NCBI GenBank assembly: GCA_051984555.1
Contig: JBPYEW010000225.1
Location: forward strand, 12,626 to 76,625
Direction of reading: 5' to 3'
DNA: 64,000 nucleotides
From: Terriglobales bacterium
Lineage (GTDB): Bacteria; Acidobacteriota; Terriglobia; Terriglobales; Acidobacteriaceae
Part shown: positions 1 to 64,000 of the stretch, in pieces
Numbering within the stretch: position 1 is the first letter of the stretch
How the letters are laid out: the number at the start of each line of letters is the position of its first letter
Program-made: the position numbers and the translations under genes
The notes under the pieces: model-generated
Told to the model about the DNA's origin: nothing
The model's database searches: none
What the model saw: the letters and a program-made list of their open reading frames with translations, nothing else

Positions 1-99
1 TACCGTGAATCCGGCCTGCCGGGCAGCGATCGCCGCCGCCAGTCCTGCCGGACCGCCTCCCGCTACAAATACGTCGCTTTCGCAAAGACTGTGATACAT
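1..99 (-). CDS. FAD-dependent oxidoreductase, first 33 codons only (gene runs off the window)
   Basis: Own translation of the minus strand from the ATG at 97-99 gives MYHSLCESDVFVAGGGPAGLAAAIAARQAGFTV, which carries a GxGxxG dinucleotide-binding fingerprint. It starts 3 nt after the type III PKS stop, so the two are probably co-transcribed. Confidence 0.6.
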   Translation of the reverse strand, partial: MYHSLCESDVFVAGGGPAGLAAAIAARQAGFTV

Positions 100-102
100 C
101 CC

Positions 103-1152
103 TTACCATTCCAGCAATACGAGTTCGGAACAGAATCCCGGCCCCATGGCCGCCAGTATGCTCAAGCTGCCCTCGGGCGGACGCCGCCGCCCCATGTAGT
201 CTTCCAGGACCAGCAGCACGGAAGCGGAAGACAGGTTTCCCACTTTCGCCAGGCACTCCCACGACGCGTCCAGCGCCGAATCCGACAATTCCAGCGCCTT
301 CTCGGTCGCCTCAAGAATCTTTGGTCCGCCTGTATGCATAATCCAGGTCCCAATGTCGCTACGGCTCAGTTCGTACTCCGCCAGAAATGCGTCAACATCA
401 TTCGCCAGATGCTTCTGCACCATCTCCGGAACGCTGCGGGAAAGCACCAGCTCAAAACCTTTTTCGGAAATGTCCCACCCCATCACGTCCTCTGTGCCGG
501 GATAGAAAATGGATTTCGTAGCAACAATCCGTGGTCCGTGATTCACGCGCTCACAGCCGCCGACAATTACCGCGGCCGCGCCATCGCCAAACAATCCCGT
601 GGCGATCAGGTTCGACATAGTCAGATCGTTTTTCTGCCACGTCAACGAGCACAGCTCTACCGCAACCAGAGCGGCCAACTGATTGGGATATCCGCGCACG
701 TAATCTGCTGCCCGCGCGATTCCAGCCGCGCCCGCCACGCAACCCAATCCGAAAATCGGAATACGTTTCACATTCGGCGACAGTCCCATGCGGTTGATCA
801 TCCGGCCCTCAATCGATGGACTGGCCACACCTGTCACGGTGACGAAGAAAATCGCTCCCAGTTCCTCGGCGCCTACGCCTGCCTGGTTGAGTGCCCGGCA
901 CAACGCCATCTTCCCCAATTCCTGCGCCGATTCGATCCACGCATCATTCGCCTGTCCCCACGTGCTTAAGTCCTGGTAACGCTCGATTGGAAGTGACAGA
1001 TAACGGCCTTCGACTCCGATTAAGTTATGCAGCCGGTCAACCAGTTCGGGCTTGTGAATCTTTCCGCCCCAACTCTCTTTCAGTGCCTTTCGGATTACGC
1101 TTTGTGGGTAATAATGTTTCGGAAACGCGCTAGCGACGCCTGCGATTCTCAT
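103..1152 (-). CDS. Type III polyketide synthase (chalcone/stilbene synthase family)
   Basis: 349-aa ORF. It has the active-site Cys context IFGLGCVAGAAG and a thiolase-fold C-terminal half (GGPKILE, AAMGPGF), which is typical length and layout for a bacterial type III PKS. Confidence 0.9.
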   Translation of the reverse strand: MRIAGVASAFPKHYYPQSVIRKALKESWGGKIHKPELVDRLHNLIGVEGRYLSLPIERYQDLSTWGQANDAWIESAQELGKMALCRALNQAGVGAEELGAIFFVTVTGVASPSIEGRMINRMGLSPNVKRIPIFGLGCVAGAAGIARAADYVRGYPNQLAALVAVELCSLTWQKNDLTMSNLIATGLFGDGAAAVIVGGCERVNHGPRIVATKSIFYPGTEDVMGWDISEKGFELVLSRSVPEMVQKHLANDVDAFLAEYELSRSDIGTWIMHTGGPKILEATEKALELSDSALDASWECLAKVGNLSSASVLLVLEDYMGRRRPPEGSLSILAAMGPGFCSELVLLEW

Positions 1153-1529
1153 CTCGGTGTGATCCTGCTATCAGGCTCGACTTAAAAGCTGCCGGCTAAA
1201 CAACATTAAGCAGCACCAATAAACGGGGCATTGCCCCTAAATGACAATTCGTTCATCCCGAGCACAATGAGTAATTTACCGTCGCGAAATCTCTCCCCTT
1301 TTCAACTCCAGGAAACGGAGCGTCAGCCGCTTTGTCGTGAGATTTCACCGTGGAACCGCGGTCGCTATCCGTTGCATTGACTAGGCGATTGGCTGTTGGC
1401 GAACTTTGGCTTTGCCCTGCGCTTGTGATAGAGTTCCGCGCAGTCGCCTATCCCCAAACACACGACATCGGTTCTGACCAGTCTCACGTGTGTTGGCTCA
1501 ACTAGCTGCCTTCCAAAAGGAGAAAACTG

Positions 1530-2629
1530 TGAACACGCTGCCGAAGCGTTTCCGAATTGTGTCGCATGTCGTCCTTGCCGCTATTGTCATTTCAGCCGCA
1601 GCTCAAGCCGCGCAGGGCCAGACATCCTCACCAGCTACCGATACGAGCCAAGCCATCCAGAATCTCAAGTCGATCTTCAAGAAGAAACCGGCTGCGCCGG
1701 CGGGCAATTCAACTCCCACGCGCGATCCGAATCGCGCACAACCTGCCGCCGCGCCTGGGCCGGCAACTTCCTCCGTGCCCTCTGCTGATTGCTGCACTCC
1801 GGAAGCGATGAAGAAGATTGCCTCGTCTCTCGGTTACCTGGATGTTGTCGGCGTGAAGCTGGGGATGACGCCCGAGCAGGCGTTCGCCGCCGTGAAGGCG
1901 CATAATCCGCAACTCAGGATTGACGTCCATCACGCCCGGCTGCAACATCCCACTGCCCCCGAAGGTTCATTCGTCAGGGTCCCGGTGTGGGTGATTGCCC
2001 ATACCTTAGGGCGCGGCTCAGCGTCCAACTTCGCGCTATCCGACTACAGCCTGGAAGCCATCGGCCTGGAATTTACTACGCCACCGAGTCCTCCCTTGGT
2101 CGCGAAGATTGCGCGCCTTGTTCAATTTCCTAATGAAAAGCCAGTTCTTCTGAATACTTTGCTGGAGGGCCTCCAGAAGAAATACGGTCCCGAAAGCGGC
2201 GTTCTAAGCGACAACCGGGTGTGGGCCTTCGATGCCAATGGCAAGCCTCTGACTCGCTACTTCACCGATGCCGAGAAGGCCTGCGACCCGGGAAATTGGA
2301 CTTGGGACTTACCCAACAACATCGCCCTCACTGGCGGTGAGCCTGGCGATGCGGGAAATATTCGATTGACTCCCGGTGAGATGGATGACGCTCACGTACA
2401 GTACGAAAGGCATGCTGCCTGCTTGCCGTTCACGTTTGTCGCAGCATCGGGCATTGGCTCAAGTATCGCTCCTAATAGCCCGGTTACCAGCATGCAAGTC
2501 GTTCTCTCGAGCCCGGCGCTGTTGCGCTATTCCCAACAGGCCACGCATGATTGGCTGCAAGCAGAGTTGGACGGCAAGTTAAAGCAACAACGTGACGCCG
2601 ATGCCAAGCGTCCGGCCCCCGAATTTTAA
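1530..2629 (+). CDS. Hypothetical secreted protein (paralog A)
   Basis: ORF 1490-2629. I prefer the GTG at 1530, which follows AAGGAG (1517-1522). The N-terminus has a signal-like hydrophobic stretch VVLAAIVISAAAQAAQG. It shares blocks with the next gene (GM-P, LL..L..KYG.E, W.FD.NG). Confidence 0.6.
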
Positions 2630-2654
2630 TCCGTCAATGCCAAGAGGAGGTTTT

Positions 2655-3419
2655 ATGCCATCTTCGTTGCCACGTGTCTTCACAGTTGCTTCGCTGATCT
2701 TCCTTGCCTTGCTGACAAACTCGGCGCGCGCGCAATCGCTGCCGGCAACGCCCCATACTCCGGACATGCTGGGTATTTACCCGGGAATGCCTGCGCGAGC
2801 CGCGCGAGCCGTACTGCAAAAGCATTCTTCTCAATATCAGGTGCAGGACAACACCCCGCCTGAAACGGGGTTTTCGCTGATGATCCCCGATCCGCAGCAT
2901 CGTGACATCACCACTGTCGATTTGACTCAGGCTCCCAACGAGCCCGCCGTCTGGAGAATCAGCCGCGGACAAACTCTCTCGAACCTCGACCAGATGTCTG
3001 TGCAGGCGCTGCTTACGGCGGTCCGGGAGAAGTACGGCAAAGAAACCATCTCGCAAGATCACGGTGGCGGTGGCTTGTACCTCTATTGGATATTCGATCC
3101 CAATGGTCGCCTGCTCGCCTCCGCCGACGCTGCACTCACCGGTTGCAACCCCGCATCCTTTTCGGTCCTCATGCGCAATCATTCTCCAATATCGCCAACT
3201 GGACCTGAGCAAGTCTGCTATCGATCTTTTTTTGCCGTCGTCGCGCAGCTCAACCGCGGTGCAAACCCCGAACTGTTGCAGGCCTATAGCGTGCAGTTAG
3301 TGAATCTCCCCTATGCGTTCGTCGCTGCCAACAATACGCTTAAGGTCGACAACAACGCGGCGGAAAAGGAAAGACAGAAGCAGATGAAAAAGGCTAACGA
3401 CAACAAACCAACGTTTTGA
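2655..3419 (+). CDS. Hypothetical secreted protein (paralog B)
   Basis: ORF 2592-3419. I prefer the ATG at 2655, which follows GAGGAGG (2644-2650). It has the signal peptide MPSSLPRVFTVASLIFLALLTNSARAQ and the same block architecture as paralog A. Confidence 0.6.
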   Translation: MPSSLPRVFTVASLIFLALLTNSARAQSLPATPHTPDMLGIYPGMPARAARAVLQKHSSQYQVQDNTPPETGFSLMIPDPQHRDITTVDLTQAPNEPAVWRISRGQTLSNLDQMSVQALLTAVREKYGKETISQDHGGGGLYLYWIFDPNGRLLASADAALTGCNPASFSVLMRNHSPISPTGPEQVCYRSFFAVVAQLNRGANPELLQAYSVQLVNLPYAFVAANNTLKVDNNAAEKERQKQMKKANDNKPTF

Positions 3420-3485
3420 ACGACTCCGGCCAATCCGCCTTTATTGACCGGAACGCTCACCTGCTAAACTACTGATTCAAGGACC

Positions 3486-3575
3486 GGAGGGATGCGTGAG
3501 CGGTCGAAACGGGTGGTCTTGAAAACCACTGTACCCGGAAGGGTACCGGGGGTTCGAATCCCTCTCCCTCCGCCA
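3486..3575 (+). tRNA. tRNA-Ser (anticodon UGA), 90 nt, CCA encoded
   Basis: Manual cloverleaf. The acceptor stem is GGAGGGA/TCCCTCC with discriminator G and CCA. The anticodon stem is GTGGT/ACCAC with loop CTTGAAA. There is a long variable arm (GTACCC-GGAA-GGGTAC) and a T-loop GGTTCGAATCC. The GEGFEPP artefact appears in the antisense ORF 3469-3663. Confidence 0.9.
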
Positions 3576-3672
3576 TTCTTTGGGAGACGTCAGTTTTTGT
3601 TCGAACTACCACTGTTCGAGCCCCGGCCCGTGACCTCCGTAATGCGTTCGTGACCCTCATCACCGCTGTTTC

Positions 3673-3981
3673 GTGAAAGATTTGCGATATTTAGGGGGAG
3701 AGGTATTCGGCCCCGTGTTTCGGCTCGATTATTTGTCCTGTTTACTGACCATTGCTTCGACCATTCTCATTGGCAAGCGGTTTTGGACTGGCTGGCTCTT
3801 GGCCGGCGCCAATAGCGTCATCATCTGCATCATCGCTCTCAAAACGTCACAGTTTGGCTTCATTCCCGCCAACATCTTCTGCATCTTTCTTTACGGAATG
3901 AATGTGAGAAATTGGCGGACAGAACTGCCGCCTCAGGAACCTGAAGAGCAGACCGGACGGGAACTGGTCTCCCAGTCGTGA
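3673..3981 (+). CDS. Small hydrophobic membrane protein (about 3 TM helices), function unknown
   Basis: 102-aa ORF starting at GTG 3673. An alternative GTG at 3715 lies 11 nt after GGGGGAGAGG. Three hydrophobic segments are visible. I recognise no catalytic motif. Confidence 0.45.
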   Translation: MKDLRYLGGEVFGPVFRLDYLSCLLTIASTILIGKRFWTGWLLAGANSVIICIIALKTSQFGFIPANIFCIFLYGMNVRNWRTELPPQEPEEQTGRELVSQS

Positions 3982-4031
3982 TTTAGTCCCGCAAGCTGTC
4001 CGAAACGCGCAGGCTACAACACCACGCGGAA

Positions 4032-4553
4032 CTATTCAGCCTTTACGATAGCGCCGCAGGCGACTCGATCACCCGCATTCCCCGCTGGATCGCTCTTCAT
4101 GTCATCCGGCTTCGCGTGAATGACCAGTGCGGTGCCGCCATTTGCGAACACCGAGTTTGCGCCCTTTCCTAAGCTGACACTCGGATTATCGACCGTCACG
4201 TGCGCTTTTCCCGTGTGCTGCACGAGGAAGTTATCCATGTCACCCGCGTGATGCCCGTCAGGGTTGTTGAGCCCGTGCTTCTTTCCTTCGGGATTGAAAT
4301 GCGGCCCCGCCGATTTGAAATCAGGTGGATCACACTTGGCGTTTTGATGGATATGTATTGCGTGTTCTCCCGGCTGGACACCTTGCAACTTGAGCTTGAT
4401 CCGGATGCCCTCGCCGTGTTGGGTGATAGTGGCGTTACCCACCTTGTTGCCTTCGGCATCTCGCAGCTCGACCCTTGCTTCGACGAACGCATTTGCCAGC
4501 AGCGTCCCGCCAATTAACATTCCGAGCAGAAGAAAGAAACGGAGATTTCCCAT
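4032..4553 (-). CDS. sodC: Periplasmic Cu/Zn superoxide dismutase
   Basis: Metal-ligand motifs HAIHIHQNAKCD, GPHFNP, GHHAGDMDNF and RVACGAI are present. I set the start at the internal ATG 4553 (MGNLRFFLLLGMLIGG signal peptide). The upstream part of ORF 4032-4805 overlaps cysH in another frame. Confidence 0.9.
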   Translation of the reverse strand: MGNLRFFLLLGMLIGGTLLANAFVEARVELRDAEGNKVGNATITQHGEGIRIKLKLQGVQPGEHAIHIHQNAKCDPPDFKSAGPHFNPEGKKHGLNNPDGHHAGDMDNFLVQHTGKAHVTVDNPSVSLGKGANSVFANGGTALVIHAKPDDMKSDPAGNAGDRVACGAIVKAE

Positions 4554-4612
4554 GCGCCAAATTATAGACGGAGCCTTCGCCGGCGCTGGCCGCTTTCTGT
4601 TCTTCTGGAAGA

Positions 4613-5326
4613 TCAGACTCTGTCCGCGGCTGCCGGGCTGATCACGTGCAGGCCGCACTCGGTTTTCGTGAATCCCGACCACCGCCCGGCTCTGGGATCC
4701 TCGCCCGGCCCGACGGCGCGCGTGCAATGCGTGCAACCAATACTCGGATAACTCTGGTCGTGTAGGGGATTGTAGAGAACCTTGTGCTGATGGATGTAGT
4801 TCCAAACCTGTTTATCGCTCCAGTCGGCCAGCGGATTGATTTTAATCAGGCCAAACTTTGCGTCCCAACTGATCTTGCGCGCACTCGCCCTCTGGGCTGT
4901 CTGATCCCGGCGAATACTGCTGATCCAGGCACGCAGGTGGCTCAATTTTCTCCGCAGCGGCTCGACTTTACGAATCTCGCAGCACTGGTCAGGATTTCGG
5001 GTCCACAACGCAGCTCCGTGAAGGCGCTCCTGTTCCTCCGGCGAGAGTAGCGGGCACATCCTTTCGATCTTGATCCCGTAGCGTTCTTCCACCTGATCGA
5101 TCAGGTTGTACGTCTCGGGAAAGAAAAACTCTGTATCAACCGTAAACACACGGAACTTGTGGGTGACTTTCGACGCGAGATCAATCGTCACCATGCCTTC
5201 AACCCCAAAGGCGGAAGAGATTGCCACATCATTCCCAAAGGTATGAAACGCCCAACGCAACACTTGATCGGCTGTCCACGATTCGGCTGCTGACTGCACT
5301 TCTTCCATTGACGTTTGAGGGCTCAC
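4613..5326 (-). CDS. cysH: Adenylyl-sulfate/phosphoadenylyl-sulfate reductase (thioredoxin-dependent, Fe-S type)
   Basis: PAPS-reductase fold with the CC...CxxC Fe-S ligands (QCCEIRKVEPL, GCTHCT) and the C-terminal catalytic ECGLH. Its start overlaps the stop of the upstream methyltransferase gene. Confidence 0.9.
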   Translation of the reverse strand: MSPQTSMEEVQSAAESWTADQVLRWAFHTFGNDVAISSAFGVEGMVTIDLASKVTHKFRVFTVDTEFFFPETYNLIDQVEERYGIKIERMCPLLSPEEQERLHGAALWTRNPDQCCEIRKVEPLRRKLSHLRAWISSIRRDQTAQRASARKISWDAKFGLIKINPLADWSDKQVWNYIHQHKVLYNPLHDQSYPSIGCTHCTRAVGPGEDPRAGRWSGFTKTECGLHVISPAAADRV

Positions 5327-6129
5327 GACACTATTTCCTCGTTCTCTTTCTGCTGATAAAGAAAGTCAGCGGGCATCGGATGGCGTTCGGCCACAGCGGC
5401 GTACTCTTGCAACTGATCGGCGCGCGCGAACCGGACCACCTCGCCAACCACCAGCAGTGTTGGTCCAGCGAGACGCGGTGCACGATGTAATTCGCCCACG
5501 GTTGTCGCGTAAATTTGCTGTCGTGGAGTCGTCGCTCGCGACACGATGGCGCACGTGGTTTCGTGCTTCGCACCTGCCGCTCGCAAGCGTGCAGCAACGG
5601 CCGCATATTGATGGCCGGGCATGTAGATCACCAGCGTCGCCCCACTCGTCATGAACTTTCGCCAATCTGTATCTTCGTTGTCGGGAGCACGATGACCGGT
5701 CAGCAGGATCACCGCTGGTGAAGCATCCCGGTGTGTCAGCGGGATCTCCGCGATCGCAGCTGCTCCAAAGGCCGAGGTCACGCCCGGTACGATCTCGTAT
5801 TCGATCTTCGCGGCACGCAGTGCTTCAATCTCTTCTGCTATCCGCCCAAAAATCAGCGGATCGCCACTCTTCAGGCGCACGACCTGTAGACCTGAAGCAG
5901 CAAGCCCGATCATGAGGAAGTTGATCTCCGGCTGCGTGATCTTCTTTTTGCCGCAAAGTTTGCCGACATTGTGAATTTGAGCGAAAGGCGAAACCAGTTT
6001 CAGAACTTCCGGTGAGACCAATTCGTCGTGAAGAACCGCCTCCGCATGTTTCAACAGGCGTGCCGCTTTGACCGTCAGCAGATCAGGGTCGCCTGGGCCG
6101 GCTCCCACAAGAAAAACTTTGCCGGTCAT
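5323..6129 (-). CDS. cobA: Uroporphyrinogen-III C-methyltransferase (siroheme branch)
   Basis: N-terminal FLVGAGPGDPDLLTVKA SAM-binding motif and tetrapyrrole methylase length. It overlaps both neighbouring genes by 4 nt. Confidence 0.9.
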   Translation of the reverse strand: MTGKVFLVGAGPGDPDLLTVKAARLLKHAEAVLHDELVSPEVLKLVSPFAQIHNVGKLCGKKKITQPEINFLMIGLAASGLQVVRLKSGDPLIFGRIAEEIEALRAAKIEYEIVPGVTSAFGAAAIAEIPLTHRDASPAVILLTGHRAPDNEDTDWRKFMTSGATLVIYMPGHQYAAVAARLRAAGAKHETTCAIVSRATTPRQQIYATTVGELHRAPRLAGPTLLVVGEVVRFARADQLQEYAAVAERHPMPADFLYQQKENEEIVS

Positions 6130-6743
6130 GCCGCCCCTCCCTGGTTCTCGGAAGATTGGCGTAAGAGTTCGGCCTCGAGCGCCGCGCGGCTAGCCAGCGA
6201 CTGCAACAAATTCCTTTTTCGTTCCTGGGGCAAATTCGACTTGAGTATCTCGCGCCGCGTTTCCCCCAACTCCGCCACCCACGTCTCGTACGCGGGACCA
6301 AACTGCTGCTCTAGTTGCTGCCGAATGCGCTGCGCCAGTGACGGACTCTGTCCCGAAGTCGAGATCGCGATTTGCAGGTCACCTCTCTTGACCACGGCCG
6401 GATAGTAAAAATCACACTGCGGGGGCACATCTACGACATTGCATAGAATTCGTCGCTCCTGCGCGTCCGCATACACTCGTTCGTTCAACTCGCGATCCGA
6501 CGTGGCGACGATGACCAGGAATGCGCGCTCGAGGTCTGCCGTTTCGTAACCACGCTCTTCCAGCTGAACCATTGCTGATTTCGCCCACTGCTTGACGAGA
6601 TCTGCCGCGTGTAGCGCAACAACCCGGACCTTCGCACCCGTTCCAAGGAGACCTGCAATCTTTTGCTCACCGATTTTGCCGGCCCCGACGACCAGTACCT
6701 CTCGCCCGTCGAGTTTCACGAATATTGGGAGCAGGCTTTTCAT
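6126..6743 (-). CDS. Precorrin-2 dehydrogenase / sirohydrochlorin ferrochelatase (CysG N-terminal domain type)
   Basis: Rossmann motif VLVVGAGKIGEQK. At 205 aa it has the typical SirC/Met8 size. It sits between the sulfite reductase and cobA genes. Confidence 0.85.
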   Translation of the reverse strand: MKSLLPIFVKLDGREVLVVGAGKIGEQKIAGLLGTGAKVRVVALHAADLVKQWAKSAMVQLEERGYETADLERAFLVIVATSDRELNERVYADAQERRILCNVVDVPPQCDFYYPAVVKRGDLQIAISTSGQSPSLAQRIRQQLEQQFGPAYETWVAELGETRREILKSNLPQERKRNLLQSLASRAALEAELLRQSSENQGGAA

Positions 6744-6746
6744 CGG

Positions 6747-8450
6747 TTATCCCTCCAGTCCGTGAGGCACGCGGCCAGGAGAAATATCTCGCGGAACTGC
6801 TTCCACCAGAGATCCGGCGAGAAATTCGCGAAGATTGTCGTTGTTATGCCGGCTGAAGAACTGCCGCAGGTTCTCGCCGTAGTGGCGGTCTTCCAGGTAC
6901 CGCCGCAGCAGCCGCTCGATGGCATCCGGAACTTCGCTGGCCGGGCATCGGTACCCAACCGGTCTGGCGAAACCCTGGTTCAGTCCGACTGCACCACCTA
7001 GGCAAAAGTAGTAAGCGTCCACCATCCGGCCATCGAGCTTGATCTTTTTTCCCTCGATGCCAATGTCAGCGATCCAGTGTTGCCCGCAACTGTTCGGGCA
7101 CCCCGTTACATGTAGCTTGAGGTCCTGGTCAAAACCCGGCATCCGTTCTTCGAGTTCTTCCACCAACCAGCGCGAAAAACTCTTGGTCTCGGTGATAGCA
7201 AGCTTGCAGAACTCCGCTCCACTGCATGCAATGGCTCCACGCCAGAATGGTGATCCGTCAGTTCGCAAACCAATGGCGTCGAGTTCCTTGGCCAATGCGT
7301 TCGCCTGTGTTCTCGGCACGTTGACGATCACCAGGTTTTGCATGGCGGTCGTCCGGAGTTGCCCGTCGGCAAAGCGGTCGGCAAGCTCTGCCGCAGCACG
7401 CATCTGTTCAGAATTGATTCGTCCGCGCAAGACTGCCGCGCCGACATAACTGAGGCCAGCCTGTTTCTGTGGATGGATTCCAACGTGATCCCGATAAACA
7501 TCGTCGGGCGCTTCTTCGGGAGCAGCCGGATCGAGGGTGAAACCAATACGTTCCTGCAACGAACTAAGAAAATTATCGGCGGTCCATCCGTGTCGCAGGA
7601 ACAAGAACTTCAACCTTGCGCGTTCCCGGTGCTCTCGCAGTTGTTCGGAATCGCGAAAGATCTCTGCAATCCCTTTCACTACCGGAAGCACTTGATCTGG
7701 CCGAACAAATGCATTCAACTGAGTGGCGAAGAATGGTTCGGCCGATAGGCCCCCGCCCACGCGCAGCGAGAATCCGGTTTCGCGCCGCCCGCCCACTTCA
7801 CGCGTGAGGGCAGTCAGGCCGATGTCGTTGATTTCCGGATAGGCACACCACACGCGGCAGCCGGTGATCGAAATTTTGAATTTGCGGGGAAGGTTGTAGA
7901 ACTCCGCATTCCCCATCAACGCTTGATTGATCCCCAACGCCAAGGGAGATGCGTCACAAATTTCTTCAGCATCGATTCCAGCAAGCGGGCAGCCTGTAAC
8001 GTTTCGAGTTACGTCGCCGCAAGCGCCAAGCGTGTTCAGACCCACTCGTCCCAGCGCTTCGAGAACTTCGGGGAGGGCTTCGATGCTGATCCAGTGCAGC
8101 TGGATATTCTGGCGAACTGTTAGGTCGCCAATATTGCGGGCATAGTTCTGAGTAAGATCGGCGATGGTTCGCAATTGGACCGAGTTCAACATCCCGTTCG
8201 GGACGCGGATGCGAACCATGAAGTAGGGCAGCGCTTTGCCTTCGCCCCCTTTGCCGCCGAGAACGCCGGCTCCGTCCCCCTGCGTGTAAACGCCCCACCA
8301 GCGGAAATAGGTGCCGATCCACTCCGGCGGAATAGCGGAGAAACCTTCGCGCGCGAAGCGTCGAATCTCACCCAAGCCTTCCCACGGATTCTTCTCGCGC
8401 TTGAGCCGCTCGACTCTTTGTGCTTTCGTCTCTTGGATTGTGTTTGCCAT
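6747..8450 (-). CDS. sir: Ferredoxin-dependent sulfite (nitrite/sulfite family) reductase hemoprotein
   Basis: 567 aa. The siroheme-[4Fe-4S] Cys cluster is present (ACSGAEFCKLA and TGCPNSCGQHWIADIG). The duplicated NIR_SIR ferredoxin-like halves are visible. Confidence 0.9.
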   Translation of the reverse strand: MANTIQETKAQRVERLKREKNPWEGLGEIRRFAREGFSAIPPEWIGTYFRWWGVYTQGDGAGVLGGKGGEGKALPYFMVRIRVPNGMLNSVQLRTIADLTQNYARNIGDLTVRQNIQLHWISIEALPEVLEALGRVGLNTLGACGDVTRNVTGCPLAGIDAEEICDASPLALGINQALMGNAEFYNLPRKFKISITGCRVWCAYPEINDIGLTALTREVGGRRETGFSLRVGGGLSAEPFFATQLNAFVRPDQVLPVVKGIAEIFRDSEQLREHRERARLKFLFLRHGWTADNFLSSLQERIGFTLDPAAPEEAPDDVYRDHVGIHPQKQAGLSYVGAAVLRGRINSEQMRAAAELADRFADGQLRTTAMQNLVIVNVPRTQANALAKELDAIGLRTDGSPFWRGAIACSGAEFCKLAITETKSFSRWLVEELEERMPGFDQDLKLHVTGCPNSCGQHWIADIGIEGKKIKLDGRMVDAYYFCLGGAVGLNQGFARPVGYRCPASEVPDAIERLLRRYLEDRHYGENLRQFFSRHNNDNLREFLAGSLVEAVPRDISPGRVPHGLEG

Positions 8451-8492
8451 AAAAATGAAAAACCCACCGCCAAATTGCTCTGGCGATGGGTT
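8451..8492 (-). terminator. Intrinsic terminator/attenuator hairpin immediately upstream of the sir start codon
   Basis: The minus-strand RNA reads AACCCAUCGCCA-GAGCAAUU-UGGCGGUGGGUU, a 12-bp stem with one G-U pair. It is followed by UUUUUCAUUUUU and then directly by the ATG at 8450. Confidence 0.7.
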
Positions 8493-8517
8493 TATGAGTG
8501 CTGAGATTACTAATTTA

Positions 8518-8613
8518 CTAAGTTAGCAGCCTCCCCGCGCCAGAACGCACGTATGCGCGACAACAACATGCGCACATACACATGGTCCGGCGAGTCTGGC
8601 TGCACAACGTCAT
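8518..8613 (-). CDS. Candidate Cys-rich leader peptide (31 codons) of the sulfur-assimilation operon
   Basis: Own translation gives ATG ACG TTG TGC ... TAG = MTLCSQTRRTMCMCACCCRAYVRSGAGRLLT. It has six Cys codons, five of them within seven codons. It lies between a promoter-like element and the attenuator hairpin. No clear Shine-Dalgarno is present, so it may be leaderless. Confidence 0.5.
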   Translation of the reverse strand: MTLCSQTRRTMCMCACCCRAYVRSGAGRLLT

Positions 8614-8622
8614 AGGCACATG

Positions 8623-8651
8623 ATCCTATAGGCCACAACAAATCTCGTCAA
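8623..8651 (-). promoter_or_regulatory. Sigma-70-like promoter candidate for the leader/sir operon
   Basis: On the minus strand, TTGACG (8646-8651), a 17-nt spacer and TAGGAT (8623-8628). The leader ATG lies 9 nt downstream of the -10 element. Confidence 0.35.
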
Positions 8652-8812
8652 CAAACCGTTGGATGAATAATTCCGATCAAAAGAATCACAAAAAAGTGAA
8701 CCGTCGAGCCACACGTGTTCTCCCCCCTACAAGCAACCGACTGAAAGTACCGGCGTCCCGCCCGTATTGGCGCAAAAACATAGACAGTCTGTGTTTTGTT
8801 ATCAAAACAAGA

Positions 8813-9913
8813 CTAGGCGAGCGCCGGCAAGGGGCGGATCTGGATAAGCGGCCCATGCTTCTCGCCCTGTTCCCTGAGCAGCATATTCGCCGAGCGAATG
8901 CCAGTCCGCTGGAAAGACTTCTCGCAATCCGCCGTGGACGGACCGCGCATATTACCCTCCATGTAGGCGAGCCCTGGGCACCGCGTACATGTTCCGACAT
9001 GAGAGCAGGTCGAACACACTGGCAGGTCCTTGGCCCGAATCGATCGCACTTGCTCCAACTCAGGCGATCCTCGCCAGATGTCCAGAAACTTCTGGTGCCG
9101 CACATTTCCCGTCGGCAAAGGAAACTGAACGCAGGGAAATACGTCGCCATAAGGTGAGATGTAGCAGGCCGTATGCCCCGCACTGCACGGATATCCTTCC
9201 ATGATGTCCTCACCCGGCGGCGGAGGTGGTGCGCAAAATTCTTCTACATCGCCGACCAGGTCGGAATTCCTGAACACATTCTTCAGTTCCTCGCTCGGAG
9301 GCCTGAGTGCCAGGATGGATGTGTCACCATCAATCTTAGGCGTGATCGTGGGATCGAGCGTATAGTGCACACCTAATTCTTTCGCCAGTGCAATAACTCC
9401 CGCGCCGTCGCCCACATTCTCAGTCATCAGCACATTGGCCATCGTTACCTTGAGCCCCTGGGCTTTCAAGAAACGAATCGCTTCGACCGTATGCTTTAAC
9501 GATCCTGGCAGTTTGGTGATTCCATCATGCACTTCCGCTCGATGGGAATAAACACTGATCTGAATCTGTTCGACGCCCAGTTCGCGGATGCGCCGCGCTT
9601 CCGCTTCGCGAATCATCACCCCGTTGGTTTTGATCTTGACGTTGAACAGTAGTCGGCGCGCGTATGCGACGATCTCCAGGAAATCGCGACGCATGAAGAC
9701 TTCGCCGCCGCTTAGAACCAGGAAGAAAACCCCGGCCTCGGCCAACTGGTCAAGGACGTCCTTGATTTCCGCCGTGGTCATCTCCCCCAAATCATCATGA
9801 TCGAGATAGCAATGCACGCACCGCTCGTTACAGCGGTACGTCACGTCGACGTGAACACTGATCGGCACGCCTAACTCGAGCGCCCGGTAGTTCATCTGCG
9901 ACATCAGGTTCAT
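8813..9913 (-). CDS. Radical SAM / SPASM-domain peptide-modifying enzyme
   Basis: CX3CX2C motif in VDVTYRCNERCVHCY. The C-terminal region is Cys-rich and SPASM-like (CSAGHTACYISPYGDVFPC ... CSTCSHVGTCTRCPG ... DCEKS). It overlaps the upstream PqqD gene by 4 nt. Confidence 0.9.
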   Translation of the reverse strand: MNLMSQMNYRALELGVPISVHVDVTYRCNERCVHCYLDHDDLGEMTTAEIKDVLDQLAEAGVFFLVLSGGEVFMRRDFLEIVAYARRLLFNVKIKTNGVMIREAEARRIRELGVEQIQISVYSHRAEVHDGITKLPGSLKHTVEAIRFLKAQGLKVTMANVLMTENVGDGAGVIALAKELGVHYTLDPTITPKIDGDTSILALRPPSEELKNVFRNSDLVGDVEEFCAPPPPPGEDIMEGYPCSAGHTACYISPYGDVFPCVQFPLPTGNVRHQKFLDIWRGSPELEQVRSIRAKDLPVCSTCSHVGTCTRCPGLAYMEGNMRGPSTADCEKSFQRTGIRSANMLLREQGEKHGPLIQIRPLPALA

Positions 9914-10227
9914 TGCGCCCCCGGAGATGCGGCCGACGATTGTTCGATGGGAGTGTCGGAAACCAGCAGGATGCCATGCTGCGCCAAATCGTTCACGAAC
10001 TGCTCGGCATCCCGGCTGGCGTGTTCCTCGTCGATATCGAATCGCTCACAGATCTTCTGCGAAATGATGGTTGACAGGGGCGTGTGCCCATCCGCTGCTT
10101 GCCAGATTACGGTCGCCACTTCATTGAGCGTAAAGAACGTCGAGTCGGTTACCGACATTACCATCATCTCACCGCCCAGCATACGCGCGGCGATTTGCGT
10201 GCTCCTGGCTATGTATTTCTCTGTCAT
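9910..10227 (-). CDS. PqqD-family peptide chaperone (RiPP recognition element)
   Basis: The start is set at ATG 10227 (MTEKYIARS...), which forms an ATGA overlap with the kinase stop. The PqqD-like core is FFTLNEVATVIWQAADGHTPLSTIISQKICERFDID...FVNDLAQHGIL. Confidence 0.85.
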   Translation of the reverse strand: MTEKYIARSTQIAARMLGGEMMVMSVTDSTFFTLNEVATVIWQAADGHTPLSTIISQKICERFDIDEEHASRDAEQFVNDLAQHGILLVSDTPIEQSSAASPGAQ

Positions 10228-11045
10228 GACTGGCGAATCATCTCCCAAACCCGCTGATCCGGCACAAACGTCAAGCGCTTTACGGGAACGCTGGATACAA
10301 ATTCGCAAGCCGACTGGAACACCATCTTCACGAGTTCGGTGTCTTCCGCGAAGAACAAGATGTTTCGCAACAACAGCCGCGCTGCTTCTTTCACGTCAAT
10401 ATCCTCAACCCTGTTTGCCGGCCCTTTCGCCAGCAAAAACAGAGTCGAGACGGGTGCGGATTGGTTTTCCCCTGGCTTTGCCAGCTCCCCGGAAAACGGC
10501 GTTCCACATGCCCGATAACCGCCGCCCTCGCGGCGAACGTAAGACACCTCATCGGTCAGCAGAGTGACATCAGGCGGGGCTAATCTTGAGATCGTCGTTT
10601 TTCCCGCACCCGAAACTCCCGCGAACAGATACGCGCGTCCTCCACGTATCCCACTAGCCGCATGCAACAGAAAACCACCTTCTTCCGCCAGGATCAACGT
10701 ATGCACAATGCGCAACACCGAATCAATCGCGTACGGGCTGGCAGCTTGCCGTATTCGCCCCAGCGCCGACCTCGCGTCCCACTCCGCCTCAAAATCTCCG
10801 CGCTTCAAGTGCCAGTTTCCGTCGCGAACCTGCACGATCACATTCTCATCCGCGTCCTTGTCCTCCGAGGGCTCAAGGAGCTCGACATCGAACGCATACC
10901 GCGGCTGCTTGGAGTCGCCGATAAACCCGCTGTACCGGCTCTCGAGCATTCGCCGGAATCCTGAGTCCCCAGTGCGCAGTAATATTGGCATCCCGCCAAT
11001 ATCGATGGCCACTCCGGGTCTCTGATCGAGGCCGCTCATGCACAA
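10224..11045 (-). CDS. HPr-kinase-related serine kinase-like protein
   Basis: P-loop context LLHAASGIRGGRAYLFAGVSGAGKTTISRL...LLTDEVSYV resembles the HprK/P C-terminal catalytic domain. An alternative start lies at ATG 11039. It overlaps the end of the peptidase gene. Confidence 0.8.
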   Translation of the reverse strand: MCMSGLDQRPGVAIDIGGMPILLRTGDSGFRRMLESRYSGFIGDSKQPRYAFDVELLEPSEDKDADENVIVQVRDGNWHLKRGDFEAEWDARSALGRIRQAASPYAIDSVLRIVHTLILAEEGGFLLHAASGIRGGRAYLFAGVSGAGKTTISRLAPPDVTLLTDEVSYVRREGGGYRACGTPFSGELAKPGENQSAPVSTLFLLAKGPANRVEDIDVKEAARLLLRNILFFAEDTELVKMVFQSACEFVSSVPVKRLTFVPDQRVWEMIRQS

Positions 11046-11542
11046 TCTTCCTGCGCGGACAATGGATCGGGCTGAACTTCCCGAACCAGGGCGCGCCGCA
11101 ATCGCAATGCAATATTTACTGCAACAGCCGATCGACCTAGGAGCGCCCCTACGATACGATTCATCGGCGAACGCCGGCGCTCAGGCGTAATAGTTCGCCC
11201 TTTCCGCTCGATCAACGTCACTTTTCCAAGGAGTTCCGCTCCTGAAACGGGATCTGCGTGGGTCATCGAGTCTCCACGCGTGCTGAGTGGGTAAGAATTC
11301 CCATCCGCGATCAAAGTGAGTCGGTGAACCCGAAAGCCATCTTCGGCCAAGACCAGAACGATATCCCCGACGCAAATGTCCGCTGCCCGCTTGCTTTCGA
11401 TGCTGAGCACATCTCCCGGCCAAATGGTGGGAAGCATACTGGTCCCTTGCGCTTTCAACCGGATCCGGTTTCCGGAGCGCAGCACGTCGACCGCAAGAGT
11501 GAGCCTTGAGTTCTGGCGAGCCTCGATGGCGGTTACCATCAC
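11036..11542 (-). CDS. S24/S26-fold serine peptidase, signal-peptidase-like (Ser/His type), no N-terminal membrane anchor
   Basis: Ser box GTSMLPTIWPGDVL. VHRL sits where bacterial SPase I has the catalytic Lys (K-R-V/I). TRGDSMTHAD box present. The start is GTG 11542 or ATG 11539. The N-terminus is hydrophilic. Confidence 0.75.
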   Translation of the reverse strand: MMVTAIEARQNSRLTLAVDVLRSGNRIRLKAQGTSMLPTIWPGDVLSIESKRAADICVGDIVLVLAEDGFRVHRLTLIADGNSYPLSTRGDSMTHADPVSGAELLGKVTLIERKGRTITPERRRSPMNRIVGALLGRSAVAVNIALRLRRALVREVQPDPLSAQEDCA

Positions 11543-11549
11543 GCGTGGA

Positions 11550-11726
11550 TTATGAGAACTTCCGGTTGAACCGACATCCTTGCACGGTCGGGTGGATCTT
11601 GCCGCAAGCGAGCGCCATGGTTTCGAAGACCTTTTCGTGCTTGAACTCCGGCTTTTTGTACGGCCGCTTGGGCGTACCCTTCTGGTCAGCGATATTTTCG
11701 CTGGCTTTCTGGTTTTTTTCTCTCAT
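11550..11726 (-). CDS. Candidate RiPP precursor peptide (58 aa)
   Basis: The internal ATG 11726 of ORF 11550-11909 gives MREKNQKASENIADQKGTPKRPYKKPEFKHEKVFETMALACGKIHPTVQGCRFNRKFS. It is the first gene of the operon, and its stop lies 7 nt before the peptidase start. It has a charged leader, a YxxPxF motif, an AxA motif, two Cys and a C-terminal Ser. Confidence 0.6.
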   Translation of the reverse strand: MREKNQKASENIADQKGTPKRPYKKPEFKHEKVFETMALACGKIHPTVQGCRFNRKFS

Positions 11727-11907
11727 ATCTGTCCACACGCCCCCGCCGGGCTGGGCGACGATAAGGTGATGAGGTGCGTTGCCGCTAAGTGTATAACAAC
11801 TATAAAGTTTTGATAAGCAGTAATGTTCCGTCGGATGCACTCGAAGTACACCTTGGATGCCCACTCGCTCATCCCAATCTGTTAACGCGTTCAACCCCGA
11901 ATTCCGC

Positions 11908-12993
11908 ATGCTGCTTGCGTGCTGTCAACATACGTGTCGACGCCCGGAAATCGAACGCCTTGTGGATACCGTCGACTCAACCGTCCTTCTGGAACTTGCC
12001 GAAAAGCACGGGATAATCCCGCAGCTTCACCTCGGCCTCGCCGACTATTCAGCTCGCATTCCTGCCTGGGCGGACTTGCACAGTCTTTTTGAGAAAAATG
12101 CCCGGCGAGCACTTTGGCTTACCCAACTCTTGGAAAAAATCCTGGGTCTGCTGCATTCCCGTGAAATCGACGCTCTGCCCTACAAGGGTCCGGCCCTGGC
12201 ACAAGTCCTGTATGGTGACATCTCCATGCGTCAATACATGGACCTCGATATCCTGGTTCGCACCGCTTGCCTGCCCGCGGCCAACGACGCTTTACGGGAG
12301 ATCGGCCTCTCTCGCCACCTCCAGCTAAATCCGGCCGAAGAACAGGCTTTCGTCGATTCTCACTACGAATACGCTTTCGATGGATTCGGCGCACCCAACA
12401 TCGTCGAACTCCAGTGGCAAATTCTGCCGCGGTTCTACGCGATCGATCTAGAGGTCGAACCACTTTTCGACCGGGCTGTCACCGTTCCGCTCGGCGGGTC
12501 TCATGTGCGCTCTTTGTGCAACGAAGACCTCTTCCTGGTTTTGTGCATTCACGCTGCCAAGCATCTATGGGGACGGCTTTCCTGGATCCTGGACATCGCA
12601 CGACTAGCGGAAAGCGGTTCGATCGATTGGGACACGATCGACAAACGAGTTAAGAGCTTGGGTATAAGCAGGATTGTGGCAGTCTCGTGCGCCCTCGCCC
12701 GTTCGCTATTCGGGACCGAATATCCCGGTTCCACGAGCTTCGCGGTAGATGAAGATGTTGTCCGGTCGATCCTGCAGAGATTGCCGGCCGGCGAGCAACC
12801 CGACACAGAGTCCCCTGGTTATTTCCGTGAGATATTTCGCCTACGCGAGCGACGATCCGACCGCATTCGTTTCGTATTTCGCCTTGTGACCACTCCGAGT
12901 ATCAGCGAATGGAGCGTGGTTCGCCTCCCGCCATCGCTGTTTCCTCTCTATCGGGTCGTGCGGCTATTTCGACTGCTCGGCAAAATCGTCTAA
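11908..12993 (+). CDS. Uncharacterised nucleotidyltransferase family protein (PF14907-like)
   Basis: ORF 11857-12993. I prefer ATG 11908 because it avoids overlap with the divergent precursor region. The N-terminus (LLACC....E...L......W..LL.LA..HG..P.L) and the approximately 360-aa size are typical of this family. It is transcribed divergently from the RiPP operon. Confidence 0.7.
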   Translation: MLLACCQHTCRRPEIERLVDTVDSTVLLELAEKHGIIPQLHLGLADYSARIPAWADLHSLFEKNARRALWLTQLLEKILGLLHSREIDALPYKGPALAQVLYGDISMRQYMDLDILVRTACLPAANDALREIGLSRHLQLNPAEEQAFVDSHYEYAFDGFGAPNIVELQWQILPRFYAIDLEVEPLFDRAVTVPLGGSHVRSLCNEDLFLVLCIHAAKHLWGRLSWILDIARLAESGSIDWDTIDKRVKSLGISRIVAVSCALARSLFGTEYPGSTSFAVDEDVVRSILQRLPAGEQPDTESPGYFREIFRLRERRSDRIRFVFRLVTTPSISEWSVVRLPPSLFPLYRVVRLFRLLGKIV

Positions 12994-13000
12994 TCGGGCG

Positions 13001-13804
13001 TCATTTCGCATTGGCTTTGGCCCGTGCCAGCCCTGCGCGCAATGCCCGCTCAACGATCCGAGCGTGTCCGGCGTCCTCCATCGCTTTAGTCACAGTTGCG
13101 GCAATGCCGCCAGGCGTAGCCGCTTCGTGCAGCAGTTCGTCGAGCGGGATACCGCCCTCCCGCCAAGAAACAACGCCTTCTCCCAAGGCATGGGCCGCGG
13201 CCATCAACGCCGTCTTTCGATCCAAGCCGATCCGCTCGGCCGCCTTCGCCAGCGTCGCCAGCGCGTGATACCCGTGACTGACGGAATATGTGACCGTAAA
13301 TGCATCGAACTTTTTCTCGGAGATTTCCAACACGCTTCCTACTCTTCCGAAGAAATCTCGCACTTCTTCTTTCGCCCGGGTTGGCGTCCCGGGCGGGAAA
13401 GTTAATGCAGTGAGTCCCTTTCCAAAGCGGCAGGTGGGACTCGGCATGGCACGCACCCAGGCGACTCGGCTGCCTAGCTGGCGCCGGAGCTGGCGAAGCG
13501 GGATCCCAGCCGCCACGCTCACGGCAGTCACGGCACGCGGGATATCCTCGATCTCCGACAGCAAGTCCCGCACCGAGTCTGGACGGACGGCAACCATCAG
13601 CAAGCGCCCCGGTGCAACCGCTCGCTGCAGATCTGATTCAGTTTTGACCCCGAATCTTCTCTTCAGTAGACGGAGTTTCTCAGGGTTGCGATCGTAGACC
13701 AGGATCGGTTGGGCATACGATGCTAGCCGCAATCCTGAAATCAACGCAGTCGTGATCCGGCCGCCGCCGAGGAAAACTGTCGCGCTATTCACAGCGAGGC
13801 GCAT
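13001..13804 (-). CDS. Pyrroline-5-carboxylate reductase-like NAD(P)H oxidoreductase
   Basis: N-terminal Rossmann motif VFLGGGRITTALISGL. The C-terminal P5CR dimerisation domain carries TPGGIAATV. It overlaps the upstream aminotransferase gene by 16 nt. Confidence 0.8.
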   Translation of the reverse strand: MRLAVNSATVFLGGGRITTALISGLRLASYAQPILVYDRNPEKLRLLKRRFGVKTESDLQRAVAPGRLLMVAVRPDSVRDLLSEIEDIPRAVTAVSVAAGIPLRQLRRQLGSRVAWVRAMPSPTCRFGKGLTALTFPPGTPTRAKEEVRDFFGRVGSVLEISEKKFDAFTVTYSVSHGYHALATLAKAAERIGLDRKTALMAAAHALGEGVVSWREGGIPLDELLHEAATPGGIAATVTKAMEDAGHARIVERALRAGLARAKANAK

Positions 13805-15132
13805 GCCTCGTCTGCTGCACGGATCAAGGTTTCGACATCGCTTTGCGTGTGAGCGGTGCTGATAATCCAGTGCAGCCCATTGGAAGGCGTCATGTAGATC
13901 CCGCGGCCGAGCAGCGCCTGCACGAAGCGGCTGTACTTCGCGGTATCCACGTACGAGCAGTAGTCGCGGTAGTCTCGTATTTCATCGCGTGCCGTGAAGT
14001 AGATCTGAAACATCGGCCCAAACCCTTGCACTATGGCCTTCAATTTTCGACGCGTGAAGACCTCCCGTAAACCGGCAATGGCGCTATCGCCGATCACATG
14101 CAGTTGCCGGTAGGCCCCGTGGTCGCCCGCAGAAAGCAGGTCGAGATTCGTCGCCACCACCTTCATCGTTAATCGATGTCCGTTAAAGGTCCCGTAATGC
14201 AGAACCATGTGATCGCCCCATCGCATACGGTCGAGAATTGAACGCGAACCTGCGACCGCTCCAATCGGGAACCCGGCGCCAAGAGCCTTTCCGAACGTGC
14301 TGATATCGGGCTTAACTCCGTAGTATTCCTGGCACCCTCCCGGTGCGTAACGGAATCCCGTCACAACTTCATCGAGAACCAGCAAGGCGCCGTACTCCCG
14401 TGTGATCTCTCGTACCTTCTGCAGGTAGCCCTCTTTCGGCAGAATGCAGCCCATGTTCGCCATGATGGGCTCGGTGATCACTGCAGCCAGATCCCGACCG
14501 TGCTGTTCCATCACCCGCTCAAATGCTTCCACATCGTTCCATGGCGTAATCACCACGTCATCGAACGTTGCCGGCGGGATCCCTTCTGAGTCCGGAATAC
14601 GTGCCGGATTTTCACGCGGACCTAACTGTTCCGGCGGATGACTATGTGCATTGAGAAGGTAGGGATCGTACCAGCCGTGATAATGGCCTTCGAATTTCAG
14701 AAATTTTGTCCGACCCGTATGCGCTCGCGCTAACCGCAGCGCCAGCATAGTCGCTTCGCTCCCGGTGTTCGCGAAACGCACGCTTTCCGCCGACGGCACC
14801 ATGCGCTGGAATTTCTCGGCTGCCTCAACTTCCGCTGAAGTGGCTGCCGCAAAGTGCGAACCTTCCGCCACGCTCTCGGACACGACCTGGACGATCCGCG
14901 GGTGCGCGTGGCCTTGGATCAGGGCACCGAACGACATCATGAAATCGACATACTCGTTTGCATCCGCGTCCCACACGTGCGATCCCCGACCGCGCTCCAG
15001 CACGATTGGGCCGCCCGAGTACACCGCCGACCCTCGTGACGGCGAATTCACCCCCTCGACCAGCGTTTGCTGTGCCCGTTCAAACCACTGCCGGGAGCGG
15101 TCCAATTTGCGTGACTCGGTGGTGGAACTCAT
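13789..15132 (-). CDS. Class III PLP aminotransferase (glutamate-1-semialdehyde aminomutase-like)
   Basis: VNSPSRGS, FANTGSEATMLALRLARAHTGR, LVLDEVVTGFR and the PLP-Lys context DISTFGKALGAGFP are all present. Confidence 0.9.
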   Translation of the reverse strand: MSSTTESRKLDRSRQWFERAQQTLVEGVNSPSRGSAVYSGGPIVLERGRGSHVWDADANEYVDFMMSFGALIQGHAHPRIVQVVSESVAEGSHFAAATSAEVEAAEKFQRMVPSAESVRFANTGSEATMLALRLARAHTGRTKFLKFEGHYHGWYDPYLLNAHSHPPEQLGPRENPARIPDSEGIPPATFDDVVITPWNDVEAFERVMEQHGRDLAAVITEPIMANMGCILPKEGYLQKVREITREYGALLVLDEVVTGFRYAPGGCQEYYGVKPDISTFGKALGAGFPIGAVAGSRSILDRMRWGDHMVLHYGTFNGHRLTMKVVATNLDLLSAGDHGAYRQLHVIGDSAIAGLREVFTRRKLKAIVQGFGPMFQIYFTARDEIRDYRDYCSYVDTAKYSRFVQALLGRGIYMTPSNGLHWIISTAHTQSDVETLIRAADEACASL

Positions 15133-15893
15133 CAGTCCGCCGTGCCGCCTCCATCGACCGCCACTGCCGCACCTGTCATGAAAGACGAATCATCTGACGC
15201 CAGAAACAGCACTACCTTGGCAATTTCCTCGGGACTGCCAACTCTTCCCATGGGACGATTGGCCGCGCCGGCCATGTAATCCTCCCAGCGCAGCCCTCGA
15301 AACTGCGCATCCTGCGGCAGCATCGGCGTATCGACGTCTCCCGGGCAAACGCAATTCACGCGAATACCTTGCCTGCCGTGATCAATAGCCATGGCTTTCG
15401 TAAGCAGAACAATGCCCCCTTTCGCGGCACAATACGCCACGGCCTTGTCGCCGCCAACCAGTCCCCAACCCGAACTGTTGTTGACGATCACTCCCCCGCC
15501 CTGCCGGATCATGTGTGGCAGGACATACTTCGACATGAGGAATGTACCTTTCAGGCTGACGTCGATCTGCTCGTCCCATTCTTTTTCCGTGCACTCGATG
15601 GCATCGTGCGCGTAGAAAACACCGGCATTATTGAACAAGATGTCGACTTGACCGAATTTCCTCACGGTCTCTTCCACTACGCGTTGGCAATCTTCGGATC
15701 GGGAAACATCCGTCTTGATGAACAGACTTGAGACAGAATTGCCAATCCTGTCGCTTACTGCTTTGCCCCGATCCAGGTTCCGTCCTGTGATGACAACCTT
15801 GGCGCCCTCTTTCGCAAACAACTCTGCCGTGGCCGCCCCAATTCCAGATGTCCCGCCAGTGATAATCGCGATCTTGTCTTGCAGGCGCATCAC
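15132..15893 (-). CDS. Short-chain dehydrogenase/reductase (SDR)
   Basis: TGGTSGIGAA cofactor motif, NNAG, and catalytic YCAAKGG (YxxxK). Confidence 0.9.
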   Translation of the reverse strand: MMRLQDKIAIITGGTSGIGAATAELFAKEGAKVVITGRNLDRGKAVSDRIGNSVSSLFIKTDVSRSEDCQRVVEETVRKFGQVDILFNNAGVFYAHDAIECTEKEWDEQIDVSLKGTFLMSKYVLPHMIRQGGGVIVNNSSGWGLVGGDKAVAYCAAKGGIVLLTKAMAIDHGRQGIRVNCVCPGDVDTPMLPQDAQFRGLRWEDYMAGAANRPMGRVGSPEEIAKVVLFLASDDSSFMTGAAVAVDGGGTAD

Positions 15894-16684
15894 ACCGACC
15901 CCGCCAGGCCGCCGCCGTCCACGATCAGCGCCGTGCCGGTCACAAACGAAGACGCGCCGCTCGCCAGGTAAAGGGCAGCCTGCGCGATTTCTTCCGGCGT
16001 TCCTACCCGTCCCAACGGTCGTTTGGCTGCCTCGGACAAAAACTTTTCGTCCCCTTCTCCGAGTTGTCGGGCTTCATTGCGCAGCATCGCAGTATCCGTA
16101 TCTCCGGGGCAGATACAGTTCACTCGAATATTCTGCGGCCCATGGTCAACAGCCATCGCTTTCGTAAGCAGGACAACACCGCCTTTGGAAGCGCAGTACA
16201 CCGCCGCTTTCGCACCTCCCGTCAGCCCCCACCCCGAAGCGGTGTTGATGATGACTCCACCACCCTGCTTGGCCATGATCGGTATTGCACACCGGGACAT
16301 CAGGAAGACTGACTTCACATTCACGTCCATCACACGGTCCCAATCATCTTCGCTGAGATCGACGACCGTTGCCCGACGAATAATGCCGGCATTATTGAAC
16401 AGAATGTCCAGCCTCCCGAATTGCTCAAGCGCGTATTCGACTACCTTTTTACAGTCAGAGGTCCTGGTGACATCACACGGGAGGAACCGGGCCCGCTGGC
16501 CGGCGTTCGCGATTTTCTCGATCACCTGCTCGCCACTCGAACGATTGATGTCAGCGACGACAACCGCTGCACCCTCTCGCGCAAATAGCTCTGCCGTGGC
16601 GTGGCCAATACCCGATGCGCCACCGGTAATCAAAGCGACTTTGTCTATAAGCTGCAAGGTAAAACGCGTGGCGTCCAGATCCAC
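15890..16684 (-). CDS. Short-chain dehydrogenase/reductase (SDR)
   Basis: TGGASGIGHA, NNAG and YCASKGG. It overlaps the next SDR gene by 4 nt. Confidence 0.9.
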   Translation of the reverse strand: MDLDATRFTLQLIDKVALITGGASGIGHATAELFAREGAAVVVADINRSSGEQVIEKIANAGQRARFLPCDVTRTSDCKKVVEYALEQFGRLDILFNNAGIIRRATVVDLSEDDWDRVMDVNVKSVFLMSRCAIPIMAKQGGGVIINTASGWGLTGGAKAAVYCASKGGVVLLTKAMAVDHGPQNIRVNCICPGDTDTAMLRNEARQLGEGDEKFLSEAAKRPLGRVGTPEEIAQAALYLASGASSFVTGTALIVDGGGLAGSV

Positions 16685-16692
16685 TATGCTGG

Positions 16693-17295
16693 CTACTTAA
16701 TGGTCTCGGCTGTTACAGATCCGCAATCTGCGAGTGTTTCCGTTACAGTTCCTTTTTCCGCAACTGTATTTTCGAATTCCTCGATCTTGTTCATCAAAAG
16801 AATCAACGCACTGGGGTACCGAGCTTTTTCTGTCAACGAGGCTACGTAATACCCTCTCGTTTGTATCTCCTTCTGTGCTCCGTTCTCGGAAAATACTTTC
16901 ATCTTAGAAAGCTCGAAAAAATCTATTGGATTGTGAGGTGGTGCGAAATAAGGCTTCAGTCTACGTACCTGTTTGGATTCCAGAAACTCAGAGAAATCGC
17001 TAATTTGCCATGAGGCGTCATCCGGGAATCGGTACTCTCGTGTCTCTTTCTTTTCAGGGCGAGAAACCTTCCCGCTTTCATCCTGCAGGGCAACGGCGGC
17101 CGTCGACCAAGACGAAAGCAGGACCCTTCCATCCGCGTACAAAGTCAAACAGGATGTGCCCTTTTGACCACCAAGTGGTCCAGAGGAATCCTCATAAACC
17201 GTCAAGATGACTCTGGAAGACTTCTGGGCTGAAACTGGCAAGCCCGCCAATACGAAAATACCCACTGCCCAAAAGCTCGCAGTCGCTTTCATCAC
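16693..17295 (-). CDS. Hypothetical secreted protein embedded in the SDR operon
   Basis: 200-aa ORF with the signal peptide MMKATASFWAVGIFVLAGLPVSAQ. I recognise no domain. It overlaps the upstream SDR stop by 4 nt. Confidence 0.6.
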   Translation of the reverse strand: MMKATASFWAVGIFVLAGLPVSAQKSSRVILTVYEDSSGPLGGQKGTSCLTLYADGRVLLSSWSTAAVALQDESGKVSRPEKKETREYRFPDDASWQISDFSEFLESKQVRRLKPYFAPPHNPIDFFELSKMKVFSENGAQKEIQTRGYYVASLTEKARYPSALILLMNKIEEFENTVAEKGTVTETLADCGSVTAETIK

Positions 17296-18044
17296 CGGCT
17301 CGCCAGCCCCCCCGCCGTCTCCGCGCCATCCGCCGTATAAACGTGGCCTGTCATATAAGCTGCATCGTCCGACGCCAGGAAAGCAAAGAGTGCCGCAATC
17401 TCCTCTGGCTTCGCATGGCGCCGTAGCGGAATCTTTCGATTTACCTCGTCGAGCATCTCGTCGGTGTATTCAGCACGCTGCATGGGCGTAAGCACGTAAC
17501 CTGGTGCCACCGCGCATACCCGAACTTTCGGCGCGAGTTCCAGTGCCATCGACTTTGTCAGCTCGATCACTCCCGCCTTGGTCGCGTTGTAATCCGCGTA
17601 GTACGGATAGCCCATGATCCCGTTGGTCGAAGCTGTTTGCAGGATTACCCCGCCATCATGGTCCATCATGTGCTTGGCGGCTGTCTGGGCCACATTGAAG
17701 ACGCCAGTGAGATTGACGGCGATGACCTTGTCCCATTCTTCCGGAGTTATATCGAGGAACTTGTGCCGGATGCTGATCCCGGCATTGTTCACCACCACAT
17801 CGAGCCCGCCCATCATGCCAACTGCATCGTGAATGGCCGCCTTCACCTGTCTGAGATCGGAAACGTCCGCGTCCACGGTCCCGGCCAGATCCGCCAGTTG
17901 GCGCCGAATTCGCTCGCGGCCTTTCTCGTCGCGGTCAAGCACGCACACCGAGGAGCCTTCCTGCAGGAAGCGAGCTGCCGTCGCCGCCCCAATTCCGCTC
18001 GCGCCTCCCGTAATCAGGACGCGCTTACCTTCCAAACCTCGCAT
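17292..18044 (-). CDS. Short-chain dehydrogenase/reductase (SDR)
   Basis: TGGASGIGAA, NNAG and YNATKAG motifs. Confidence 0.9.
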   Translation of the reverse strand: MRGLEGKRVLITGGASGIGAATAARFLQEGSSVCVLDRDEKGRERIRRQLADLAGTVDADVSDLRQVKAAIHDAVGMMGGLDVVVNNAGISIRHKFLDITPEEWDKVIAVNLTGVFNVAQTAAKHMMDHDGGVILQTASTNGIMGYPYYADYNATKAGVIELTKSMALELAPKVRVCAVAPGYVLTPMQRAEYTDEMLDEVNRKIPLRRHAKPEEIAALFAFLASDDAAYMTGHVYTADGAETAGGLASR

Positions 18045-18118
18045 GAAAACTCCTGTGGGAACTGTGAATCCTAGCAGAGAACTCTCGGGAACTGAGAGAG
18101 GCGGAAGACGTTATTTCT

Positions 18119-19276
18119 TTACAGCGGCTTCCCGTAGAACAAGGCAAAGAACTCGACGATCAGAATGACCAGTACCATCAACTCCAGGGCAAACGCCCGC
18201 CCCTGGTGGAATTGCTCCACCATAAATTTGTAAAGCTCTTCGGCCGTTCGGAGCTTTTGATTGACCAGGTTCTTGTAATCAGGTACGCCTACCTTAGCCG
18301 CCGCCAGCCGGTAGAGACGGGCAGAAAACATATCGCTGAGGAACTTGATCGCGTTATCGACTCGTTCGGTAAGCTCCATCACGTCTAACAACTCGGTATG
18401 CAATCTTGATGCGGCGCGAGCCAGGCGCCAACGTGCCAGTATTCCTGTGCCCTTTTCCAGTGAGTCGTACACGGAAGCCAGTTCCCGGGTCATCAAGTCG
18501 TCATAGTGCCGGAACTCCAGCAACTGAGAATTGGCATACTCCAGCAGCTGAACCGCGGTCTCCGCACCCGCGGCGCTGTCATACAAGAAAGTCCCATTCC
18601 AGCCGATTACAGCCAAATCATTCGGGTAATAGGAAATCCGCGACTGGAGGATTTCCGCCCTTTCTCCTTCTGACAGAGCTACGGTCTCCCCGCGCACAAT
18701 CTGGGCGACCTGTCCCCCATGCTCGGCCAGCAGATCAGCTGCCGTCGGCCTGCCCGCAGCCTCACGTACGTGAAAAATGAAGTAGTCCTCGCTCAGCCAG
18801 TCCTTATAAGGTTTGACCAATGCCGGTGTAGCTCGCTCCAGTTTTTGTCGAGCGATCCGCGCCGCCACCCGCTCAAAATCCGAATTCCAAACCCACCGGC
18901 TGGCCAGTTGAACGAGCTTGTCCCAATCTCCGGAGAAGGGCAGCTCGAAGATTAAGCTCACTACCCCGTAATCGTAGTACTTGATCTGTCCTTCAAGCCG
19001 CTCCCCGGTGTCCAGGACCACCGACTCGATCGGTTCCACTACCGGCGGCCGCTCGTATCGAACATAGGCTGGTGCGGCCTGCTTAAACGCAGGCTGCAGC
19101 CGCTGCGCGCCAAAAATGTCCCGGAGTTGGTCCAGCCGGATCTCTTCGCATACGTCGAATTGCATGAGCACGAGCAGAGAACCGTGCACGGACGGTTCAA
19201 GGACCGGCTCCTTGCGAAGATGGGCAGTCACATCGGTTACTACCAAAGGGGTGGAAGATTTCGTTTCGCGTTCCAT
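18119..19276 (-). CDS. Hypothetical protein with a C-terminal TM helix (possibly DUF155/RMND1-like)
   Basis: 385-aa ORF with coding-like composition. It has a single C-terminal hydrophobic helix, LELMVLVILIVEFFALFYG. The YYDYGVVSLIF block resembles the DUF155 core, so the family call is weak. Confidence 0.55.
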   Translation of the reverse strand: MERETKSSTPLVVTDVTAHLRKEPVLEPSVHGSLLVLMQFDVCEEIRLDQLRDIFGAQRLQPAFKQAAPAYVRYERPPVVEPIESVVLDTGERLEGQIKYYDYGVVSLIFELPFSGDWDKLVQLASRWVWNSDFERVAARIARQKLERATPALVKPYKDWLSEDYFIFHVREAAGRPTAADLLAEHGGQVAQIVRGETVALSEGERAEILQSRISYYPNDLAVIGWNGTFLYDSAAGAETAVQLLEYANSQLLEFRHYDDLMTRELASVYDSLEKGTGILARWRLARAASRLHTELLDVMELTERVDNAIKFLSDMFSARLYRLAAAKVGVPDYKNLVNQKLRTAEELYKFMVEQFHQGRAFALELMVLVILIVEFFALFYGKPL

Positions 19277-19399
19277 AGGGGACTTGGGCAGGGCTTACGA
19301 GCAGTAGCAGTCCATCGCCTTACCTCTTCTATTGTCCCAAATGAAGCGAGCTCTGGCGAGGTATGTAGATGTAAGTGATTGATTAAAAAGGAGGAATAA

Positions 19400-22300
19400 C
19401 TATCGCCGGGATCTGTTCAGGGCCCATAACAGGGCGCCTCCAGCGGCTGCGCCCGCTGCAACGAAACCGGCCCTAATCATCGAATTCCGCACGGCTAAGG
19501 CGCGTTTTTCGACCCGTTTTCGTTCTGGATAGTCTCCTTCGGTGCCGCGTACGCCGTCCTGAAGTGCCATCTGTATCAGTTCAGCCAGGTGGAGTGCATG
19601 TCGATCCGTGCACTGCGCAATCTGCTCCCGGCAGCTGAACCCGTCTGCAACGATGAGAATATCCTTCCCCGCATTTCTTACCGCTGGCAGCAGTTCCAGT
19701 TCTCCGACGGCAAGTGATACCTCGTACTTGTCATCTTCAAAGCCGAACGAGCCAGCCATGCCGCAGCAACCGGGCGACGGAGCCGTGAAATCTACCCCCA
19801 TCTTGCGCAACACAGTCTCCTCATCGGTCATCTTCATAACCGATTTGTGATGACAGTGGCCATGGAGAATCGCCTTCCTCTCCAACCGTGGCAGTTGAAA
19901 ATCGGGTGCGTATCTTTCCAGGAACTCGCTCAAAAGAAAGGTCTGTTTGGCCAGCCGCTGGGCGCGCTGGTCCTTGGGGAAGAGATTTAGAAGCTCATCC
20001 CGGAATACCGCCGCGCAGCTAGGTTCCAGCCCTACAACGGGAATACCCGCTTCGAGATAATCGGCGAGGACATCGAGTATTTGCAGCAGAAGTTCCTTAG
20101 CACGGCCAAGCATCCCGAAATCATATAAAGGACGGCCACAGCAGAGGTTTCCGGGTGGCACCAAGACTTCGAACCCAGCAGCTTCAAGTACCTCCACTGC
20201 GGCAATGGCTGTGTCCGGCAGGAAGTAGTTATTGAAAGTGTCCGGCCAGAGGATTACAGGCAAGCCACCGGGATTCGGATTGGCATGCCGCTCTAACCGG
20301 CGCTTGAACGGAACTGGAGCGAAGGCTGGGATACGTCGCTCTTTCGGCATACCCGTGGCCATCTTTGCGACGTCACCGAGAAACGGAAGTTGTGTCGTAA
20401 GGTTTGCCAAGCCCGGAGCCGCCGACGCCAGCCTCGCCCAGATATCGATGTTCCCGAATGCGTAGGCACGGAATGGGCGTGGCTTGCTTTCATAGTAGTG
20501 AGAGAGAAACTCGGCCTTGTAGGTAGCAAGATCCACTCCAACCGGACAGTCGCTCTTGCACCCTTTGCAGGAGAGACAAAGGTCCAGGGAGTTTTTGACG
20601 TGCTCATCTTGCCAGCCACCCGTAATCACGTCGCCTTTGGCCATTTCCCAGAGCAGATGTGCCCGGCCGCGAGTTGAGTGCTCTTCCTCGTGGGTCACGC
20701 GGTAACTTGGACACATGACCCCGCCTTCGGCACGCCGGCATTTGCCGACGCCTACGCAACGGAGGGTCGCATGTGCCAGGCTGCCGTGGTCCTCCGGATA
20801 TCGAAAGTGAGTTTCAGGTTCCCAAGGTCGGTAGTCAGCGCCCAACCTTAGGTTCTCGTCCATGCGGTTGGCGTCGACCAACTTCCCCGGATTCATCTTC
20901 CAGTCGGGATCCCAGATCGATTTGAACTCGCGGAATGCCTGCACCAACTCCGGCCCGAACATCTTCGGATACAATTCCGCCCGGGCCTGTCCATCACCAT
21001 GTTCCCCAGACAGCGAGCCTCCGTAACTGACCACCAGGTCCGCGGCCTGCTCCATAAAGCTGCGGAACTTGCGAATGCCCGGCTCGCTCTCGAGATCGAA
21101 GCTGATGCGGCTGTGTACGCAAGCGTGACCGAAGTGCCCGTAGAGGACCCCGCTGTAGTGGTACTCCTTCATCAGTTTGCGGAGGTCTCTTAGGTAAGCC
21201 CCTAATTTTGAGGGTGGTACCGCTGAGTCCTCCCAGCCTTCCCAAGTTAACGGCTCTCCCGGCACGTGCGAGATCGCTCCGAGACTGGATTCGCGAACTT
21301 CCCAAACTTTTTTGGCCTGACGCTTGTCGCCAAAAAGGCGTACGTTCGAAGCATTCGGATTCTCATGCAGCGCCTTTACCATCTTTTGCGCACGGTCATC
21401 CGCTTCCGCCTGAGAATCCCCTCCAAACTCGACGAATAGCCATCCATTCCCCTCCGGAAGCAGAGCAAGGCCTTCAGAATTGAGCCCTTTCCGGCGTGTG
21501 AACTCGACCAGGTACTCGTCAACGCCTTCCAGTCCGATAGGTCCATACGACATGATTTCGGGAACTCGGTCGCCGCAGGTAAAAATATCCGGGTAGCCTA
21601 TGACCGCTAACGTCCGAAACTGCGGGCTCTTGACCAGTCGGCACGTTGCTTCGAGGACAGTAACGCAGGTCCCCTCTGACCCGACGAGTGCACGAGCGAC
21701 ATGGAAGTTGTTTTCGGGAAGAAGAAAGTTAAGGTTGTAGCCCGAGACACGCCTTGGAATGTTGGGATATCGTTGCCGAACCTGGTCGCCATGTGTGGCT
21801 GCCAGTGCCGCCAGTTTGCGGTAGATCTCACCTCGGCGTCCCTGTTCGCGGCAAACTCTCTCCAGTTCTCCACTGGGCGTAGCGCCGACCTTTAGACGCA
21901 CTCCGTCATAGGTTAAGACATCGAGTGCTTCAATATTATCGTCGGTTTTCCCCGCCATCACGGAGTGCACGCCGCAGGAGTTGTTGCCGATCATGCCTCC
22001 CAACGTGCATCGCTCATGGGTCGCCGGATCGGGCCCAAAAGTGAGCTTATGCTGCTCGGCGGCGTTTCGAAGATGGTCGAGTACAACCCCCGGCTGTACA
22101 CGAGCAATCCTCTCCTCTGGATCAATTTCCAGAATGGAAGCCATGAACTTTGAGAAGTCGATGATCAGTGCGACGTTACAACATTGGCCAGCCAAGGACG
22201 TTCCGCAACCTCGCGGCAGGACCGGCGCCCCACATTCCCGGGCAAGGGCAACAGCCGCCACAACGTCTTCGGTGTCTCGCGGAATAACGACACCGATTGG

Positions 22301-22456
22301 GACCTGGCGATAATTGGATCCATCGGTGGCATACAATGCCCGGCTTCCGTTATCGAAACGCACCTCACCGCGCAAGTGACGACGAAGGGATGCTTCCAAC
22401 CCGGCAGCATCGACCGAAGTGGCCTTCATGCCGGAATGTGCGGAACCTGCGTGCAT
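19400..22456 (-). CDS. Fused FAD-linked oxidase / Fe-S (CCG-domain) dehydrogenase, GlcD-GlcF or D-lactate dehydrogenase-like
   Basis: 1018 aa. It has an N-terminal FAD_binding_4-type domain, a central ferredoxin motif CLSCKGCKSDCPVG, C-terminal Cys-rich CCG-like repeats (CCGRPL, CCGMAGSFG), and a terminal hydrophobic tail. Confidence 0.85.
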   Translation of the reverse strand: MHAGSAHSGMKATSVDAAGLEASLRRHLRGEVRFDNGSRALYATDGSNYRQVPIGVVIPRDTEDVVAAVALARECGAPVLPRGCGTSLAGQCCNVALIIDFSKFMASILEIDPEERIARVQPGVVLDHLRNAAEQHKLTFGPDPATHERCTLGGMIGNNSCGVHSVMAGKTDDNIEALDVLTYDGVRLKVGATPSGELERVCREQGRRGEIYRKLAALAATHGDQVRQRYPNIPRRVSGYNLNFLLPENNFHVARALVGSEGTCVTVLEATCRLVKSPQFRTLAVIGYPDIFTCGDRVPEIMSYGPIGLEGVDEYLVEFTRRKGLNSEGLALLPEGNGWLFVEFGGDSQAEADDRAQKMVKALHENPNASNVRLFGDKRQAKKVWEVRESSLGAISHVPGEPLTWEGWEDSAVPPSKLGAYLRDLRKLMKEYHYSGVLYGHFGHACVHSRISFDLESEPGIRKFRSFMEQAADLVVSYGGSLSGEHGDGQARAELYPKMFGPELVQAFREFKSIWDPDWKMNPGKLVDANRMDENLRLGADYRPWEPETHFRYPEDHGSLAHATLRCVGVGKCRRAEGGVMCPSYRVTHEEEHSTRGRAHLLWEMAKGDVITGGWQDEHVKNSLDLCLSCKGCKSDCPVGVDLATYKAEFLSHYYESKPRPFRAYAFGNIDIWARLASAAPGLANLTTQLPFLGDVAKMATGMPKERRIPAFAPVPFKRRLERHANPNPGGLPVILWPDTFNNYFLPDTAIAAVEVLEAAGFEVLVPPGNLCCGRPLYDFGMLGRAKELLLQILDVLADYLEAGIPVVGLEPSCAAVFRDELLNLFPKDQRAQRLAKQTFLLSEFLERYAPDFQLPRLERKAILHGHCHHKSVMKMTDEETVLRKMGVDFTAPSPGCCGMAGSFGFEDDKYEVSLAVGELELLPAVRNAGKDILIVADGFSCREQIAQCTDRHALHLAELIQMALQDGVRGTEGDYPERKRVEKRALAVRNSMIRAGFVAAGAAAGGALLWALNRSRR

Positions 22457-22465
22457 CGTGACGAA

Positions 22466-23107
22466 CTATCGAGAACTGCTGCCGCCTTTATGTATGTTGG
22501 CAATGTTAAATTGACTGCCGTTTCCCAGCGGGGTGATGTTGATCGTGATTGCGCCGTTGCTGTCACTCTGCACTATCGTGAAATGATCTCCGCTACCTGC
22601 TGTGACATTCGCATTCGGAAAGCGCTGCTTGTAGAAATCCGCCACCTTGCTGACTGAGTCATCGCTCTCGAAGCGAGCGGCAACGGTCGTCATACCGCCG
22701 ATTACAGCGCTGGCCGAGCTGTTTTTTACAATGCGGGCACCTGGATAGATCTCCATTCCCAGATTCTTGGCTGCTGCCTCGGCATCGGCATTCGTCTCGA
22801 CTGTCCCGAACGGCGTATAGACACTAACTTTGTCGCCCTCCTGCTTCACATGAGAACGGCGGGCAATCTTGATTCCGACAATCACAGAGGTCGTAATCCC
22901 CACAACCACCAATGCCACGAGGACCACACTAATGATCAATATCGTTTTAAGCGCACTTCCTTGAACTGGCGGGGGAGGTTGAGTTACGCCAGCAGGTGTG
23001 GTCGACGAGATTGCCGGAAGGGCTCCCGGGGTCACGGCGGCACCACATTTTTCACAAAAGCCTGCCCCATTAGGGAGAGATGCTCCGCAGGAATTGCAGA
23101 AGGCCAC
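22466..23107 (-). CDS. Zinc-ribbon membrane protein
   Basis: GTG start follows GAGGTG. The N-terminal zinc ribbon is CNSCGASLPNGAGFCEKCG, followed by a Pro-rich linker, one TM helix and a C-terminal extracytoplasmic domain. Confidence 0.7.
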   Translation of the reverse strand: MAFCNSCGASLPNGAGFCEKCGAAVTPGALPAISSTTPAGVTQPPPPVQGSALKTILIISVVLVALVVVGITTSVIVGIKIARRSHVKQEGDKVSVYTPFGTVETNADAEAAAKNLGMEIYPGARIVKNSSASAVIGGMTTVAARFESDDSVSKVADFYKQRFPNANVTAGSGDHFTIVQSDSNGAITINITPLGNGSQFNIANIHKGGSSSR

Positions 23108-23281
23108 GTTTCACCTCGCGGATAACGCGACGCGAGTATACCGCAGAGCAGTATGAAGTGTCGGTGCGGAGGGAAGTAAGAAGCCTGACAATTAAGCCAT
23201 TTGCAAATTGATATGTTTGGGACTTCAGGCTGGAGAGTTTTTATTCTCGGATTACCAGACTACGAAATCGGCAAATTAGCG

Positions 23282-23569
23282 TCAGTTCCACGCGCGACTA
23301 ATGTAGTCGGTCATGCTTAACGCGAGAAGAATAAACAGCCAGAACAAACCCGCGACGATCACTACGATCGTCATCTTGTCGCTGATGTACTTCACACCCA
23401 TAAAAAACAGCGCGACTAAGAGCATCTTGCAAGTAGCAATGATGAGTGCCGCGACGATATTGAAAGGTCCGAGTTCCAGGTAGGACACGCCCGCCGTCGC
23501 GACCGTGAGACAGATCAGGGTAATCCAAATGGTCGTATAGAACTTGGTCGAGATTACCGGATGCGACAT
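23282..23569 (-). CDS. Cytochrome c oxidase subunit IV (small, caa3-type)
   Basis: 95 aa with three hydrophobic helices. It lies directly after subunit III at the end of the oxidase operon. Confidence 0.7.
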   Translation of the reverse strand: MSHPVISTKFYTTIWITLICLTVATAGVSYLELGPFNIVAALIIATCKMLLVALFFMGVKYISDKMTIVVIVAGLFWLFILLALSMTDYISRAWN

Positions 23570-23578
23570 GATTGCCTC

Positions 23579-24250
23579 TTATCCATGTTTATGAGCGATC
23601 AGGTAGAGCAGCGGGTAGAGGTAGATCCAGACGATATCTACGAAGTGCCAATACAAGCCCGTGATCTCTACCGGGTTGTAGTACGCAGAGGTGTATCTGC
23701 CCCGCCACGCCTGAAATGCAATGACCGACACAAGCCCGACACCAATGATCATATGAAGGGCGTGGAAGCCGGTCATCGCCCAATAGAACGAAAAGAAGAG
23801 CGAGACGCCCTGTGGATCGGGACCTGAGTAGTCCCAGTGTAAGCCTGGAAACTCTGCTCTCTGCCAATGCAGGTAGTACTCCTCGGCTTTGATTCCCAGG
23901 AACGCCAACCCGAACAAAATGGTTACGATCAGGAACAACACGATTAGCTTGCGCTGTCCCAGCTGGGCGGCACGCACAGCCAGCACCATAGTCAAACTGC
24001 TGCACAGGAGCACGATGGTATTGACAGTGCCGTACCAGAAGTCCATGTGCTGGCTGCCTTCTACCCACGCGCCATAGTGCAGAAAGCGATAAATCATGTA
24101 CCCCGCGAACATCCCTCCGAAGAACATGATCTCGGTAATCAGAAACACCCACATTCCCATCACCGAGGCATCGGTTTGCTGCTCCATCGATGAAAAATGA
24201 TGTTGCAGGTCCGGGTTGTGAGTGGCGATCGCCGGGGTGCTATCGCTCAA
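23579..24250 (-). CDS. ctaE: Cytochrome c oxidase subunit III
   Basis: LQHHF...EQQ...[15 protein letters not shown] and [10 protein letters not shown] motifs. I prefer TTG 24250, which lies 6 nt after AAGGAGG inside the 3' end of ctaD. The ORF track gives an alternative ATG at 24271. Confidence 0.85.
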
Positions 24251-25877
24251 CGGGGACCTCCTTCGGTTCATCGATCTGATCGTAGTTATAGGCTTCCCAC
24301 GTTACGGTTGGGGTCTCGTCGAAATTGAAAGTGGGTGGAGGGGATGTTGTCATCCACTCCAATCCAGCCGCGTGCCAGGGATTCGCTTCCGCGACCTTGC
24401 CATACCGCATGGACCACAGCAGGTAGATCATGGGGAGGATATATCCCACCGCAAGGATGGTAGCGCCCGCGGTTGATAAAACGTTGAGTACTTGGAACTC
24501 CGGCGAATACTGCCAATAACGCCGAGGCATCCCGATAATCCCTAGAATGAACTGAGGGAAGAAGGTGAGGTTGAAGCCTATGAAAATGATCAGCGCCGCA
24601 AGTCGTCCCCAGCTTTCCGGATACATTCGGCCGGAAATCTTGGGCCACCAGAAGTGAATACCTGCCAGGTATGCGATCACCATTCCGCCCACCATGATGT
24701 AGTGGAAGTGGGCGATTACAAAGTAGGTATCGGTCACGTGCACGTCGATCCCGAGCGCGGCCACGAACAAGCCGGTTAACCCGCCCATCGTGAAGAGGCC
24801 GATGAACCCCAAGGCATAGAGCATGGGCGTGTCGTAAGAGATCGAACCCTTGTACATCGTCGACGTCCAGTTGAACACCTTGATAGCCGACGGCACCGCC
24901 ACGAAATAGCTAAGCAGCGAGAACACCATCGCCGCATACAGCGACACACCGGCGACAAACATATGGTGAGCCCAGACGAGGAACCCGAGCACTGCGATCG
25001 CGATCACCGCCAAAGCCATGAACTTGTAGCCGAAAATTCTTTTCCGCGAGAAGCAAGTAACAATCTCACTGACCACGCCCATGCCCGGCAGGATCATGAT
25101 GTAGACAGCGGGATGCGAGTAGAACCAGAACAGGTGCTGGAAAAGCAGCGGGTCGCCGCCCATTTGCGGGTTGAAAATGCCGAGATGGAAGATTCGCTCG
25201 AGAGCGACCAGCATTAGGGTGATCGCAAGCACCGGGGTTCCGAGCACCTGGATGATAGACGTCGCGTAGTTAGACCACACAAACAAGGGCAGTCGCGACC
25301 ACGTCATTCCTGGTGCCCGCATCCGATGTATTGTGACAATAAAATTCAGTCCGGTAAGGATCGAGGAGAACCCTGCGATGAAGATTGCCAGCGCCGCGGA
25401 TATGACATGAGTGTCCAGGAATTGCGTGCTTAGCGGGGTATAGAACGTCCAACCCGTGTCCACGCCGCCGGTCAAGATGGTGTACATCATGAGCACGCCG
25501 CCGGCGATGAACAAATACCAGCTCAGCAGGTTCACCCGTGGAAAAGCCAAGTCTTTGGCGCCGATCATGATCGGTACCAGAAAATTGCCCAAGACAGCGG
25601 GCACGGCAGGAATCAGGAAGAAGAAGACCATCACCTGGCCGTGCATGGTGAATAGCTTGTTATAGGTATCCGCCTGCACCAGATCACCCGCAGGTGTAAG
25701 GAGTTCCAGTCGGATTAGAAGCGCGAAGAAACCTCCGATAAAGAAGAAAAACGTGATCGACAGCAAGTACAGCAGCGCAATGCGCTTGTGGTCGGTGGTT
25801 AGCAGCCACGACGTGATGCCGTACTCTTTGTTCAGGTAATTCTCGCGTTCCGGAACCGGAACTGTTGCAGTAGCCAT
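24240..25877 (-). CDS. ctaD: Cytochrome c oxidase subunit I
   Basis: 545 aa. Heme/CuB ligand contexts WAHHMFVAG and [10 protein letters not shown] are present, and the protein has 12 or more hydrophobic helices. Confidence 0.95.
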
Positions 25878-25884
25878 ACTGATT

Positions 25885-26880
25885 TCACCTATTGGTCGAC
25901 GGCGTCTCGCTGGTTGGCGGTTTCATATTCGGCGTGCCGGCCGCCCCGGCAGGCTGCTGACTCAGCGACTTAACATATTCCACGAGCGCGTTGAGTTGCT
26001 CCTCGCTCACCATCCCCTGGAACGTCGGCATAACCGGTTTAAATCCGGAAACTACCTTCGCCCCTGGGTTCAAGATCGATTCCCGGACGTAGTTCTCATC
26101 GGCAAGCACGGTGCGTCCGTCGTCCAGCAAAACAGGCTTTCCGAATACTCCGACAAGATTGGGACCACGTCCCTGGGTGTCCGTCCGGTGGCAAGTGTTG
26201 CACCCCAGCGACTGGAACAATCCTTGACCGGTATCGGCTAGCGAGCCAGAGGGAGCCCCGCCACTGGCCCATGCCTGGTAGTCCTTCGCCTCCATGACGA
26301 TGACGTCACCTATCATCCCCGAGTGCATCGTTCCGCAATACTCGGCGCAGAACAGGTGATACACACCCGGTTTGGTGGCGCGGAACCAGGCCACTGTGTA
26401 GCGGCCCGGCAGCACGTCCTGCTTGATCCGAAACGCCGGAACGTAGAAGCTGTGAATCACATCTTGAGAGGTCATGATCATGCGCACATCGCGGCCCACG
26501 GGTACATGGAGCTCGTTGATCTCGCGCTGACCCTCCGCATGCTGGAACTTCCACATCCACTGCTTGGCGACGGTGTAGATTTCAGCCGAATCCTTAGGCG
26601 GGGTGCGTTCCTGGAAATAAATGACCGATCCCCAAACGAAAATGCACAGAAAAATACCCAAGGGGATGAAGGTCCAGGTGAATTCCAGAGCATTGGAACC
26701 TTCGATCTGTTCAGCCAGAATGCCAGGCTGTCGCCGATACCTGATCACGAAGATCGCAATCATCGTGAAGATGGCCAGGCACATAAATCCGCAAAGCGTG
26801 ATCAGGAAGATTAAAAGCGCATCGACATTTCCCGCAAAATTCGACGCCCTGACCGGCCAAAGTGGAATATTTTGAAACAT
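25885..26880 (-). CDS. ctaC: Cytochrome c oxidase subunit II with fused C-terminal cytochrome c domain (caa3 type)
   Basis: CuA site [12 protein letters not shown] and heme c site CNTCH, with two N-terminal TM helices. Confidence 0.9.
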
Positions 26881-26883
26881 GAT

Positions 26884-27732
26884 TTACTTGGTCCGTTCTG
26901 CTCCCATGTTGTGATCACGCCGGAACATCATGATCATGAAACCGCCCAGCAACACCATCGTCGCAACTCCCGCCAGTCGCAGCGCGCGGAAGATCACGAG
27001 GTTGTATTTTCCGGCCTCGACGTCATAGTGATAGCAGTAGAGAAGAATCTGGTCTGCCAGGTTGCCAATTTTCCCTTGTGAAGCCTGCACCATGGCAAGT
27101 CGCAGATCGCTCGGCGGGAACTCCACGCCATAGTAGTACTGCGCAATCTTCCCCTGCGGAGTCAGGACCATGATCGCCGTAGAATGCGCGAACTGCCCCG
27201 TCTTCTGATCGAAGTGGTACTGGAACCCCGCCGCCTTCGTCAACGCGGTGATTGATTCCTGCGCTCCGGTGAGAAAGTGCCATCCGTCGGCCGCGCTCGG
27301 ACGCCCATATCGCTTGAGATACTGGGCCTTACTAACCGACGCATCTTGCGGTGTCTCTCGAGGATCGAAGCTGATTGTGAGGACGTCAAAATCCTTGCCG
27401 ACATCGAACTTCATCCCTTTCATGGCACTAGTGAGACCCGCCAGCACTTCACTGCAAAGCATCGGACACTTGTAATAAACCGGATTTAAGATGAGAGGCC
27501 TTTTGCCGAAGTAGTCGCCCAACTTCACCGTCTCGCCGGTCTCATCGCGGAACGTCAAATCTGCTGGTATCTGCTGATTGAGGTGCTGCTCGATGCCAAC
27601 ATCTTTCAATCCGGGAGGACGCACATTGGCCGGAGGGCTCATAATGCCTGGCCCCATCCCCTGCGCATAGGCTGTCCCTACAAGCAGAGTCGTTAAGGCG
27701 ACAACGGCACAAATGTTAGCTTTGCAGCGCAC
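26884..27732 (-). CDS. SCO1/SenC-family copper chaperone
   Basis: Thioredoxin-fold CxxxC motif YYKCPMLCSEV, an N-terminal signal sequence, and an additional C-terminal TM helix. Confidence 0.85.
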   Translation of the reverse strand: MRCKANICAVVALTTLLVGTAYAQGMGPGIMSPPANVRPPGLKDVGIEQHLNQQIPADLTFRDETGETVKLGDYFGKRPLILNPVYYKCPMLCSEVLAGLTSAMKGMKFDVGKDFDVLTISFDPRETPQDASVSKAQYLKRYGRPSAADGWHFLTGAQESITALTKAAGFQYHFDQKTGQFAHSTAIMVLTPQGKIAQYYYGVEFPPSDLRLAMVQASQGKIGNLADQILLYCYHYDVEAGKYNLVIFRALRLAGVATMVLLGGFMIMMFRRDHNMGAERTK

Positions 27733-27743
27733 AGCTCTCCTTC

Positions 27744-28247
27744 CTATTCCTTTTGGGCCTTTGCTCCGGGTTGTTGCGCTTGTTGCTTCGCAGCGGGCTT
27801 CTGGCTTGGGTTACTGCCGGTTGTTGTAGGGCCGCTCTGCGAAGCGGTCGGCAACCCGCGCTGCACAATCAACTGCATGGCCCGTTCGACTGGGATGTGG
27901 GCAACGCCAGCATTCTGGTCAACCCATCCATACGTATTCAGTTTGTCCTCTTCCTGGCGTCGAAAGTCGTAAAGCTGCGATCGCTCATTCACTTCGAGCC
28001 TGGGAAGCGGAAATTTGTTAGCACTCGCGGGCGTAGGTTGCCGCAAGTCTTCGTTCGTTGTTTTGACCAGCGGGTTAACAGCAGCCTGGTGTCTCTTCTG
28101 GTACGTATCCAAGTAGGCGTACATACCAACCAGGATGATATGAATCAGCAATCCGGTAATCGCGAGCCCCGCCAGAAATCCAAGGATCCCGACAGCGCTG
28201 AGGTCTTCCCGTTCGTATTCAGTCTCTGGATGCCGGAGCTCAGTCAT
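27744..28247 (-). CDS. Membrane-anchored protein, possible ACIII accessory subunit
   Basis: 167 aa with one TM helix (GILGFLAGLAITGLLIHIILVGMYAYL). It sits between actF and the SCO gene and overlaps actF by 8 nt. I recognise no cofactor motif. Confidence 0.55.
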   Translation of the reverse strand: MTELRHPETEYEREDLSAVGILGFLAGLAITGLLIHIILVGMYAYLDTYQKRHQAAVNPLVKTTNEDLRQPTPASANKFPLPRLEVNERSQLYDFRRQEEDKLNTYGWVDQNAGVAHIPVERAMQLIVQRGLPTASQSGPTTTGSNPSQKPAAKQQAQQPGAKAQKE

Positions 28248-29445
28248 GCGCTGTCGCCTCCTCCAGCATGGGTTTCGTCATAGGGTCGAAAAGTGGTAGC
28301 AAGGGACGCAGCTTCAGGTTGTAGAAGAAGAGCCCCAGCCACAATCCGCCCATCGCCACAGGGATAATGATGTCGAGCCAATGAACAAACAGTCGCTTAT
28401 GCATATTTGGCTCGATAAACCAAAATAGGTCTGCAAATCGCATCACGATGAGAAGAATCGCGACTTTCGCCAACCGGCTCACAACGCGCTTGCGCTGGCG
28501 CGACAAAAGCAGGACGAAGGGAACGGCGAAGTGAAACAATGCCAGTGCCACACCTAAGTACTGCCAGCCCCCAAACCAACGCCGGTAGTACCAGCTGATT
28601 TCGTCCGGCAGGTTGCCTGACCAGATGATCAGCAACTGCGAGAAGGAGAAGTATGCCCACAACATCGTGAACGTGAGCATCAGGTTCGCATGGTCATGCA
28701 ATTCGGAGGGCTTAAGAATCTCCGCGAATGGCATGTGACGAAACAAAATCGCTTCGACGGCAACGAGAAAACACAGGGCCAGAAGCACTTGTCCGACAAT
28801 AAAGATCATCGGGTAAATGGTCGAAATCCAACGCGCGTCCAGCGACATCACCCAGTCGATCGCTGCAAATGAAATCGTGAATGCGTAAATAATCAATCCG
28901 GGAGCGCTGACTTTCTTATAGCGCTGGCTGAAGTCGCGTAAGGGGGCTTCATCCTGCTGGCGCGACCATTTGGTCAGAAGGTAGGTCATCCCCCACCAGA
29001 TCAACAGGAAAACGATCCCTCGCAGGGCGTACCCGGTCTGATTTAAGAATGGACCGGTGATCTCTTTTAACTCGGGAGTGGCGGCGACCTTTTCGGGTTT
29101 GGCCCAGTCGTAGAGATGATGGACGCCAATAATTAACGGGATGAACAGAACAGCCATCAGCGGCAAACAGTTCATGCCCGCTTCGAGAATCCGGCGTATT
29201 ACAAAGCCCCACTTTCCCCCAGTGAGGTACTGGACCATGAGCAGCGCCATGCAACCCAGACTCAAGCCCAACCATGCCATGAAACCGAGCAGGTAGGAGT
29301 GCATGAACTGCTCGCCCGGACTGACGAACAGTCCGATAATGGCCAGCAACGTACACAAACCACCGATCATCAGCGAGCGCTGCTGGATGGTCTGTGCAAC
29401 CGGCGGTGGCAACAGGTCGATATTGTGCACACGCGCGGTGCTCAT
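28240..29445 (-). CDS. actF: Alternative complex III subunit ActF-like polytopic membrane protein
   Basis: 401 aa and highly hydrophobic (about 10 helices). It holds the sixth position of the act operon and overlaps actE by 4 nt. Confidence 0.7.
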   Translation of the reverse strand: MSTARVHNIDLLPPPVAQTIQQRSLMIGGLCTLLAIIGLFVSPGEQFMHSYLLGFMAWLGLSLGCMALLMVQYLTGGKWGFVIRRILEAGMNCLPLMAVLFIPLIIGVHHLYDWAKPEKVAATPELKEITGPFLNQTGYALRGIVFLLIWWGMTYLLTKWSRQQDEAPLRDFSQRYKKVSAPGLIIYAFTISFAAIDWVMSLDARWISTIYPMIFIVGQVLLALCFLVAVEAILFRHMPFAEILKPSELHDHANLMLTFTMLWAYFSFSQLLIIWSGNLPDEISWYYRRWFGGWQYLGVALALFHFAVPFVLLLSRQRKRVVSRLAKVAILLIVMRFADLFWFIEPNMHKRLFVHWLDIIIPVAMGGLWLGLFFYNLKLRPLLPLFDPMTKPMLEEATAHD

Positions 29446-30134
29446 TCTGAACGCTCTCCCATCTTGTGCTCGGGCCCTGAGATCCGATTTCTTTCTGAGG
29501 GAACCCCTGGTTCATCCAATGTGGCTCCCGATCCAGGATCTCCCCGGAATCTTGGCGGCTCGGACGGTATTTGCTGCCCTTGCGGAATGTCTGATGTCGT
29601 CGCGCCTTGGCTCAACTGCAGCGCGCGGATGTAGCTGACAATTGCCCAACGGTCTTGCGGCGAAATTTGTGACGCATAGTCCGGCATCATCCCAAAGCCG
29701 TGCGTCATGACGTCGAAGAAGTACCCCAAGGGGGCTTTGCGAAGACGATCAATGTGAAACGACGGAGGAATTCTGGCGAATCCGCGTTTCGGGACATACC
29801 CATTGCCATCACCCACTCGCGAGTGGCAGGGGGAACAGTAAATATTGAAACGCTCTCTTCCGCGCTCCACCAATTCCTGAGTCACGGGGAAAGGCATATA
29901 GTCTCCGGGATTGTTGGTACCCGGAATCATGCCTGAATAGAAATAGCTGTCTTCGTGTGCCTGACCGCGTGCCACGGCCCCCTCGACGGGGGGACGCGAC
30001 GACCTGAGATCGGCGTAGAAATCACTTTTCGCCAGCGGCTTAAACTTTGGTTGGTCGTGCATGTCCTGACGACATCCGGCGATCACGATCAGTGCCAAGA
30101 GACCGACAGGCGCAATGGTTCGGAGATTCACCAT
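29442..30134 (-). CDS. actE: Alternative complex III monoheme cytochrome c subunit
   Basis: A single CSPCH heme-binding site. There is a lipoprotein-like N-terminus, LIVIAGC. Confidence 0.8.
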   Translation of the reverse strand: MVNLRTIAPVGLLALIVIAGCRQDMHDQPKFKPLAKSDFYADLRSSRPPVEGAVARGQAHEDSYFYSGMIPGTNNPGDYMPFPVTQELVERGRERFNIYCSPCHSRVGDGNGYVPKRGFARIPPSFHIDRLRKAPLGYFFDVMTHGFGMMPDYASQISPQDRWAIVSYIRALQLSQGATTSDIPQGQQIPSEPPRFRGDPGSGATLDEPGVPSERNRISGPEHKMGERSE

Positions 30135-30137
30135 GAT

Positions 30138-30674
30138 CTAGCTTGGCACCTCCGAGATCGCATGCGGTTCCATGCTCTCAAGGAATCTGCGGGTTGCGAC
30201 CAGATCGTACTTGGCGTCGGAAGAAAAAATAATGAGAAAAAATCTGTCTTTCGTCGCAAACGCAAACCGCGGCACATTGAAAACCGGGTGGTAAGGCATG
30301 GGCAAACCATTCAGGGCCAACATGCCGAACACCGCCGCCAACCCGGCAAACAGGATTGTCATTTCAAACGTGACCACGATAAACGCTGGCCACGAGTTCA
30401 GCGGGCGACCGCCGATGTTAATCGGATAATTGATCGCGGCAATCCAGTACTGCATCGTGTACCCGCCGATGCAGCCAAGCAAGCCACCGATCAACACCAC
30501 AAGCGGCACTCCGCTGCGGTGAAATCCAATCGCATCCGCAACTTCCTCGATGGGGAACGGCGTGTACGCGTCGATCTTGCGATAACCTTCGGCGTACGTT
30601 CGCTCGGCGGCCTTGATCAGATCGGCCGGATTCTCGAATTCAGCCATCAAGCCGTAGATAGGATCACGCCTCAT
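30138..30674 (-). CDS. actD: Alternative complex III subunit ActD (DUF3341-like)
   Basis: 178 aa with an N-terminal soluble part followed by two TM helices. It overlaps actC by 4 nt. The call rests on position and size. Confidence 0.7.
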   Translation of the reverse strand: MRRDPIYGLMAEFENPADLIKAAERTYAEGYRKIDAYTPFPIEEVADAIGFHRSGVPLVVLIGGLLGCIGGYTMQYWIAAINYPINIGGRPLNSWPAFIVVTFEMTILFAGLAAVFGMLALNGLPMPYHPVFNVPRFAFATKDRFFLIIFSSDAKYDLVATRRFLESMEPHAISEVPS

Positions 30675-32050
30675 TCGGCCTTCACCTCCTTGGCCTCAGG
30701 AAGAAGCGTGCGCATCTCGAAGATCGAGATCATCGGCAGAATACGAATGAACAGGAAGAAGGCTGCCAGGAAGAATCCAAGCGTCCCGATAAACGTCATC
30801 CAGTCCCATCGGGTCGGGTAGTACATGCCCCAGGAAGAGTTCAGGAAGTCGCGATGCAAACTGACCACGACGATGACGAATCGCTCCAGCCACATCCCCA
30901 CCAAAACGACCGTTGCAACCACAAAGACAAGGATAGGCCGGGTCCGCCATTTCCTGATCCAGAGCAACTGCGGGAAGATAATGTTGCAGAACAACAGCAT
31001 GTAGTAAAAGAACGCATACGGCCCATGCAGCCGATTCCAAAGCAGGTAATTATCGTATCGATTGCCTCCATACCAATTCATGAAGGCTTCCATGGCGTAG
31101 CCGTAAGCGACGATGAGTCCCGTGGCGAGCATCACCTTCGACGAATTCTCGATATGGCGCAGCGTGATGAAATCTTCCAACCCATACAGTTTTCGAATCG
31201 GAATAGCCAGCATGAGCACCATGGCGAATCCGGAGTAGATAGCCCCCGCGACGAAGTACGGCGGGAAGATAGTCGTATGCCAGCCCGGAACAATTGCAAC
31301 CGCAAAATCGAAACTAACTACGGTGTGGACTGACAGCACGAGTGGAGTCGCCAGCCCGGCCAACAGCAGGTACGACATCTCGTAACGCTTCCAGTGTCGC
31401 GCTGATCCGCGCCAGCCCATGGCCAGCATTCCGTAGATCATCGCAGCCCACTTGTTTTCCGCTCGATCGCGCAGCGTGGCCAAGTCAGGTATCAGTCCGA
31501 TGAACCAGAACACCAGAGAAATCGTGAAGTAAGTGGAAACCGCGAATACGTCCCACACGAGCGGGCTTCGGAACTGCGGCCAGTAATTCATGCTGTTCGG
31601 ATACGGGAACAGCCAATACGCCAACCATGGGCGGCCCAGGTGCAACACTGGAAACAGGCCTGCGCAGGAAACCGCGAAAAGCGTCATAGCCTCAGCGAAG
31701 CGATTGATTGAGTTACGCCACTCTTGCCGCAGCAACAAGAGAATTGCCGAAATCAACGTGCCGGCGTGTCCGATTCCGATCCACCAAACGAAGTTGACGA
31801 TCGCAAATCCCCAGCCGACGGGGATGTTGACGCCCCAGATGCCGACACCGCGAACGAACAGGTATCCAATGGCGAACAAGAGCATCTGCGTGATCAAAAA
31901 TGCTATGCCGAACCCGAGTATCCAACCATTGGATACAGGCCGCGTCAGCACGATCGAGCTGATCTTGTCGGTAATGGTAGAGAAAGTGTGGCCCGGAGCA
32001 ATGACCGGCGCCTTTCTCCGCCCGACCGTTACTGGTGTTTGCTCGTCCAT
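30671..32050 (-). CDS. actC: Alternative complex III quinol-interacting NrfD/PsrC-like membrane subunit
   Basis: 459 aa and polytopic. The start forms a TAATG overlap with the actB stop. Confidence 0.8.
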   Translation of the reverse strand: MDEQTPVTVGRRKAPVIAPGHTFSTITDKISSIVLTRPVSNGWILGFGIAFLITQMLLFAIGYLFVRGVGIWGVNIPVGWGFAIVNFVWWIGIGHAGTLISAILLLLRQEWRNSINRFAEAMTLFAVSCAGLFPVLHLGRPWLAYWLFPYPNSMNYWPQFRSPLVWDVFAVSTYFTISLVFWFIGLIPDLATLRDRAENKWAAMIYGMLAMGWRGSARHWKRYEMSYLLLAGLATPLVLSVHTVVSFDFAVAIVPGWHTTIFPPYFVAGAIYSGFAMVLMLAIPIRKLYGLEDFITLRHIENSSKVMLATGLIVAYGYAMEAFMNWYGGNRYDNYLLWNRLHGPYAFFYYMLLFCNIIFPQLLWIRKWRTRPILVFVVATVVLVGMWLERFVIVVVSLHRDFLNSSWGMYYPTRWDWMTFIGTLGFFLAAFFLFIRILPMISIFEMRTLLPEAKEVKAE

Positions 32051-35000
32051 TAGCTGCGCTCGCCTTCGAGTTCAGGGTTAGGGTTTCGCACTGCGGCAAG
32101 GTAGGTTGTACGCGGCCTGGTATTGAGATCCTCGAGAAGTCCGTAGTTTCGGGGTCCCGCTTTCAACTTAGCCACCTTGCTGTTCGGATCGTTGATGTTG
32201 CCGAAGAGGATGGCGTTCGCCGGGCAAGACTGCTGGCACGCAGTCTGCAACTCGCCGTCCTGGATCCTCACCTCCCGATTTTCGCGAACCGAAGCTGTCT
32301 CGGCATCGATTCGGTGTTGCGTGATGCGTTGCACGCAGTAGGTGCACTTCTCCATGACACCGCGACTGCGCACGGTCACATCGGGATTACGCATCATTTT
32401 GAATTGCGGCGTCTCCCAGTCCTGGAATCGCAGGAAATTAAACCGCCGTACCTTGTAAGGACAGTTGTTTGAACAATAGCGCGTACCCACGCAGCGGTTG
32501 TAGACCATGTCGTTCAAACCTTCCGTGCTGTGCACGGTCGCTCCGACCGGACAAACCACTTCGCAAGGTGCGTTCTCACAGTGCATACAGGGAACCGGCT
32601 GAAAATAGGCATCGGGGGTGTTGCGATCCCCCTGGTAGTACGTATCAACCCGCAGCCAGTGCATGTGACGGCCAAGATTCGTCTGTTCCTTGCCGACGAC
32701 TGCAATGTTGTTCTCCGATTGGCAAGCAACAATACAGTTGTTGCACCCCACGCAGGCGTTCAAGTCGATCGCCATACCCCACGCGTAAGGTTCTTTGCTG
32801 TAGTCAAAACCGGGAACCGTCGGATAGAGCGACAACTCGGGCTTTTGCAACTCTTCTTGAGCGAAGTCGGGCTTGCCCTTGTATTCCGGCAGCGGCGCAT
32901 GACGGACCAGCGGCCGGGCACCAACGGCTGTCTCCATGGTCTGATACCCTTGGGTACTCGCCAGCTCATAAAAGCCGCTTACTGCTCGAACATTTATGCC
33001 CGTCGCAAACCAAGGAATCGCGCTGTTTCGCAGCTGATACGCATCGAAACCAAAACCGGTTCCAGTTCGTCCCGCGCGCGTTCGTCCATAGCCTAAGTAA
33101 ACACTGACGGAATTATCGGGATGACCAGCCTGAACCCAGACTGCCATCGGCATCTTCTTGCCCTGGACCTCGATCTCAACCATGTCCTTGCTCTGGACTT
33201 TGAGCCGATCTGCCATTGCGGGTCCCATAAGCACCGGGTTGTCCCATGTCAGCTTGCTCAGAGGCTTTGGCAATTCCTGAAGCCAGGCATTGTTCGAGAA
33301 TCGTCCGTCGTAAATGGAAGGATCGCGACGGAAATTGATTTCAGTTCCGTTCACATCCTGGGTGCTGGCGGGAAAACTTGTAGCTTTGATTGTGACCTGG
33401 CGCTGCGGCAGGCCCGAACCGTCTACGAATCCGTCATTGAGCGACTTCCGCCAAAACGCTTCAAAATCTGCTCCGGCGTGCTGCTGTTGCCAGTAGCCTC
33501 GCACAATTTCGTAAGCGGTTGCGTCCCCCTGTCCAGCAAGCAAAGCCATGAACTCGTGCACGCTCTTGCCCGAATAAAGCGGCGCTATCAACGGTTGCAC
33601 GATGCTGACGGTTCCGTCGTAGGCGCGCGTATCGCTCCACCCCTCAAGGTAGTGGGCTTCGTTAACATTCCATTGACACAATTCGGCGGTTTCGTTCGCG
33701 TGCTGCCCAAGGTACACACGCATCGGCGCGCCGCTATTCTTGAGAGCATCTGCGAAACCCAGATCGGCGGGAGCGTCATATGCGGGATTGCCGCCCAGGA
33801 TCAGCAGCATGTCGACTTTACTTGCCCGCATGTCACTCACTAACTCCCGAATTCCGCTGGTCTGGTCGTCTGTGTTGACGAGAACAGGGTCCGTGTAGAC
33901 AACCGTTTTCCCAATGTTCCCTAGCGCGGCGTTGATTGCGTGCCCCAGTGCATGGACAACCGGCGACTGCTGTTCGCCGACGATCACCACGCTTGATCCG
34001 CGATGAGACTGCAGCTCCTTGGCTATCGCGCTTGAGAACTTGTTCTGATCGCCGGACAAAGAACCTGCGCCGGCATTTACCCCGAGAGCAGAAGCCAAGG
34101 CCCGCGCAAACTGCTCGATGTCAACTGCGCGAAGAGGTAAACGATGGTCGGCTTTGAAGCCAGTCGAGGTGGGAGTGCTCTCCACCACGTACATGCGACT
34201 CATGTTGCCGTCGGGATTTCTTCGTGACGCATAATCGCGCGCATACCGGGTGAATCCCGGAAATCCGGCGTAGAGGAAGTCCGCATCCAGAGAGACAATC
34301 ACATCTGCGGCATCGAGCTTGTACTGCGCATCCACCGCTTGACCAAAAGCCATACGCGATCCCGCGTAGAAATTGTCTCGGTTAACCGGCTCGTACACGA
34401 TCCACCGCGCCGCGGGAAATGTCTTGAGGAACTGGTCCATTTGAGCAGCCAGCGTCGGCGAAGAGCTAGCTTGACTCAGAACACGGATACCCTCACCCTG
34501 CAGTCCTTTTTGAATATTCAAAGGCCCGCGAAATGCATTTAAGAAAGCTCCCCACGAGTACGGATCGCCCAAATAGGTCGTGGTTTGTAATCGATCAGGG
34601 TCGTAGAGATCCAGCAATGACGCCTGGGAGTAAACGTCGGTTCCGCCCATGCTGACTGGATGCTTATCGTTGCCTTCGATCTTCGTCGGACGCCCCATGT
34701 GGCTCGTAACCAGGAGCGGAGTCGCATAGCCGCCCAGGGTAAAAGCAGTGGCGTAAGTCAAGGGACGACCCGGAACAATTTCTTCCGGCTGGCGAACGTA
34801 CGGAACAATAGGCTCGGGCGGTTGCTTCGTACAGCCGGTCATGCCAGCGAGGGCAAGCGAAGCACCCATTAGCTTGAGGAAGCCGCGGCGTGATACGGCG
34901 TCCAACCACTCCGATGCACCCTTCGGAAACTCGCGGTGCATCATCTCCTGAAACCCCGGGCTGCCCGCCAGTTCTTCCAGGCTGCGCCAGTATTCGGGTC

Positions 35001-35103
35001 CCTTGGCTTCGGCCAGCTTGGCGCGAACTGAATCCAACTCAAGCCTGTCCTTCTTGCCCGGACAAACTTCCTCGTGTCGCTCGTGTTTGTCTTGTTCTTG
35101 CAT
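32050..35103 (-). CDS. actB: Alternative complex III ActB (molybdopterin-oxidoreductase-like domain fused to a 4Fe-4S ferredoxin domain)
   Basis: 1017 aa. It has the Tat signal SRRGFLKLMGASLALAG and C-terminal Fe-S motifs CVGCNNCIVAC, CMHCENAPCEVVCP and CTYCVQR. Confidence 0.9.
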   Translation of the reverse strand: MQEQDKHERHEEVCPGKKDRLELDSVRAKLAEAKGPEYWRSLEELAGSPGFQEMMHREFPKGASEWLDAVSRRGFLKLMGASLALAGMTGCTKQPPEPIVPYVRQPEEIVPGRPLTYATAFTLGGYATPLLVTSHMGRPTKIEGNDKHPVSMGGTDVYSQASLLDLYDPDRLQTTTYLGDPYSWGAFLNAFRGPLNIQKGLQGEGIRVLSQASSSPTLAAQMDQFLKTFPAARWIVYEPVNRDNFYAGSRMAFGQAVDAQYKLDAADVIVSLDADFLYAGFPGFTRYARDYASRRNPDGNMSRMYVVESTPTSTGFKADHRLPLRAVDIEQFARALASALGVNAGAGSLSGDQNKFSSAIAKELQSHRGSSVVIVGEQQSPVVHALGHAINAALGNIGKTVVYTDPVLVNTDDQTSGIRELVSDMRASKVDMLLILGGNPAYDAPADLGFADALKNSGAPMRVYLGQHANETAELCQWNVNEAHYLEGWSDTRAYDGTVSIVQPLIAPLYSGKSVHEFMALLAGQGDATAYEIVRGYWQQQHAGADFEAFWRKSLNDGFVDGSGLPQRQVTIKATSFPASTQDVNGTEINFRRDPSIYDGRFSNNAWLQELPKPLSKLTWDNPVLMGPAMADRLKVQSKDMVEIEVQGKKMPMAVWVQAGHPDNSVSVYLGYGRTRAGRTGTGFGFDAYQLRNSAIPWFATGINVRAVSGFYELASTQGYQTMETAVGARPLVRHAPLPEYKGKPDFAQEELQKPELSLYPTVPGFDYSKEPYAWGMAIDLNACVGCNNCIVACQSENNIAVVGKEQTNLGRHMHWLRVDTYYQGDRNTPDAYFQPVPCMHCENAPCEVVCPVGATVHSTEGLNDMVYNRCVGTRYCSNNCPYKVRRFNFLRFQDWETPQFKMMRNPDVTVRSRGVMEKCTYCVQRITQHRIDAETASVRENREVRIQDGELQTACQQSCPANAILFGNINDPNSKVAKLKAGPRNYGLLEDLNTRPRTTYLAAVRNPNPELEGERS

Positions 35104-35144
35104 CAGCTAGCTAATCAGCTTCCTTACTCGCACGGTCCGTAGTG

Positions 35145-35843
35145 TTAGCGATGACAGGTGTTGCAACTGGTAATGTCCTGCACGGTCCGCAGACTGTATT
35201 TTTTCACCAGGTAAAGACCCAATGAGTCTTGATCCGTAAATGTTTGCCCATCCAGCGCGACGGGGCTCGAAGGCGTCGGCTGCTCATAACGCATATTGAA
35301 AACCTGGTCGCGAGGACGCAAGTTCTTCTCCGGTGCCCGATGGCAGTTCAAGCACCATTCCATCTGAAGTGACGCATAGTTGTACATCAGGGGCATGCGA
35401 TCCACAGGGCCATGACAGGTGTTGCAACCAACACCCTTGGTCACGTGAATGCTGTGATCGAAATAGACAAAATCCGGAAGATCATTCACGCGCGTCCATA
35501 TCAGCGACTGTCCGGTGCGATAACTCTCACGCACAGGTTCCAGCATCGGCGCCTTGGTCCAGATCTGTGCATGACAGTTCATGCACGTTTTCGTGGGCGG
35601 AATGCCGGCAAAACGCGATACCTCCACCGACGTATGGCAGTAACGGCAATCGATTCCGAGTCCAGCAACATGGTGCTGGTGACTGAATGGGACCGGTTGC
35701 GGACGGGCGACGCCTGCATAAGTCACATATGGCGAACGCTGGATCTGCGCCATGGCCCAAAAGACGAACGACACTACGAACACCGCGCCAAAAATGGTCG
35801 CGCGCGAAATGCTGTTAGTACTGCGATGAAAAGTTTGGGCCAT
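35145..35843 (-). CDS. actA: Alternative complex III pentaheme cytochrome c
   Basis: Five CxxCH sites (CRYCH, CMNCH, CNTCH, CLNCH, CNTCH) and an N-terminal TM anchor. Confidence 0.85.
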   Translation of the reverse strand: MAQTFHRSTNSISRATIFGAVFVVSFVFWAMAQIQRSPYVTYAGVARPQPVPFSHQHHVAGLGIDCRYCHTSVEVSRFAGIPPTKTCMNCHAQIWTKAPMLEPVRESYRTGQSLIWTRVNDLPDFVYFDHSIHVTKGVGCNTCHGPVDRMPLMYNYASLQMEWCLNCHRAPEKNLRPRDQVFNMRYEQPTPSSPVALDGQTFTDQDSLGLYLVKKYSLRTVQDITSCNTCHR

Positions 35844-35951
35844 CGATGATGAAACGTTCCAACGATGCGGGAACTTGCGGTTCCCGGTTTATGCAGCTTA
35901 CTTTGGGTCACCCTTCACAGGAGGTCGTGATCCCACTCACGAAAACTTGTG

Positions 35952-35979
35952 ATTATAACAGCCGGGAGGATGTTGTCGA
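35952..35979 (-). promoter_or_regulatory. Sigma-70-like promoter candidate for the act-sco-cta operon
   Basis: On the minus strand, TCGACA (35974-35979), a 16-nt spacer and TATAAT (35952-35957), about 105 nt upstream of the actA ATG. Confidence 0.4.
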
Positions 35980-36098
35980 ATCAAGGTTGACGTGCGCCCG
36001 AAAAAAATTAAGAGAAATTGGATTATGAGTTGAATAATTTAACGAGGGTTCCCCGCAAGCAACGGTTCACGCATTGGCTTGCGAGCAATTGCTCCTCG

Positions 36099-37544
36099 CT
36101 AACGGATGTTCATGACCAGGAGTTTCGGCTCGGTCATCTCTTCGATGGCGTACCGCAGCCCTTCACGTCCCAAACCGGAGTCTTTGATGCCACCATACGG
36201 CATGTGGTCTATGCGGAAGCTTGGGATGTCGCCGGCCACCAAGCCGCCGACTTCCAACTCCTCGTAAGCCTGGAAAATCAACTTCGCGTCGCGAGTGAAA
36301 AGCCCTGCCTGCAGGCCATAGGCAGAGTTGTTGACCTGCTTCACTGCTTCTTCGAAATCGTCATAGGGTTCGACCGTCACAACAGGCCCGAAGACTTCCT
36401 GACAATTCACCTTCATTTCCGGACGCGTACCCGTCAGGACGGTGGGTTCGAGAATCGAACCTTTGCGTTGTCCGCCGCAGAGCAACCGCGCCCCGCCCCG
36501 GACCGCTTCCTGCACCCACTCGAAGGCCCTTACCGCATCGGATTGACGAATCAGCGGACCAACATCGGTAGAAGGGTCCATGGGATCTCCGGTGCGCAAC
36601 TTCGCCACGCTGCCCAGTAAGACATCCGTGAACTTTCCATAAACAGAGTGCTCCACGAGAATTCGCTGGACAGAAATGCACGTTTGTCCCGCATAGCCGA
36701 AGCCACCCGCAACACACCTCTCCACAGCATATGAGAGGTCAGCGTCACTGTGGACGATCACCCCAGCGTTGCCGCCGAGTTCGAGTACCACCTTCTTTTT
36801 TCCTGCATCTCGCTTGATAGCCCAACCGACTGGGGCGCTCCCTGTGAAACTGACCATTTTCAGGCGATCATCCCTGACCAATACTCCTGCATCTTCATTC
36901 GAGAGTGGGAGGACGTTGAACCCGCCATCCGGCCATCCCGCCAATTGCACGACCTCGGCGAGCAGCAACGAACTGAGGGGAGTTTGAGGCGCGGGTTTCA
37001 GGACAATCGGACATCCCGCCGCGATGGCAGGCGCGACCTTATGCGCCACCAGGTTCAAAGGGAAATTGAAGGGGGTTATGCCCGCGATGGGCCCCAAGGG
37101 GAAACGACGCACGATTCCCCAGCGACCTGCGGTATATTCCTGCCAATCGAGCGGCAAGTACTCGCCGTAGATCCTCGTGCTCTCTTCCGCCGCAACTTGA
37201 AACGTAAACACTGCGCGTTCGACTTCGGTCCGCGCCGCCTTGATCGGCTTGCCCGCCTCTTGCGCCAGAGTGCGCGTGAACTCGTCCTTCCGCTCCTGAA
37301 TTGACTGAGCGATCTGCCGTAACACCCGCTGGCGTTCAAATGCGGGTAAGCGCCGTGTCGTCCCGAACGCTTTCACTGACGACGCAACCGCTCGTTCGGC
37401 ATACTCGCGCGTGCCTTGAAACACCTGCGCGATTACACTCTGATCGTATGGTGCGCGAATCTCGGCGACATCACCCTGCTCGATCCATTTGCCGTCAACG
37501 AAAAAACCTCGTGTCGTGACAGGTGTCGCCGTCATCTGAGACAT
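36099..37544 (-). CDS. NAD(P)-dependent aldehyde dehydrogenase
   Basis: VVLELGGNAG and the catalytic Cys context GQTCISVQR. The start is trimmed to ATG 37544 (MSQMTATPVTTRGFFVDGKW), because the upstream 87 codons of ORF 36099-37805 overlap the divergent amidase gene. Confidence 0.9.
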   Translation of the reverse strand: MSQMTATPVTTRGFFVDGKWIEQGDVAEIRAPYDQSVIAQVFQGTREYAERAVASSVKAFGTTRRLPAFERQRVLRQIAQSIQERKDEFTRTLAQEAGKPIKAARTEVERAVFTFQVAAEESTRIYGEYLPLDWQEYTAGRWGIVRRFPLGPIAGITPFNFPLNLVAHKVAPAIAAGCPIVLKPAPQTPLSSLLLAEVVQLAGWPDGGFNVLPLSNEDAGVLVRDDRLKMVSFTGSAPVGWAIKRDAGKKKVVLELGGNAGVIVHSDADLSYAVERCVAGGFGYAGQTCISVQRILVEHSVYGKFTDVLLGSVAKLRTGDPMDPSTDVGPLIRQSDAVRAFEWVQEAVRGGARLLCGGQRKGSILEPTVLTGTRPEMKVNCQEVFGPVVTVEPYDDFEEAVKQVNNSAYGLQAGLFTRDAKLIFQAYEELEVGGLVAGDIPSFRIDHMPYGGIKDSGLGREGLRYAIEEMTEPKLLVMNIR

Positions 37545-37629
37545 GGAATGGGCCTCCCCTAGGCTTGCGGCTGTGCCGATTATAGGCCTTAGCAGGTTGT
37601 CGTTGCACAGCGGCGACGCCAGAACAAGC

Positions 37630-39024
37630 ATGGCGAACGATACATCACGGCCAAGCACGATTGAACAAGTTTCGGAACGAGTCCGGAACCACTCCGTCTC
37701 GCCGGTCGAACTGACCAGGAAGTGCCTGGCTCGAATCGAGCAGCTCAATCCCAAGCTCAATGCGTTCATTACCGTGACAGCGGAACGGGCGCTTGCGCAA
37801 GCCAAGGCTGCAGAACAGGAAATCCAAGCCGGCCGCTGGCGTGGCCCGCTTCACGGTATTCCGATCGGTCTCAAGGACCTAATCGACACGGCTGGCCTGC
37901 GCACGACCGCCGGGAGCGCCGTCTTTCACGAACGCATCCCCGAGGCAGACGCAGAAGTCGTCAAACGCGTGTTGCAGGCAGGTGCCGTGATCCTGGGTAA
38001 GCAGAACTTGCATGAATTTGCCTATGGTGGGAGCTCACTGGTCAGCCACTTCGGCGCCGTCCGGAATGCATGGAATGCGGACCACATAGCCGGAGGTTCG
38101 TCAGGTGGTTCGGCAACCGCTGTTGCCGCGGGAATGTGCTACGCGGCAATCGGGACTGACACCGCTGGGTCTATCCGGGAACCTGCCGCTCTCTGCGGGG
38201 TCGTGGGATTGAAACCAACGTACGGGCGCGTAAGTTCCGGAGGCGTGATTCCACTGTCGATGTCTCTCGACCACGTGGGTCCGATCGCTCCGTCGGTAGT
38301 GGACTGCGCCATTCTCCTGCAAGCCATCGCTGGGTATGATCCAGCCGACCCGGCTAGCATCAACATAACCGTGGAAGAATATCGGCCTTCGATTGGTAGG
38401 AAGTTGGAGCGCCTTAGAATCGGAGTTCCGCGCTCGTTCTTTTATGAAGAACTGGATCCGGAGGTTGGGGCTGCCGTCGAAAAAGCATTGCAAACGCTCG
38501 GCACGTTGACCGGCGACGTACGGGAACTCACTATCGATGTTCCGACCGATAGATCCCTGCAGTCGGCTGAGTCGTATGCGTATCACGCCGCAGGGATTTC
38601 GAGACATCCAGAACTGTACCAACCGGAGACTCTGCGTCGTATCCGATCGGGGGAAGCCATCGGTCCGGATCAGTTCCTGTTGCTCAAGGCAGATCTCTTG
38701 CGCATCCGGCAGGAAGCACTCAATGTCTTTCGCGATGTAGATGTGCTTGTCACGCCCACTACCCCGGTTCCTGCGCCGCTGGTCGCCGATTTGACTAACA
38801 CTCCCGAGAATTTGCGCCCAGCTGAACTTCTTCTGCTTCGCAACACAAGACCCTTCAATATATGGGGGTTCCCAGCGATTTCTTTGCCCTGTGGGTTTAC
38901 CGAAAACGGTTTGCCAATTGGTCTCCAGATTTCCGGGCCGCCGCACAGCGAACCCCTAATACTGAGCTTGGCTGCTGCCTTCGAATCGGCAACCCCATGG
39001 CATCTCAGGCGCGCCGTGGTTTAG
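37630..39024 (+). CDS. Amidase (amidase-signature family, GatA-like)
   Basis: AS signature GGSSGGSATAVAAG and Ser-cisSer-Lys family layout. The start is trimmed to ATG 37630 (MANDTSRPS). Confidence 0.9.
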   Translation: MANDTSRPSTIEQVSERVRNHSVSPVELTRKCLARIEQLNPKLNAFITVTAERALAQAKAAEQEIQAGRWRGPLHGIPIGLKDLIDTAGLRTTAGSAVFHERIPEADAEVVKRVLQAGAVILGKQNLHEFAYGGSSLVSHFGAVRNAWNADHIAGGSSGGSATAVAAGMCYAAIGTDTAGSIREPAALCGVVGLKPTYGRVSSGGVIPLSMSLDHVGPIAPSVVDCAILLQAIAGYDPADPASINITVEEYRPSIGRKLERLRIGVPRSFFYEELDPEVGAAVEKALQTLGTLTGDVRELTIDVPTDRSLQSAESYAYHAAGISRHPELYQPETLRRIRSGEAIGPDQFLLLKADLLRIRQEALNVFRDVDVLVTPTTPVPAPLVADLTNTPENLRPAELLLLRNTRPFNIWGFPAISLPCGFTENGLPIGLQISGPPHSEPLILSLAAAFESATPWHLRRAVV

Positions 39025-39097
39025 CTGGAAAGGTTTGTAATCGCGAAGAGCGACATCAGATACCCATAAGCTCCAGGGGTGTCATGCACCCGCTCTT

Positions 39098-42000
39098 CTA
39101 GTCAACGGAGCGCACATCATCTGTGAGGAACATGACAAACTTGCAGCCTCCCGTCTCAGCCTTGCAGGAGAGCACCCCCCGGCGCAGGATCTTGGCCTGC
39201 GTATCATCCGGCAGACTTACGTTGTAGTTCATCCCCCGCAGCGCATCGGCCATCTTCTTGAGTTTCTCGTCGCCGCTGATGAACTTCACGCTCTCAACAG
39301 CCGCCCTGGAAGCCGAGGCGCTGAAAAGAACGAAGAACTCAGCGGTTCCGTCCTCGTTCGATAATTTGCCGAGATCGACCGAGCGCAATGCTTCTAATTG
39401 ATCTTTGTATTTGGCCGTGGTTGCGGAGATTCTCGAATCTCCGCCCACGAGTGCCGCCAAGCGAGATCGCGTTTCCGGCGCCGGACGCACAGCTTGCAGG
39501 GCAAGCGCATATGCTTGTATCGCCTTATCCTTTTCCCCCCGCTTCTCGTAGATTTGCCCGAGGTGATCACCGACTTCTCCGTGCTCACCGATCAACCATG
39601 CAGCGGAGACGTACTTTTCGGCGTTTCTGAGATCCCCTTTTGCGAAATACACCCAGCCCAATGTGTCCCAATAAGCGACCAGCGATGGCACAAGTCCCAG
39701 ATCGCGCACGCTGAGTTGTTCCAGAGTCACATTTCGCAGGCCGGCAGTAGTCGCGGCTACCGCGGATTCCGCGTATTGTTGTGCCTTATCGAGGTGAGCT
39801 TTCTTCAGTGACAACTGATAGGCAATGTTGTTCCACACCACCGGCGTGGCCGACATTTCAATCGCCTTGTCGAATGCAGCGAGCGCTTTGTCATCTTGCC
39901 CGAGATTCAAATAGGCATCACCCAGATTGACCTGCAATATCGGATCATCCGAGTTGAGGGAAACGGCCTTCTCTAATTCGGGTATCGCCTCGTCATACTT
40001 GTGCCATTCGCCGTACATGGTGCCCAGATTCGAATGGGCAAAATGATCGAGCGGGTTCACTTCTATCTGTTTGCGAAAAGCCTTGGTTGCTTGCTCGTAG
40101 TTACGATCGAGCCAGTACGCCCGGCCCATATTGTTGTACGCGAATTCGTCGTATGGATTAACCTCGGACTGTTTCTGGAATGCCGCAATTGCCTCTATCG
40201 TCTGCCGCTGGGCAAGGTAAGCATTCCCCAAGTTGTTCCACGCTGATTTGTGTTTGGGATCAGCTTCGACAGCGCGTTTCAACAATGAAACGGCCAAGGG
40301 ATAATTACCATTCTGCAGTGCCGAAAAACCGCTTTCGTTCAACTCGTCTGCTTTCAGGTTTGGCGGCGGAGTGGGATTTCCCGCAACGCTGCTCTCCATG
40401 GAGACATGCTGCACGAGATCAGACAAGACGGCACGGCGGAAAGCACTGTAGTCGCCTATTCTCGCAGTATCCAACTCGCGCTCGCGAAGGACCAGCCTGC
40501 GTTCCGCCGTGAACAGGCCACTGTCGAGCTTGTATGCTGCCTGATATTCCGCGTAATCCCGTTTCATCGCGAAGGGCAGAGGATTTTGCGCAGAGTACCT
40601 CGGGGGTAGCTGAACCTTGATCCGATATATGTATTCCCCGGGCGGGCCAAACTTGATGGGCTCCGCATCGGGCCCGCTATCTTCATCGTCTACATCGGCC
40701 AGCGGAAACTGGGAAAGTGGAAGGTCGAATTGAGACTTCTTTTTGGACCAATCGAAGTAATTTGCCTTACTGATCGTGTATTCGAATTCGAAGGCTTTGC
40801 GGGTTCCGGCGGGATCGCCGACTTTCAGGTCCGTTACCTCTCCGTCAAGTCCGCCCATGCTATTCATGTTCTCCACCATGCGTTGCCATTGTGGGCGGGG
40901 CACCCTACGGAAGATCGTACGCATGAGCAGTTCCGTATCTCCGCGCATGGTGTAATGAACGTGCATAGTCAACTTGCCGAGTTCGCTGACCTTCCCGTCC
41001 AGTTCTTCGAGTTGTGAATTTTGCATGGGCGGGTCCGCCGGAGTTTCCTCTAATCGGCCTGCACCATCGGGAGGGACCACCAAAGCTTGCTTCTTGCGAA
41101 GGTTGAAGGACAGTAGGCGATAAGGGGCGACCTCGGCGGTAGTATCCATCCAGATTTCGTCTTTTCCCAAGGGCAATAGAGTGATCACGTGGTCGAACTG
41201 TGACGGCGAAGGGACGTCGGGATCGAGTTTCCGGCTGGAGTTTATCAAGACCGAAGAAGCTTTGTAGCCCGCAGCATCCAGCATCGCCTCCAACAAAGTG
41301 TGCTTGTCCTTACAATCGCCGTATTGATTCTGAAACACGTCTCCTGCTGGATGCGGCTGGTATCGGGCAAGTCCCAGCGAGAGGCTTACATATCGAAAGT
41401 TAGTGGAAACGTAGTCATACAGGGCCTGGATCTTTTCAGAATCGCTGTTCAGCCCTTGGACCAATTCTCCGGCTTTGGCCTTTATGTCCGCATTCGGCAC
41501 TCGCCGATCGCGTTCCAGACCGGCATACCACCGCCCCACCTCCTCCCAACTGGGAAATGTGGTCATCTGAATGGTAGGCGTTTCCAGATCGGGCTTGTTT
41601 CTCTTCTTCTTGTCCTTGTCTTTATCGTCATCGTCTCGAACCAGGTTCGAACTGGTCCAGCGATACAGGCGACGATCCTTCTCGTCGGTGATTTTGGAGT
41701 CGAACCCAGCTTTCGTCTTGAGCTTGACCACCCGCTCTCGGGGAACATCCACGACGAGTTGTTCATCAAGAACGATGCTGCTCTTATCGAAGTCGTAGTC
41801 CATCCAGAATTGGTTCGGAGCCATAGCGGTGTGGATTACGGTAACGATGTCGTACTCCAGTTGCTCACCCGGTCGCAAACCCGGCACCGTAATGTGCTTC
41901 TGACGGTAATCCGTATAGACCGGCGCTTCTCTCTGCACGGGCGAACTCAAGTCCTGCACAGCATCCGGCGGAGCCGTTACGACACTTCCATTGGCTTTGT

Positions 42001-42295
42001 GTACTCGCACGTATGGGATTTCAACCCTCTCATTCGCCGAGTTGTAGCCGACCACGACTTGACCCCACTGGCTCACACCAGCTTCGCTCTGAACGCGAAT
42101 CCGGGCGTAGATCTCCTTTCGTCCCGTACCATCCTTCTCGAAACGGTAATTAGTACGGATCTGCTCTACGACGAAGGACTCCTGCGAGTAATCAGGCGAG
42201 GCACCCGATTTCTCCGATGGTTTACCTTCGGGCTTTTGGGCTACGCAGACAAGGGTTACGAATACGAGAAAAAGGGAGGAAAGCCGACGCGTCAT
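39098..42295 (-). CDS. Secreted DUF3857-like / transglutaminase-like cysteine protease core / TPR-repeat protein
   Basis: 1065 aa with the signal peptide LSSLFLVFVTLVCVAQ. The transglutaminase core Cys context is QYGDCKDKHTLLEAMLDAAG. The C-terminal third has multiple TPR-like repeats (AWNNLGNAY, AYNNMGRAY, AHSNLGTMY). Confidence 0.8.
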   Translation of the reverse strand: MTRRLSSLFLVFVTLVCVAQKPEGKPSEKSGASPDYSQESFVVEQIRTNYRFEKDGTGRKEIYARIRVQSEAGVSQWGQVVVGYNSANERVEIPYVRVHKANGSVVTAPPDAVQDLSSPVQREAPVYTDYRQKHITVPGLRPGEQLEYDIVTVIHTAMAPNQFWMDYDFDKSSIVLDEQLVVDVPRERVVKLKTKAGFDSKITDEKDRRLYRWTSSNLVRDDDDKDKDKKKRNKPDLETPTIQMTTFPSWEEVGRWYAGLERDRRVPNADIKAKAGELVQGLNSDSEKIQALYDYVSTNFRYVSLSLGLARYQPHPAGDVFQNQYGDCKDKHTLLEAMLDAAGYKASSVLINSSRKLDPDVPSPSQFDHVITLLPLGKDEIWMDTTAEVAPYRLLSFNLRKKQALVVPPDGAGRLEETPADPPMQNSQLEELDGKVSELGKLTMHVHYTMRGDTELLMRTIFRRVPRPQWQRMVENMNSMGGLDGEVTDLKVGDPAGTRKAFEFEYTISKANYFDWSKKKSQFDLPLSQFPLADVDDEDSGPDAEPIKFGPPGEYIYRIKVQLPPRYSAQNPLPFAMKRDYAEYQAAYKLDSGLFTAERRLVLRERELDTARIGDYSAFRRAVLSDLVQHVSMESSVAGNPTPPPNLKADELNESGFSALQNGNYPLAVSLLKRAVEADPKHKSAWNNLGNAYLAQRQTIEAIAAFQKQSEVNPYDEFAYNNMGRAYWLDRNYEQATKAFRKQIEVNPLDHFAHSNLGTMYGEWHKYDEAIPELEKAVSLNSDDPILQVNLGDAYLNLGQDDKALAAFDKAIEMSATPVVWNNIAYQLSLKKAHLDKAQQYAESAVAATTAGLRNVTLEQLSVRDLGLVPSLVAYWDTLGWVYFAKGDLRNAEKYVSAAWLIGEHGEVGDHLGQIYEKRGEKDKAIQAYALALQAVRPAPETRSRLAALVGGDSRISATTAKYKDQLEALRSVDLGKLSNEDGTAEFFVLFSASASRAAVESVKFISGDEKLKKMADALRGMNYNVSLPDDTQAKILRRGVLSCKAETGGCKFVMFLTDDVRSVD

Positions 42296-42397
42296 GTGGA
42301 AAACCTAAGCTGTTTTAACCGAATCAGTCGGCTGACGCAAGGGTGGCACTGGCAGCCCAAAGTCGCTGTCCATCCGATAGAGTTTGCCGTCACTTTC

Positions 42398-43198
42398 TTA
42401 TTCATCGACAACTGCATTGCGCAGGGTTCCCACACCGTGAACTGTAACCTCCACTACGTCTCCCGCAACCACTGGAGAAACACCTTTCGGCGTGCCAGTG
42501 GCTATTAGATCGCCGGGCCGCAGGGTCATGAATCGCGAGATGTGACGGATGACAACGTCCAAGGGAAAAATAAACTGCTGAGTATTGCCGTCCTGTCGAA
42601 TTTCACCATTTACGCGGGTCTGGACACTCACCCCAGACCACGGGTCCAGTCCATCAGCCACGAGTGGCCCAACAGGGCAGAAGGTATCGAACCCTTTGGC
42701 GCGGCTCCACTGACCGTCCTTATTCTGAAGGTCACGAGCCGTGAAGTCATTAACGCAGGTGTAGCCGAGGATATAAGGACGAACATCCTCGTCGTTCCGC
42801 ACGTTCCGGCAAGTCTTGGCGATCACAACCCCAAGCTCACCTTCATAGTCAGTGCGTGCAGAAATGCTAGGGCGAACGATGCTCTTACCGGGATCCAGAA
42901 GCGCCGAAGTCGGCTTCAAAAAGATCAGCGGCTCGACTGGGATCTCGTGTCCCAGTTCATCAGCATGCTCGCGATAGTTCCGCCCGACGCACACAATCGC
43001 CGAAGGGTTCACCGGTGCGAGGAGCGTTGCTTCCTCTAAGGACAGTGGCGTTGTCCTGCGACTGGGAACATCCTCTGGGTCGCCTCCGGACTGTTCGGGA
43101 CCCTTCAGGAGTACTCGGGTAATCAGTTCGCGCCCTCCGACTGGTTCGATCCATCCGTACTGCGCGTGACCGTCGAGTTGAAACCGGCAATATTTCAT
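42398..43198 (-). CDS. Fumarylacetoacetate hydrolase (FAH) family protein
   Basis: 266 aa. FAH-fold blocks are present: GRNYREHADE, DYEGELGVVI, LIATGTPKGV. Confidence 0.9.
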   Translation of the reverse strand: MKYCRFQLDGHAQYGWIEPVGGRELITRVLLKGPEQSGGDPEDVPSRRTTPLSLEEATLLAPVNPSAIVCVGRNYREHADELGHEIPVEPLIFLKPTSALLDPGKSIVRPSISARTDYEGELGVVIAKTCRNVRNDEDVRPYILGYTCVNDFTARDLQNKDGQWSRAKGFDTFCPVGPLVADGLDPWSGVSVQTRVNGEIRQDGNTQQFIFPLDVVIRHISRFMTLRPGDLIATGTPKGVSPVVAGDVVEVTVHGVGTLRNAVVDE

Positions 43199-43420
43199 GA
43201 ATGCTATCTAATCACAGCAGGTCCGTGATCACTACGAGGTTCTTAGAAACACCTGGCCCAACCTGTACCGTGCCTGGTCCCGGAGGCATTCCCAATTAAT
43301 CGTAAAACCGCCTCATCGAACAACCCGACGAAGCATTCAGCATCATAGGTTGAAGGTAGCAGTTAGCTAATCAGGCGTGCCACAGGTCTAATAAGCCCTG
43401 ACGCCCTCAGGGAAAGTTCA

Positions 43421-44761
43421 GTGAACGGAGAAGCGGCCCGGAATCTACAACAAGCCGGCGGACAGTTAACCAGTTGGCGGGAGAGGTTTGCCCAACCGCG
43501 ACATAGCCGCATGCGGTCAGCCCTAGGCCTGCTTGGCCCCGGCATCATCACTGGAGCCGCCGATGACGATCCCTGCGCCATCGGCACTTATGCCAAAACG
43601 GGCGCCGCCTTCGGCTTCTCTTTGCTGTGGATGGTTCCTCTGGTATTCCCCATGATGTCCACGGCGGTATACCTATGCTCCAAGATCGGCATGGTGAGCG
43701 GCATGGGTATTGCGGGAGTCGTTCGCGATCATTACTCGCGATGGCTACTCTACCCCCTGATCGGCGCCCTCCTCGTCGTGAATATCATCGGTGCCGGTGC
43801 CGACATCGGGGCTGTCGCGGCCGCTCTCCATCTTCTTATGCCGGTCCCAATAGCTGTGATCATTGTAGGTGTGACGGCATTGATCCTCACGCTCCAGATC
43901 TGGGGCTCATATGCCATGCTGCAGAAGATATTCAAGTGGCTGGCGCTGGCCTTGTTCGCTTATGTGGGCGCCGCCGCGCTTGCCAAGCCGGACATCGCCG
44001 CGGTTGTATGGGGTACGGTCCGCCCACAATTCCATTTCAACACTGGGTACCTGTCCATCTTCGTCGCCGTGGTTGGAACAACCTTGTCACCTTACGTGTT
44101 CTTTTGGCAGGCCAGTCAAGAAGTCGAAGAAGAGATTGCGATCGGTCGCCACCATGTTTGGCAACGTCGTGGCGCTTCCGATGAAGAACTCACTTATGCC
44201 GCATGGGACGTGAACATCGGGATGTTCTTCTCGACTCTCATCATGTACTTCATCGTGCTGTGCACAGCGGCCACGCTATTTCATGCCGGACAGACGAACA
44301 TCGATTCGGCCTATGCCGCGGCGCAGGCATTGCGCCCGCTTGCTGGGGATGCGGCCAGCCTACTCTTCGCGACCGGAATCGTAGGGGTAGGTATTCTCGC
44401 TGTACCTGTATTGACGACCGGGCCCGCTTACGCGCTTGCGGAGACCTTCGGCTGGAACCACAGCCTTGATCATCCTCCCAGCTACGCGTGGGAGTTCTAC
44501 ACCGTCATTGCGCTATCCACGGTCGTCGCGATGTGCCTAAACTTCATTGGGATTAACCCCATCACGGCCCTCTTCTGGGCCGGAGTTTTAGAAGGCCTGC
44601 TGGCGCCTGTTCTGCTTGTAGTGATCATGATTATCACCAACAATGAGGAAATCATGGGTCAACACAAGAATAGCCTGTGGTTGAACATCCTCGGATGGGG
44701 AACAACGACTGTGACCTTACTGGCAGCCGTTGGCCTACTTTGGACCTGGATCAAGGGCTAA
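43421..44761 (+). CDS. NRAMP-related divalent cation transporter (divergent subgroup)
   Basis: Polytopic, 446 aa. LGPGIITGAADDDPCAIGTY occupies the position of the canonical DPGN motif. The start is uncertain: GTG 43421 or ATG 43511. Confidence 0.8.
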   Translation: MNGEAARNLQQAGGQLTSWRERFAQPRHSRMRSALGLLGPGIITGAADDDPCAIGTYAKTGAAFGFSLLWMVPLVFPMMSTAVYLCSKIGMVSGMGIAGVVRDHYSRWLLYPLIGALLVVNIIGAGADIGAVAAALHLLMPVPIAVIIVGVTALILTLQIWGSYAMLQKIFKWLALALFAYVGAAALAKPDIAAVVWGTVRPQFHFNTGYLSIFVAVVGTTLSPYVFFWQASQEVEEEIAIGRHHVWQRRGASDEELTYAAWDVNIGMFFSTLIMYFIVLCTAATLFHAGQTNIDSAYAAAQALRPLAGDAASLLFATGIVGVGILAVPVLTTGPAYALAETFGWNHSLDHPPSYAWEFYTVIALSTVVAMCLNFIGINPITALFWAGVLEGLLAPVLLVVIMIITNNEEIMGQHKNSLWLNILGWGTTTVTLLAAVGLLWTWIKG

Positions 44762-45864
44762 GGAATCGCTTCGCTCGTTTCCTCTGAACGTCCGCTTTCG
44801 TTGCCTCGTAAGTCCACAGCAGATACCGAATAGGAATATGTGTGTCCGGTTTGGACCGCTGTGTCTCGGAACGCCGGGGTCTTGACGAGATCACTATTGA
44901 CCTTTGCCACCGGCGTACCCTCTTCGTGACGATAGATGTTGTACCCAGCAACATCAGCGTCGCTCACTGGCGGCCAAGTTAAGTCGATAAACGGCTGCTG
45001 ACCGACGCCTGAGGCAACCGCCTGGAGTCCCACGGGAACAGCGGGCGGGAATACATCATTGGCTGTAACAGGGACCGCTACTGAGTCGGCTCCCTCGACC
45101 TGAACCGTCGCGTCCCCTTCGCGGCCGACGGTTACCCCGCTTACGCGATATTCATACGTCTTCTGCCATTCGAAGCTGCGATCGACCAACGTAGCCGCCG
45201 TATTCCCAAGCCCCACTTCTCCCGCAATGGCATCTTTCTTGGTGATCGCGTCCCGCCGATAAACTCGATAGAAGTAGCGCATCTCGGCAGATAGACTTTC
45301 CGGCACAGCCCCGGTCCATGTGAGTACAACACCATCGGCGGTAACGTTCACCTTGACGTCTTGAGGTGCTGGAAGAGTCGGCGCAAGCGGAATCTGCACC
45401 TGGTTCGATAATCCCGAACTGCGACCATTGAAATTCTTGGTCTCCACCGCATAGCTCGCCTGTGATAACGGTCGTTGTTGCTGAAGTGCAGTCGGCAGCG
45501 TGTCGACATACGTGATCTGCACCGGAGCACCAGTCTGTTTGGATCTCGCAGCGGCTCGCTCAGGCATCAGATACGAAGGGGGCACTTGCCCGACCTGCCA
45601 GCACTTGTTAGCAGCCGCCTGCAGGCTGCGGCAGATCAGGGTTGGACCAAGATGCCGCACTGTTTGAAGGTCGGTTGTCTTCGTAGGAACAGTCCAGACC
45701 AGCGTAACCTTATCGCCTTTTCGCGTTGCCCGAAGGTCGGTGACAACATGCGGAAGTTCAAGAGACGGTGGCTCGGGAGGTGCGGGCGATCCACAGGACG
45801 TGAGCACTGATGCGAAGATCACTCCCCAAAAACTGCCAAGCCAGCGTCGTGGAATTTTTATCAT
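44758..45864 (-). CDS. Lipoprotein with fibronectin type III-like repeats
   Basis: Lipobox VLTSCG after a signal sequence. Beta-rich repeats (VTLVWTVP, VVLTWTG, IDLTWPPV, GYNIYR) are typical of Fn3 domains. Confidence 0.6.
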   Translation of the reverse strand: MIKIPRRWLGSFWGVIFASVLTSCGSPAPPEPPSLELPHVVTDLRATRKGDKVTLVWTVPTKTTDLQTVRHLGPTLICRSLQAAANKCWQVGQVPPSYLMPERAAARSKQTGAPVQITYVDTLPTALQQQRPLSQASYAVETKNFNGRSSGLSNQVQIPLAPTLPAPQDVKVNVTADGVVLTWTGAVPESLSAEMRYFYRVYRRDAITKKDAIAGEVGLGNTAATLVDRSFEWQKTYEYRVSGVTVGREGDATVQVEGADSVAVPVTANDVFPPAVPVGLQAVASGVGQQPFIDLTWPPVSDADVAGYNIYRHEEGTPVAKVNSDLVKTPAFRDTAVQTGHTYSYSVSAVDLRGNESGRSEETSEAIP

Positions 45865-45871
45865 TGCCGCT

Positions 45872-47224
45872 CTACGCGACCAGTTCCCGCAGCCCGTCTC
45901 GGAAAACCTTGCTGTACTGATCCACGTCTTCCGCGGCCGTGGCCGGTGACATCAACGCCATGTTGTGGAAGGGGGTCAGGAGGATTCCGCGATTCATCGA
46001 GTACAGGTGTAAAAAGCGTTCCAACTCGAAATCCATGGCATCGTGCGCCTCGGTTCCGTTCTGCGGGGCTTTTGGACCAAACAAATACTCGGCCCTACAA
46101 CCAAGCCGGGTCACATGCCAAGGCACGCCGAAATCGCGAATCGCTTTCTCGACCCCGGCTGTCCACCGCTCAGCCATGGGAATCATCTTGTCGAATGCTT
46201 CTTTCGTGAGTACGCGCTGCAATGTAGCTCGCATCGCCGCTAGCGATAACGCATTTCCGGCCAGTGTTCCGCCAATACCGCCGGTATCGCAATCCTCAAG
46301 ATTGTGGCGTTGCGAGATCATCCCGGCAACCTTATCCGTAAACCCGTAGACAGCGCCTGGCACACCGCCGCCGATAGGCTTTCCAAAAACCAGAAAATCG
46401 GGATCAAGATTGTGGGCGCGTGTGTATCCGCCGGGGCCGGCGCAAATCGTATGTGTCTCGTCGATGATAAGCAAGGTACCGTACTTGCGCGTGATCTCCC
46501 GCAGGGCATCGTGATATCCGACATCGGGATGAACGATGCCGACGTTCGTCATCGCCGGCTCCGCCAATACGCAGGCAACATCGCCGGGTTCCAACGCCTT
46601 CTCGAGTGCGCCCACATCGTTGAACTCAATGACTTTTGTCGTAACCGAGGGAGGTACAGGTGGTCCTATGTTTCCCCGGCGCGCCTTCGCGGCACCATTG
46701 TCGAGGGTGATAAAGCTTTCATCCACGGTACCGTGATAGCACCAGTTGAACACCAGGATCTTAGGCCGGCCCGTAATGTGCCGAGCTAGTCGTATCGAGA
46801 AGCGGTTTGCGTCAGTCGCCGTAAGCGCGAACTGCCAATAGGTCAAGCCGAATCGCTTCTGCAATTCTTCGGCGACGAAAATCGCATCCTCGCTCGGCAG
46901 CATTAGAGTGATGCCGCGTGCCACTTGTTGTTGCACCGCAGATACAGTCGCAGAGGGCGAGTGACCCGTCATCGCACCCGTATCGCCGAGGCAGAGATCG
47001 ATATAGCGGTTCCCGTCAACATCAAAGAAGTATGCGCCCTGCGCTTCGCGAACGAAGGGGGGAAAAGCTCCCGCCCACTTCATCATCCAGTTCATCGGAA
47101 CGCCAGCCAGTAGAGACTTCTGTGCCCTTTCGAATAGAGCCTTGGACTTCGGCCTGTCCGCGACGAACTTTTTCTGCTCCCTCTCCATGAGCGATTTCAG
47201 ACGCTGGCGATCGATGCTGGTCAT
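45872..47224 (-). CDS. Class III PLP aminotransferase / aminomutase-like protein
   Basis: 450 aa. GSA-aminomutase-like blocks (FALTATDANRFSIRLARHITGR, LIIDETHT) and the Lys context FLVFGKPIGGGVPG. Confidence 0.85.
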   Translation of the reverse strand: MTSIDRQRLKSLMEREQKKFVADRPKSKALFERAQKSLLAGVPMNWMMKWAGAFPPFVREAQGAYFFDVDGNRYIDLCLGDTGAMTGHSPSATVSAVQQQVARGITLMLPSEDAIFVAEELQKRFGLTYWQFALTATDANRFSIRLARHITGRPKILVFNWCYHGTVDESFITLDNGAAKARRGNIGPPVPPSVTTKVIEFNDVGALEKALEPGDVACVLAEPAMTNVGIVHPDVGYHDALREITRKYGTLLIIDETHTICAGPGGYTRAHNLDPDFLVFGKPIGGGVPGAVYGFTDKVAGMISQRHNLEDCDTGGIGGTLAGNALSLAAMRATLQRVLTKEAFDKMIPMAERWTAGVEKAIRDFGVPWHVTRLGCRAEYLFGPKAPQNGTEAHDAMDFELERFLHLYSMNRGILLTPFHNMALMSPATAAEDVDQYSKVFRDGLRELVA

Positions 47225-47291
47225 CCCTGGGTCCTGTGACTAGAGTGAAGTGAGAATGGGAGAGCTTAGCAGAAACCAAGAGGATGGAGCT

Positions 47292-47315
47292 ATGGGCGGC
47301 GGGCGCCGCCCCCAT
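47292..47315 (-). terminator. GC-rich hairpin after hslU (possible terminator, no U-tract)
   Basis: The minus strand reads AUGGGGGCGGCGCCCGCCGCCCAU, starting 6 nt after the hslU stop. It forms a 10-bp stem with one bulge, but the downstream sequence is only moderately U-rich. Confidence 0.3.
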
Positions 47316-47320
47316 CCGGA

Positions 47321-48742
47321 TTAGAGGATGTACCTTGACAGGTCCTGATCTTTGACGATATCGGTCAACATCTTTCGAACGTATTCGGCATCGACGGCAA
47401 ACTGTTGGCCTTTTTTATCGGGTGCGTCGAAGCTGATCTCGTCAAGCACGCGCTCCATGATCGTGTGCAGTCTCCGCGCACCGATATTCTCGGTTCCCTC
47501 ATTGACGCGGAATGCAAATCGAGCTACTTCATCCAAAGCCTCGCGCGTAAATTCCAGTTTCACGCCCTCTGTTTCCAGCAACGCGGTGTACTGCTTTACC
47601 AGCGAAGATTTCGGCTCCGTCAGGATACGGATGAAGTCATCCATTGTGAGTGACTGCAATTCCACCCTTATGGGGAACCGTCCCTGCAACTCAGGAATTA
47701 AGTCGCTTGGCTTCGACACATGGAAAGCACCTGCGGCCACAAACAGGATGTGATCGGTTCTCACCATCCCATATCGCGTATTCACGGTGGTACCTTCCAC
47801 TATCGGCAAGATGTCGCGTTGAACTCCCTCTCGCGAAACATCCGGGCCATGCCCGCTTTCCCGACCAGCGATCTTGTCGATTTCATCCAGAAAGATAATT
47901 CCGGAATTCTCGACGCGATCAATCGCGACACGCGTAACCTGGTCCATGTCGATAAGGCGCTGCTCTTCTTCCTGGATCAGGTACTCGAAGGCCTCACTGA
48001 CCTTCATCTTTCGCTTCTTACTGCGTTGGCCGAAGATGTTGGGCAACATGTCCTTGACATTGATGTCCATCTCCTCGACACCCTGGTTAGAGATGATCTC
48101 GAAAGCTGGAAAGGACTTCTCACGAGTTTCTATCTCGACCATGCGCTCGTCGAGCTTGCCTTCGCGTAACTGCTGCCGAAGTTTCTCCCGCGTGCGAGAG
48201 TGCGATTCGGTTACGGACTGAGATCCGCCATCGAGAACTACGCCCCCGGTGGTGGTATCCGACGTACGCTGCGAAGGCGGGCTTGGCGGCAACAAAATAT
48301 CCAGCAGGCGCTCTTCCGCATTCAATTCCGCCTTATCGGAAACATCTTCCAGCTTCTCTTCCCGAACCATGTCGATGGCGATCTCGACGAGGTCGCGAAT
48401 CATGGACTCAACATCGCGGCCGACATAGCCGACTTCGGTAAATTTGGAAGCCTCCACCTTCAGGAACGGTGAATTCGCGAGCTTCGCCAGACGGCGCGCG
48501 ATCTCAGTCTTACCCACGCCCGTAGGCCCGATCATGATGATGTTCTTAGGAATGATCTCCTCGGCAAGATCTGGGCCGAGTTTCTGACGCCGCATACGGT
48601 TTCGCAGAGCTATAGCTACTGCGCGCTTCGCGTCCTTTTGTCCGACAACATATTTGTCGAGTTCGGAAACGATCTCGCGAGGTGTTAACTCGTCGAGCGA
48701 AACCTGCTCTTCTTCGGTAGTTCCAGGTAGATAAATGGCCAT
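47321..48742 (-). CDS. hslU: ATP-dependent protease ATPase subunit HslU
   Basis: [24 protein letters not shown] and Walker [16 protein letters not shown]. The start is trimmed to ATG 48742 (MAIYLPG). Confidence 0.95.
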
Positions 48743-48805
48743 AACAAAGTCGTTGATCGTTGGTCGCAGGTCTTCGGCAGAAAACCGGCTGCCAGTCCCC
48801 AAAGG

Positions 48806-49348
48806 CTAGAGTTCTTCGAACGTCACACTCTCATTGGTATAGATGCACATCTTGCCGGCAATCTTCATCGCCTGTTCCGCGATCTGCCGCGCAGAGAGCT
48901 GTGTATGCTCCGCAAGTGCTTGCGCTGCGGAAAGCGCATAGGGTCCCCCACTACCTATGGCCGCGATCCCACTGTCAGGCTCGATAACATCGCCCTGACC
49001 GCTCAATAGAAAGGTTTGCTCCCTATCGCACACCAGGAGCAGAGCCTCGAGATGGCGCAGGTATTTATCCGTCCGCCAATCTTTAGCCAGTTCCACCGCT
49101 GCGCGCCCGATATTTCCGTGGTACTGCTCAAGTTTCGACTCGAACCTGCTGAACAGCGAGAACGCATCGGCTGTCGATCCAGCAAATCCGGCCAGAATTT
49201 TGTCCTGATACAAACGACGGATCTTTCGGGCGTTGTGTTTAATGACCGATTCACCGAGCGTAACCTGGCCGTCTCCGGCCAGCACTACTTGGCCGTCTTT
49301 GCGAACGCTGAGTACCGTGGTGGAACGCACTAGCCGCTTCTTGCTCAT
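48806..49348 (-). CDS. hslV: ATP-dependent protease peptidase subunit HslV
   Basis: N-terminal [23 protein letters not shown]. The 180-aa size fits the proteasome beta-type fold. Confidence 0.95.
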
Positions 49349-49458
49349 GAGGTCAATTTTTGATTATAGCAGTGGCGTTCCCCGCCAAAGAGCGCCCAAG
49401 TTCACGATGATCGCATCCGCGGGCGCGTATACTCGAGCTGAACCGCTAAGGAGGGCCG

Positions 49459-49857
49459 ATGAAACTTGCTTTCGTCCTAATGACTTGCGTTTTCCTGAAT
49501 CCTGGTGTGTGGGGGCAAACGGGTGGCGAGCAGAGTACAACCTCGGGACAACCTTCAGGCCCTATGCAGCATGAGATGGCGCCCATGATGCAGCAGCATA
49601 TGCAAGAAATGAAGGCGCAGGTAGAAAGTATGCGCGCCAAAGTTGATCAAATGAAATCAAACCTGCCTAAAATCAAAGACCCGACAACCAAGCAGCAGAT
49701 GCAACTCGACACCGAACTCTGGGATGCTATGGTCACTCACCTTGAAAATATGCAGAAAGTGATGGCGGAGCACCCGATGGGCGGAATGCATCACGGCCCT
49801 CACGGTCCCGGCGGTCCGCCCCAACCACCACCTTCGCCACAAACGCAGCCACAATAG
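49459..49857 (+). CDS. Secreted Met/His/Gln-rich protein of unknown function
   Basis: ATG follows AAGGAGG. The signal peptide is MKLAFVLMTCVFLNPGVWG. The mature part is rich in Met (MQHEMAPMMQQHMQEMK) and His (HPMGGMHHGPHGP), and ends in a Pro-rich tail. Confidence 0.65.
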   Translation: MKLAFVLMTCVFLNPGVWGQTGGEQSTTSGQPSGPMQHEMAPMMQQHMQEMKAQVESMRAKVDQMKSNLPKIKDPTTKQQMQLDTELWDAMVTHLENMQKVMAEHPMGGMHHGPHGPGGPPQPPPSPQTQPQ

Positions 49858-49886
49858 CAACCTGAGTAGGTAGGATTAGATAAGTA

Positions 49887-49917
49887 AGCCCGGGACACAC
49901 GTTCCGGGCTACTTTTC
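49887..49917 (+). terminator. Rho-independent terminator after the Met/His-rich protein gene
   Basis: AGCCCGG(GA)-CACACG-(TT)CCGGGCT stem-loop followed by ACTTTTC, starting 30 nt after the stop codon. Confidence 0.55.
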
Positions 49918-50018
49918 ATCCATCCAGATCACACAAATCCAATTCAAGGCTTTCGCTCACCAATGACTGGCGTCTCGTTATTGTCCCGCCGACCCTCGAC
50001 GGAGCACGAGGCGCCCCT

Positions 50019-50108
50019 TCAAGTGGGAATTCCAAGCTTTGGCAAGAGCCATTGGGTGAGCACTACCCAGGCGGCGACGAAAATCAAAAACCAAGCCCAT
50101 TGCGGCAT
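50019..50108 (-). CDS. Candidate 29-aa hydrophobic small protein downstream of acnA
   Basis: Not in the ORF track because it is too short. Own translation gives GGAGG, 6 nt, then ATG CCG CAA TGG ... TGA = MPQWAWFLIFVAAWVVLTQWLLPKLGIPT. It has one TM-length hydrophobic segment, lies on the same strand as acnA, and starts 90 nt after the acnA stop. Confidence 0.4.
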   Translation of the reverse strand: MPQWAWFLIFVAAWVVLTQWLLPKLGIPT

Positions 50109-50198
50109 GTGGCACCTCCGCTTCCCGTAAGTTGCTAACGTTATCGCAAGGTATCAATTCGCAACTGGACGGCGCCAAACCTTGCACTCGAACTGCTG

Positions 50199-52901
50199 CT
50201 AGGCGTGCACTGCTTCCGGTTTACCAGCCAACAGCTGCCGCAGCACATATTGCAGAATGCCACCATTTGCGAAGTACTGCGCCTCCTGCGGCGTGTCGAT
50301 GCGGACCAAGACTTTGAATTCCTTGGTCTTTCCATCCGCGCTTGCCCGCACTTTAAGCTGCCGTGCAGGAGCGAACCTCTCTACAATCTCGCGTATACCT
50401 TGTATATCAATGACCTCTTCTCCAGTCAGCTTGAGGGATTCCGCATTTTCACCTGCCGCGAATTGCAGCGGTAAAATGCCCATGCCAACTAGATTCGAGC
50501 GATGGATCCGTTCGTAGCTTTCCGCGATCACCGCTTGAACCCCCAGTAGCCGCGGCCCTTTCGCTGCCCAATCGCGTGACGATCCCGAACCATATTCTTT
50601 TCCCGCCATGATGATTAGCGGCACGCCCTCCGCGATGTATTTTTCCGAAGCCTCAAAGATCGTCATCTCTGCGCCATCGGTCAAGTGGCGTGTGAATCCG
50701 CCTTCCAGGTTGGGGACCATCTTGTTGCGCAATCGAACGTTGGCAAAGGTGCCTCGCACCATTACTTCGTGATTTCCCCGGCGTGAGCCATAGGAGTTGA
50801 AGTCCGCTGGCTTGACCCCGTGCTCAACTAGATATTTGCCGGCAGGACTGTCTTTCTTGATCGATCCGGCCGGGGAAATATGATCGGTCGTCACGCTGTC
50901 GCCGAGCACAGCCAGCACTCGCGCTGCCTGGATGTCCGCAACTGGGGACGGTTTCAACGCCATCTCGTCAAAATAGGGTGCCCGCTGAATGTACGTAGAC
51001 GAGGTGTCCCAGGCGTAGGTCTCGCCCTGAGGAACCGGCAGGGACCGCCAGCGTTCATCGCCGGCGAACACGTCGCTGTAGCTATTACGGAACATTTGCG
51101 AATCGATGGACTGCTGTACCGCCTCATTGACTTCCCGCTGCGACGGCCAAATGTCTGTTAGATAGATCGGCAGGCCATCTTTACCCTTACCGATGGGATC
51201 CCTGTGCAGATCGATGTCGACGCGACCCGCCAGGGCAAAGGCCACCACGAGCGGAGGAGACATAAGGTAGTTCGCGCGAACTTCCGAATTAATTCGCCCT
51301 TCGAAGTTGCGGTTCCCCGACAGCACAGATGCGACCACGAGGTTCTTCTCATCAATCGCGGTGGAAATATTGGCCGGCAGCGGACCGGAATTTCCGATAC
51401 ATGTGGTGCAGCCGTATCCCACGAGATTGAACTTCAGCTTCTCGAGATATGGCATCAATCCCGCGCGCTCGAGATACTCGCGGACGACCTTAGATCCGGG
51501 TGCGAGTGATGTCTTCACCCACGCCGGTGTGGACAGTCCCCGTTCAACCGCCTTCTTTGCAAGCAGACCGGCAGCGAGCATGACCGAAGGATTCGACGTG
51601 TTTGTGCAGCTTGTAATCGCCGCGATCACTACATTTCCGTGACGGAGTCCGTTGCCCGAGGGTGAGCCGCCGGTTGACTTCGCAGCAGCGTTCGCCTTTG
51701 CCTTCATTAAGGACGGAAGAGCCGCCTCAAACGACTGCTTGGCCGCCGACAGGGGCACACGGTCTTGCGGACGCTTCGGCCCGGCGATGCTCGGCTCCAC
51801 TGTCGCCAAATCCAATGTCAGCAGTTCGGAGTACTCCGCTTCGGGCGCCTTCTCGTCATGGAACAGCCCCTGCTCACGACAATACGCCTCGATAACTGCA
51901 ATCTGCTCGTCCGAACGTCCGCTGAGTCGCAGGTACGTGAGAGTTTCGTGATCGATTGGGAAGATGCCGCAGGTGGCCCCGTACTCGGGTGACATGTTTC
52001 CGATGGTCGCGCGGTCGGCGAGCGGGAGATATTTCAGTCCGGGACCGAAGTATTCCACGAACTTCCCTACTACACCGTGCTTGCGAAGCATCTCCGTAAT
52101 CGTGAGAACAAGATCTGTAGCAGTGGCACCCTCGCGCAACTTGCCGGTAAGCTTCACGCCGACAACGAGCGGAATCAGCATGGAGACTGGTTGGCCCAAC
52201 ATCGCGGCTTCAGCCTCAATTCCACCCACGCCCCAGCCGAGGACGCCCAAGCCATTGATCATTGTGGTGTGCGAGTCCGTTCCGACTAACGTGTCGGGAT
52301 ACGCGGCATGCTTTCCGCCCGTTTCCTGTACAAAAATGACTCGCGCCAGGTACTCGAGATTGACCTGGTGCACGATTCCGGTGTCCGGTGGAACGATCGC
52401 CAGATTACGGAATGCTGTCTGTCCCCAGCGCAAGAATGCATACCGCTCTTTGTTCCGCTGGAATTCGAGGAGCGCATTCATCTCGAATGCATTAGAACTT
52501 CCAAATTCATCCACCTGAACCGAGTGATCAATGACCAACTCGGCAGGTTGCAGCGGGTTGATGAGCGACGCATCTCCGCCCAGACGCTGCATGGCGTTGC
52601 GCATCGCTGCCAAATCAACTACAGCCGGTACACCGGTGAAATCCTGAAGCAATACACGGCTCGGCGTGAACGCAATCTCCTTCTCGGGGCGGGTTTGACT
52701 GTTCCACGCCGCCAGCGCGCGAATATCTTCTTTCTTTACATTGCGCCCGTCCTCCGTACGCAATAGGTTCTCGAGGAGGATGCGCAAGGAATACGGCAAA
52801 TGCCTGGTCGAGATACCCTGCTTATCAAGAGTACCGATTCGATATATTTCGTAGTCTTTGTTTCCGACGCGAAGGCTGGAGCGGGCACCAAAGCTGTTCA
52901 T
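50199..52901 (-). CDS. acnA: Aconitate hydratase A
   Basis: 900 aa. It has the N-terminus [14 protein letters not shown] and Fe-S ligand contexts [12 protein letters not shown] and [10 protein letters not shown]. Confidence 0.95.
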
Positions 52902-52994
52902 ATCAGTCCTGCTTCTGTTTTGTGGTTATCAATCTAGTGTAGTCGTTCTCAGGACGGTTGCGTAGTGCCGCAAGCGGCCGGAATTGACTTGAGC

Positions 52995-53420
52995 TCACTT
53001 AGCGCGAAGGAGCAGTACGGGAGCGCTCACACTGTGCTGAACCCGACTGGCGGTCGTGCCGAGAAAAAGGTCACCGAGAAAACGGTGCCCATGCGTGCTC
53101 ATGGCAACCAGGTCGCACCCTTTTTGCTCGACCCACTTAATGATTTCAGCAACGGGTTCGCCGAACGCCAACTCAGCCTCGGCTGGAATTCCAGCAGATT
53201 GAAATTCTTCTCGGACTTGGCGCAGGTACGCCGTGTCCTCGGAGATCTCACGACTGACGGCATCCGAGCCATAGGTGCGAGCCGCCCATCCATCAGCAAC
53301 GTGGAGAAGCACCAGACGGCTGTGCGCGAGAGTCGCCAACTTCTTCACGTGCTCGATGATGGCACGGTCGCTGCGCGATCCGTCCAAGGTGACCAGTATT
53401 TTTTCGTAGAGGGTTTTCAT
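52995..53420 (-). CDS. Universal stress protein (UspA family)
   Basis: The start is trimmed to ATG 53420 (MKTLYEKILVTLDGS). The C-terminal ATP-binding block is STHGHRFLGDLFLGTTASRVQHSVSAPVLLL. It lies 8 nt downstream of mntH. Confidence 0.85.
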   Translation of the reverse strand: MKTLYEKILVTLDGSRSDRAIIEHVKKLATLAHSRLVLLHVADGWAARTYGSDAVSREISEDTAYLRQVREEFQSAGIPAEAELAFGEPVAEIIKWVEQKGCDLVAMSTHGHRFLGDLFLGTTASRVQHSVSAPVLLLRAK

Positions 53421-53428
53421 ATGTTGGT

Positions 53429-54859
53429 CTACCCTCCCACGATCACCCTCCAAGCCTCTCTGATAGAGCCAGGAAGACCGTAAAGGTCCATGCAGGTGAT
53501 CAGGATAGCACTGGCCCAGCCCGTAGCCAGAAGGAACCAACCGTTTCGCCAATTTCCCATTCGTTCACGCGAACTTGTGAAATGAAGCAGCGGAAACATC
53601 GCGAACGGAAGTTGAAGCGCCAGCACGACCTGGCTTAGCATCAACAGGTCCGTAACGCTGCTGTCACCGCGCATGCCAATTATTAAGATGGCTGGCAGGA
53701 TCGCTAAGACTCGCGTAATTACGCGGCGAACCCATGGTCGCATCCGCCAATGCATAAAGCCTTCCATCACAACTTGACCAGCCAGGGTGCCGGTGATCGT
53801 GCTGCTCTGCCCACTGGCCAGTAACGCTACCGCAAACAGGATACTGGCGGCGGCGGTGCCCAGTAATGGTGCCAAAGTCAGGTATGCAACGCGAATCCAA
53901 TCACTATTGGCAGAGAAATGGATGACCTGCCCCGTCGCGAGTGCGACGCTGTCTTTCCCAAAAAAAACCGTGGCGGCCAGGACCAGGATGGCGGCGTTGA
54001 CACAGAACGCCACGCCAAGTGCTACCACCGAGTCTACCGTGTTGAATCGAATCGCACTTCGAATAGAAGCCGTGTCCTTCTGAAGCTTTCGGCTCTGCAC
54101 CAAGGCCGAATGGAGATACAAATTATGGGGCATGACGGTAGCCCCGATAATTCCAATCGCGACATACCACATACCTGACTCTCTCAACGTGGGCGTTATC
54201 AGTGATCTCCCAAGCTCCACAAACCCGGGCCGAGTTTGAGGCAGGACAAAGATCTCGATGAAATAGCACGCCGCGATCGTGGCCACGAGCAACAGAACGA
54301 CTGCCTCGATTCCGCGAATACCAAGACTCTGCAGAGTAAGCAGGATCAGAACGTCTAGAGCTGTGATGACCACTGCCCATAACAGCGGGATGTGGAACAG
54401 GAGATTAAGAGCAACGGCGCTGCCCAGCACCTCCGCCAAATCGCAGGCAGCAATCGCCACCTCGCTCATTAACCAGTTGGGCCAACGCGTCCATTCCGGA
54501 TACCAATCGCGACAGCACTGCGCCAGATCTTTGCCGGTCACGACGCCAAGCCGTGCCGAGATGACCTGCATGAAAATCGCCATCAGGCTGGCGAGCCCGA
54601 CGACCCACATCAGCTCATACTTGTAGTGCGCTCCCGCTTGAAGGTCCGTCCCCCAATTACCCGGATCCATGTACCCGACGCTGACTAAAATGGCGGGGCC
54701 TACGAAAGCCCGCCACTTCTCCCAGAAGCCAGCTTCATGGTGCGGGACTTCAACAGTGCCGTGAACATCTTCCAGGGAAGGAGAAGCTGACACTCTGGCG
54801 GGTGGCGCACTGACCCCGGGTACAGACCGCCGTTCGGGATTCGGGTCAGTGCTGCGCAT
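53429..54859 (-). CDS. mntH: NRAMP-family Mn2+/Fe2+ proton symporter
   Basis: Canonical GYMDPGNWGTDLQAG motif and MPHNLYLHS motif, in a polytopic 476-aa protein. Confidence 0.9.
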   Translation of the reverse strand: MRSTDPNPERRSVPGVSAPPARVSASPSLEDVHGTVEVPHHEAGFWEKWRAFVGPAILVSVGYMDPGNWGTDLQAGAHYKYELMWVVGLASLMAIFMQVISARLGVVTGKDLAQCCRDWYPEWTRWPNWLMSEVAIAACDLAEVLGSAVALNLLFHIPLLWAVVITALDVLILLTLQSLGIRGIEAVVLLLVATIAACYFIEIFVLPQTRPGFVELGRSLITPTLRESGMWYVAIGIIGATVMPHNLYLHSALVQSRKLQKDTASIRSAIRFNTVDSVVALGVAFCVNAAILVLAATVFFGKDSVALATGQVIHFSANSDWIRVAYLTLAPLLGTAAASILFAVALLASGQSSTITGTLAGQVVMEGFMHWRMRPWVRRVITRVLAILPAILIIGMRGDSSVTDLLMLSQVVLALQLPFAMFPLLHFTSSRERMGNWRNGWFLLATGWASAILITCMDLYGLPGSIREAWRVIVGG

Positions 54860-54999
54860 TTGCTAATAGTAACTTCTGGCGCTCCTGACGCTCCATCTAA
54901 TCAGAATCGGCCAAGCTAAGCGGTTGTCGAACCTAATGGTGGCAGGACTGATAAGGGTTTGACATCTTCATTCTCTGGCCAATACCCTTGTTTGTCCTC

Positions 55000-56271
55000 A
55001 TGAAAGTTCTGGTCATTGGTAGCGGCGGCCGCGAGCACGCCTTGGTGTGGAAGTTGCGCCAATCCTCCCGCGTATCCCACCTGTACTGCGCTCCGGGAAA
55101 TGGGGGTATCTGCGAGGAGTCGGAATGTGTTCCGGTGGACATCAGGAGTTTAGACTCCATAGTTTCCCTCGCAAATCAGCTCAAACCGGATTTAACGGTG
55201 ATCGGTCCCGAGTTACCACTGACGCTCGGCGTTGTTGACGAATTCCAGCGGCGTGGCTGGCCTATCTTTGGGCCCACAAAAGCTGCTGCCCAACTGGAAT
55301 CCAGCAAGAGCTTCGCGAAAGAGTTCCTGCAGCGACATCACATCCCCACGGCTCACTATGCGATCTGCAACTCGCTGGATGAGGTACGCGATGCTCTTCC
55401 CCATTTTCACCCTCCCATTGTGGTGAAGGCGGACGGTTTGGCGGCGGGAAAGGGTGTAGTGATCGCCAAAAGTAAGGAAGAGGCCACCGCCACGGCAGCC
55501 GAGATGCTTAGCGGCAAGATGCTGGGCGAAGCGGGCTCACGAATCGTACTGGAGGAGTTCCTCCAAGGCGATGAGTTGTCATTCTTGGTTTTCAGCGACG
55601 GTGAACGTGTGGCTCCGCTGGTTGCTGCTCAGGATCATAAGCGTGTTGGCGATGGGGACACCGGACCTAATACCGGAGGCATGGGCGCCTATTCCACATC
55701 GAACATCATCGACGAAAAAATGCGCGACTGGCTCGTCAATCACATCGCGCGGCCGGTGGTCGCAGGAATGAAAGCGGAAGGCATCGAATATAAAGGTGTT
55801 CTCTACTGCGGGCTCATGATGACGGCCCGAGGGCCCATGGTCCTCGAGTTCAACTGCCGGTTCGGAGATCCTGAAACACAACCGATTCTCATGCGCTTGG
55901 AAAGCGACCTGGTGGAAGCGATCGAGGCGTCGATCGAGGGCCGCACCAGTGAAGGAGATTTCCGCTGGTCTTCGGACGCGGCTGTTTGTGTGGTGATGTC
56001 GTCGGGCGGTTATCCGGGAACGTACGATTCCGGCAAGAAAATTGTCGGACTGGAGAACGCGGCTGGCATTGCGGGTGTAAAGACTTTTCACGCAGGAACA
56101 ACCAAGCGTGATGGCATGTTCTACAGCTCAGGCGGTCGGGTGCTGGGCATAACGGCACGCGCCCCAGATCTGGCGACGGCGGTCAAGCGGGCTTATGACG
56201 CAGTCGCCACAATTGGCTTTGAAGGCGCTCACTACCGTAAGGACATCGCGGCAAGAGCTTTGAGGAAGTAG
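55000..56271 (+). CDS. purD: Phosphoribosylamine-glycine ligase
   Basis: MKVLVIGSGGREHALVWKL N-terminus and ATP-grasp blocks. The start is trimmed to ATG 55000. Confidence 0.95.
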   Translation: MKVLVIGSGGREHALVWKLRQSSRVSHLYCAPGNGGICEESECVPVDIRSLDSIVSLANQLKPDLTVIGPELPLTLGVVDEFQRRGWPIFGPTKAAAQLESSKSFAKEFLQRHHIPTAHYAICNSLDEVRDALPHFHPPIVVKADGLAAGKGVVIAKSKEEATATAAEMLSGKMLGEAGSRIVLEEFLQGDELSFLVFSDGERVAPLVAAQDHKRVGDGDTGPNTGGMGAYSTSNIIDEKMRDWLVNHIARPVVAGMKAEGIEYKGVLYCGLMMTARGPMVLEFNCRFGDPETQPILMRLESDLVEAIEASIEGRTSEGDFRWSSDAAVCVVMSSGGYPGTYDSGKKIVGLENAAGIAGVKTFHAGTTKRDGMFYSSGGRVLGITARAPDLATAVKRAYDAVATIGFEGAHYRKDIAARALRK

Positions 56272-56336
56272 TTTTTGATTCTTAGACCAGGCCATCCAGC
56301 TTGGTCGCAATTCTTAACTGAGAGGGTCGGTAATCA

Positions 56337-56849
56337 ATGAGCAAACCACTAGTCTCGATTGTGATGGGTAGTGACTCGGATCTCGACATCATGCGAGAGG
56401 CGGGCAAGAGTCTCGAAGAACTTGGCATCGGTTACGAAATGGACGTCACCTCGGCGCACCGCTCGCCCGACCGTACCGCCGAGTACGCGAAGAACGCTGC
56501 CGGACGCGGTATCAAGGTGATCATCGCCGGGGCAGGAGGCGCAGCCCACTTAGCCGGCGTCATTGCCGCCCATACAACGTTGCCAGTGATAGGTGTTCCC
56601 ATTCCGTCGACGTCGCTCAACGGAATGGATTCTCTTCTGGCTACGGTGCAGATGCCCGCCGGAATCCCGGTGGCGACGGTTGCGATTGGTAAACCAGGCG
56701 CCACGAACGCCGGGATCCTGGCCGCCCAAATCATCGCTCTCTCCAGCGCCGGAGTCGCCAGGAAGCTGGATGGTCACAAGGAGAAGCTCGCTAACAGCGT
56801 CGAAGAAAAGTCCAAGAAGCTGCAAATTTCCCTCGGCAGTACGACATGA
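56337..56849 (+). CDS. purE: 5-(carboxyamino)imidazole ribonucleotide mutase
   Basis: VSIVMGSDSDL, SAHRSP and IIAGAGGAAHLAGV motifs. Confidence 0.95.
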   Translation: MSKPLVSIVMGSDSDLDIMREAGKSLEELGIGYEMDVTSAHRSPDRTAEYAKNAAGRGIKVIIAGAGGAAHLAGVIAAHTTLPVIGVPIPSTSLNGMDSLLATVQMPAGIPVATVAIGKPGATNAGILAAQIIALSSAGVARKLDGHKEKLANSVEEKSKKLQISLGSTT

Positions 56850-57352
56850 ACGATGGCATTCGGTTTGCTGAATTGCTGGATTACAACGCCGAAGAAAACG
56901 AACACTGGAAGAAGTGGTTCACCGAGCATACTGATGCTCTTGAGCTGCCTGTCGATATTGCGGAGGCGGGTAGCGTCCGAGGACTCATCGCTCACATTTT
57001 CTTTGTAGAGCAACACTTCGCGAACGCCGTTAATGATTCGCCCATCGACTTCCAGCAACTGAAGCAGCACATCGATAGCCTGGGCCACGCAGACGTAAAC
57101 GAGCTATTTAACATCAGTGAAGAAGCTACGGGAAAATTCCGTGCTTTTCTCGAGCGGGCGACGGACAAAGATTACGCAGAGGTTGTCGAGTTTGGCTCTC
57201 GCATGAAGCTGTCCGTGACGAAGCGCAAGTTGATTTCGCAGGCGCTGACCCACAGTCTTCGCCATTGGGCTCAATTAGCGACAGCGTTACGCCAGCAAGG
57301 ATTCAAGACAGATTGGGTTCACGATCTCTTGCTGAGCAAGGCGATGCAATAG
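56846..57352 (+). CDS. DinB-family (four-helix bundle) protein
   Basis: 168 aa with His-containing helices (AHIFFVEQHF, THSLRHWAQL) typical of the DinB/YfiT-like fold. It overlaps purE by 4 nt. Confidence 0.65.
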   Translation: MNDGIRFAELLDYNAEENEHWKKWFTEHTDALELPVDIAEAGSVRGLIAHIFFVEQHFANAVNDSPIDFQQLKQHIDSLGHADVNELFNISEEATGKFRAFLERATDKDYAEVVEFGSRMKLSVTKRKLISQALTHSLRHWAQLATALRQQGFKTDWVHDLLLSKAMQ

Positions 57353-57364
57353 AGGAGTGTTGAT

Positions 57365-58246
57365 CTAGAGTTTCAGGTCTTTCAGGTATTCGCGAAAGCT
57401 GTCACCCAGGTCGGGGCGCTTAAGTGCGAATTCGACCGTAGCCTTAAGGAATCCCAGCTTGTCTCCCGTGTCGTGCCGACGCCCTTCGAAAACGTAGGCG
57501 AAGATTCGCTCGTTCTTCAAGAGCTGCCGCATGCCATCGGTAAGTTGGAGCTCTCCTCCGCTTCCCATGCGTGTCTCGGTTAACGTCTCGAAGATTGCGG
57601 GCGTAAGGATATACCTGCCGATGATTGCTAGTTGGGATGGCGCTTCTTCGGGCTTCGGCTTTTCGACCATGTTCGTGATTTCAAAGACCCGCTCGCCGAA
57701 ACGCGTTTCGGCAGGTTTCACCTCGAGGACGCCATAGGAGGAAAGCGCCGAACGATCGACTACTTCCGTCGCGATCACGGAGCATTGTGTCTCATTGAAA
57801 ACCTGCATCATCTGCTTAAGGCAGGGCGTGGGTGCATCGACAACGTCGTCTGCGAGGAGAACCGCGAAGGGTTCGTTGCCCACGAGTTCGCGTGCCATCA
57901 ACACGGCATGTCCTAAGCCGAGCGCCTCTTTCTGGCGAACGTAGGCCACGTGGATCATGTCGGAAATCCTGCGCACAATGTCGAGCAGTTCCGTTTTGTT
58001 CTTGGATTGAAGCAGATGCTCGAGCTCGTAGCTGTGATCGAAGTGATCTTCGATTGCCGTCTTGCCGCGGCCCGTCACGATGATGATCTGGTCGCAACCC
58101 GCCGCAAGCGCCTCTTCGACGCCATACTGAATGATCGGTTTATCGACCAGCGGCAGCATTTCCTTTGGCTGAGCCTTTGTGGCGGGCAGAAACCGCGTGC
58201 CAAGACCTGCGGCCGGAAACACAGCTTTACGAACTTTCATGGCCAT
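57365..58246 (-). CDS. galU: UTP-glucose-1-phosphate uridylyltransferase
   Basis: AVFPAAGLGTRFLPATKAQPKEMLP N-terminal signature. 293 aa. Confidence 0.9.
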   Translation of the reverse strand: MAMKVRKAVFPAAGLGTRFLPATKAQPKEMLPLVDKPIIQYGVEEALAAGCDQIIIVTGRGKTAIEDHFDHSYELEHLLQSKNKTELLDIVRRISDMIHVAYVRQKEALGLGHAVLMARELVGNEPFAVLLADDVVDAPTPCLKQMMQVFNETQCSVIATEVVDRSALSSYGVLEVKPAETRFGERVFEITNMVEKPKPEEAPSQLAIIGRYILTPAIFETLTETRMGSGGELQLTDGMRQLLKNERIFAYVFEGRRHDTGDKLGFLKATVEFALKRPDLGDSFREYLKDLKL

Positions 58247-58334
58247 AGAGAATCGCAGTCTCCGTGCTCAGAACAGCGCATCATCCATACTCTCACAAAG
58301 TTTGCTTTCGGAGGTGAGGCCTCAGGGGCGAGAA

Positions 58335-61300
58335 TCACGCTGCCGGTGCGTTAGTAGGCACGCCAGCAAGATCCTCAAGCAAGGATCGCAACTGGTTCAG
58401 TACCTCGTCGGCCCGCATGGCTTTCGAAGTGAACTTCAGGATTCCCGCAGGCGTGAAATGGGCACCGCGCTGGCCCGCAACAAAGCGCGCCAAACGCTCG
58501 GGATCGATGCTGGCGTTCTCCCGAAAACGAATGCTGACCTGATCGCGTTTGCGCTCAATGGCGGTCACGCCAATTCGTAAGCACATCAGCTTCAGCACCG
58601 CGTATTCCAACAGATTGAGTACGGCCTGTGGCGGCTCTCCGTAGCGGTCCTGCAGTTCGGATCGAACGTCGGACAATTGCGATTCACCTTCTACGCCGGC
58701 GATGCGTTTGTACATGCGCAGCCGATGGTTCTCTTCCTTGATGTAGTCAGCAGGAATACGAATGTTCAAGCCCAGATTGAGCTGGATTTCTTCCGCCTCA
58801 GGAGCCGCTTCGCCCTTCAACTCCCGAACTGCATGGTCGAGCATGCTTGTGTAAAGTTCGAATCCCACCGCATCAATATGTCCGCTTTGCTCGCCCCCTA
58901 GAAGGTTCCCAGCGCCGCGCAGTTCGAGATCAAGGGCAGCAATCTTGAAACCTGCTCCGAGATCGGAAAATTCTTTCAAGGCAGCGAGCCGCCTGCGCGC
59001 AATCGCTGTCAATTCAATCTCGGGAGGGAGGAGCAGGTATGCGTAAGCACGACGGTTCGATCGTCCTACCCGGCCTCGCAACTGATAGAGCTCTGATAAG
59101 CCCAAGCGCTCCGCTCGATTGATGAGGATGGTATTGCAGAGAGGGATATCTAATCCATTCTCTATGATCGTCGTGGCGACTAAAATGTCCGCTTCGTGAT
59201 GCATAAATTTCAGCATCACCTTTTCAAGTTCGCCTTCGGCCATTTGCCCGTGGCCCACAATGACACGCGCGCGCGGTACTAGTTCTTGAAGTTTCGCGGC
59301 AATTTCCCAGATTGTCTCCACCCGGTTGTGGACGAAGTAAACCTGACCGCCACGGTCCAGTTCCTGCTCGATAGCAGACTGGATCAGCTTGTCGTCCCAA
59401 GCGGCGACAACCGTCTGAATCGCCATGCGATCTTTGGGTGGTGTCTCAATCACGCTCATATCTCGCAACCCGACCAACGACATATGCAGCGTCCGCGGTA
59501 TGGGAGTGGCTGACATCGTCAATACGTCCACTTGCTTCCGCATCTGCTTGATGCGTTCCTTGTGACGCACCCCAAAGCGTTGTTCTTCATCGACGATGAG
59601 CAATCCCAAGTCGGTGAATTTGATGTCTTTCGACAGAATGCGATGAGTTCCGATCAGGATGTCGATTTTTCCGGCTTCTGCTCTTTGCAGAATTTCTTTT
59701 TGTTCCTTCGGCGAGCGGAAACGGCTGATCATCTCGATGGCCATCGGAAACGCAGCGAACCTCTGTTTGAAGGTCTCATAGTGCTGAAAGGCAAGCACGG
59801 TTGTGGGGGCCAGTACGGCGACTTGCTTGTTGTCGCCCACCGCCTTGAAGGCCGCCCGCATGGCGACTTCGGTTTTGCCGTAACCCACATCGCCGCATAG
59901 CAATCGATCCATCGGTTGAGCCGATTGCATGTCCCGCTTCACGTCATCGATCGCCAACTGCTGGTCATCCGTTTCGCTGTACTCGAAAGCGTCTTCAAAT
60001 TCCTTTTGCCATTCCGAATCGGGAGGGAAGGCGTGTCCTTGAGCCATGTGACGTTCCGCGTAAAGCTTAAGCAGTTCGTCAGCCATGTCCTTCATGGCTT
60101 TGCGGACGCGCGCCTTGGTCTTGGCCCAGGTCGCGGTTCCGAGATGGCTGAGTACCGGCTTTGCCCCTTCGGCGGAGCGGTATTTCTGCACCAGATCGAG
60201 ACGGGTCAGGGGGACATAGAGCTTCGCTGCTTCAGCGAATTCCAGCAGCATGAATTCGATCGGACCGTCGCCTTGGTTGATCTCTTTCAACCCTTGATAC
60301 TGCGCAATTCCATGCTCTACGTGCACTACATAGTCGCCCACCTGGAGGTCACGGAAATCGGAGAGAAAGGTGGAAACCTTTGACTTCTGCCGTTGCGGCC
60401 GAGTGACTACGGCTTCCGACTCGTCGAACAGGTCGCGCGAGCCGAACACCGCGAGATTTCCTTCATTGAGCAGGACACCGTCCGGAACATAAGCCTTAGC
60501 CAAAGTGGTCGTGTATGCCTCGCCGGCAAAATATGCAGTCTCGTCGGCATAACTTTCGCCACCGCGAGTTCGGCTACCCAGTCGAAAGGGGACGTTGTAT
60601 TCGGTGAAGATATCGGCCAACCGTTCCAGTTCACCGAAGTTCGGCGCCGCAAAAAGCACGTGTTTGCCTTCGCGTGTGAGCTTCTGCACTTCCTCGAGCA
60701 TCGCAGGAACGGCCCCATGAAACCGCGGCGTAGGCTGAGTGGAGAAGGCGATTTCGGAGCCATGCAATGCCCGCGTAATACCGAGGTGCTCGATATCGGC
60801 ACCCGGCATCTCGCTCAATCGATGCTGAATTTCTTGAGGCGGGAAATACAGGTCGTCCGGACGAACCAGGTTTCCCACTCCGCTGCGCTCATGCATCTCA
60901 TTGATACGTTCCCAAACGCGATCAAACTCTCGCCTGACGTTCTCCGGTTCGTCCACTAAGACGCTGGCGCGGGGAAGGAGATCGATAATGCTGCGGTCTG
61001 CTCCGGCGACGGGGGCGTAGAACTCCCATCCCGGAAATACGGTGACACCGCCCGAGCGTACTGCCTCCTCCACCACCTCCTCAGGTCCCGTTATTCGCTT
61101 TCCTGACAATCGCGCATGGATAGCCCCGAGCAATTCCTCGGTCACTGGAGTTTCTGTCAAGGGCAACAGCAAAGACTCATCTACCGGAGTCGAGGAACGC
61201 TGTGTTCCTGGATCGAACTTGCGAATGGATTCGACCTCATCGCCGAAAAACTCGACTCGCACGGGCCGGTCGGCTTCGGGCGAGTACACGTCCAAGATTC

Positions 61301-61868
61301 CCCCGCGCAAAGCGTACTGGCCCGGCATCTCCACAACGTCGGTCGAGGAATATCCAACAGTGTTCAGGTGCTGCACCAGCGCATCGACATCAAGAGCTTC
61401 GGCACGACGAAGAGTTCGAGCTAATTCGGTGTAAAACTCGGGAGCTCGTAACCGCGTCGCGGCGGCCGTCACCGGTGCGACAACGATCGCCGCAGTTCCA
61501 CTTGCGATCTTCCACAATGCGGCAGCCCTTTGCTCTTGAATTTCCGGGTGTGGAGAGAGGTTCTGAAAAGGCAATACATCCCTAGCCGGTACGGAGACGA
61601 TCTCGTCGGGATCGACTTCACCCGTTAGCTCGGCGAACCCTTGGAGGACAGGAACCATCTCCTCTGCCGCGCGGTTATCACTCACAACGATGAGCAGAGG
61701 CGACCCAACCGAATGTTGCAGCAGGATGAAAAGCAGTGCTTTAGCCGTCGGAGTCAGCCCAGAAACACTAATGCGTCCCGTGCGCCCTTTGAGGTGGGAT
61801 GCTGCACGCGTAAATGCGGGAATCTTTTCCGCGTCCGCAAAAACATCGCGGACGAAAGGCAGGACCAT
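58335..61868 (-). CDS. mfd: Transcription-repair coupling factor
   Basis: 1177 aa. It has a UvrB-homology N-terminus, a CarD-like RID (GDYVVHVEHGI), helicase motifs LLCGDVGYGKTEVA and DEEQRFGV, and a TRCF C-terminal domain. Confidence 0.95.
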   Translation of the reverse strand: MVLPFVRDVFADAEKIPAFTRAASHLKGRTGRISVSGLTPTAKALLFILLQHSVGSPLLIVVSDNRAAEEMVPVLQGFAELTGEVDPDEIVSVPARDVLPFQNLSPHPEIQEQRAAALWKIASGTAAIVVAPVTAAATRLRAPEFYTELARTLRRAEALDVDALVQHLNTVGYSSTDVVEMPGQYALRGGILDVYSPEADRPVRVEFFGDEVESIRKFDPGTQRSSTPVDESLLLPLTETPVTEELLGAIHARLSGKRITGPEEVVEEAVRSGGVTVFPGWEFYAPVAGADRSIIDLLPRASVLVDEPENVRREFDRVWERINEMHERSGVGNLVRPDDLYFPPQEIQHRLSEMPGADIEHLGITRALHGSEIAFSTQPTPRFHGAVPAMLEEVQKLTREGKHVLFAAPNFGELERLADIFTEYNVPFRLGSRTRGGESYADETAYFAGEAYTTTLAKAYVPDGVLLNEGNLAVFGSRDLFDESEAVVTRPQRQKSKVSTFLSDFRDLQVGDYVVHVEHGIAQYQGLKEINQGDGPIEFMLLEFAEAAKLYVPLTRLDLVQKYRSAEGAKPVLSHLGTATWAKTKARVRKAMKDMADELLKLYAERHMAQGHAFPPDSEWQKEFEDAFEYSETDDQQLAIDDVKRDMQSAQPMDRLLCGDVGYGKTEVAMRAAFKAVGDNKQVAVLAPTTVLAFQHYETFKQRFAAFPMAIEMISRFRSPKEQKEILQRAEAGKIDILIGTHRILSKDIKFTDLGLLIVDEEQRFGVRHKERIKQMRKQVDVLTMSATPIPRTLHMSLVGLRDMSVIETPPKDRMAIQTVVAAWDDKLIQSAIEQELDRGGQVYFVHNRVETIWEIAAKLQELVPRARVIVGHGQMAEGELEKVMLKFMHHEADILVATTIIENGLDIPLCNTILINRAERLGLSELYQLRGRVGRSNRRAYAYLLLPPEIELTAIARRRLAALKEFSDLGAGFKIAALDLELRGAGNLLGGEQSGHIDAVGFELYTSMLDHAVRELKGEAAPEAEEIQLNLGLNIRIPADYIKEENHRLRMYKRIAGVEGESQLSDVRSELQDRYGEPPQAVLNLLEYAVLKLMCLRIGVTAIERKRDQVSIRFRENASIDPERLARFVAGQRGAHFTPAGILKFTSKAMRADEVLNQLRSLLEDLAGVPTNAPAA

Positions 61869-61939
61869 TGCCCTTTCATTCTACCAGTGAAAATGGATGC
61901 TTTACTTCGACGGGACAGTCAGGGCACACGTCAGCGACA

Positions 61940-61975
61940 AAAGCAAAGAAAAAGGCCGGCAGGTTCGCCGGCCTT
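61940..61975 (-). terminator. Rho-independent terminator after the gene at 62004-62564
   Basis: The minus strand reads AAGGCCGGC-GAACCU-GCCGGCCUU followed by UUUCUUUGCUUUU, beginning 28 nt after the stop codon. Confidence 0.65.
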
Positions 61976-62003
61976 CTCTGTCGTTTTGTGCTGAAGATTG
62001 AAG

Positions 62004-62564
62004 TTAGTGTTTCGGGTTCTCGTCGTTGCGCTCGTACGATTTCTCGTGGTTCATGAACGCGGAGGGATTCTCTTTGATTTCCTCGCGAACATTCTTGTGT
62101 TCCTTGAGCCAGTTTTCCAGCTCAGGGTGAGCGCTGACCCAAGCTTCGTCGTTGATCTTCGAGGGATCACGCTGCAGGTCTTTCGCAACGCCCGGATGCG
62201 AATCGAGGAAAGAATCGAATTCCTTCACATCCTTACGCATCTCTTTATTCTCGGAAGCTTCGGGGTTCTTCATGCGATCTTTGTCGCGATCGCGATCACG
62301 ATCGGCCGGATTTGCCTGCATATCGCGATCCTTATCCGGAGCTGGACGAACGCCGTTGTCCTGATCGGGCGCGGTCTGTGGAACAGCCGCCGGCTGCTGA
62401 GCATTGTCCCCAGGCATCGTCTGCGCCGGGGTTGCCGAAGGCGCATGTCGATCTTGATCTTGCTGTTGTGCCGAAGCACTGATTGCAGCGCCGCCTACCA
62501 TCAAAGCCGCGGAAAGCGAGGTCGCGATCAATCCTGCGCGCAAACGTGAAACCATGTTTTCCAT
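62004..62564 (-). CDS. Secreted, highly charged low-complexity protein
   Basis: I prefer ATG 62564 (MENMVSRL), 7 nt after AGGAGG. The signal-like segment is AGLIATSLSAALMVGGAAISASA. It contains a DRDRDRDKDR tract and a Lys/Glu-rich C-terminal half. Confidence 0.6.
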   Translation of the reverse strand: MENMVSRLRAGLIATSLSAALMVGGAAISASAQQQDQDRHAPSATPAQTMPGDNAQQPAAVPQTAPDQDNGVRPAPDKDRDMQANPADRDRDRDKDRMKNPEASENKEMRKDVKEFDSFLDSHPGVAKDLQRDPSKINDEAWVSAHPELENWLKEHKNVREEIKENPSAFMNHEKSYERNDENPKH

Positions 62565-62810
62565 CTCAAGCTCCTCCTGAAAGAGCATTTAAGTTATTTA
62601 TCCCTACCTTCGACGGAGCAACCGGAATGCCACTGGTGAGTAGCTGGTTCAATGCGGAATAACAGCAAGTTACGTGGGGAAATCGAGTGATCGAACAAAA
62701 CCCGCAAATGTCGTTTTTACCTCGGTTGATCCACCCAGTGTCTGACACGAATGTTGACTACAGGATCTTCCGCGAGGTTCTCAGGAAATGCAGGTAGACG
62801 ATGACGAAAC

Positions 62811-63710
62811 CTAGCTGCGCAGCAAAGGCCGAGTGAGGCAAGTCGGGCCGCCACTTCCATTGATGCACAGCTCGCTGCCCGGGAAGGTTCGCACATCGAA
62901 ACCGGCGTGCCCCAGCCGGTCGTTCGTCGTTCGATTTTCTTCCAAGGCAAGAAGTCGTCTGCGTCCAAGCGATAGTACGTTGCAGGCCAGTGTTTCCCGT
63001 TCCAACGGATCGATTTCAACGAATGCCAACCCACGCTCGACTAGCAACTGTACGGTAGGGACGCTTAACCACGGCAAGTCAACGAGAACGGTCTGATCGT
63101 CGAGCATGCTCATCAATGACATAAGGTGAAGGCATGCCGAAGCTCCGGGACCATGTGGGAGAGGAGCCGCGATCACCTCTATTCCATGAGGTTGGAGCAT
63201 AGACTGAATCTGCTGAATGCCGGCGCCATTGGTGCGATACCCGTGCCCAACAAGCAGCGTTCGCGAGTCAATCCAGACAATATCGCCCGCCTCGGCCTTT
63301 GCCGGAGGCGTGACTTCGCCCAGCACAGGGATACCCAATGCTTGACAGAAATCACGCTGATGCCTCGCCTCGGGCACCCGGTTCGGCTTACCGGGATTCA
63401 TCAGAATCAACCCGAAGTCTGTGGGGAGAGAAGCGTCATGCGCGTACACTGCGTCGAGCGTGAGAGCCGGGCTGGTGCCAAGTTGAACGATTTCAGCTCC
63501 GGCTGCTTCGAGTTGAGCACACATCGCGCCGTGCTGGACCTGTGCGACTTCGAAATTGGGCACATGCATAAACCCAAGATCGGGCCACAACGACACAAGT
63601 TCCGGACGAGACCAACCAGCACTCTTCGGCGAACACACCAACACGCGTTGTAATTCCCCTACCATGGAGTGGCCATTGAAATATGTTTGTCTCGTCATGA
63701 CTTGCGGCAT
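62811..63710 (-). CDS. Amidinotransferase-superfamily enzyme (dimethylarginine dimethylaminohydrolase / arginine deiminase-like)
   Basis: C-terminal nucleophile context INGSGGPTCLTRPL and internal HLMSLMSMLD. The start is uncertain: ATG 63710, 63698 or 63746. Confidence 0.75.
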   Translation of the reverse strand: MPQVMTRQTYFNGHSMVGELQRVLVCSPKSAGWSRPELVSLWPDLGFMHVPNFEVAQVQHGAMCAQLEAAGAEIVQLGTSPALTLDAVYAHDASLPTDFGLILMNPGKPNRVPEARHQRDFCQALGIPVLGEVTPPAKAEAGDIVWIDSRTLLVGHGYRTNGAGIQQIQSMLQPHGIEVIAAPLPHGPGASACLHLMSLMSMLDDQTVLVDLPWLSVPTVQLLVERGLAFVEIDPLERETLACNVLSLGRRRLLALEENRTTNDRLGHAGFDVRTFPGSELCINGSGGPTCLTRPLLRS

Positions 63711-63790
63711 GGCACGAAATCTAAACGCCACCGGGCTTAAAAGCAAGGTCAGCCGGGCAGGGCTTGCTCTGGGAAACTCTGGGTGAGAGC

Positions 63791-64000
63791 ATGGTGCGCA
63801 CTACTGGAGTAAACAATTTGATCACCGGCGCGCACGTAATCCTCTATTCAAAAAATCCGAGCGCCGACAGGGCGTTCTTTCGCGACATCCTGAAATTTCC
63901 TGCCGTGGATGCGGGACATGGGTGGCTGATTTTCGCCATGCCTCCAGCAGAGGCCGCGTTCCACGATTCAGAATCCAACGGAGCGCACGAGCTTTACTTT
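63791..64000 (+). CDS. Glyoxalase/VOC-family protein, N-terminal fragment (runs off the window)
   Basis: Own translation from ATG 63791 gives MVRTTGVNNLITGAHVILYSKNPSADRAFFRDILKFPAVDAGHGWLIFAMPPAEAAFHDSE..., which has a beta-alpha-beta-beta-beta module pattern typical of VOC proteins. Confidence 0.55.
   Translation, partial: MVRTTGVNNLITGAHVILYSKNPSADRAFFRDILKFPAVDAGHGWLIFAMPPAEAAFHDSESNGAHELYF

Follow-up and report, generated by a model that had tools for sequence, protein, structure and literature searches.

The sulfite reductase gene sir of a Terriglobales acidobacterium is preceded by a 31-codon leader ORF (uORF) rich in Cys codons and by RNA segments that can form either an antiterminator or a terminator. 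Judged from its sequence and from comparison with relatives, this element is probably a ribosome-mediated, trp-type transcription attenuator that senses charged tRNA-Cys and controls the genes sir-sirC-cobA-cysH. It lies on the minus strand of the 64-kb stretch of DNA that was analysed (hereafter the window), and its parts are collected in Table 1. We compared it with the best 80 orthologous sir loci, all from Terriglobales or related MAGs, with Sir proteins 72-80% identical. An initial annotation of this DNA had proposed a Cys run, an antiterminator arm and a terminator, and all three are conserved in all relatives examined among these best 80 loci. Each computational check suggested with that annotation turned out in its favor.

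Table 1. Parts of the leader and genes of the proposed regulated operon, in window positions
Feature	Position	Strand	Observation
-35 element, TTGACG	8646..8651	-	sequence reading; TTGAC[AGC] 16-18 nt 5' of the -10 in 69/74 relatives
-10 element, TAGGAT	8623..8628	-	family consensus TAGAAT
Leader ORF (uORF), 31 codons + TAG, MTLCSQTRRTMCMCACCCRAYVRSGAGRLLT*	8518..8613	-	equivalent ORF in 80/80 best loci
Cys codons 12, 14, 16, 17 and 18 (proposed regulatory)	8560..8580	-	read from sequence
Region 1, CUCGCCGGA, proposed anti-antiterminator, pairing with region 2 in the absence of a ribosome	8586..8594	-	minimum-free-energy folds
Cys hairpin, 9 bp around the poly-Cys codons, inner part of the proposed 1:2 stem	8551..8579	-	sequence and folds
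Region 2, GUUCUGGCGCGGGG, codons 23-27 (SGAG), antiterminator 5' arm	8533..8546	-	complementary to 8477-8490
uORF-stop-codon hairpin, top of the antiterminator	8496..8532	-	folding of leaders
Region 3, terminator 5' arm, common to the antiterminator	8479..8493	-	pairwise identity 0.90
Region 4, terminator 3' arm	8460..8474	-	pairwise identity 0.97
U-tract, UUUUUCAUUUUU	8451..8462	-	7-11 of the 12 nt past the hairpin are U in all 80 loci with the hairpin end located
sir, ferredoxin-type sulfite reductase, NirA family	6747..8450	-	first gene of the proposed regulated operon
sirC / cysG N-terminal domain (precorrin-2 dehydrogenase / sirohydrochlorin ferrochelatase)	6126..6743	-	3' of sir in 79/80 loci
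cobA, uroporphyrinogen-III C-methyltransferase	5323..6129	-	present in 77/80 loci
cysH, (phospho)adenylyl-sulfate reductase	4613..5326	-	present in 75/80 loci

The promoter and ORF of the initial annotation were both recovered exactly: TTGACG, a 17-nt spacer, TAGGAT, 9 nt and then an ATG at 8613 that opens a frame with six Cys codons among 31. Five of these fall within seven codons, three of them consecutive (codons 16-18), and the sixth is codon 4 (8602-8604). No other stop-to-stop frame in any of the six frames of the window has at least five Cys in seven codons. The uORFs of the relatives comprise 26-31 codons, of which 5-10 (median 8) specify Cys, with up to six consecutively; TGT and TGC are both used (371 to 242). 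Repeated UGY triplets are spaced 3 or 6 nt apart. Between the -10 and the ATG lie 9-10 nt at 58 of 74 loci; with the promoter located independently of the frame, this holds at 52 of 77. Such a distance implies that the 5' UTR is about 0-4 nt long. The uORF lacks a Shine-Dalgarno sequence, a feature conserved among relatives. Together, this spacing and the absent Shine-Dalgarno suggest a leaderless or near-leaderless uORF, which fits what had first been proposed.

Is the frame read by ribosomes? With the promoter placed without reference to the reading frame, the first ATG 3' of it lies in the Cys frame at 76 of 77 loci, against an expectation of one in three. The Cys frame is open at all 74 loci scored, and the other two frames at 5 and 53, the latter being the Leu (UUG) frame. 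Changes in the length of the Cys run among relatives preserve the frame, and in 77 of 80 loci the stop codon keeps a fixed distance of 23 nt from the start of region 2. Variation in the uORF alignment is about equal at codon positions 1, 2 and 3 (0.59, 0.59 and 0.66), so the peptide carries no signature of purifying selection; codon-position entropy says little about translation here because RNA constraints dominate, and we argue for translation from the conservation of frame, start and stop. That same nucleotide-level conservation, with no excess of third-position variation, could instead speak for an untranslated RNA on which a protein (TRAP-like, on the regularly spaced UGY repeats) or a ligand (as in a riboswitch) chooses between terminator and antiterminator, and the weakness of the 1:2 helix, described below, would suit this too. 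We regard such an arrangement as very improbable: it does not account for the fixed spacing of 9-10 nt between the -10 and an ATG in the Cys frame, for an invariably open frame with a fixed stop codon, or for run-length changes that keep the frame, and the leader matches no Rfam family. Moreover, Cys codons ahead of genes for the cysteine pathway are what one would expect of a leader peptide.

Downstream of the uORF, a terminator scan of the window found a hairpin of 15 pairs (8493-8460; 7 G-C pairs, 4-nt loop). The terminator, its U-tract and the sir ATG directly after it had been correctly recognised, although the 12-bp core, placed at 8461-8492, was off by one base at each end. A G+C-rich hairpin of 12-15 bp is present and near-invariant in all aligned leaders, and the 12 nt 3' of it contain 7-11 U in all 80 of the loci in which the hairpin end was located. 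Its loop is free to vary (pairwise identity 0.30), and five of its pairs show changes on both sides in the leader alignment. Segment z-scores, calculated per region against shuffled sequence, give -7.3 for the terminator. By sequence, hairpin and U-tract are a predicted canonical intrinsic terminator.

The position of this hairpin raises the question of which step is controlled. The same stalling sensor could act mainly on translation initiation at sir, the 3:4 hairpin blocking 30S loading and the 2:3 pairing leaving both the U-rich tract and region 4 unpaired so that ribosomes can load, and such control could operate alongside termination. In the window, the U-tract runs straight into the sir ATG (8450), which lacks a Shine-Dalgarno sequence; the distance from hairpin end to ATG is at most 15 nt in 22 of 79 loci and at most 40 nt in 64; and the sole experimentally dissected Cys uORF, mycobacterial Ms5788A, acts on translation. 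However, occlusion alone would need no conserved U-tract, the hairpin has the form of a canonical intrinsic terminator at every locus scored, and in 15 of 79 loci the ATG is more than 40 nt away. Translation as the main regulated step is hence unlikely in our view, and we favor transcription attenuation.

Attenuation demands an alternative partner for the terminator. Region 2, GUUCUGGCGCGGGG, complements CCCAUCGCCAGAGC of the terminator 5' arm through 9 bp and, past a 2 x 2 internal loop, a further 3 bp; both this arm and the 9-bp Cys hairpin were borne out as first described when we reread the sequence. Across 72 leaders, 93% of cells preserve the 2:3 pairing, versus 28-52% in a control in which the partner was slid by 1-3 alignment columns, and the antiterminator segment has a z-score of -3.5. 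Pairwise identity across loci is 0.83 for region 2 and 83-97% for the paired arms, compared with 30-46% for the loops and 48% for third codon positions of sir. Because the antiterminator arms are nearly invariant, covariation is sparse: only one of ten pairs in the 2:3 helix shows changes on both sides, mostly in one clade.

A conserved hairpin around the uORF stop codon sits on top of the antiterminator; it was absent from the initial annotation. Its register in the window is ambiguous because of a GCUGCU repeat, and the family helix pairs alignment columns 105-110 with 135-140. One of its pairs forms a compensatory series, U-A in 31 sequences, U-G in 27 and C-G in 11, and a Leu-to-Pro codon change within the hairpin is always matched by a G opposite.

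The third pairing, between region 2 and an upstream segment, is less sharply defined. In the window, the Cys hairpin pairs GUAUGUGCG (8579-8571) with CGCGCAUAC (8559-8551). Region 2 is paired to the upstream segment in all 72 minimum-free-energy leader folds, and this 1:2 segment is not clearly more stable than shuffles (mean z -1.6; -0.25 in the window). The type of region 1 is associated with the variant of region 2: leaders with the CGCGC type have CG in 17 of 19 cases, and those with the CGCCAG type have CA in 9 of 19. RNAalifold, run on the whole alignment, recovered the terminator and two short helices and nothing else, because the register of region 1 varies between clades.

We folded the 72 leaders with ViennaRNA, comparing full-length RNA with partial RNA carrying a ribosome footprint as a constraint. 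All 72 full-length leaders have a minimum-free-energy structure that contains 1:2 plus the terminator. Once the RNA stops at region 3 and a footprint sits on the poly-Cys core, the 2:3 antiterminator becomes the minimum-free-energy structure, again in 72 of 72. In this constrained folding the states depend on ribosome position, and the terminator and antiterminator are mutually exclusive, as first proposed. As a matter of geometry only, region 2 stays clear of a ribosome positioned on the poly-Cys core in every one of these leaders. It counts against the model that in most relatives the last Cys codon is directly adjacent to region 2, since a ribosome that stalled at this codon would mask region 2. 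Because the stop codon lies 23 nt past the start of region 2, a ribosome terminating at it would overlap both region 2 and the stop-codon hairpin. The 175-nt window leader as a whole folds with a z-score of -4.0 against dinucleotide shuffles; together with the unique Cys frame and the recurrence at 80 of 80 loci, this exceeds chance expectation. In the leader folds the antiterminator is about 14 kcal/mol less stable than the terminator, and the switch must therefore work by kinetics, as for trp.

The mechanism that we infer, from transcription start and uORF translation through ribosome stalling to the efficiency of termination and the response to cysteine, would run as follows. Transcription would start at, or a few nucleotides from, the uORF AUG. 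When Cys-tRNA is scarce, the first ribosome would stall in the Cys run and cover or separate region 1, leaving region 2 free. Once region 3 is transcribed, region 2 would pair with it, stacked under the stop-codon hairpin; this pairing would block the 3:4 terminator, and RNA polymerase would read into sir. When Cys-tRNA is ample, the ribosome would reach the stop codon, melt the stop-codon hairpin and occupy part of region 2; alternatively, it would depart and 1:2 would re-form. By either of these routes regions 3 and 4 would pair, and the 15-bp hairpin and U-tract would terminate transcription, yielding a leader RNA of about 160 nt.

The genes under this putative control fit the proposed signal. 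They are those originally named, sir, sirC, cobA and cysH, and they belong to the reductive branch of sulfate assimilation, which feeds cysteine synthesis. On the other side of the leader, on the same strand, lies a SynChlorMet-like cassette: its genes encode a maturase of the radical-SAM/SPASM type (8813-9913), a chaperone resembling PqqD and a ScmC-like protein. ORF 11550-11909 is this cassette's own candidate precursor. Radical-SAM/SPASM maturases act on Cys-rich peptides. Given these genes directly upstream and a conserved uORF C-terminus (SGAGRLLT), one might take the Cys-rich peptide itself to be the product, either as the precursor for the cassette or as a small peptide, metal- or redox-active, that is expressed together with sulfite reductase. 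We find this scarcely credible. All 80 loci have the uORF, but just one has the cassette near sir, so the element follows sir and not its upstream neighbors, and we rejected the uORF as a RiPP precursor for the cassette on this ground. In addition, a promoter separates cassette from uORF, the cassette has a candidate precursor of its own, the conserved C-terminal codons coincide with RNA arms, the Leu-to-Pro change tracks its pairing partner, and the variation by codon position lacks peptide-level selection.

Further Cys leaders were also sought. Two candidates in the window with four Cys in six codons, at 25774 (minus strand) and 33476 (plus strand), lie inside or antisense to the long ORFs 24240-25877 and 32050-35103 and were rejected. 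Extra Cys-rich frames occur in five relative loci, and the one checked (L044) is inside a long ORF. No second Cys leader was found in the window or in those locus sequences of the relatives that were examined.

Ribosome-mediated attenuation of trp, his and other operons is an established class (10.1101/834739). The element resembles trpL, hisL, leuL, thrL, ilvL and pheL in having a short leader ORF rich in codons that specify the pathway's end-product amino acid. It also shares with the enterobacterial attenuators four segments with alternative 2:3 and 3:4 pairings and a possible 1:2 pairing, of which 3:4 is the terminator just 5' of the first structural gene, and an antiterminator less stable than the terminator, with kinetic control set by ribosome position. 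It differs in the amino acid that it would sense, since that set has no cysteine attenuator, and in its acidobacterial host. Whereas enterobacterial leaders are led by a Shine-Dalgarno sequence, the uORF here is apparently leaderless or nearly so. Its stop codon falls 3' of region 2, within the additional hairpin on top of the antiterminator. The enterobacterial leaders share no sequence similarity with it, and it matches no Rfam leader family.

Mycobacteria provide the nearest precedent for the sensor. Their polycysteine leaderless short ORFs (Ms5788A, Rv2334A and others) make up a 'Cys ribulon' (Canestrari et al. 2020, 10.1101/834739) and respond to cysteine (10.1101/834739). Like the uORF here, they are unannotated short ORFs with consecutive Cys codons, ahead of cysteine or sulfur operons; they sit at the 5' end of the transcript, as the uORF here probably does, and in both cases stalling is the proposed sensor; runs of at least two consecutive Cys codons before cysteine-related genes, the mark of that class, occur in the window and in the relatives. 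In Ms5788A, however, a very stable duplex sequesters the downstream Shine-Dalgarno and control is translational, with no terminator (10.1101/834739). At sir there is no Shine-Dalgarno to sequester, and a canonical terminator/antiterminator pair is found instead. The mycobacterial case, cited as a precedent in the initial annotation, is therefore a functional analogue and not the same device. The mycobacterial ORFs also belong to another phylum, are evidently of independent origin, and have a C-terminal Cys run, whereas the run here is internal.

Two predicted systems are comparable in part. The uORFC-8-2 motif 5' of cysS in Rhodobacterales is a predicted ribosome-mediated attenuator that has a conserved AUG, a stem holding its Cys codons, and a terminator followed by a run of U (Brewer et al. 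2021, PMC8632094). This motif contains just two Cys codons in tandem, controls a tRNA synthetase gene and not a biosynthetic operon, and occurs in an alphaproteobacterial host; no antiterminator geometry is described for it, and its sequence and structure are unrelated to those of the element here. Candidate Cys leader peptides, likewise short ORFs with Cys codon runs before cysteine genes, were also proposed for actinobacterial cys/cbs operons by comparative genomics (Seliverstov et al. 2005, PMC1262725). No terminator hairpin is conserved in those leaders, and how they act was not settled, though Rho was suggested, whereas in the present family terminator and antiterminator are the best-conserved parts.

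At permissive thresholds, Rfam gave only two chance-level matches to the leader (E = 0.33 and 0.92), far below gathering scores; at gathering scores, the sole match in the whole window was a tRNA. A protein database search with an N-terminally extended leader profile returned 14 proteins, all unnamed or 'hypothetical', and each is this same leader with a spurious start called upstream. The contexts of two read leader-sir-sirC-cobA, with cysH next in the one locus that extends that far. Neither Rfam nor protein names nor the literature searched offered a description of the element. Most likely it joins the known class of leader-peptide attenuators in a form absent from that literature, one that unites a polycysteine sensor with a trp-type terminator switch. 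A broader version of the proposal is a real, if minor, possibility: a leaderless uORF may operate a switch at two levels, the choice between 2:3 and 3:4 setting both termination and ribosome loading on the Shine-Dalgarno-less sir AUG, which is 6-11 nt past the hairpin at 22 of 79 loci, and the element may also belong to a wider, independently evolved set of poly-Cys leaders (a 'Cys ribulon') in Acidobacteriota.

Cysteine has long been missing from the list of amino acids with leader-peptide attenuators, and the known mycobacterial case works on translation. To our knowledge, Acidobacteriota have essentially no characterised cis-regulatory RNAs. Cysteine uORF-mediated attenuation was stated to be previously undescribed in the 2020 mycobacterial paper (10.1101/834739), and Terriglobales are abundant soil bacteria with almost no known regulatory mechanisms (PMC2965389). 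Short, sharply defined and highly conserved, the element is directly testable and can serve as a marker for annotating an unannotated small ORF; it would also be a case from nature of intrinsic termination coupled to a uORF that is probably leaderless. If our reading is true, the Terriglobales would possess a full trp-style terminator/antiterminator device that senses Cys-tRNA and stands over their genes for reductive sulfate assimilation and siroheme.

All the elements that the initial annotation had placed on the minus strand (promoter, Cys-rich upstream ORF [uORF], Cys hairpin, region 2, terminator and the adjoining sir ATG) hold when that strand is reread, with the stems present but their positions shifted by up to one base. 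A promoter scan of the window recovers both the leader promoter and the terminator, and the 175-nt leader folds to -70.4 kcal/mol, with a z-score of -4.0 relative to dinucleotide-shuffled sequences. Across all six frames of the 64-kb window, the uORF is the sole stop-to-stop frame with at least five Cys in seven codons.

Layout of the leader and of the genes flanking it in the window
Feature	Position	Strand	Remarks
-35 element TTGACG	8651-8646	minus	sequence and promoter scan
-10 element TAGGAT	8628-8623	minus	17 nt from -35; ATG 9 nt further on
uORF MTLCSQTRRTMCMCACCCRAYVRSGAGRLLT, then stop	8613-8518	minus	Cys at codons 4, 12, 14, 16, 17, 18
9-bp hairpin around Cys codons	8579-8571 with 8559-8551	minus	
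Region 2, GUUCUGGCGCGGGG	8546-8533	minus	complement of CCCAUCGCCAGAGC in 5' arm of downstream hairpin
Terminator hairpin	8493-8460	minus	15 pairs, 7 G-C, 4-nt loop
U-tract UUUUUCAUUUUU	directly after terminator hairpin	minus	then sir ATG at 8450
sir, NirA/Sir-type ferredoxin sulfite reductase	6747-8450	minus	567-aa ORF
sirC/cysG-N type dehydrogenase-ferrochelatase	6126-6743	minus	
cobA, uroporphyrinogen-III methyltransferase	5323-6129	minus	
cysH, (P)APS reductase	4613-5326	minus	
Radical-SAM/SPASM	8813-9913	minus	upstream SynChlorMet-like peptide-maturation cassette
PqqD-like chaperone	9910-10308	minus	same cassette
ScmC-like protein	10224-11045	minus	same cassette
Signal-peptidase-like protein	11036-11542	minus	same cassette
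Small ORF, possible cassette precursor	11550-11909	minus	C-terminal part ...ETMALACGKIHPTVQGCRFNRKFS

Scanning one genome per species for Sir gave more than 590 relatives, of which the best 80 (72-80% identical) were used. All 80 come from Terriglobales or Acidobacteriaceae/'Ca. Sulfotelmatobacter' MAGs, which identifies the window as acidobacterial. Two loci of the set, L018 (binned as Verrucomicrobiia) and L047 (binned as 'Candidatus Eisenbacteria'), have a typical Terriglobales sir (74-75% identical) with the same Cys leader and are probably acidobacterial contigs put in the wrong bins. A small Cys-rich ORF stands ahead of sir at all 80 loci, with the consensus M-x4-NLR-x2-C-x-C-x-CCCC-A-C-V-C-SGAGRLLT-stop; in relatives it has 26-31 codons, 5-10 of them Cys (median 8; 371 TGT and 242 TGC). 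Reading from ATG to stop, the Cys frame stays open at 74/74 loci, the Leu frame at 53/74, and the Val frame at 5/74. A TTG-start frame of 43 aa (8510-8641, minus strand) is also open across the window leader; in relatives, where the TGT repeats become UUG Leu codons, it is open at 53/74 loci and has no conserved start.

Behind sir, these loci carry sirC (79/80), cobA (77/80), and cysH (75/80). In the window, cysH is followed by a Cu/Zn superoxide dismutase (SodC-like) ORF (4032-4805, minus strand), no counterpart of which was seen at any of the 80 related loci; as listed from a TTG start it shares ~190 nt with cysH, so its true start is probably further downstream. Because a SynChlorMet-like RiPP cassette (8813-11909, minus strand) lies directly upstream of the leader, we considered the Cys-rich peptide as a RiPP precursor. 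This was rejected: a radical-SAM cassette adjoins sir at one of the 80 related loci (L024), whereas the uORF does so at every one, and the uORF therefore goes with sir.

At 69/74 loci, TTGAC[AGC] lies 16-18 nt 5' of a TAGAAT-like hexamer. When the promoter was placed independently of reading frame, the first ATG past it opened the Cys frame at 76/77 loci, mostly 9-10 nt from the -10 element. Since this gap leaves no room for a Shine-Dalgarno sequence, the transcript would begin at the uORF AUG or within ~4 nt of it, so that the uORF would be leaderless or nearly leaderless. A three-codon mini-ORF, ATG TGC CTA TGA (8610-8621, minus strand), overlaps the uORF start (ATGA); it starts 1 nt past the -10 hexamer and is thus probably absent from the transcript.

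In an alignment (A1) of 72 leaders, pairwise identity was 0.83 for region 2 (uORF codons 23-27), 0.90 for region 3, and 0.97 for region 4 (the 5' and 3' terminator arms), compared with 0.46 and 0.30 for two loops and 0.48 for sir third codon positions. These sequence comparisons indicate that the pairing arms are strongly selected, whereas the loops change near the neutral rate. RNAalifold recovered the terminator, five pairs of which are altered on both sides among the 72 leaders. In the antiterminator, region 2 pairs with region 3 (UCUGGCG with CGCCAGA, plus GGG with CCC); 93% of cells in the 72 leaders hold standard pairs, versus 28-52% with the partner slid 1-3 columns, and changes on both sides occur at one pair only because the arms are nearly invariant. 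In a divergent clade, L021 (5843-6003) and L081 (1427-1765), region 2 is GGCAUGGGG and region 3 is CCCAUCGCUGG. Judged by eye, the bases of the antiterminator internal loop there can pair as A-U and U-A; such a double change within one lineage fits 2:3 pairing. The Cys run and stems, whose retention upstream of related sir genes had been proposed as a check, are kept (80 loci; 72 leaders aligned). Region 1, the putative upstream partner of region 2 (anti-antiterminator), co-varies with it by clade: its CGCGC type occurs with GCGCGGGG in 17/19 and its CGCCAG type with GCGCAGGG in 9/19, the reverse pattern never appearing in the other clade, in sequences that are not independent.

The hairpins and pairings described by the initial annotation were all found, but it had missed a conserved stop-codon hairpin, in which the sense codons at the end of the uORF (cUG CUG Acc) pair with UCAGCA 3' of the stop, stop codon included. 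One of its pairs varies (U-A in 31, U-G in 27, and C-G in 11 sequences); the C variant changes a Leu to a Pro codon and faces G every time. From this pairing it follows that the conserved C-terminal 'peptide' of the uORF is conserved as RNA.

Folding placed the stop-codon hairpin within 2:3, as the top of the antiterminator. With no ribosome, the MFE structure of all 72 leaders contained the terminator together with an upstream pairing of region 2. When a ribosome footprint covered the poly-Cys core and the RNA extended only to region 3, the MFE structure of all 72 was the 2:3 antiterminator, with the stop-codon hairpin nested in it. The folding test proposed earlier thus yields, in every leader, exclusive terminator and antiterminator states set by ribosome position. 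Antiterminator energy averaged -25.7 kcal/mol over the 72 leaders (-27.0 in the window). Adding region 4 shifts the thermodynamic preference to the terminator (mean -40.1, window -33.5), so kinetics must decide between the two, as in trp. Mean z relative to dinucleotide shuffles was -7.3 for the terminator, -3.5 for the antiterminator segment (90% below -2), and only -1.6 for the 1:2 segment (-0.25 in the window). At 77/80 loci the stop codon lies 23 nt past the region 2 start, a spacing at which a terminating ribosome would open the stop-codon hairpin and reach into region 2.

The evidence best fits a ribosome-mediated transcription attenuator sensing Cys-tRNA, as first hypothesized for the sir operon and as each available comparative and folding test favours. 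Its parts, their conservation, the alternative pairing, and the geometry come directly from sequence and computation. We infer that the uORF is translated, that ribosomes stall in it, that transcription begins at the site given above and terminates at the hairpin, and that the operon responds to cysteine. When Cys-tRNA is scarce, a ribosome would stall within the Cys run, 2:3 would pair, and RNA polymerase would read through into sir-sirC-cobA-cysH; when it is ample, the ribosome would be at the stop codon or gone, and 3:4 pairing would terminate transcription, leaving a ~160-nt leader RNA. The main rival retains the Cys-uORF sensor and makes sir translation the regulated step, in keeping with a Shine-Dalgarno-less sir AUG that lies within 15 nt of the hairpin at 22/79 loci and within 40 nt at 64/79. 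However, U-tract conservation (7-11 of the 12 nt are U at every locus with a located hairpin end) favours termination as the conserved output; both controls may operate. In the window, the sir start codon abuts the terminator U-tract without a Shine-Dalgarno sequence (start codon and U-tract together 8448-8462, minus strand); U-rich, S1-dependent ribosome recruitment is one possibility for loading read-through transcripts. An RNA bound by protein or ligand, with the uORF untranslated, fits poorly, as it clashes with the conserved uORF start, frame, and stop.

The leader matches no Rfam family; the window's only Rfam match at gathering level is a tRNA-Ser(UGA) gene (3486-3575, plus strand). Only 14 relatives turned up in the protein database; each is the same leader called from a spurious upstream start, and each is either unnamed or 'hypothetical'. 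In the two contexts examined, sir, sirC, and cobA follow, with cysH too in the one reaching so far. Cys leader peptides without terminators have been predicted in Actinobacteria (PMC1262725), and a two-Cys-codon uORF with a terminator ahead of cysS in Rhodobacterales (PMC8632094). In mycobacteria, leaderless sORFs with polycysteine runs have been shown to respond to cysteine, the dissected case sequestering a downstream Shine-Dalgarno sequence, and the authors state that cysteine uORF-mediated attenuation was previously undescribed (10.1101/834739). The literature searched offered nothing relevant on leader peptides, attenuation, cysteine, or sulfite reductase in Acidobacteria. A putatively Cys-sensing, terminator-based, probably leaderless family of leaders controlling sir/siroheme/APS reductase genes in Terriglobales was found neither in Rfam nor among named database proteins or the searched papers. 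The Terriglobales sir leader belongs to no described family by sequence or structure; it would work in the same mode as trpL and hisL and sense the same signal as the mycobacterial sORFs. Its proposed mechanism belongs to a known class and is readily testable.

Follow-up and report, generated by a model that had tools for sequence, protein, structure and literature searches.

The 64,000 nt stretch of DNA analyzed here (the window) carries six closely spaced genes, and the question raised is what small molecule they make and whether the set belongs to a known RiPP class. The six genes are a genuine operon and specify a small modified peptide. It is probably a RiPP gene cluster, known from its genes alone, that unites maturation machinery of the LPP type with a radical SAM/SPASM (rSAM) maturase. 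LPP (Linear Polyphosphorylated Peptide) clusters have been described from Bacillota and have the composition lppA-K-B-S-D-N (Popov et al., Nat Commun, May 2026; PMC13381572). The reading is based on gene content and operon structure, homology to LppK, LppS and LppN, conserved catalytic residues, synteny, and a leader and core that are kept among homologues. From these we infer the chemistry (cross-link, phosphorylation and glycosylation included), the order of the steps and the identity of the modified residues.

Gene order and conservation

The ORF listing of the window shows all six open reading frames where the original prediction had placed them. The minus-strand genes are tightly packed and overlapping, as had been described: ATGA overlaps are found at three of the four junctions (S24/kinase, kinase/PqqD and PqqD/rSAM) and a gap of 7 nt separates the precursor stop from the S24 start. 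Pfam and NCBIfam profile searches also agree with the protein families that had been proposed, in the case of the kinase at the superfamily/fold level only.

About 44 of 48 independent Acidobacteriota genome loci show the same succession of genes, from the precursor through the S24-like peptidase, kinase and PqqD to rSAM/SPASM. These loci span several orders and have differing, unrelated flanks, thus the arrangement is far beyond chance, and synteny is conserved. The cassette is chromosomal and common across Acidobacteriota, including soil members. A recognizable precursor gene is missing beside the cassette at five loci (L007, L018, L023, L026 and L049). Other phyla have distant kinase, RRE and rSAM cassettes, and these retain YxxP leaders and Cys-containing cores.

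The divergent intergenic region between the precursor and PF14907 genes (positions 11727..11856, defined by position only) presumably holds promoters for both. It had been termed AT-rich, but the enrichment is mild, with a GC of 0.515 compared with 0.56 for the window. A sigma-70 consensus scan gives no site within this region and Rfam gives no match to it. At the other end, a consensus scan shows a terminator-like hairpin on the minus strand (8460..8493, 15 pairs followed by a T run) approximately 320 nt downstream of the rSAM stop. This is a possible operon end, but it is weak evidence because such sites in the region are as numerous as expected from shuffled sequence.

The precursor peptide

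The precursor gene (11550..11726, minus strand, stop codon at 11550-11552) encodes 58 aa and has a GGCGGGGG run upstream of its ATG. No family model matches the peptide. This is nevertheless a real gene: gene callers report 249 homologues of 51-63 aa and, in other assemblies, 58-aa products identical to it. The peptide consists of a variable N-terminus (residues 1-20), a conserved leader motif, RPYKKPEFKHEKVFET (residues 21-36, nt positions 11619-11666), and a predicted 22-aa core, MALACGKIHPTVQGCRFNRKFS (11553-11618), all on the minus strand. The homologues are invariant at K-[RK]-P-Y-x-K-P-x-F-x-H-E-K-V-F-E-T-M-A-L-A-C-G-K...C-R-F-N-R-x-x-S. In its short form, YxxPxFxHExVFET, the leader motif is similar to YxxPxVLxHQxIxFET, the consensus for LPP. 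Cleavage of LppA takes place after FET and depends on F-3, E-2 and T-1 (PMC13381572). By analogy, the cleavage site in the window peptide would be T36|M37.

The cores from 35 genome loci are 21-23 residues long. Every one has exactly two Cys, at fixed positions, and always accompanies an rSAM gene. The mean pairwise identity is 50% across orders, and the core is near-invariant among the 121 closest peptides. Thus the Acidobacteriota cores are unusually constrained, and such conservation is unusual for a RiPP. The two Cys could form a simple disulfide.

All 35 loci have the C-terminal Ser, and of the 121 called peptides 120 have it. This favors the earlier proposal that it is the phospho-acceptor. 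Paeninodin and pseudomycoidin are both phosphorylated on a C-terminal Ser by HprK-like kinases, and in pseudomycoidin this Ser is also the hexose site (PMC6993621). The LPP acceptor is Ser3 of the core (PMC13381572). The Acidobacteriota cores have Leu at position 3 and variable residues at position 4, with no conserved Ser/Thr at either, and the acceptor is therefore uncertain.

Predicted leader peptidase and recognition element

The open reading frame at 11036..11542 (minus strand) encodes an SpI-like serine peptidase of the archaeal/ER signal peptidase type (SipW/LppS-like), the predicted leader peptidase. It matches PF00717 Peptidase_S24 with 30.9 bits and the archaeal-type signal peptidase I model TIGR02228 with 32.8 bits, below the cut-off of 51.85. 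BLASTP shows 36% identity to LppS over 95 aa (E 6e-14) and 36% over 150 aa (E 3e-21) to a Blastocatellia SpI of SSN cluster 3 (PMC13381572). A predicted triad, S35/H73/D97, is at least 95% conserved in 43 sequences and aligns with S29/H68/D93 of LppS; mutation of these LppS residues abolishes cleavage (PMC13381572). The earlier proposal of leader removal by a signal-peptidase-like enzyme thus has an experimental precedent in the homologue LppS (PMC13381572).

The PqqD gene (9910..10227, minus strand) is joined to both neighbors by ATGA overlaps and encodes a discrete PqqD-family RiPP recognition element, or RRE (PF05402, 58.1 bits). The best NCBIfam match is the lasso PqqD chaperone NF033536 (39.7 bits, below cut-off). 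By BLASTP the protein is similar to "other RRE" proteins found beside Acidobacteriota SpI homologues (E 2e-10) and to the lasso protein PbaB1 (E 4e-7); there is no BLASTP match to LppB. The RRE would bind the 58-aa precursor through the leader motif P-Y-x-K-P-x-F-x-H-E-x-V-F-E-T and hand it to the rSAM/SPASM enzyme for modification of the 22-residue core. In the proposed order it would next feed the kinase and then the peptidase, which would cut after FET, ahead of any PF14907 step and of export.

The kinase

The gene at 10224..11045 (minus strand; the likely start is the ATG at 11039, which gives the 271-aa product called elsewhere) encodes an LppK/ScmC-like P-loop kinase of the PEPCK/HPrK superfamily, according to profiles, BLASTP and an AF2 model. 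Pfam Hpr_kinase_C is not matched. The AF2 model (pLDDT 85.8) is similar by Foldseek to ATP-PEPCK (E 1e-8) and to the HPrK/P catalytic domain (E 1e-4), and a weak PEPCK_ATP profile match is found as well. The description of this protein as HPr-kinase-like therefore stands at the superfamily and fold level but not at the level of the Pfam family. Its best NCBIfam match, below the cut-off of 125, is TIGR04249 ScmC with 45.9 bits, and a more recent Pfam family, PF27840 "ScmC", is assigned to homologues.

The kinase had been compared to those of paeninodin-type clusters, but it belongs to the LppK/ScmC branch and not to that of PadeK/PbaK. Identity to LppK is 27% over 191 aa (BLASTP, E 1e-22), whereas the lasso kinases PbaK and BsfK align only around the P-loop (E about 1e-4). 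ScmC ranks first among NCBIfam matches for the window kinase and LppK; for PbaK it is HPr(Ser) kinase. Among 43 aligned sequences, LppK included, H128, GxSGxGKT (positions 143-150) and D165/E166 are kept in at least 97%. The BLASTP alignments to PbaK and LppK cover an LL[ST]D[DE] stretch in which D165/E166 are found. A metal site, D158/D159, has been mutated in the lasso kinase PsmK (PMC6993621); the LL[ST]D[DE] stretch may correspond to it by position alone, PsmK being outside the alignment. The enzyme is predicted to phosphorylate a precursor Ser, possibly several times, most probably the invariant Ser22.

These genes bear on whether the locus is what remains of a paeninodin-type lasso cluster after loss of the cyclase and B2 protease. 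In favor of this, paeninodin-like clusters typically have kinase and PF14907 genes, a YxxP motif occurs in the leader and the PqqD protein scores highest against lasso RRE models. Against this, about 44 loci have the cyclase-less architecture in intact form, the kinase is LppK-like rather than PbaK-like, and no ring acceptor is conserved: core position 7 is Lys at 34 of 35 loci (positions 7-9 are K-I-H in the window), and only one listed core, L016, has an acidic residue at positions 8-9. The original prediction had reported no lasso cyclase or B2 protease. In agreement, a Pfam scan of the large open reading frames of the window gives neither Asn_synthase nor Transglut_core3, and neither family is recurrent in 44 loci; the locus is therefore not a decayed lasso cluster. 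This origin is rejected, its probability being close to nil.

The PF14907 protein

The divergent gene (start at 11857 or 11908, end at 12993, plus strand) encodes an LppN/PsmN-like PF14907 (NTP_transf_5) protein (176 bits) with 23% identity to LppN over 154 aa (BLASTP, E 3e-6). It had been listed as part of the cluster but is accessory rather than core, as homologues are within about 6.4 kb of the cassette in only 18 of 50 loci. In relatives the gene is either divergent and upstream or directly after the rSAM gene. PsmN is needed to add hexose to phospho-Ser (PMC6993621), and LppN had no detectable activity in a heterologous host (PMC13381572). By analogy with PsmN, the protein is possibly an accessory tailoring enzyme that, where present as in the window, would attach a further group to the phosphate of the phosphorylated peptide.

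The radical SAM/SPASM enzyme

The rSAM gene (8813..9913, minus strand), whose start overlaps the PqqD stop (ATGA), encodes a radical SAM/SPASM peptide maturase that has no fused RRE (PF04055, 81 bits; PF13186 SPASM, 48 bits). The motif C28x3C32x2C35 is intact and, together with eight further Cys that are read as auxiliary-cluster Cys, is conserved in 42 homologues. No NCBIfam equivalog cut-off is reached. The top matches are AhbD (140, cut-off 500), NirJ2 and MftC (137, cut-off 265), ahead of the sactisynthase models, which are also below cut-off (AlbA 85/850, StsB 104/625). None of these top matches is a thioether synthase, and the reaction type is therefore a prior and not a result. The enzyme is predicted to act on the two-Cys core, where the product would most probably be one or two intramolecular thioethers of the sacti-/ranthi-type from Cys5 and Cys15.

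The ranking of AhbD and NirJ2 suggests another origin, i.e. a tetrapyrrole enzyme that is part of the neighboring sulfite reductase and siroheme set and only happens to lie beside an LPP-like cluster. Downstream in the window there are indeed NIR_SIR, TP_methylase and a siroheme synthase-like gene. The AhbD score is far below its cut-off however, the gene is translationally joined to PqqD, and rSAM follows PqqD in about 40 loci with differing downstream genes (F3, PilZ, GGDEF and others). Synteny contradicts this highly improbable origin and it is rejected.

A second alternative keeps the LPP-type phosphopeptide, but has the rSAM enzyme form no cross-link. It would instead carry out epimerization, oxidation of Cys to a formylglycine-like residue, C-C/C-O coupling or decarboxylation, with the Cys residues serving in a disulfide or in metal binding. 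SPASM enzymes catalyze many reaction types, the rSAM protein reaches no equivalog cut-off and ranks AhbD, NirJ2 and MftC above the sactisynthases, and among Bacillota LPP cores, which lack an rSAM partner, several likewise contain two Cys. Yet in the Acidobacteriota the fixed Cys pair and the rSAM gene always occur together, distant rSAM-containing versions also keep Cys, and the nearest solved structures are the Cys-thioether synthase SkfB (6efn, E 1.7e-16) followed by PqqE (6c8v). We give this alternative a minor share of the probability and favor the thioether.

Comparison with known systems

The original prediction did not recognize the combination of genes. Most of it, i.e. an SpI-like peptidase, RRE, HprK-like kinase and NTP_transf_5 protein with no cyclase, is that of LPP (PMC13381572), and the rSAM/SPASM partner is new. 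Both systems share a Ser/His/Asp leader peptidase that is SpI-like (SipW/archaeal-type), a discrete PqqD RRE, an LppK/ScmC-type HprK-like kinase, the NTP_transf_5 protein, absence of a macrolactam cyclase, and the leader motif YxxP...H[QE]x[IV](x)FET. Novelty is confined to the obligatory rSAM/SPASM partner, the phylum and the fixed two-Cys core: the partner gene has translational coupling to the RRE, with no such gene reported in LPP clusters, and LPP is described as restricted to Bacillota (PMC13381572). The window-family core is short, conserved and of fixed length, with two Cys and a C-terminal Ser, whereas those of LPP are long, vary greatly and have Ser at +3. In addition, the distance from P to FET in the window leader is shorter by two residues, the genes are in a different order, the RRE is outside the LppB clade by BLAST, and the exporter, where present, is of the ABC-2 type rather than MsbA-like. 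The union of LPP machinery with a radical SAM enzyme is a combination that has no earlier characterization. Several observations run counter to the LPP-type reading: the TIGR02228 and ScmC scores are below curated cut-offs, the RRE has no BLAST similarity to LppB, and most loci lack PF14907.

The SynChlorMet (SCM) cassette is known from its bioinformatic definition in TIGRFAMs/NCBIfam (ScmC TIGR04249, ScmD TIGR04248, ScmE/ScmF TIGR04250/04251). It likewise brings together an ScmC-type P-loop protein, rSAM/SPASM enzyme(s) and a PqqD homologue. The SCM models are among the best or near-best NCBIfam matches of the window proteins, yet the scores are far below cut-offs (45.9/125, 28.4/100 and 107/400). 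The window has one rSAM gene compared with two in SCM, and has an S24-like peptidase and an identifiable precursor in addition. A literature search on the SCM cassette found nothing, and we know of no characterized product.

Paeninodin/pseudomycoidin-type lasso clusters (PadeK/PsmK, PsmN) share with the window an HprK-superfamily kinase, a PF14907 protein, a YxxP-type leader, a discrete RRE and the C-terminal Ser. Unlike them, the window lacks the cyclase, B2 protease and ring-forming Asp/Glu, and the kinase match is confined to the P-loop. Sactipeptides and ranthipeptides (SkfB, AlbA, PapB) share an rSAM/SPASM enzyme with auxiliary-cluster Cys, RRE-dependent leader recognition and a Cys core; there the RRE is an N-terminal domain of the enzyme, whereas in the window it is a separate protein and the thioether is a prediction. 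To our knowledge, these classes have neither a kinase nor an SpI-like peptidase nor a PF14907 gene.

Product and export

PQQ and mycofactocin are made by PqqD/rSAM pairs, and the product here may similarly be a conserved physiological molecule (a signal, cofactor, or surface/biofilm component) rather than a secreted antibiotic-like peptide. It may be functionally tied to F3, a secreted protein (about 600 aa) that matches no Pfam family and adjoins the cassette in 31 of 44 loci. The unusual core conservation, the chromosomal and widespread occurrence without an immunity gene and the position of MftC among the best rSAM matches are consistent with this, and the LPP authors suspect a capsule or biofilm role (PMC13381572). 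On the other hand, the precursor has neither a PqqA (E-x3-Y) nor an MftA (C-terminal GVY-type) signature, the PqqE and MftC cut-offs are not reached, and F3 is absent from the 64-kb window and occurs also far from any cassette. We consider a physiological molecule unlikely.

A secreted RiPP fits the presence of an ABC-2 exporter in relatives. The earlier statement that no exporter is visible holds for the window but not for syntenic relatives, where an ABC_tran and ABC2_membrane pair is situated between the PF14907 gene and the precursor, and this transporter would export the product. The F3 gene at times occupies the same interval.

Gene organization and family assignments

An open reading frame call on the window returns all of the genes of the original prediction, five on the minus strand and a divergent one on the plus strand. 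The minus-strand genes encode a 58 amino acid precursor peptide (11550-11726), a peptidase (11036-11542), a kinase (10224-11045), a PqqD family protein (9910-10227) and a radical SAM enzyme (8813-9913). The plus-strand gene starts at position 11857 or 11908 and ends at 12993. Pfam places four of the products in the families that had been proposed, i.e. Peptidase_S24 (31 bits) for the peptidase, PqqD (58 bits) for 9910-10227, Radical_SAM (81 bits) with SPASM (48 bits) for 8813-9913, and PF14907 (176 bits) for 11908-12993. The genes are tightly packed, as had been claimed: three junctions are ATGA overlaps and the precursor stop is 7 nt from the peptidase start. The intergenic region upstream was described as AT-rich, but the enrichment is only slight (GC 0.52 vs 0.56). 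The 58 aa open reading frame is a real gene, with 249 called homologues of 51-63 aa and identical 58 aa products called in other assemblies. Rfam and repeat scans of the 8.0-13.5 kb region gave no match, and promoter- and terminator-like sites were no more numerous there than in shuffled sequences.

The kinase was predicted to be HPr-kinase-like. This label is valid at the superfamily level, because an AlphaFold2 model (pLDDT 85.8) matches the fold of ATP-dependent PEP carboxykinases (PEPCK, E 1e-8) and of the catalytic domain of HPr kinase/phosphorylase (E 1e-4). It does not hold at the family level, where PF07475 (HPr kinase/phosphorylase, Hpr_kinase_C) shows no match at E<=0.01. The fold search was needed because a kinase profile run against PDB sequences gave just a marginal PEPCK P-loop match (E 0.047). 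The best NCBIfam match is TIGR04249 ScmC at 45.9 bits (cut-off 125), in addition to a weak PEPCK P-loop match, and homologues of the kinase bear the newer Pfam label PF27840 'ScmC'.

Relation to linear polyphosphorylated peptides

Linear polyphosphorylated peptide (LPP) clusters of Bacillota encode LppS, an archaeal-type signal peptidase/SipW homologue, LppB, a discrete RRE, and LppK, an HprK-like kinase, together with LppN (NTP_transf_5) and an MsbA-like pump, and have no lasso cyclase (Popov et al. 2026, PMC13381572). The leader consensus is YxxPxVLxHQxIxFETxxS, in which the phospho-acceptor Ser is the third residue of the core. LppS cleaves after FET in an RRE-dependent manner by means of S29, H68 and D93, LppK polyphosphorylates Ser3 of the core, and LppN was inactive in a heterologous host (PMC13381572). 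The paper calls LPP Bacillota-restricted, and neither its text nor the part of its supplements considered here mentions a radical SAM enzyme (PMC13381572).

Reference sequences for BLASTP were taken from the supplement of PMC13381572. The window kinase is an HprK-like kinase of the LppK type, with 27% identity to LppK over 191 aa (E 1e-22); the lasso kinases PbaK and BsfK align in the P-loop region only, at E about 1e-4. The kinase and LppK have an NCBIfam signature in common with ScmC ranked first, and for PbaK HPr(Ser) kinase ranks first. The peptidase has a sole NCBIfam match, to TIGR02228 (signal peptidase I of the archaeal type, SpI), which at 32.8 bits is below the cut-off. Its identity with LppS is 36% over 95 aa (E 6e-14). 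Across 43 aligned peptidases S35, H73 and D97 are conserved, and they match the LppS triad S29/H68/D93. By sequence, this SpI-like Ser/His/Asp enzyme is the predicted leader peptidase, as in LPP. An NTP_transf_5 gene is also found in the window, and its PF14907 product has 23% identity to LppN over 154 aa (E 3e-6).

The RRE of the window is a discrete PqqD protein. It gave no BLASTP alignment with LppB. Its closest BLASTP matches are 'other RREs' that accompany the SpI homologues of SSN cluster 3 (E 2e-10), and it also aligns with PbaB1 (E 4e-7). Supplementary Data 1 of PMC13381572, in the part considered, places in this cluster SpI homologues from Acidobacteriota, Myxococcota, Chloroflexota and candidate phyla which adjoin 'other' RREs and which the LPP authors did not take further there. 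The window peptidase has 36% identity over 150 aa (E 3e-21) to a Blastocatellia SpI homologue of this cluster, which is unexplored in the LPP paper. Within this part of the data, both the peptidase and the RRE are nearer to the cluster 3 proteins than to LppS and LppB.

The gene combination was originally described as unrecognised. This claim no longer fully holds, since LPP is defined by four of the five enzyme/RRE components and an LPP-like leader motif. Still uncharacterised are the obligatory radical SAM partner, the phylum, and a fixed-length, Ser-terminated core with two Cys. LPP is moreover linear with no other class-defining maturase, whereas the window has, in translational coupling with the RRE gene, a radical SAM/SPASM gene that is conserved in ~40 loci. 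There is likewise no MsbA-like exporter (LppD), and the ABC_tran + ABC2_membrane pair of relatives is another type of transporter. The system is not categorically new; it is a strong, directly testable RiPP discovery lead.

The precursor peptide and its core

The 121 closest peptides have a variable N-terminus followed by the near-invariant sequence K-[RK]-P-Y-x-K-P-x-F-x-H-E-K-V-F-E-T-M-A-L-A-C-G-K-x-x-P-T-Q-x-Q-C-R-F-N-R-[RK]-x-S, which ends the chain. The leader in the window, P-Y-K-K-P-E-F-K-H-E-K-V-F-E-T, displays an LPP-like motif that is two residues shorter. The predicted core follows FET (T36) at residues 37-58 and is the 22-mer MALACGKIHPTVQGCRFNRKFS, with an unmodified neutral monoisotopic mass of 2463.245 Da.

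Core statistics were taken over 35 non-redundant genome loci. After FET (or FVT/FEV) there follow 21-23 residues, with a length of 22 in 28 of the 35. Every core has exactly two Cys, at position 5 and about position 15, and every one ends in Ser. The YxxPxFxHExVFET motif is present and conserved. Leu occupies core position 3, and no Ser/Thr is conserved close to the cleavage site. The sole conserved hydroxyl residue is the invariant C-terminal Ser22 (S58). Mean pairwise identity is 16% in the N-terminus, 68% in the leader motif and 50% in the core.

Such strong constraint on the core is unusual for a RiPP. If the inferred pathway holds, it suggests a physiological function in Acidobacteriota, and a physiological rather than antibiotic role of the product is one of the main rival models.

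One locus (L012) has two precursor genes, at 5118-5354 and 9287-9517, with identical cores, MALSCGKVQSTQGQCHFNRKNS, and differing N-termini; both sit among several paralogues of the secreted F3 protein family. Five loci (L007, L018, L023, L026 and L049) have an otherwise intact cassette with no recognisable adjoining precursor. L007 is the nearest relative with the flanking genes of the window. The peptide in these five may be encoded elsewhere or may be too divergent to detect.

The radical SAM enzyme

The radical SAM enzyme has no fused RRE. It keeps the CX3CX2C motif (C28, C32, C35) and displays eight further conserved Cys. A CX3CX2C motif with auxiliary-cluster Cys, together with a core of two invariant Cys, is what is expected of sactipeptide and ranthipeptide enzymes and favors cross-linking. 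A main rival is a radical SAM reaction that makes no cross-link. None of the cut-offs of the named sacti- or ranthi-synthase equivalogs in NCBIfam is reached, nor that of any other NCBIfam equivalog (AhbD 140/500, MftC 137/265, StsB 104/625, AlbA 85/850), and the nearest solved relatives are SkfB and PqqE.

An AhbD/NirJ-like role, tied to the window's adjacent siroheme and sulfite reductase genes, was considered and rejected, as the cut-offs are missed and synteny is contrary. The start of the radical SAM gene overlaps the PqqD stop, and it follows PqqD in ~40 loci with varying downstream genes. The siroheme and sulfite reductase neighbors are therefore coincidental.

Comparison with other peptide systems

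The absence of a lasso cyclase and a B2 protease, noted at the outset, is upheld for the cluster, for the Pfam-scanned window open reading frames of at least ~330 aa and for the recurrent neighbors in 44 loci. A decayed lasso cluster is rejected for this reason, there being no Asn-synthetase-like cyclase and no transglutaminase-like B2 protease in these sets. The core also differs from lasso peptides, which need Asp/Glu at positions 7-9 for ring closure. In the window these positions read K-I-H. Of the 35 loci, 34 have Lys at position 7 and L032 has Val, and among the listed cores only that of L016 carries an acidic residue at positions 8-9. A 1065 aa protein encoded 26 kb from the cluster (39098-42295, minus strand) was considered as a B2 protease and rejected; it contains DUF3857 and many TPR repeats in addition to a transglutaminase-like core.

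The nearest named grouping of radical SAM, PqqD and ScmC is SynChlorMet, which is defined bioinformatically. The cassette differs from it in having one radical SAM gene only and in its bit scores (ScmC 45.9/125, ScmD 28.4/100, ScmE 107.4/400, ScmF 61.5/400). It differs also from the PQQ and mycofactocin systems (PqqE 97.8/381, MftC 137/265), and the precursor is without PqqA- or MftA-type motifs. Membership in SCM, GeoRSP, HPr-rel-A, PQQ or mycofactocin is rejected, as all NCBIfam cut-offs are missed. Literature searches returned no work on the SynChlorMet cassette, nothing specific on ScmC/HPr kinase with radical SAM, PqqD and nucleotidyltransferase or on Acidobacteria RiPPs, and generic antiSMASH counts only for Acidobacteria and ranthipeptides.

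Phylogenetic distribution

Relatives of the kinase number in the thousands and are nearly all from Acidobacteriota soil and peat metagenomes; an exact-sequence look-up of the window kinase recorded no contig. A genome scan with one genome per species used a closer kinase alignment, the first, diverse alignment being too divergent, and returned 48 loci. The order precursor, S24-like peptidase, kinase, PqqD, radical SAM is kept in ~44 of them, with unrelated flanks. The loci are from Terriglobales, Acidobacteriaceae, Sulfotelmatobacter, Bryobacterales and Acidoferrales, together with one metagenome-assembled genome (MAG) labelled Thermomonas sp. This gammaproteobacterial MAG (L046) has the complete cassette and a typical Acidobacteriota-type precursor, which represents either horizontal transfer or a mis-binned contig. 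In five long-read MAG assemblies (L039, L043, L044, L045, L047) the cassette genes are in several fragments; homopolymer/indel assembly errors are more likely than pseudogenes.

Distant cassettes of kinase, RRE and radical SAM genes, with a different gene order, are found in Omnitrophota (L051), Kiritimatiellia (L052, L053) and Polyangia (L054). In L051, PF14907 comes after a peptide that has a YQKP leader, contains three Cys and ends in Ser. The L053 peptide, encoded between the radical SAM and kinase genes, has two Cys and a KPYTPP leader, and L054 has an S24-like gene in addition. None of the four reaches the SynChlorMet cut-offs. This distribution suggests that the three-gene module of kinase, PqqD and radical SAM predates the Acidobacteriota form.

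Accessory genes

The PF14907 gene is accessory. Of 50 non-redundant loci, 18 have it within 6.4 kb, where it is either upstream and divergent or the next gene after the radical SAM gene.

No transporter gene was found in or beside the window cluster, in agreement with the original prediction. In the syntenic relatives L004 (5559-7162), L010, L017 (7455-9052), L033, L036 and L048, the PF14907 gene and the precursor are separated by an ABC_tran + ABC2_membrane pair, which is absent from the window and from L007. Its absence suggests that the exporter was lost or that a transporter encoded elsewhere is used.

The F3 protein is secreted and about 600 aa long; it has a signal-like segment at the N-terminus, contains the motif HLGYPxDWSSxHLLMPG and ends in ...CAVKLTQxxLQ. 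It adjoins the cassette in 31 of 44 loci, nearly always on the same strand, e.g. L002 (10536-12416), L009 (12408-14249) and L040 (12335-14149), and upstream of the precursor in L013, L016, L020, L030, L032, L034, L035, L037 and L041. At some loci it occupies the place that the ABC-2 pair has elsewhere, with the PF14907 gene on one side and the precursor on the other. F3 is Acidobacteriota-specific, is multicopy per genome and occurs also away from the cassette; it is absent from the window. It has no Pfam match, its homologues are all annotated 'hypothetical', and the AF2 model (pLDDT 29.7) is unusable.

Possible pathway and function

The proposed pathway starts from the observed gene content, homology, catalytic motifs, operon coupling, synteny and peptide conservation; its chemical steps are all inferred. 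The RRE would bind the YxxP leader, and the radical SAM/SPASM enzyme would modify the two-Cys core, most probably by thioether cross-linking. The LppK-like kinase would then put phosphate on Ser, the candidate being the invariant Ser22. This residue would parallel, by analogy, the C-terminal Ser that is phosphorylated in paeninodin and pseudomycoidin (PMC6993621). The SpI-like peptidase would cleave after T36, the PF14907 protein, where present, may decorate the phosphate (compare PsmN-dependent hexose addition), and in relatives the ABC-2 pump would export the product.

In a tentative and rather unlikely reading, the cassette is a phylum-wide, vertically maintained RiPP hybrid of Acidobacteriota that joins radical SAM cross-linking with LPP-type Ser (poly)phosphorylation and signal-peptidase-like leader removal. 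It would yield a fixed 22-residue, two-Cys, C-terminally modified product with a conserved physiological role (signal, cofactor-like, or cell-surface/biofilm), possibly together with the co-located secreted F3, and not an antibiotic. Were this hybrid reading true, it would constitute a new RiPP class, and the Bacillota LPPs would be a reduced offshoot of the older kinase, RRE and radical SAM module seen in Omnitrophota, Kiritimatiellia and Polyangia. 

If the pathway proposed above holds, the LPP family would reach past Bacillota, its kinase/RRE/SpI-peptidase module would be combinable with radical SAM chemistry, and one peptide class would carry a cross-link together with a phosphate or glycosyl-phosphate group. 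RRE-dependent cleavage of leaders by signal-peptidase-like enzymes could then be studied in a second, independent system. The operon, at 3-4 kb, would be easy to clone, and its predicted 22-mer would come from a dominant soil phylum, Acidobacteriota, with natural products that are, to our knowledge, almost unexplored.

Other features of the region

Beside the PF14907 gene, a minus-strand block (13001-16684) encodes a P5CR-like/F420-oxidoreductase, a class-III aminotransferase and two SDR proteins. These flanking genes are common to syntenic relatives; the block is present in L004, L007, L010 and L017 and absent in L033. This may be plain synteny, or the block may supply substrate for the PF14907 enzyme. 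A minus-strand hairpin of 15 pairs with a T run (8460-8493) is located directly upstream of the start (8450) of the sulfite reductase gene, and could be the terminator of the RiPP operon or a regulator of the reductase gene. At the edge of the window a minus-strand gene (103-1152) encodes a type III polyketide synthase with chalcone/stilbene synthase domains, which represents unrelated secondary metabolism.

Follow-up and report, generated by a model that had tools for sequence, protein, structure and literature searches.

Lasso peptide leaders carry a YxxPxL motif at positions -17 to -12 (PMC10368454), and in lasso precursors the C-terminal Ser is phosphorylated by homologues of HPr kinase, which depend little on the remaining sequence (PMC8498205). 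In sactipeptide and ranthipeptide systems (SkfB, AlbA, StsB, PapB), a SPASM radical-SAM enzyme (rSAM) guided by a RiPP recognition element (RRE) acts on a Cys-containing peptide. The mycofactocin and PQQ pathways use a discrete PqqD, a SPASM rSAM, a dedicated peptidase and a short, highly conserved peptide. A further described combination is the SynChlorMet (SCM) cassette (TIGR04248-TIGR04251), in which a ScmC-family protein and a PqqD homologue are found with radical-SAM/SPASM proteins. To our knowledge, no precursor has been identified for the SCM cassette.

Soils are rich in Acidobacteria, but the group is difficult to grow in culture, and only a small number of its ribosomal natural products have been characterised. 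Here we analysed a 64-kb stretch of acidobacterial DNA (the window) around a small open reading frame of 58 codons. We consider this frame likely to encode the precursor of an uncharacterised RiPP family, widely conserved in the Terriglobia (Acidobacteriota) and matured by four proteins encoded downstream. The result is a concrete and testable pathway of five genes with a clearly defined precursor.

Comparison with described pathways

The locus shares with phosphorylated and phosphoglycosylated lasso clusters (paeninodin, pseudomycoidin, BsfA) a Y-x-x-P-x-(L/F) motif in the leader and a discrete RRE of the PqqD/B1 type, the family that both NCBIfam and the PDB profile search place nearest to it. 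It also shares an NTP_transf_5-type gene, present in the window, and an ABC transporter, present in close relatives. As in paeninodin-type systems, a P-loop protein of predicted HPrK fold accompanies an invariant C-terminal Ser, the residue which those kinases target (PMC8498205). The locus nevertheless differs from lasso clusters in its enzymes and in the peptide. Neither an Asn-synthetase-like C cyclase nor a B2 cysteine protease is found among the cluster genes, and a SPASM rSAM and an S26-type Ser/His peptidase stand in the place of the lasso enzymes. Positions 7-9 of the proposed core are T-V-Q, with no Asp or Glu for a macrolactam; the residue at -2 of the A40 site is Leu and not Thr, Ile or Val; and the leader motif lies at -18/-15/-13 from the proposed site, compared with -17/-14/-12 in lasso leaders. 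Because the cyclase, the B2 protease and the acidic acceptor residue are all absent, we rejected the lasso peptide reading.

Like the SCM cassette, the locus brings together a PqqD homologue, a radical-SAM/SPASM protein and a protein that Pfam assigns to the ScmC family. In contrast to that cassette, the locus has one rSAM gene instead of two (ScmE and ScmF), an additional S26-like peptidase and an evident precursor. The matches to ScmC (TIGR04249), ScmD, ScmE and ScmF are weak and stay far under the equivalog cut-offs (45.9/125, 27.6/100 and 107/400 bits for the first three, and 61.5 bits for ScmF, whose cut-off is also 400).

What the locus has in common with sactipeptides and ranthipeptides is a SPASM maturase (PF04055, PF13186) and a core containing Cys, here two invariant ones, SkfB being the nearest solved enzyme. 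It differs from them in having an RRE that is encoded on its own instead of as an N-terminal domain, a strongly conserved core with no more than two Cys, an additional P-loop protein and S26-type peptidase, and rSAM scores under the family cut-offs. The resemblance to mycofactocin and PQQ lies in the discrete PqqD, the SPASM rSAM, the dedicated peptidase and the short, highly conserved peptide. However, this peptide ends in RKFS and has neither the C-terminal Gly-Val-Tyr of MftA nor the Glu-x3-Tyr of PqqA. Likewise, the rSAM scores fall under the respective cut-offs (265 and 381; 137 bits with the MftC model TIGR03962, whose cut-off is 265), and MftD/E/F and PqqB/C genes are absent. The unusual feature of the locus is its combination of lasso-type leader recognition, a ScmC/HPrK-fold protein, a SPASM rSAM and a membrane-free signal peptidase of the ER type as the putative leader peptidase.

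A conserved gene for a 58-residue peptide

The peptide gene runs on the minus strand from an ATG at 11726 to a TAA stop at 11550-11552 (Table 1) and is translated as MREKNQKASENIADQKGTPKRPYKKPEFKHEKVFETMALACGKIHPTVQGCRFNRKFS, exactly the position and peptide given in the preliminary description. The homology goes well past what chance would give: a search by word index found 249 homologues of 51-79 aa, there are 649 homologue clusters (50% identity, E<=1e-3), and the peptide is encoded in 194 species genomes, nearly all of them Terriglobia. Entropy per codon position is 0.57/0.42/1.30 bits (n=72 distinct DNA versions), the third position being around three times as variable as the first two, and the invariant residues are written with 2-5 synonymous codons. 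The 58-aa frame is a genuine gene, highly conserved and under purifying selection. Two checks set out in the preliminary description, for the reading frame and for a conserved small frame beside the same enzymes, came out in its favour: the codon-position variation indicates selection at the protein level on this frame, and the small gene is found beside the enzymes in 70 of the 80 related loci.

No Pfam or NCBIfam model matched the window peptide, a scan of 48 family members with NCBIfam returned a single match at chance level, and no description of the family was found in the openly accessible literature. Within the 64-kb window, no second copy of the peptide was found.

Table 1 Features of the peptide cluster in the window
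Feature	Coordinates	Strand	Remarks
Precursor peptide gene (proposed)	11550..11726	minus	58 aa + stop; leader ~1-40, core ~41-58
Y23-K-K-P26-E-F28, lasso-like YxxPx(L/F) leader motif, probable PqqD/RRE binding site	11643..11660	minus	
V33-F-E-T-M-A-L-A40, near-invariant block, proposed peptidase recognition/cleavage site	11607..11630	minus	
Proposed core, C41-GKIHPTVQG-C51-RFNRKF-S58	11553..11606	minus	18 residues
Soluble ER/archaeal-type (S26B-like, Ser/His) signal-peptidase homologue, putative leader peptidase	11036..11542	minus	
ScmC-family P-loop protein, predicted PEPCK/HPr-kinase fold, putative peptide kinase	10224..11039	minus	
Discrete PqqD-type RiPP recognition element	9910..10227	minus	105 aa; PF05402 57 bits
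Radical-SAM/SPASM peptide maturase	8813..9913	minus	366 aa; PF04055 81 bits, PF13186 SPASM 47.6 bits
Divergent intergenic region between peptide and NTP_transf_5 genes, presumably with promoters	11727..11856	.	130 nt, read from sequence
NTP_transf_5 nucleotidyltransferase-fold protein, divergent, accessory, possibly tailoring	11857..12993	plus	PF14907 176.6 bits

Proposed leader, cleavage block and core

Residues 1-40 contain no Cys, 10 Lys or Arg and 6 Asp or Glu, a count that agrees with the charged, Cys-free N-terminal part noted before. In a close set of family members, Y23, K25, P26, E31, V33-T36, A38, L39, C41-K43 and C51 are invariant. The preliminary description had named the Tyr and Pro of the leader motif, both Cys and the terminal Ser among the residues whose conservation should be examined; the first four are all in the invariant set, and Ser is the last residue in 247 of 251 members.

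Within the YKKPEF motif, Tyr and Pro are invariant and position 28 is either Phe or Val, and in 249 members the same number of residues separates the motif from the FET block. The motif is the probable binding site of the PqqD/RRE protein. Its likening to the lasso YxxPxL motif stands, given the invariance of Y23 and P26 and an RRE that appears closest to lasso B1 proteins.

Ala-Leu-Ala occupies residues 38-40 (11607-11615). Position 40 is small (A/S/T/G) in 96% of the members (A171/S55/T14/G1 of 251), and around 4% have V, R, I or N there. The peptide offers three sites of the small-x-small type, after A38, A40 and G42. Calculated masses are 6761.48 Da (monoisotopic) for the unmodified precursor and 2261.17, 2077.05 and 1917.02 Da for the products that cleavage at these three sites would give, in that order. 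The A-L-A motif of the preliminary description is indeed present and, in its small position 40, largely kept, but the same rule would equally allow cleavage after A38 or G42, and A-L-A can only be the presumed site. A Sec signal peptide was also considered, since an AxA sequence is present. We rejected this reading because the hydrophobic h-region is absent: hydropathy over 11 residues does not rise above 0.96, and charged residues abound in the leader.

As had been described, the proposed core has a net charge of +4 and runs from Cys41 to Ser58, with Cys51 ten residues after the first Cys. This spacing of 10 residues between the two Cys recurs in 241/251 members, and the C-terminal Ser is kept even where the tail sequence differs. 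A cross-link through Cys, phosphorylation of the Ser and an 18-residue product are putative, none of the modifications being legible in the sequence itself. Conservation of the core to this degree would be unusual in an antimicrobial RiPP, which counts against the reading that we favour.

Four coupled genes downstream of the peptide

The peptide gene lies 7 nt upstream of four enzyme genes encoding, in order, an S26-like peptidase, a ScmC-type P-loop protein, a PqqD and a radical-SAM/SPASM protein. The spacing is as previously reported, with a GTG start for the peptidase at 11542 and a further ATG at 11539. The four genes are linked by start/stop overlaps of the ATGA type: the ATG of the P-loop gene at 11039 overlaps the peptidase stop (ATGA), that of the PqqD gene overlaps the ScmC stop (ATGA), and that of the rSAM gene overlaps the PqqD stop. 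The four proteins are translationally coupled. All five genes occur together in 70 of the 80 related loci, in two gene orders.

The peptidase has matches to Pfam Peptidase_S24 (30.9 bits) and NCBIfam sigpep_I_arch (32.8 bits). Compared with solved structures, the single sequence gave only chance matches to BCL6 and a family profile was needed to place it; that profile matches SEC11A/C with an E value of 2e-9, and the invariant S35, H73-R74 and G90-D91 are aligned (32 sequences). Like the ER and archaeal-type enzymes (SEC11, SipW; MEROPS S26B), the protein has its Ser in GxSMxP, its His in xHRV and a GD box, and the peptide has small residues at -3 and -1 like their substrates. Unlike in these systems, the enzyme has no membrane anchor, no convincing transmembrane segment being found (the median of the maximum hydropathy over 19 residues is 1.08), and the substrate has no hydrophobic h-region. 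For this reason the enzyme would be a cytoplasmic leader peptidase and would not serve secretion. The earlier suggestion of a signal-peptidase-like enzyme survives in that the protein is an S26 homologue with aligned catalytic residues; it has to be amended in that the enzyme is a soluble Ser/His protein of the ER type and that the leader is not a Sec signal.

The P-loop protein belongs to a family for which Pfam PF27840 (ScmC) is assigned to all homologues in precomputed annotation. H128, the Walker A motif GxSGxGKTT and D165-E166 are invariant in this family, an arrangement that we take to parallel that of HPrK/P. Single-sequence and profile comparisons with solved structures gave only matches to the Walker A motif, and a fold search was needed to place the protein. 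The AF2 model (pLDDT 86.6) matched PEPCK with an E value of 1e-8 and HPrK/P with 1e-4 in Foldseek, and no match to Pfam Hpr_kinase_C was found. Judged by this model, PEPCK is a closer structural match to the protein than HPrK is. The HPr-kinase-like enzyme of the preliminary description is therefore upheld as to a predicted PEPCK/HPr-kinase fold with an intact P-loop, but not as to a closer relationship with HPrK.

For the PqqD protein, lasso_PqqD_Bac is the best NCBIfam match in 24/24 members, though under the cut-off (39.7 vs 80), and its profile matches the lasso B1 structures TbiB1 (5v1u, E 2.5e-7), 9x90 and TfuB1 ahead of PqqD. By these sequence comparisons, the protein is closest to the leader-binding B1 proteins of lasso pathways. 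The rSAM has a CNERCVHC motif (CX3CX2C) and a C-terminal Cys cluster visible in its sequence. Its best relatives in the PDB are SkfB (1.7e-16), which forms thioethers, followed by PqqE; among the NCBIfam models, AhbD, NirJ2 and MftC score around 140 bits vs around 104 bits for sactisynthases, all of them under their cut-offs.

Proposed pathway

Gene conservation, synteny, the invariant motifs and the enzyme assignments therefore support the reading of the peptide as a RiPP precursor. Two general features of such precursors are found here: a short frame co-conserved with modifying enzymes (70/80 loci) and a PqqD-like RRE (PF05402, 57 bits) encoded together with a conserved leader motif. We propose that the B1-like PqqD domain would bind the leader via K-(R/K)-P-Y-x-K-P-x-F and offer the C-terminal part of the peptide to the enzymes. 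The SPASM rSAM would then modify the core at or through the two invariant Cys, most likely with formation of a thioether of the sactionine or ranthionine type, and the ScmC/HPrK-fold protein, using ATP, would phosphorylate the invariant C-terminal Ser, as the lasso-peptide kinases do. The soluble Ser/His peptidase of the S26 type may bind the VFETMALA strand and cut at a small-x-small site, most simply A-L-A|C, which would free a cationic peptide of around 18 residues. In this window, the product may be further decorated by the NTP_transf_5 enzyme. Besides the conservation of the core, several observations weigh against this scheme: the window has no transporter or immunity gene, the P-loop protein resembles PEPCK more than HPrK and matches the ScmC model TIGR04249 weakly, the rSAM scores at least as well with AhbD, NirJ2 and MftC as with sactisynthases, the peptide has three candidate cleavage sites, and the NTP_transf_5 gene is rare among the related loci. 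Solving the chemistry would give functions to two uncharacterised enzyme families.

Alternative readings

We weighed several other explanations of the same data. The 58-aa frame could be a chance frame, or the true product could be a longer version reported by some gene callers: versions of 110 or 119 aa are annotated in some assemblies, the NCBI record appears to lack the 58-aa product, and the window offers only a weak Shine-Dalgarno sequence. The longest version in the same frame, of 119 aa, would use an ATG at 11909 that falls within the divergent NTP_transf_5 gene. Its upstream extension overlaps that gene and shows no conservation, hundreds of homologues of 51-63 aa have the same C-terminus, and the codon-position signature agrees with the 58-aa frame. 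The homologues, the clusters and the codon-position test effectively refute this explanation. Another reading, also very improbable, makes the S26-like enzyme a dedicated signal peptidase for a secreted beta-propeller, comparable to SipW for TasA, the A-L-A of the peptide being coincidental. The enzyme is indeed of the ER/SipW type, and the propeller has a Sec-type signal peptide and is encoded in the same operon in most loci. But the peptidase family has no transmembrane segment; its gene accompanies the other enzymes in 70/70 loci, including this window and others without the propeller, and is missing from all 9 loci that have only peptide and propeller. On the strength of this co-occurrence and of the missing membrane anchor, we rejected a SipW-like role. 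As to the chemistry, it is rather unlikely, though less so, that the rSAM acts at the C-terminus, in an oxidative reaction of the MftC kind, or on residues other than Cys, and that the ScmC-type protein is an ATP-dependent scaffold or a different phosphotransferase instead of a Ser kinase. Consistent with this are the rSAM scores for MftC (137 bits) and for the decarboxylases AhbD and NirJ2, which exceed those of the sactisynthase models, the C-terminal residue, which resists change more than anything else in the tail, PEPCK and not HPrK as the best structural match of the P-loop protein, and the fact that ScmC is itself uncharacterised. However, the MftC, AhbD and NirJ2 scores all lie far under their cut-offs, SkfB, which forms thioethers, is the closest solved relative when rSAM sequences are compared, neither the two Cys nor the distance between them varies, and the presumed parallel with the His/Walker-A/Asp-Glu arrangement of HPrK/P favours a kinase.

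A last alternative concerns the role of the product and leaves its status as a precursor unchanged. A gene for a secreted beta-propeller of around 620 aa adjoins the peptide gene in 67 of the 80 loci, and since the two are encoded together in most relatives, the role of the peptide may be tied to the propeller. The matured peptide could be its dedicated partner (a ligand, small subunit, inhibitor or cofactor source), with a logic resembling that of the radical-SAM-cross-linked gamma subunit of quinohemoprotein amine dehydrogenase, or of PQQ and mycofactocin; we regard this as possible but rather doubtful. The pair of peptide and propeller is kept in nine of the ten loci without the enzymes, and two of these pairs are second copies, with the full cluster elsewhere in the genome (L057/L068 and L061/L073). 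The spacing between stop and start is tight (in locus L034, for example, the propeller ends at 7938 and the peptide starts at 7935), and the core is conserved as in a structural or physiological molecule. The AF2 model of the propeller (pTM 0.84) is BamB/YxaL-like with a signal peptide, but this fold match carries no functional information. Moreover, no propeller homologue was found in the 64-kb window, and likewise 13 of the 80 loci have none; some loci have 2-4 tandem propeller genes for a single peptide; the propeller has a signal peptide and the peptide does not, and no exporter is conserved in propeller loci. Tyr and Trp, from which a quinone cofactor could be made, are also missing from the core, and for this reason we rejected a quinone cofactor precursor of the PQQ/CTQ kind. 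The tight pairing with the propeller points to a conserved cellular role over a strain-specific antibiotic. A bolder and equally tentative proposal is a new RiPP class with a physiological and not an antibiotic role: an rSAM-modified, C-terminally phosphorylated 18-mer, conserved across the Terriglobia, that would act with a secreted eight-bladed propeller as its ligand, small subunit or regulator. Its pathway would derive from a phosphorylated-lasso cluster in which cyclase and protease were exchanged for a SPASM enzyme and a soluble signal peptidase of the ER type. Such a class would supply the first identified type of substrate for ScmC-family proteins.

Genomic surroundings

Returning to the favoured reading of a five-gene RiPP pathway, we looked at the genes and signals around it. 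No transporter or immunity gene was found in the 64-kb window. In four relatives of the NTP_transf_5 type, an ABC-2 transporter pair lies directly upstream of the peptide, an arrangement that speaks for export of the product. The NTP_transf_5 gene itself is found in only 9 of the 80 related loci and is accessory, not a core component of the pathway.

A consensus scan of the divergent region between the two genes found no sigma-70-like site, and overall counts in the promoter and terminator scan equalled those in shuffled controls. The genes around the cluster encode SDRs, an aminotransferase and a sulfite reductase. Rfam placed no RNA family near the cluster; its sole match in the window is a tRNA at 3486-3572.

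The peptide gene and its operon

The small minus-strand ORF is a real gene and is supported as the precursor peptide of a radical-SAM RiPP pathway, which combines an unusual enzyme set with a defined and very conserved precursor. It passed all the bioinformatic tests proposed in the preliminary description. Translation returned exactly the 58 residues given there, with YKKPEF at residues 23-28, Ala-Leu-Ala at residues 38-40 and the S26-like peptidase gene beginning 7 nt past the stop. The N-terminal 40 residues, described as charged and Cys-free, hold 10 K/R, 6 D/E and no Cys; the 18-residue core likewise starts with Cys41, has Cys51 ten residues on, carries a net charge of +4 and ends in Ser58.

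In a mechanical ORF list the same frame is read as a longest ORF of 119 aa. Its start at 11909 falls within the divergent NTP_transf_5 gene, and the upstream extension shows no conservation among homologues. Public gene calls for the peptide are inconsistent (58, 110 or 119 aa; 11550-11909, minus strand), and the NCBI record carrying identical enzymes seems to have no peptide entry. Some metagenome records call an opposite-strand ORF instead of the peptidase gene (related loci L081-L083:9324-9815, minus strand).

The four enzyme genes meet at three ATGA start/stop overlaps, a sign of translational coupling. Synteny was surveyed in the 80 best loci (L numbers), using the window proteins as tblastn queries. 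A homologous small ORF near homologous enzymes, the check suggested earlier, was found in 70 of these with all four enzymes, and most of the 70 have the window's gene order. In eight loci ScmC-PqqD-radical-SAM precede peptide-S26, one of them with a propeller gene (described below) inserted before the peptide. NTP_transf_5 is present in only 9 of the 80 loci and is thus accessory.

Features of the window and of related loci
Feature	Position	Strand	Remark
tRNA gene	3486-3572	plus	Rfam 53.6 bits
ORF resembling secreted Cu/Zn superoxide dismutase	4032-4805	minus	HxH...GHHAGD motif, by eye
Assimilatory sulfate-reduction and siroheme set	4613-8450	minus	directly downstream, on the peptide cluster's strand
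PAPS-reductase-like	4613-5326	minus	
Uroporphyrin methyltransferase-like	5323-6129	minus	
Siroheme synthase N-terminal domain	6126-6743	minus	
Sulfite reductase	6747-8450	minus	
Radical-SAM/SPASM protein	8813-9913	minus	366 aa
PqqD protein	9910-10227	minus	105 aa
P-loop protein	10224-11039	minus	271 aa
S24/S26-clan peptidase	11036-11542	minus	168 aa
Peptide ORF	11550-11726	minus	58 residues; ATG at 11726, stop TAA 11550-11552
NTP_transf_5 gene (PF14907)	11857-12993	divergent	130 nt upstream of peptide
P5C-reductase-like gene, hemL-like class-III aminotransferase, three SDR paralogues	13001-18044	minus	beyond NTP_transf_5
ABC ATPase and ABC-2 permease pair	L001:6157-7847; L050:6220-7817; L072:6222-7819; L078:6256-7853		closest NTP_transf_5-type relatives
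Propeller gene	L034:6058-7938	plus	~620 aa; also L008:11137-13074, L006:8291-10096 and others

Conservation of the peptide

A word-indexed search returned 249 homologues, nearly all of 51-63 aa, and an exhaustive profile search gave 649 clusters at 50% identity (E<=1e-3; 267 of them E<=1e-10), in nearly all of which the match reaches the final protein residue. Relatives occur in 194 species (pattern scan, one genome per species); their hosts are nearly all Terriglobia/Acidobacteriota MAGs, joined by a few from Burkholderiales and a single bin labelled Lysobacter. No family in Pfam or NCBIfam matches the peptide, and a search of the openly accessible literature found no description of it.

For the Y23-F53 segment we compared 72 distinct DNA versions: the entropy per column at the first, second and third codon positions is 0.57, 0.42 and 1.30 bits, and invariant residues are encoded by 2-5 synonymous codons (for example, CTC, CTG, TTG, CTT and CTA for Leu39). 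Together, the low entropy at positions 1 and 2 and the synonymous codons at invariant residues are the signature of purifying selection on the peptide frame.

In 48 close homologues (consensus KRPYxKPxFQHEKVFETMALACGKLxPTQAQCRFNRKNS) the first ~20 residues are variable, and K20, Y23, K25, P26, E31, V33, F34, E35, T36, A38, L39, C41, G42, K43, C51, F53, N54 and S58 are invariant; F53 and N54 lose strict invariance in the wider set. The Cys-to-Cys spacing is 10 residues, and the tail beyond Cys51 7 residues, in 241 of 251 distinct members each. The C-terminal Ser is conserved: 247 of the 251 end in it, and the other four seem to be truncated or frameshifted. Divergent members with wholly different tails (CQHILKTS, CASLLKAS, CIDVPSAS, CHSHSSRKTS) also keep it. 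This persistence means that the terminal Ser is under selection in its own right, as the preliminary model requires.

Predicted roles of the four enzymes

The PqqD protein carries a PF05402 domain (57 bits), and its top match is lasso_PqqD_Bac, the NCBIfam lasso B1 model, which was the PqqD model matched by most members and by 24 of 24 family members tested. With the family profile, the first structures are lasso B1 proteins (TbiB1 5v1u/5v1v, E 2.5e-7; 9x90; TfuB1 6jx3), ahead of PqqD itself (3g2b, E 0.014). Lasso leaders have YxxPxL at positions -17 to -12 (PMC10368454). Y-x-x-P, which is invariant, and the F/V two positions after it thus make a credible RRE-binding motif, which the PqqD protein would bind.

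The radical-SAM enzyme carries CNERCVHC near its N-terminus and a complete SPASM Cys set; no RRE is fused to it. Its NCBIfam scores (AhbD 140, NirJ2 140, MftC 137, WgkB 120, GeoRSP 113, ScmE 107 and StsB 104 bits) are all far below cut-off and single out no family. Among solved structures SkfB, which forms thioethers, comes closest (E 1.7e-16), followed by PqqE. C-terminal or other chemistry is conceivable. Our best guess is Cys-based cross-linking, given the invariance of the two Cys and of the distance between them.

On its own, the window's peptidase sequence matches only weakly: Peptidase_S24 gives 30.9 bits and archaeal signal peptidase I, at 32.8 bits, stays below cut-off. An alignment of 32 sequences shows S35 (GxSMLP), H73-R74 (xHRV) and G90-D91 (TRGD) to be invariant, and the resulting profile aligns these residues with human SEC11A/C (E 2e-9); LexA and UmuD reach about 1e-1. 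This identifies the peptidase as an ER/archaeal-type (S26B-like) Ser/His enzyme. The peptidase family has no convincing transmembrane segment (median maximum 19-residue hydropathy 1.08), and the peptide leader has no hydrophobic h-region. We predict a signal-peptidase fold used as a cytoplasmic leader peptidase, not for secretion. Among the 80 loci the peptidase was never found with an enzyme-free peptide and propeller pair, so it belongs to the maturation module and not to the propeller. As for the proposed AxA cleavage, A38-L39-A40 does fit the -3/-1 small-residue rule, but T36-M37-A38 and A40-C41-G42 fit equally. Position 40 is A in 171 of 251 members, S in 55, T in 14, G in 1 and another residue in 10. 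The simplest guess would be a boundary after A40, yielding the 18-mer.

For the P-loop protein, ScmC (TIGR04249) scores 45.9 bits (cut-off 125) and HprK_rel_A 17 bits, PEPCK_ATP gives ~19 bits in 26 of 26 family members, and Hpr_kinase_C does not match; the sequence evidence for an 'HPr kinase' identity is thus thin. In precomputed Pfam annotation all homologues fall into PF27840, a family named ScmC. An AF2 model (45 sequences, pLDDT 86.6, pTM 0.85) is closest to ATP-dependent PEPCK (E 1e-8, TM about 0.5 over both domains); its C-terminal ~150-180 residues match HPrK/P (E about 1e-4). The invariant H128, G143-x-S-G-x-G-K-T-T151 and D165-E166 parallel the His/P-loop/Asp arrangement of HPrK/P, and the protein is likely a phosphotransferase. 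Lasso kinases act on linear precursors by phosphorylating their C-terminal Ser, and the rest of the sequence matters little (PMC8498205). Given this precedent and the invariant terminal Ser, the peptide may be the substrate, phosphorylated at Ser58. As with this phosphorylation, we infer the type of radical-SAM modification, the cleavage site and the biological role.

Comparison with known systems

The system resembles phosphorylated lasso peptides in its leader motif, B1-like RRE, HPrK-fold protein, terminal Ser, NTP_transf_5 and, in relatives, an ABC transporter. Neither of the two enzymes that define lasso pathways is present in the cluster, and the peptide has no acidic ring acceptor, which rules out a lasso peptide. 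The SynChlorMet cassette shares the ScmC, PqqD and SPASM core; unlike it, the cluster has one radical-SAM gene, an additional peptidase and sub-threshold scores. Sactipeptide/ranthipeptide, mycofactocin and PQQ pathways resemble it in general logic only. The pathway is of solid interest for RiPP enzymology and Acidobacteria biology.

A secreted propeller protein and the genomic neighbourhood

A crude clustering of ORFs across the loci brought out an adjoining protein of ~600-650 aa, which begins with a signal peptide and has no Pfam domain. It belongs to a family of >970 homologues, all unnamed, and its AF2 model (pLDDT 78.5, pTM 0.84) shows a beta-propeller similar to BamB and YxaL. By tblastn, 67 of 80 loci have it next to the peptide, directly upstream of the peptide or directly downstream of the radical-SAM gene, sometimes in 2-4 tandem copies; the 64-kb window has no homologue. 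Nine of ten loci without enzymes have it, two of them being second copies in genomes that have a full cluster elsewhere (L057/L068, L061/L073). A less likely but more novel reading is that the matured peptide works together with this secreted protein.

Several MAGs carry two peptide loci (L007/L010, L002/L030 and L058/L076, besides the two pairs just named), either two full clusters or a full cluster and an enzyme-free peptide and propeller pair. Such an enzyme-free second copy implies maturation in trans. A hybrid sensor kinase of the multi-PAS type, with rpoC beyond, lies directly upstream of the propeller-peptide operon in 19 loci (L081:4197-6836 and equivalents) and is a possible regulator of the module.

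The window has a minority architecture, with NTP_transf_5 divergent from the peptide, common to five other loci. Four of these five carry the ABC pair between the two genes, on the peptide's strand, which argues that the product of at least this sub-type would be exported. The pair is missing from the window and L003, as if deleted; the window has no homologue elsewhere, and no transporter was found among the cluster and flanking genes.

The flanking genes are of ordinary metabolism (SDRs, hemL-like aminotransferase, P5C-reductase-like gene, sulfite reductase/siroheme/cysH group). Aminotransferase, reductase and SDR homologues recur beside the NTP_transf_5-type loci L001, L050 and L078, reflecting either synteny within the lineage or a cluster that extends further; synteny with the sulfate-reduction/siroheme genes is limited to the window and L001. 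Between the radical-SAM stop and the start of the sulfite reductase gene lies a 362-nt non-coding gap (8451-8812). Rfam finds nothing in it, and its end, directly before the sulfite reductase ATG, is a 15-bp stem with a T-run after it. This hairpin (8460-8493, minus strand) could be the cluster terminator, or else a leader or attenuator belonging to the sulfur operon.
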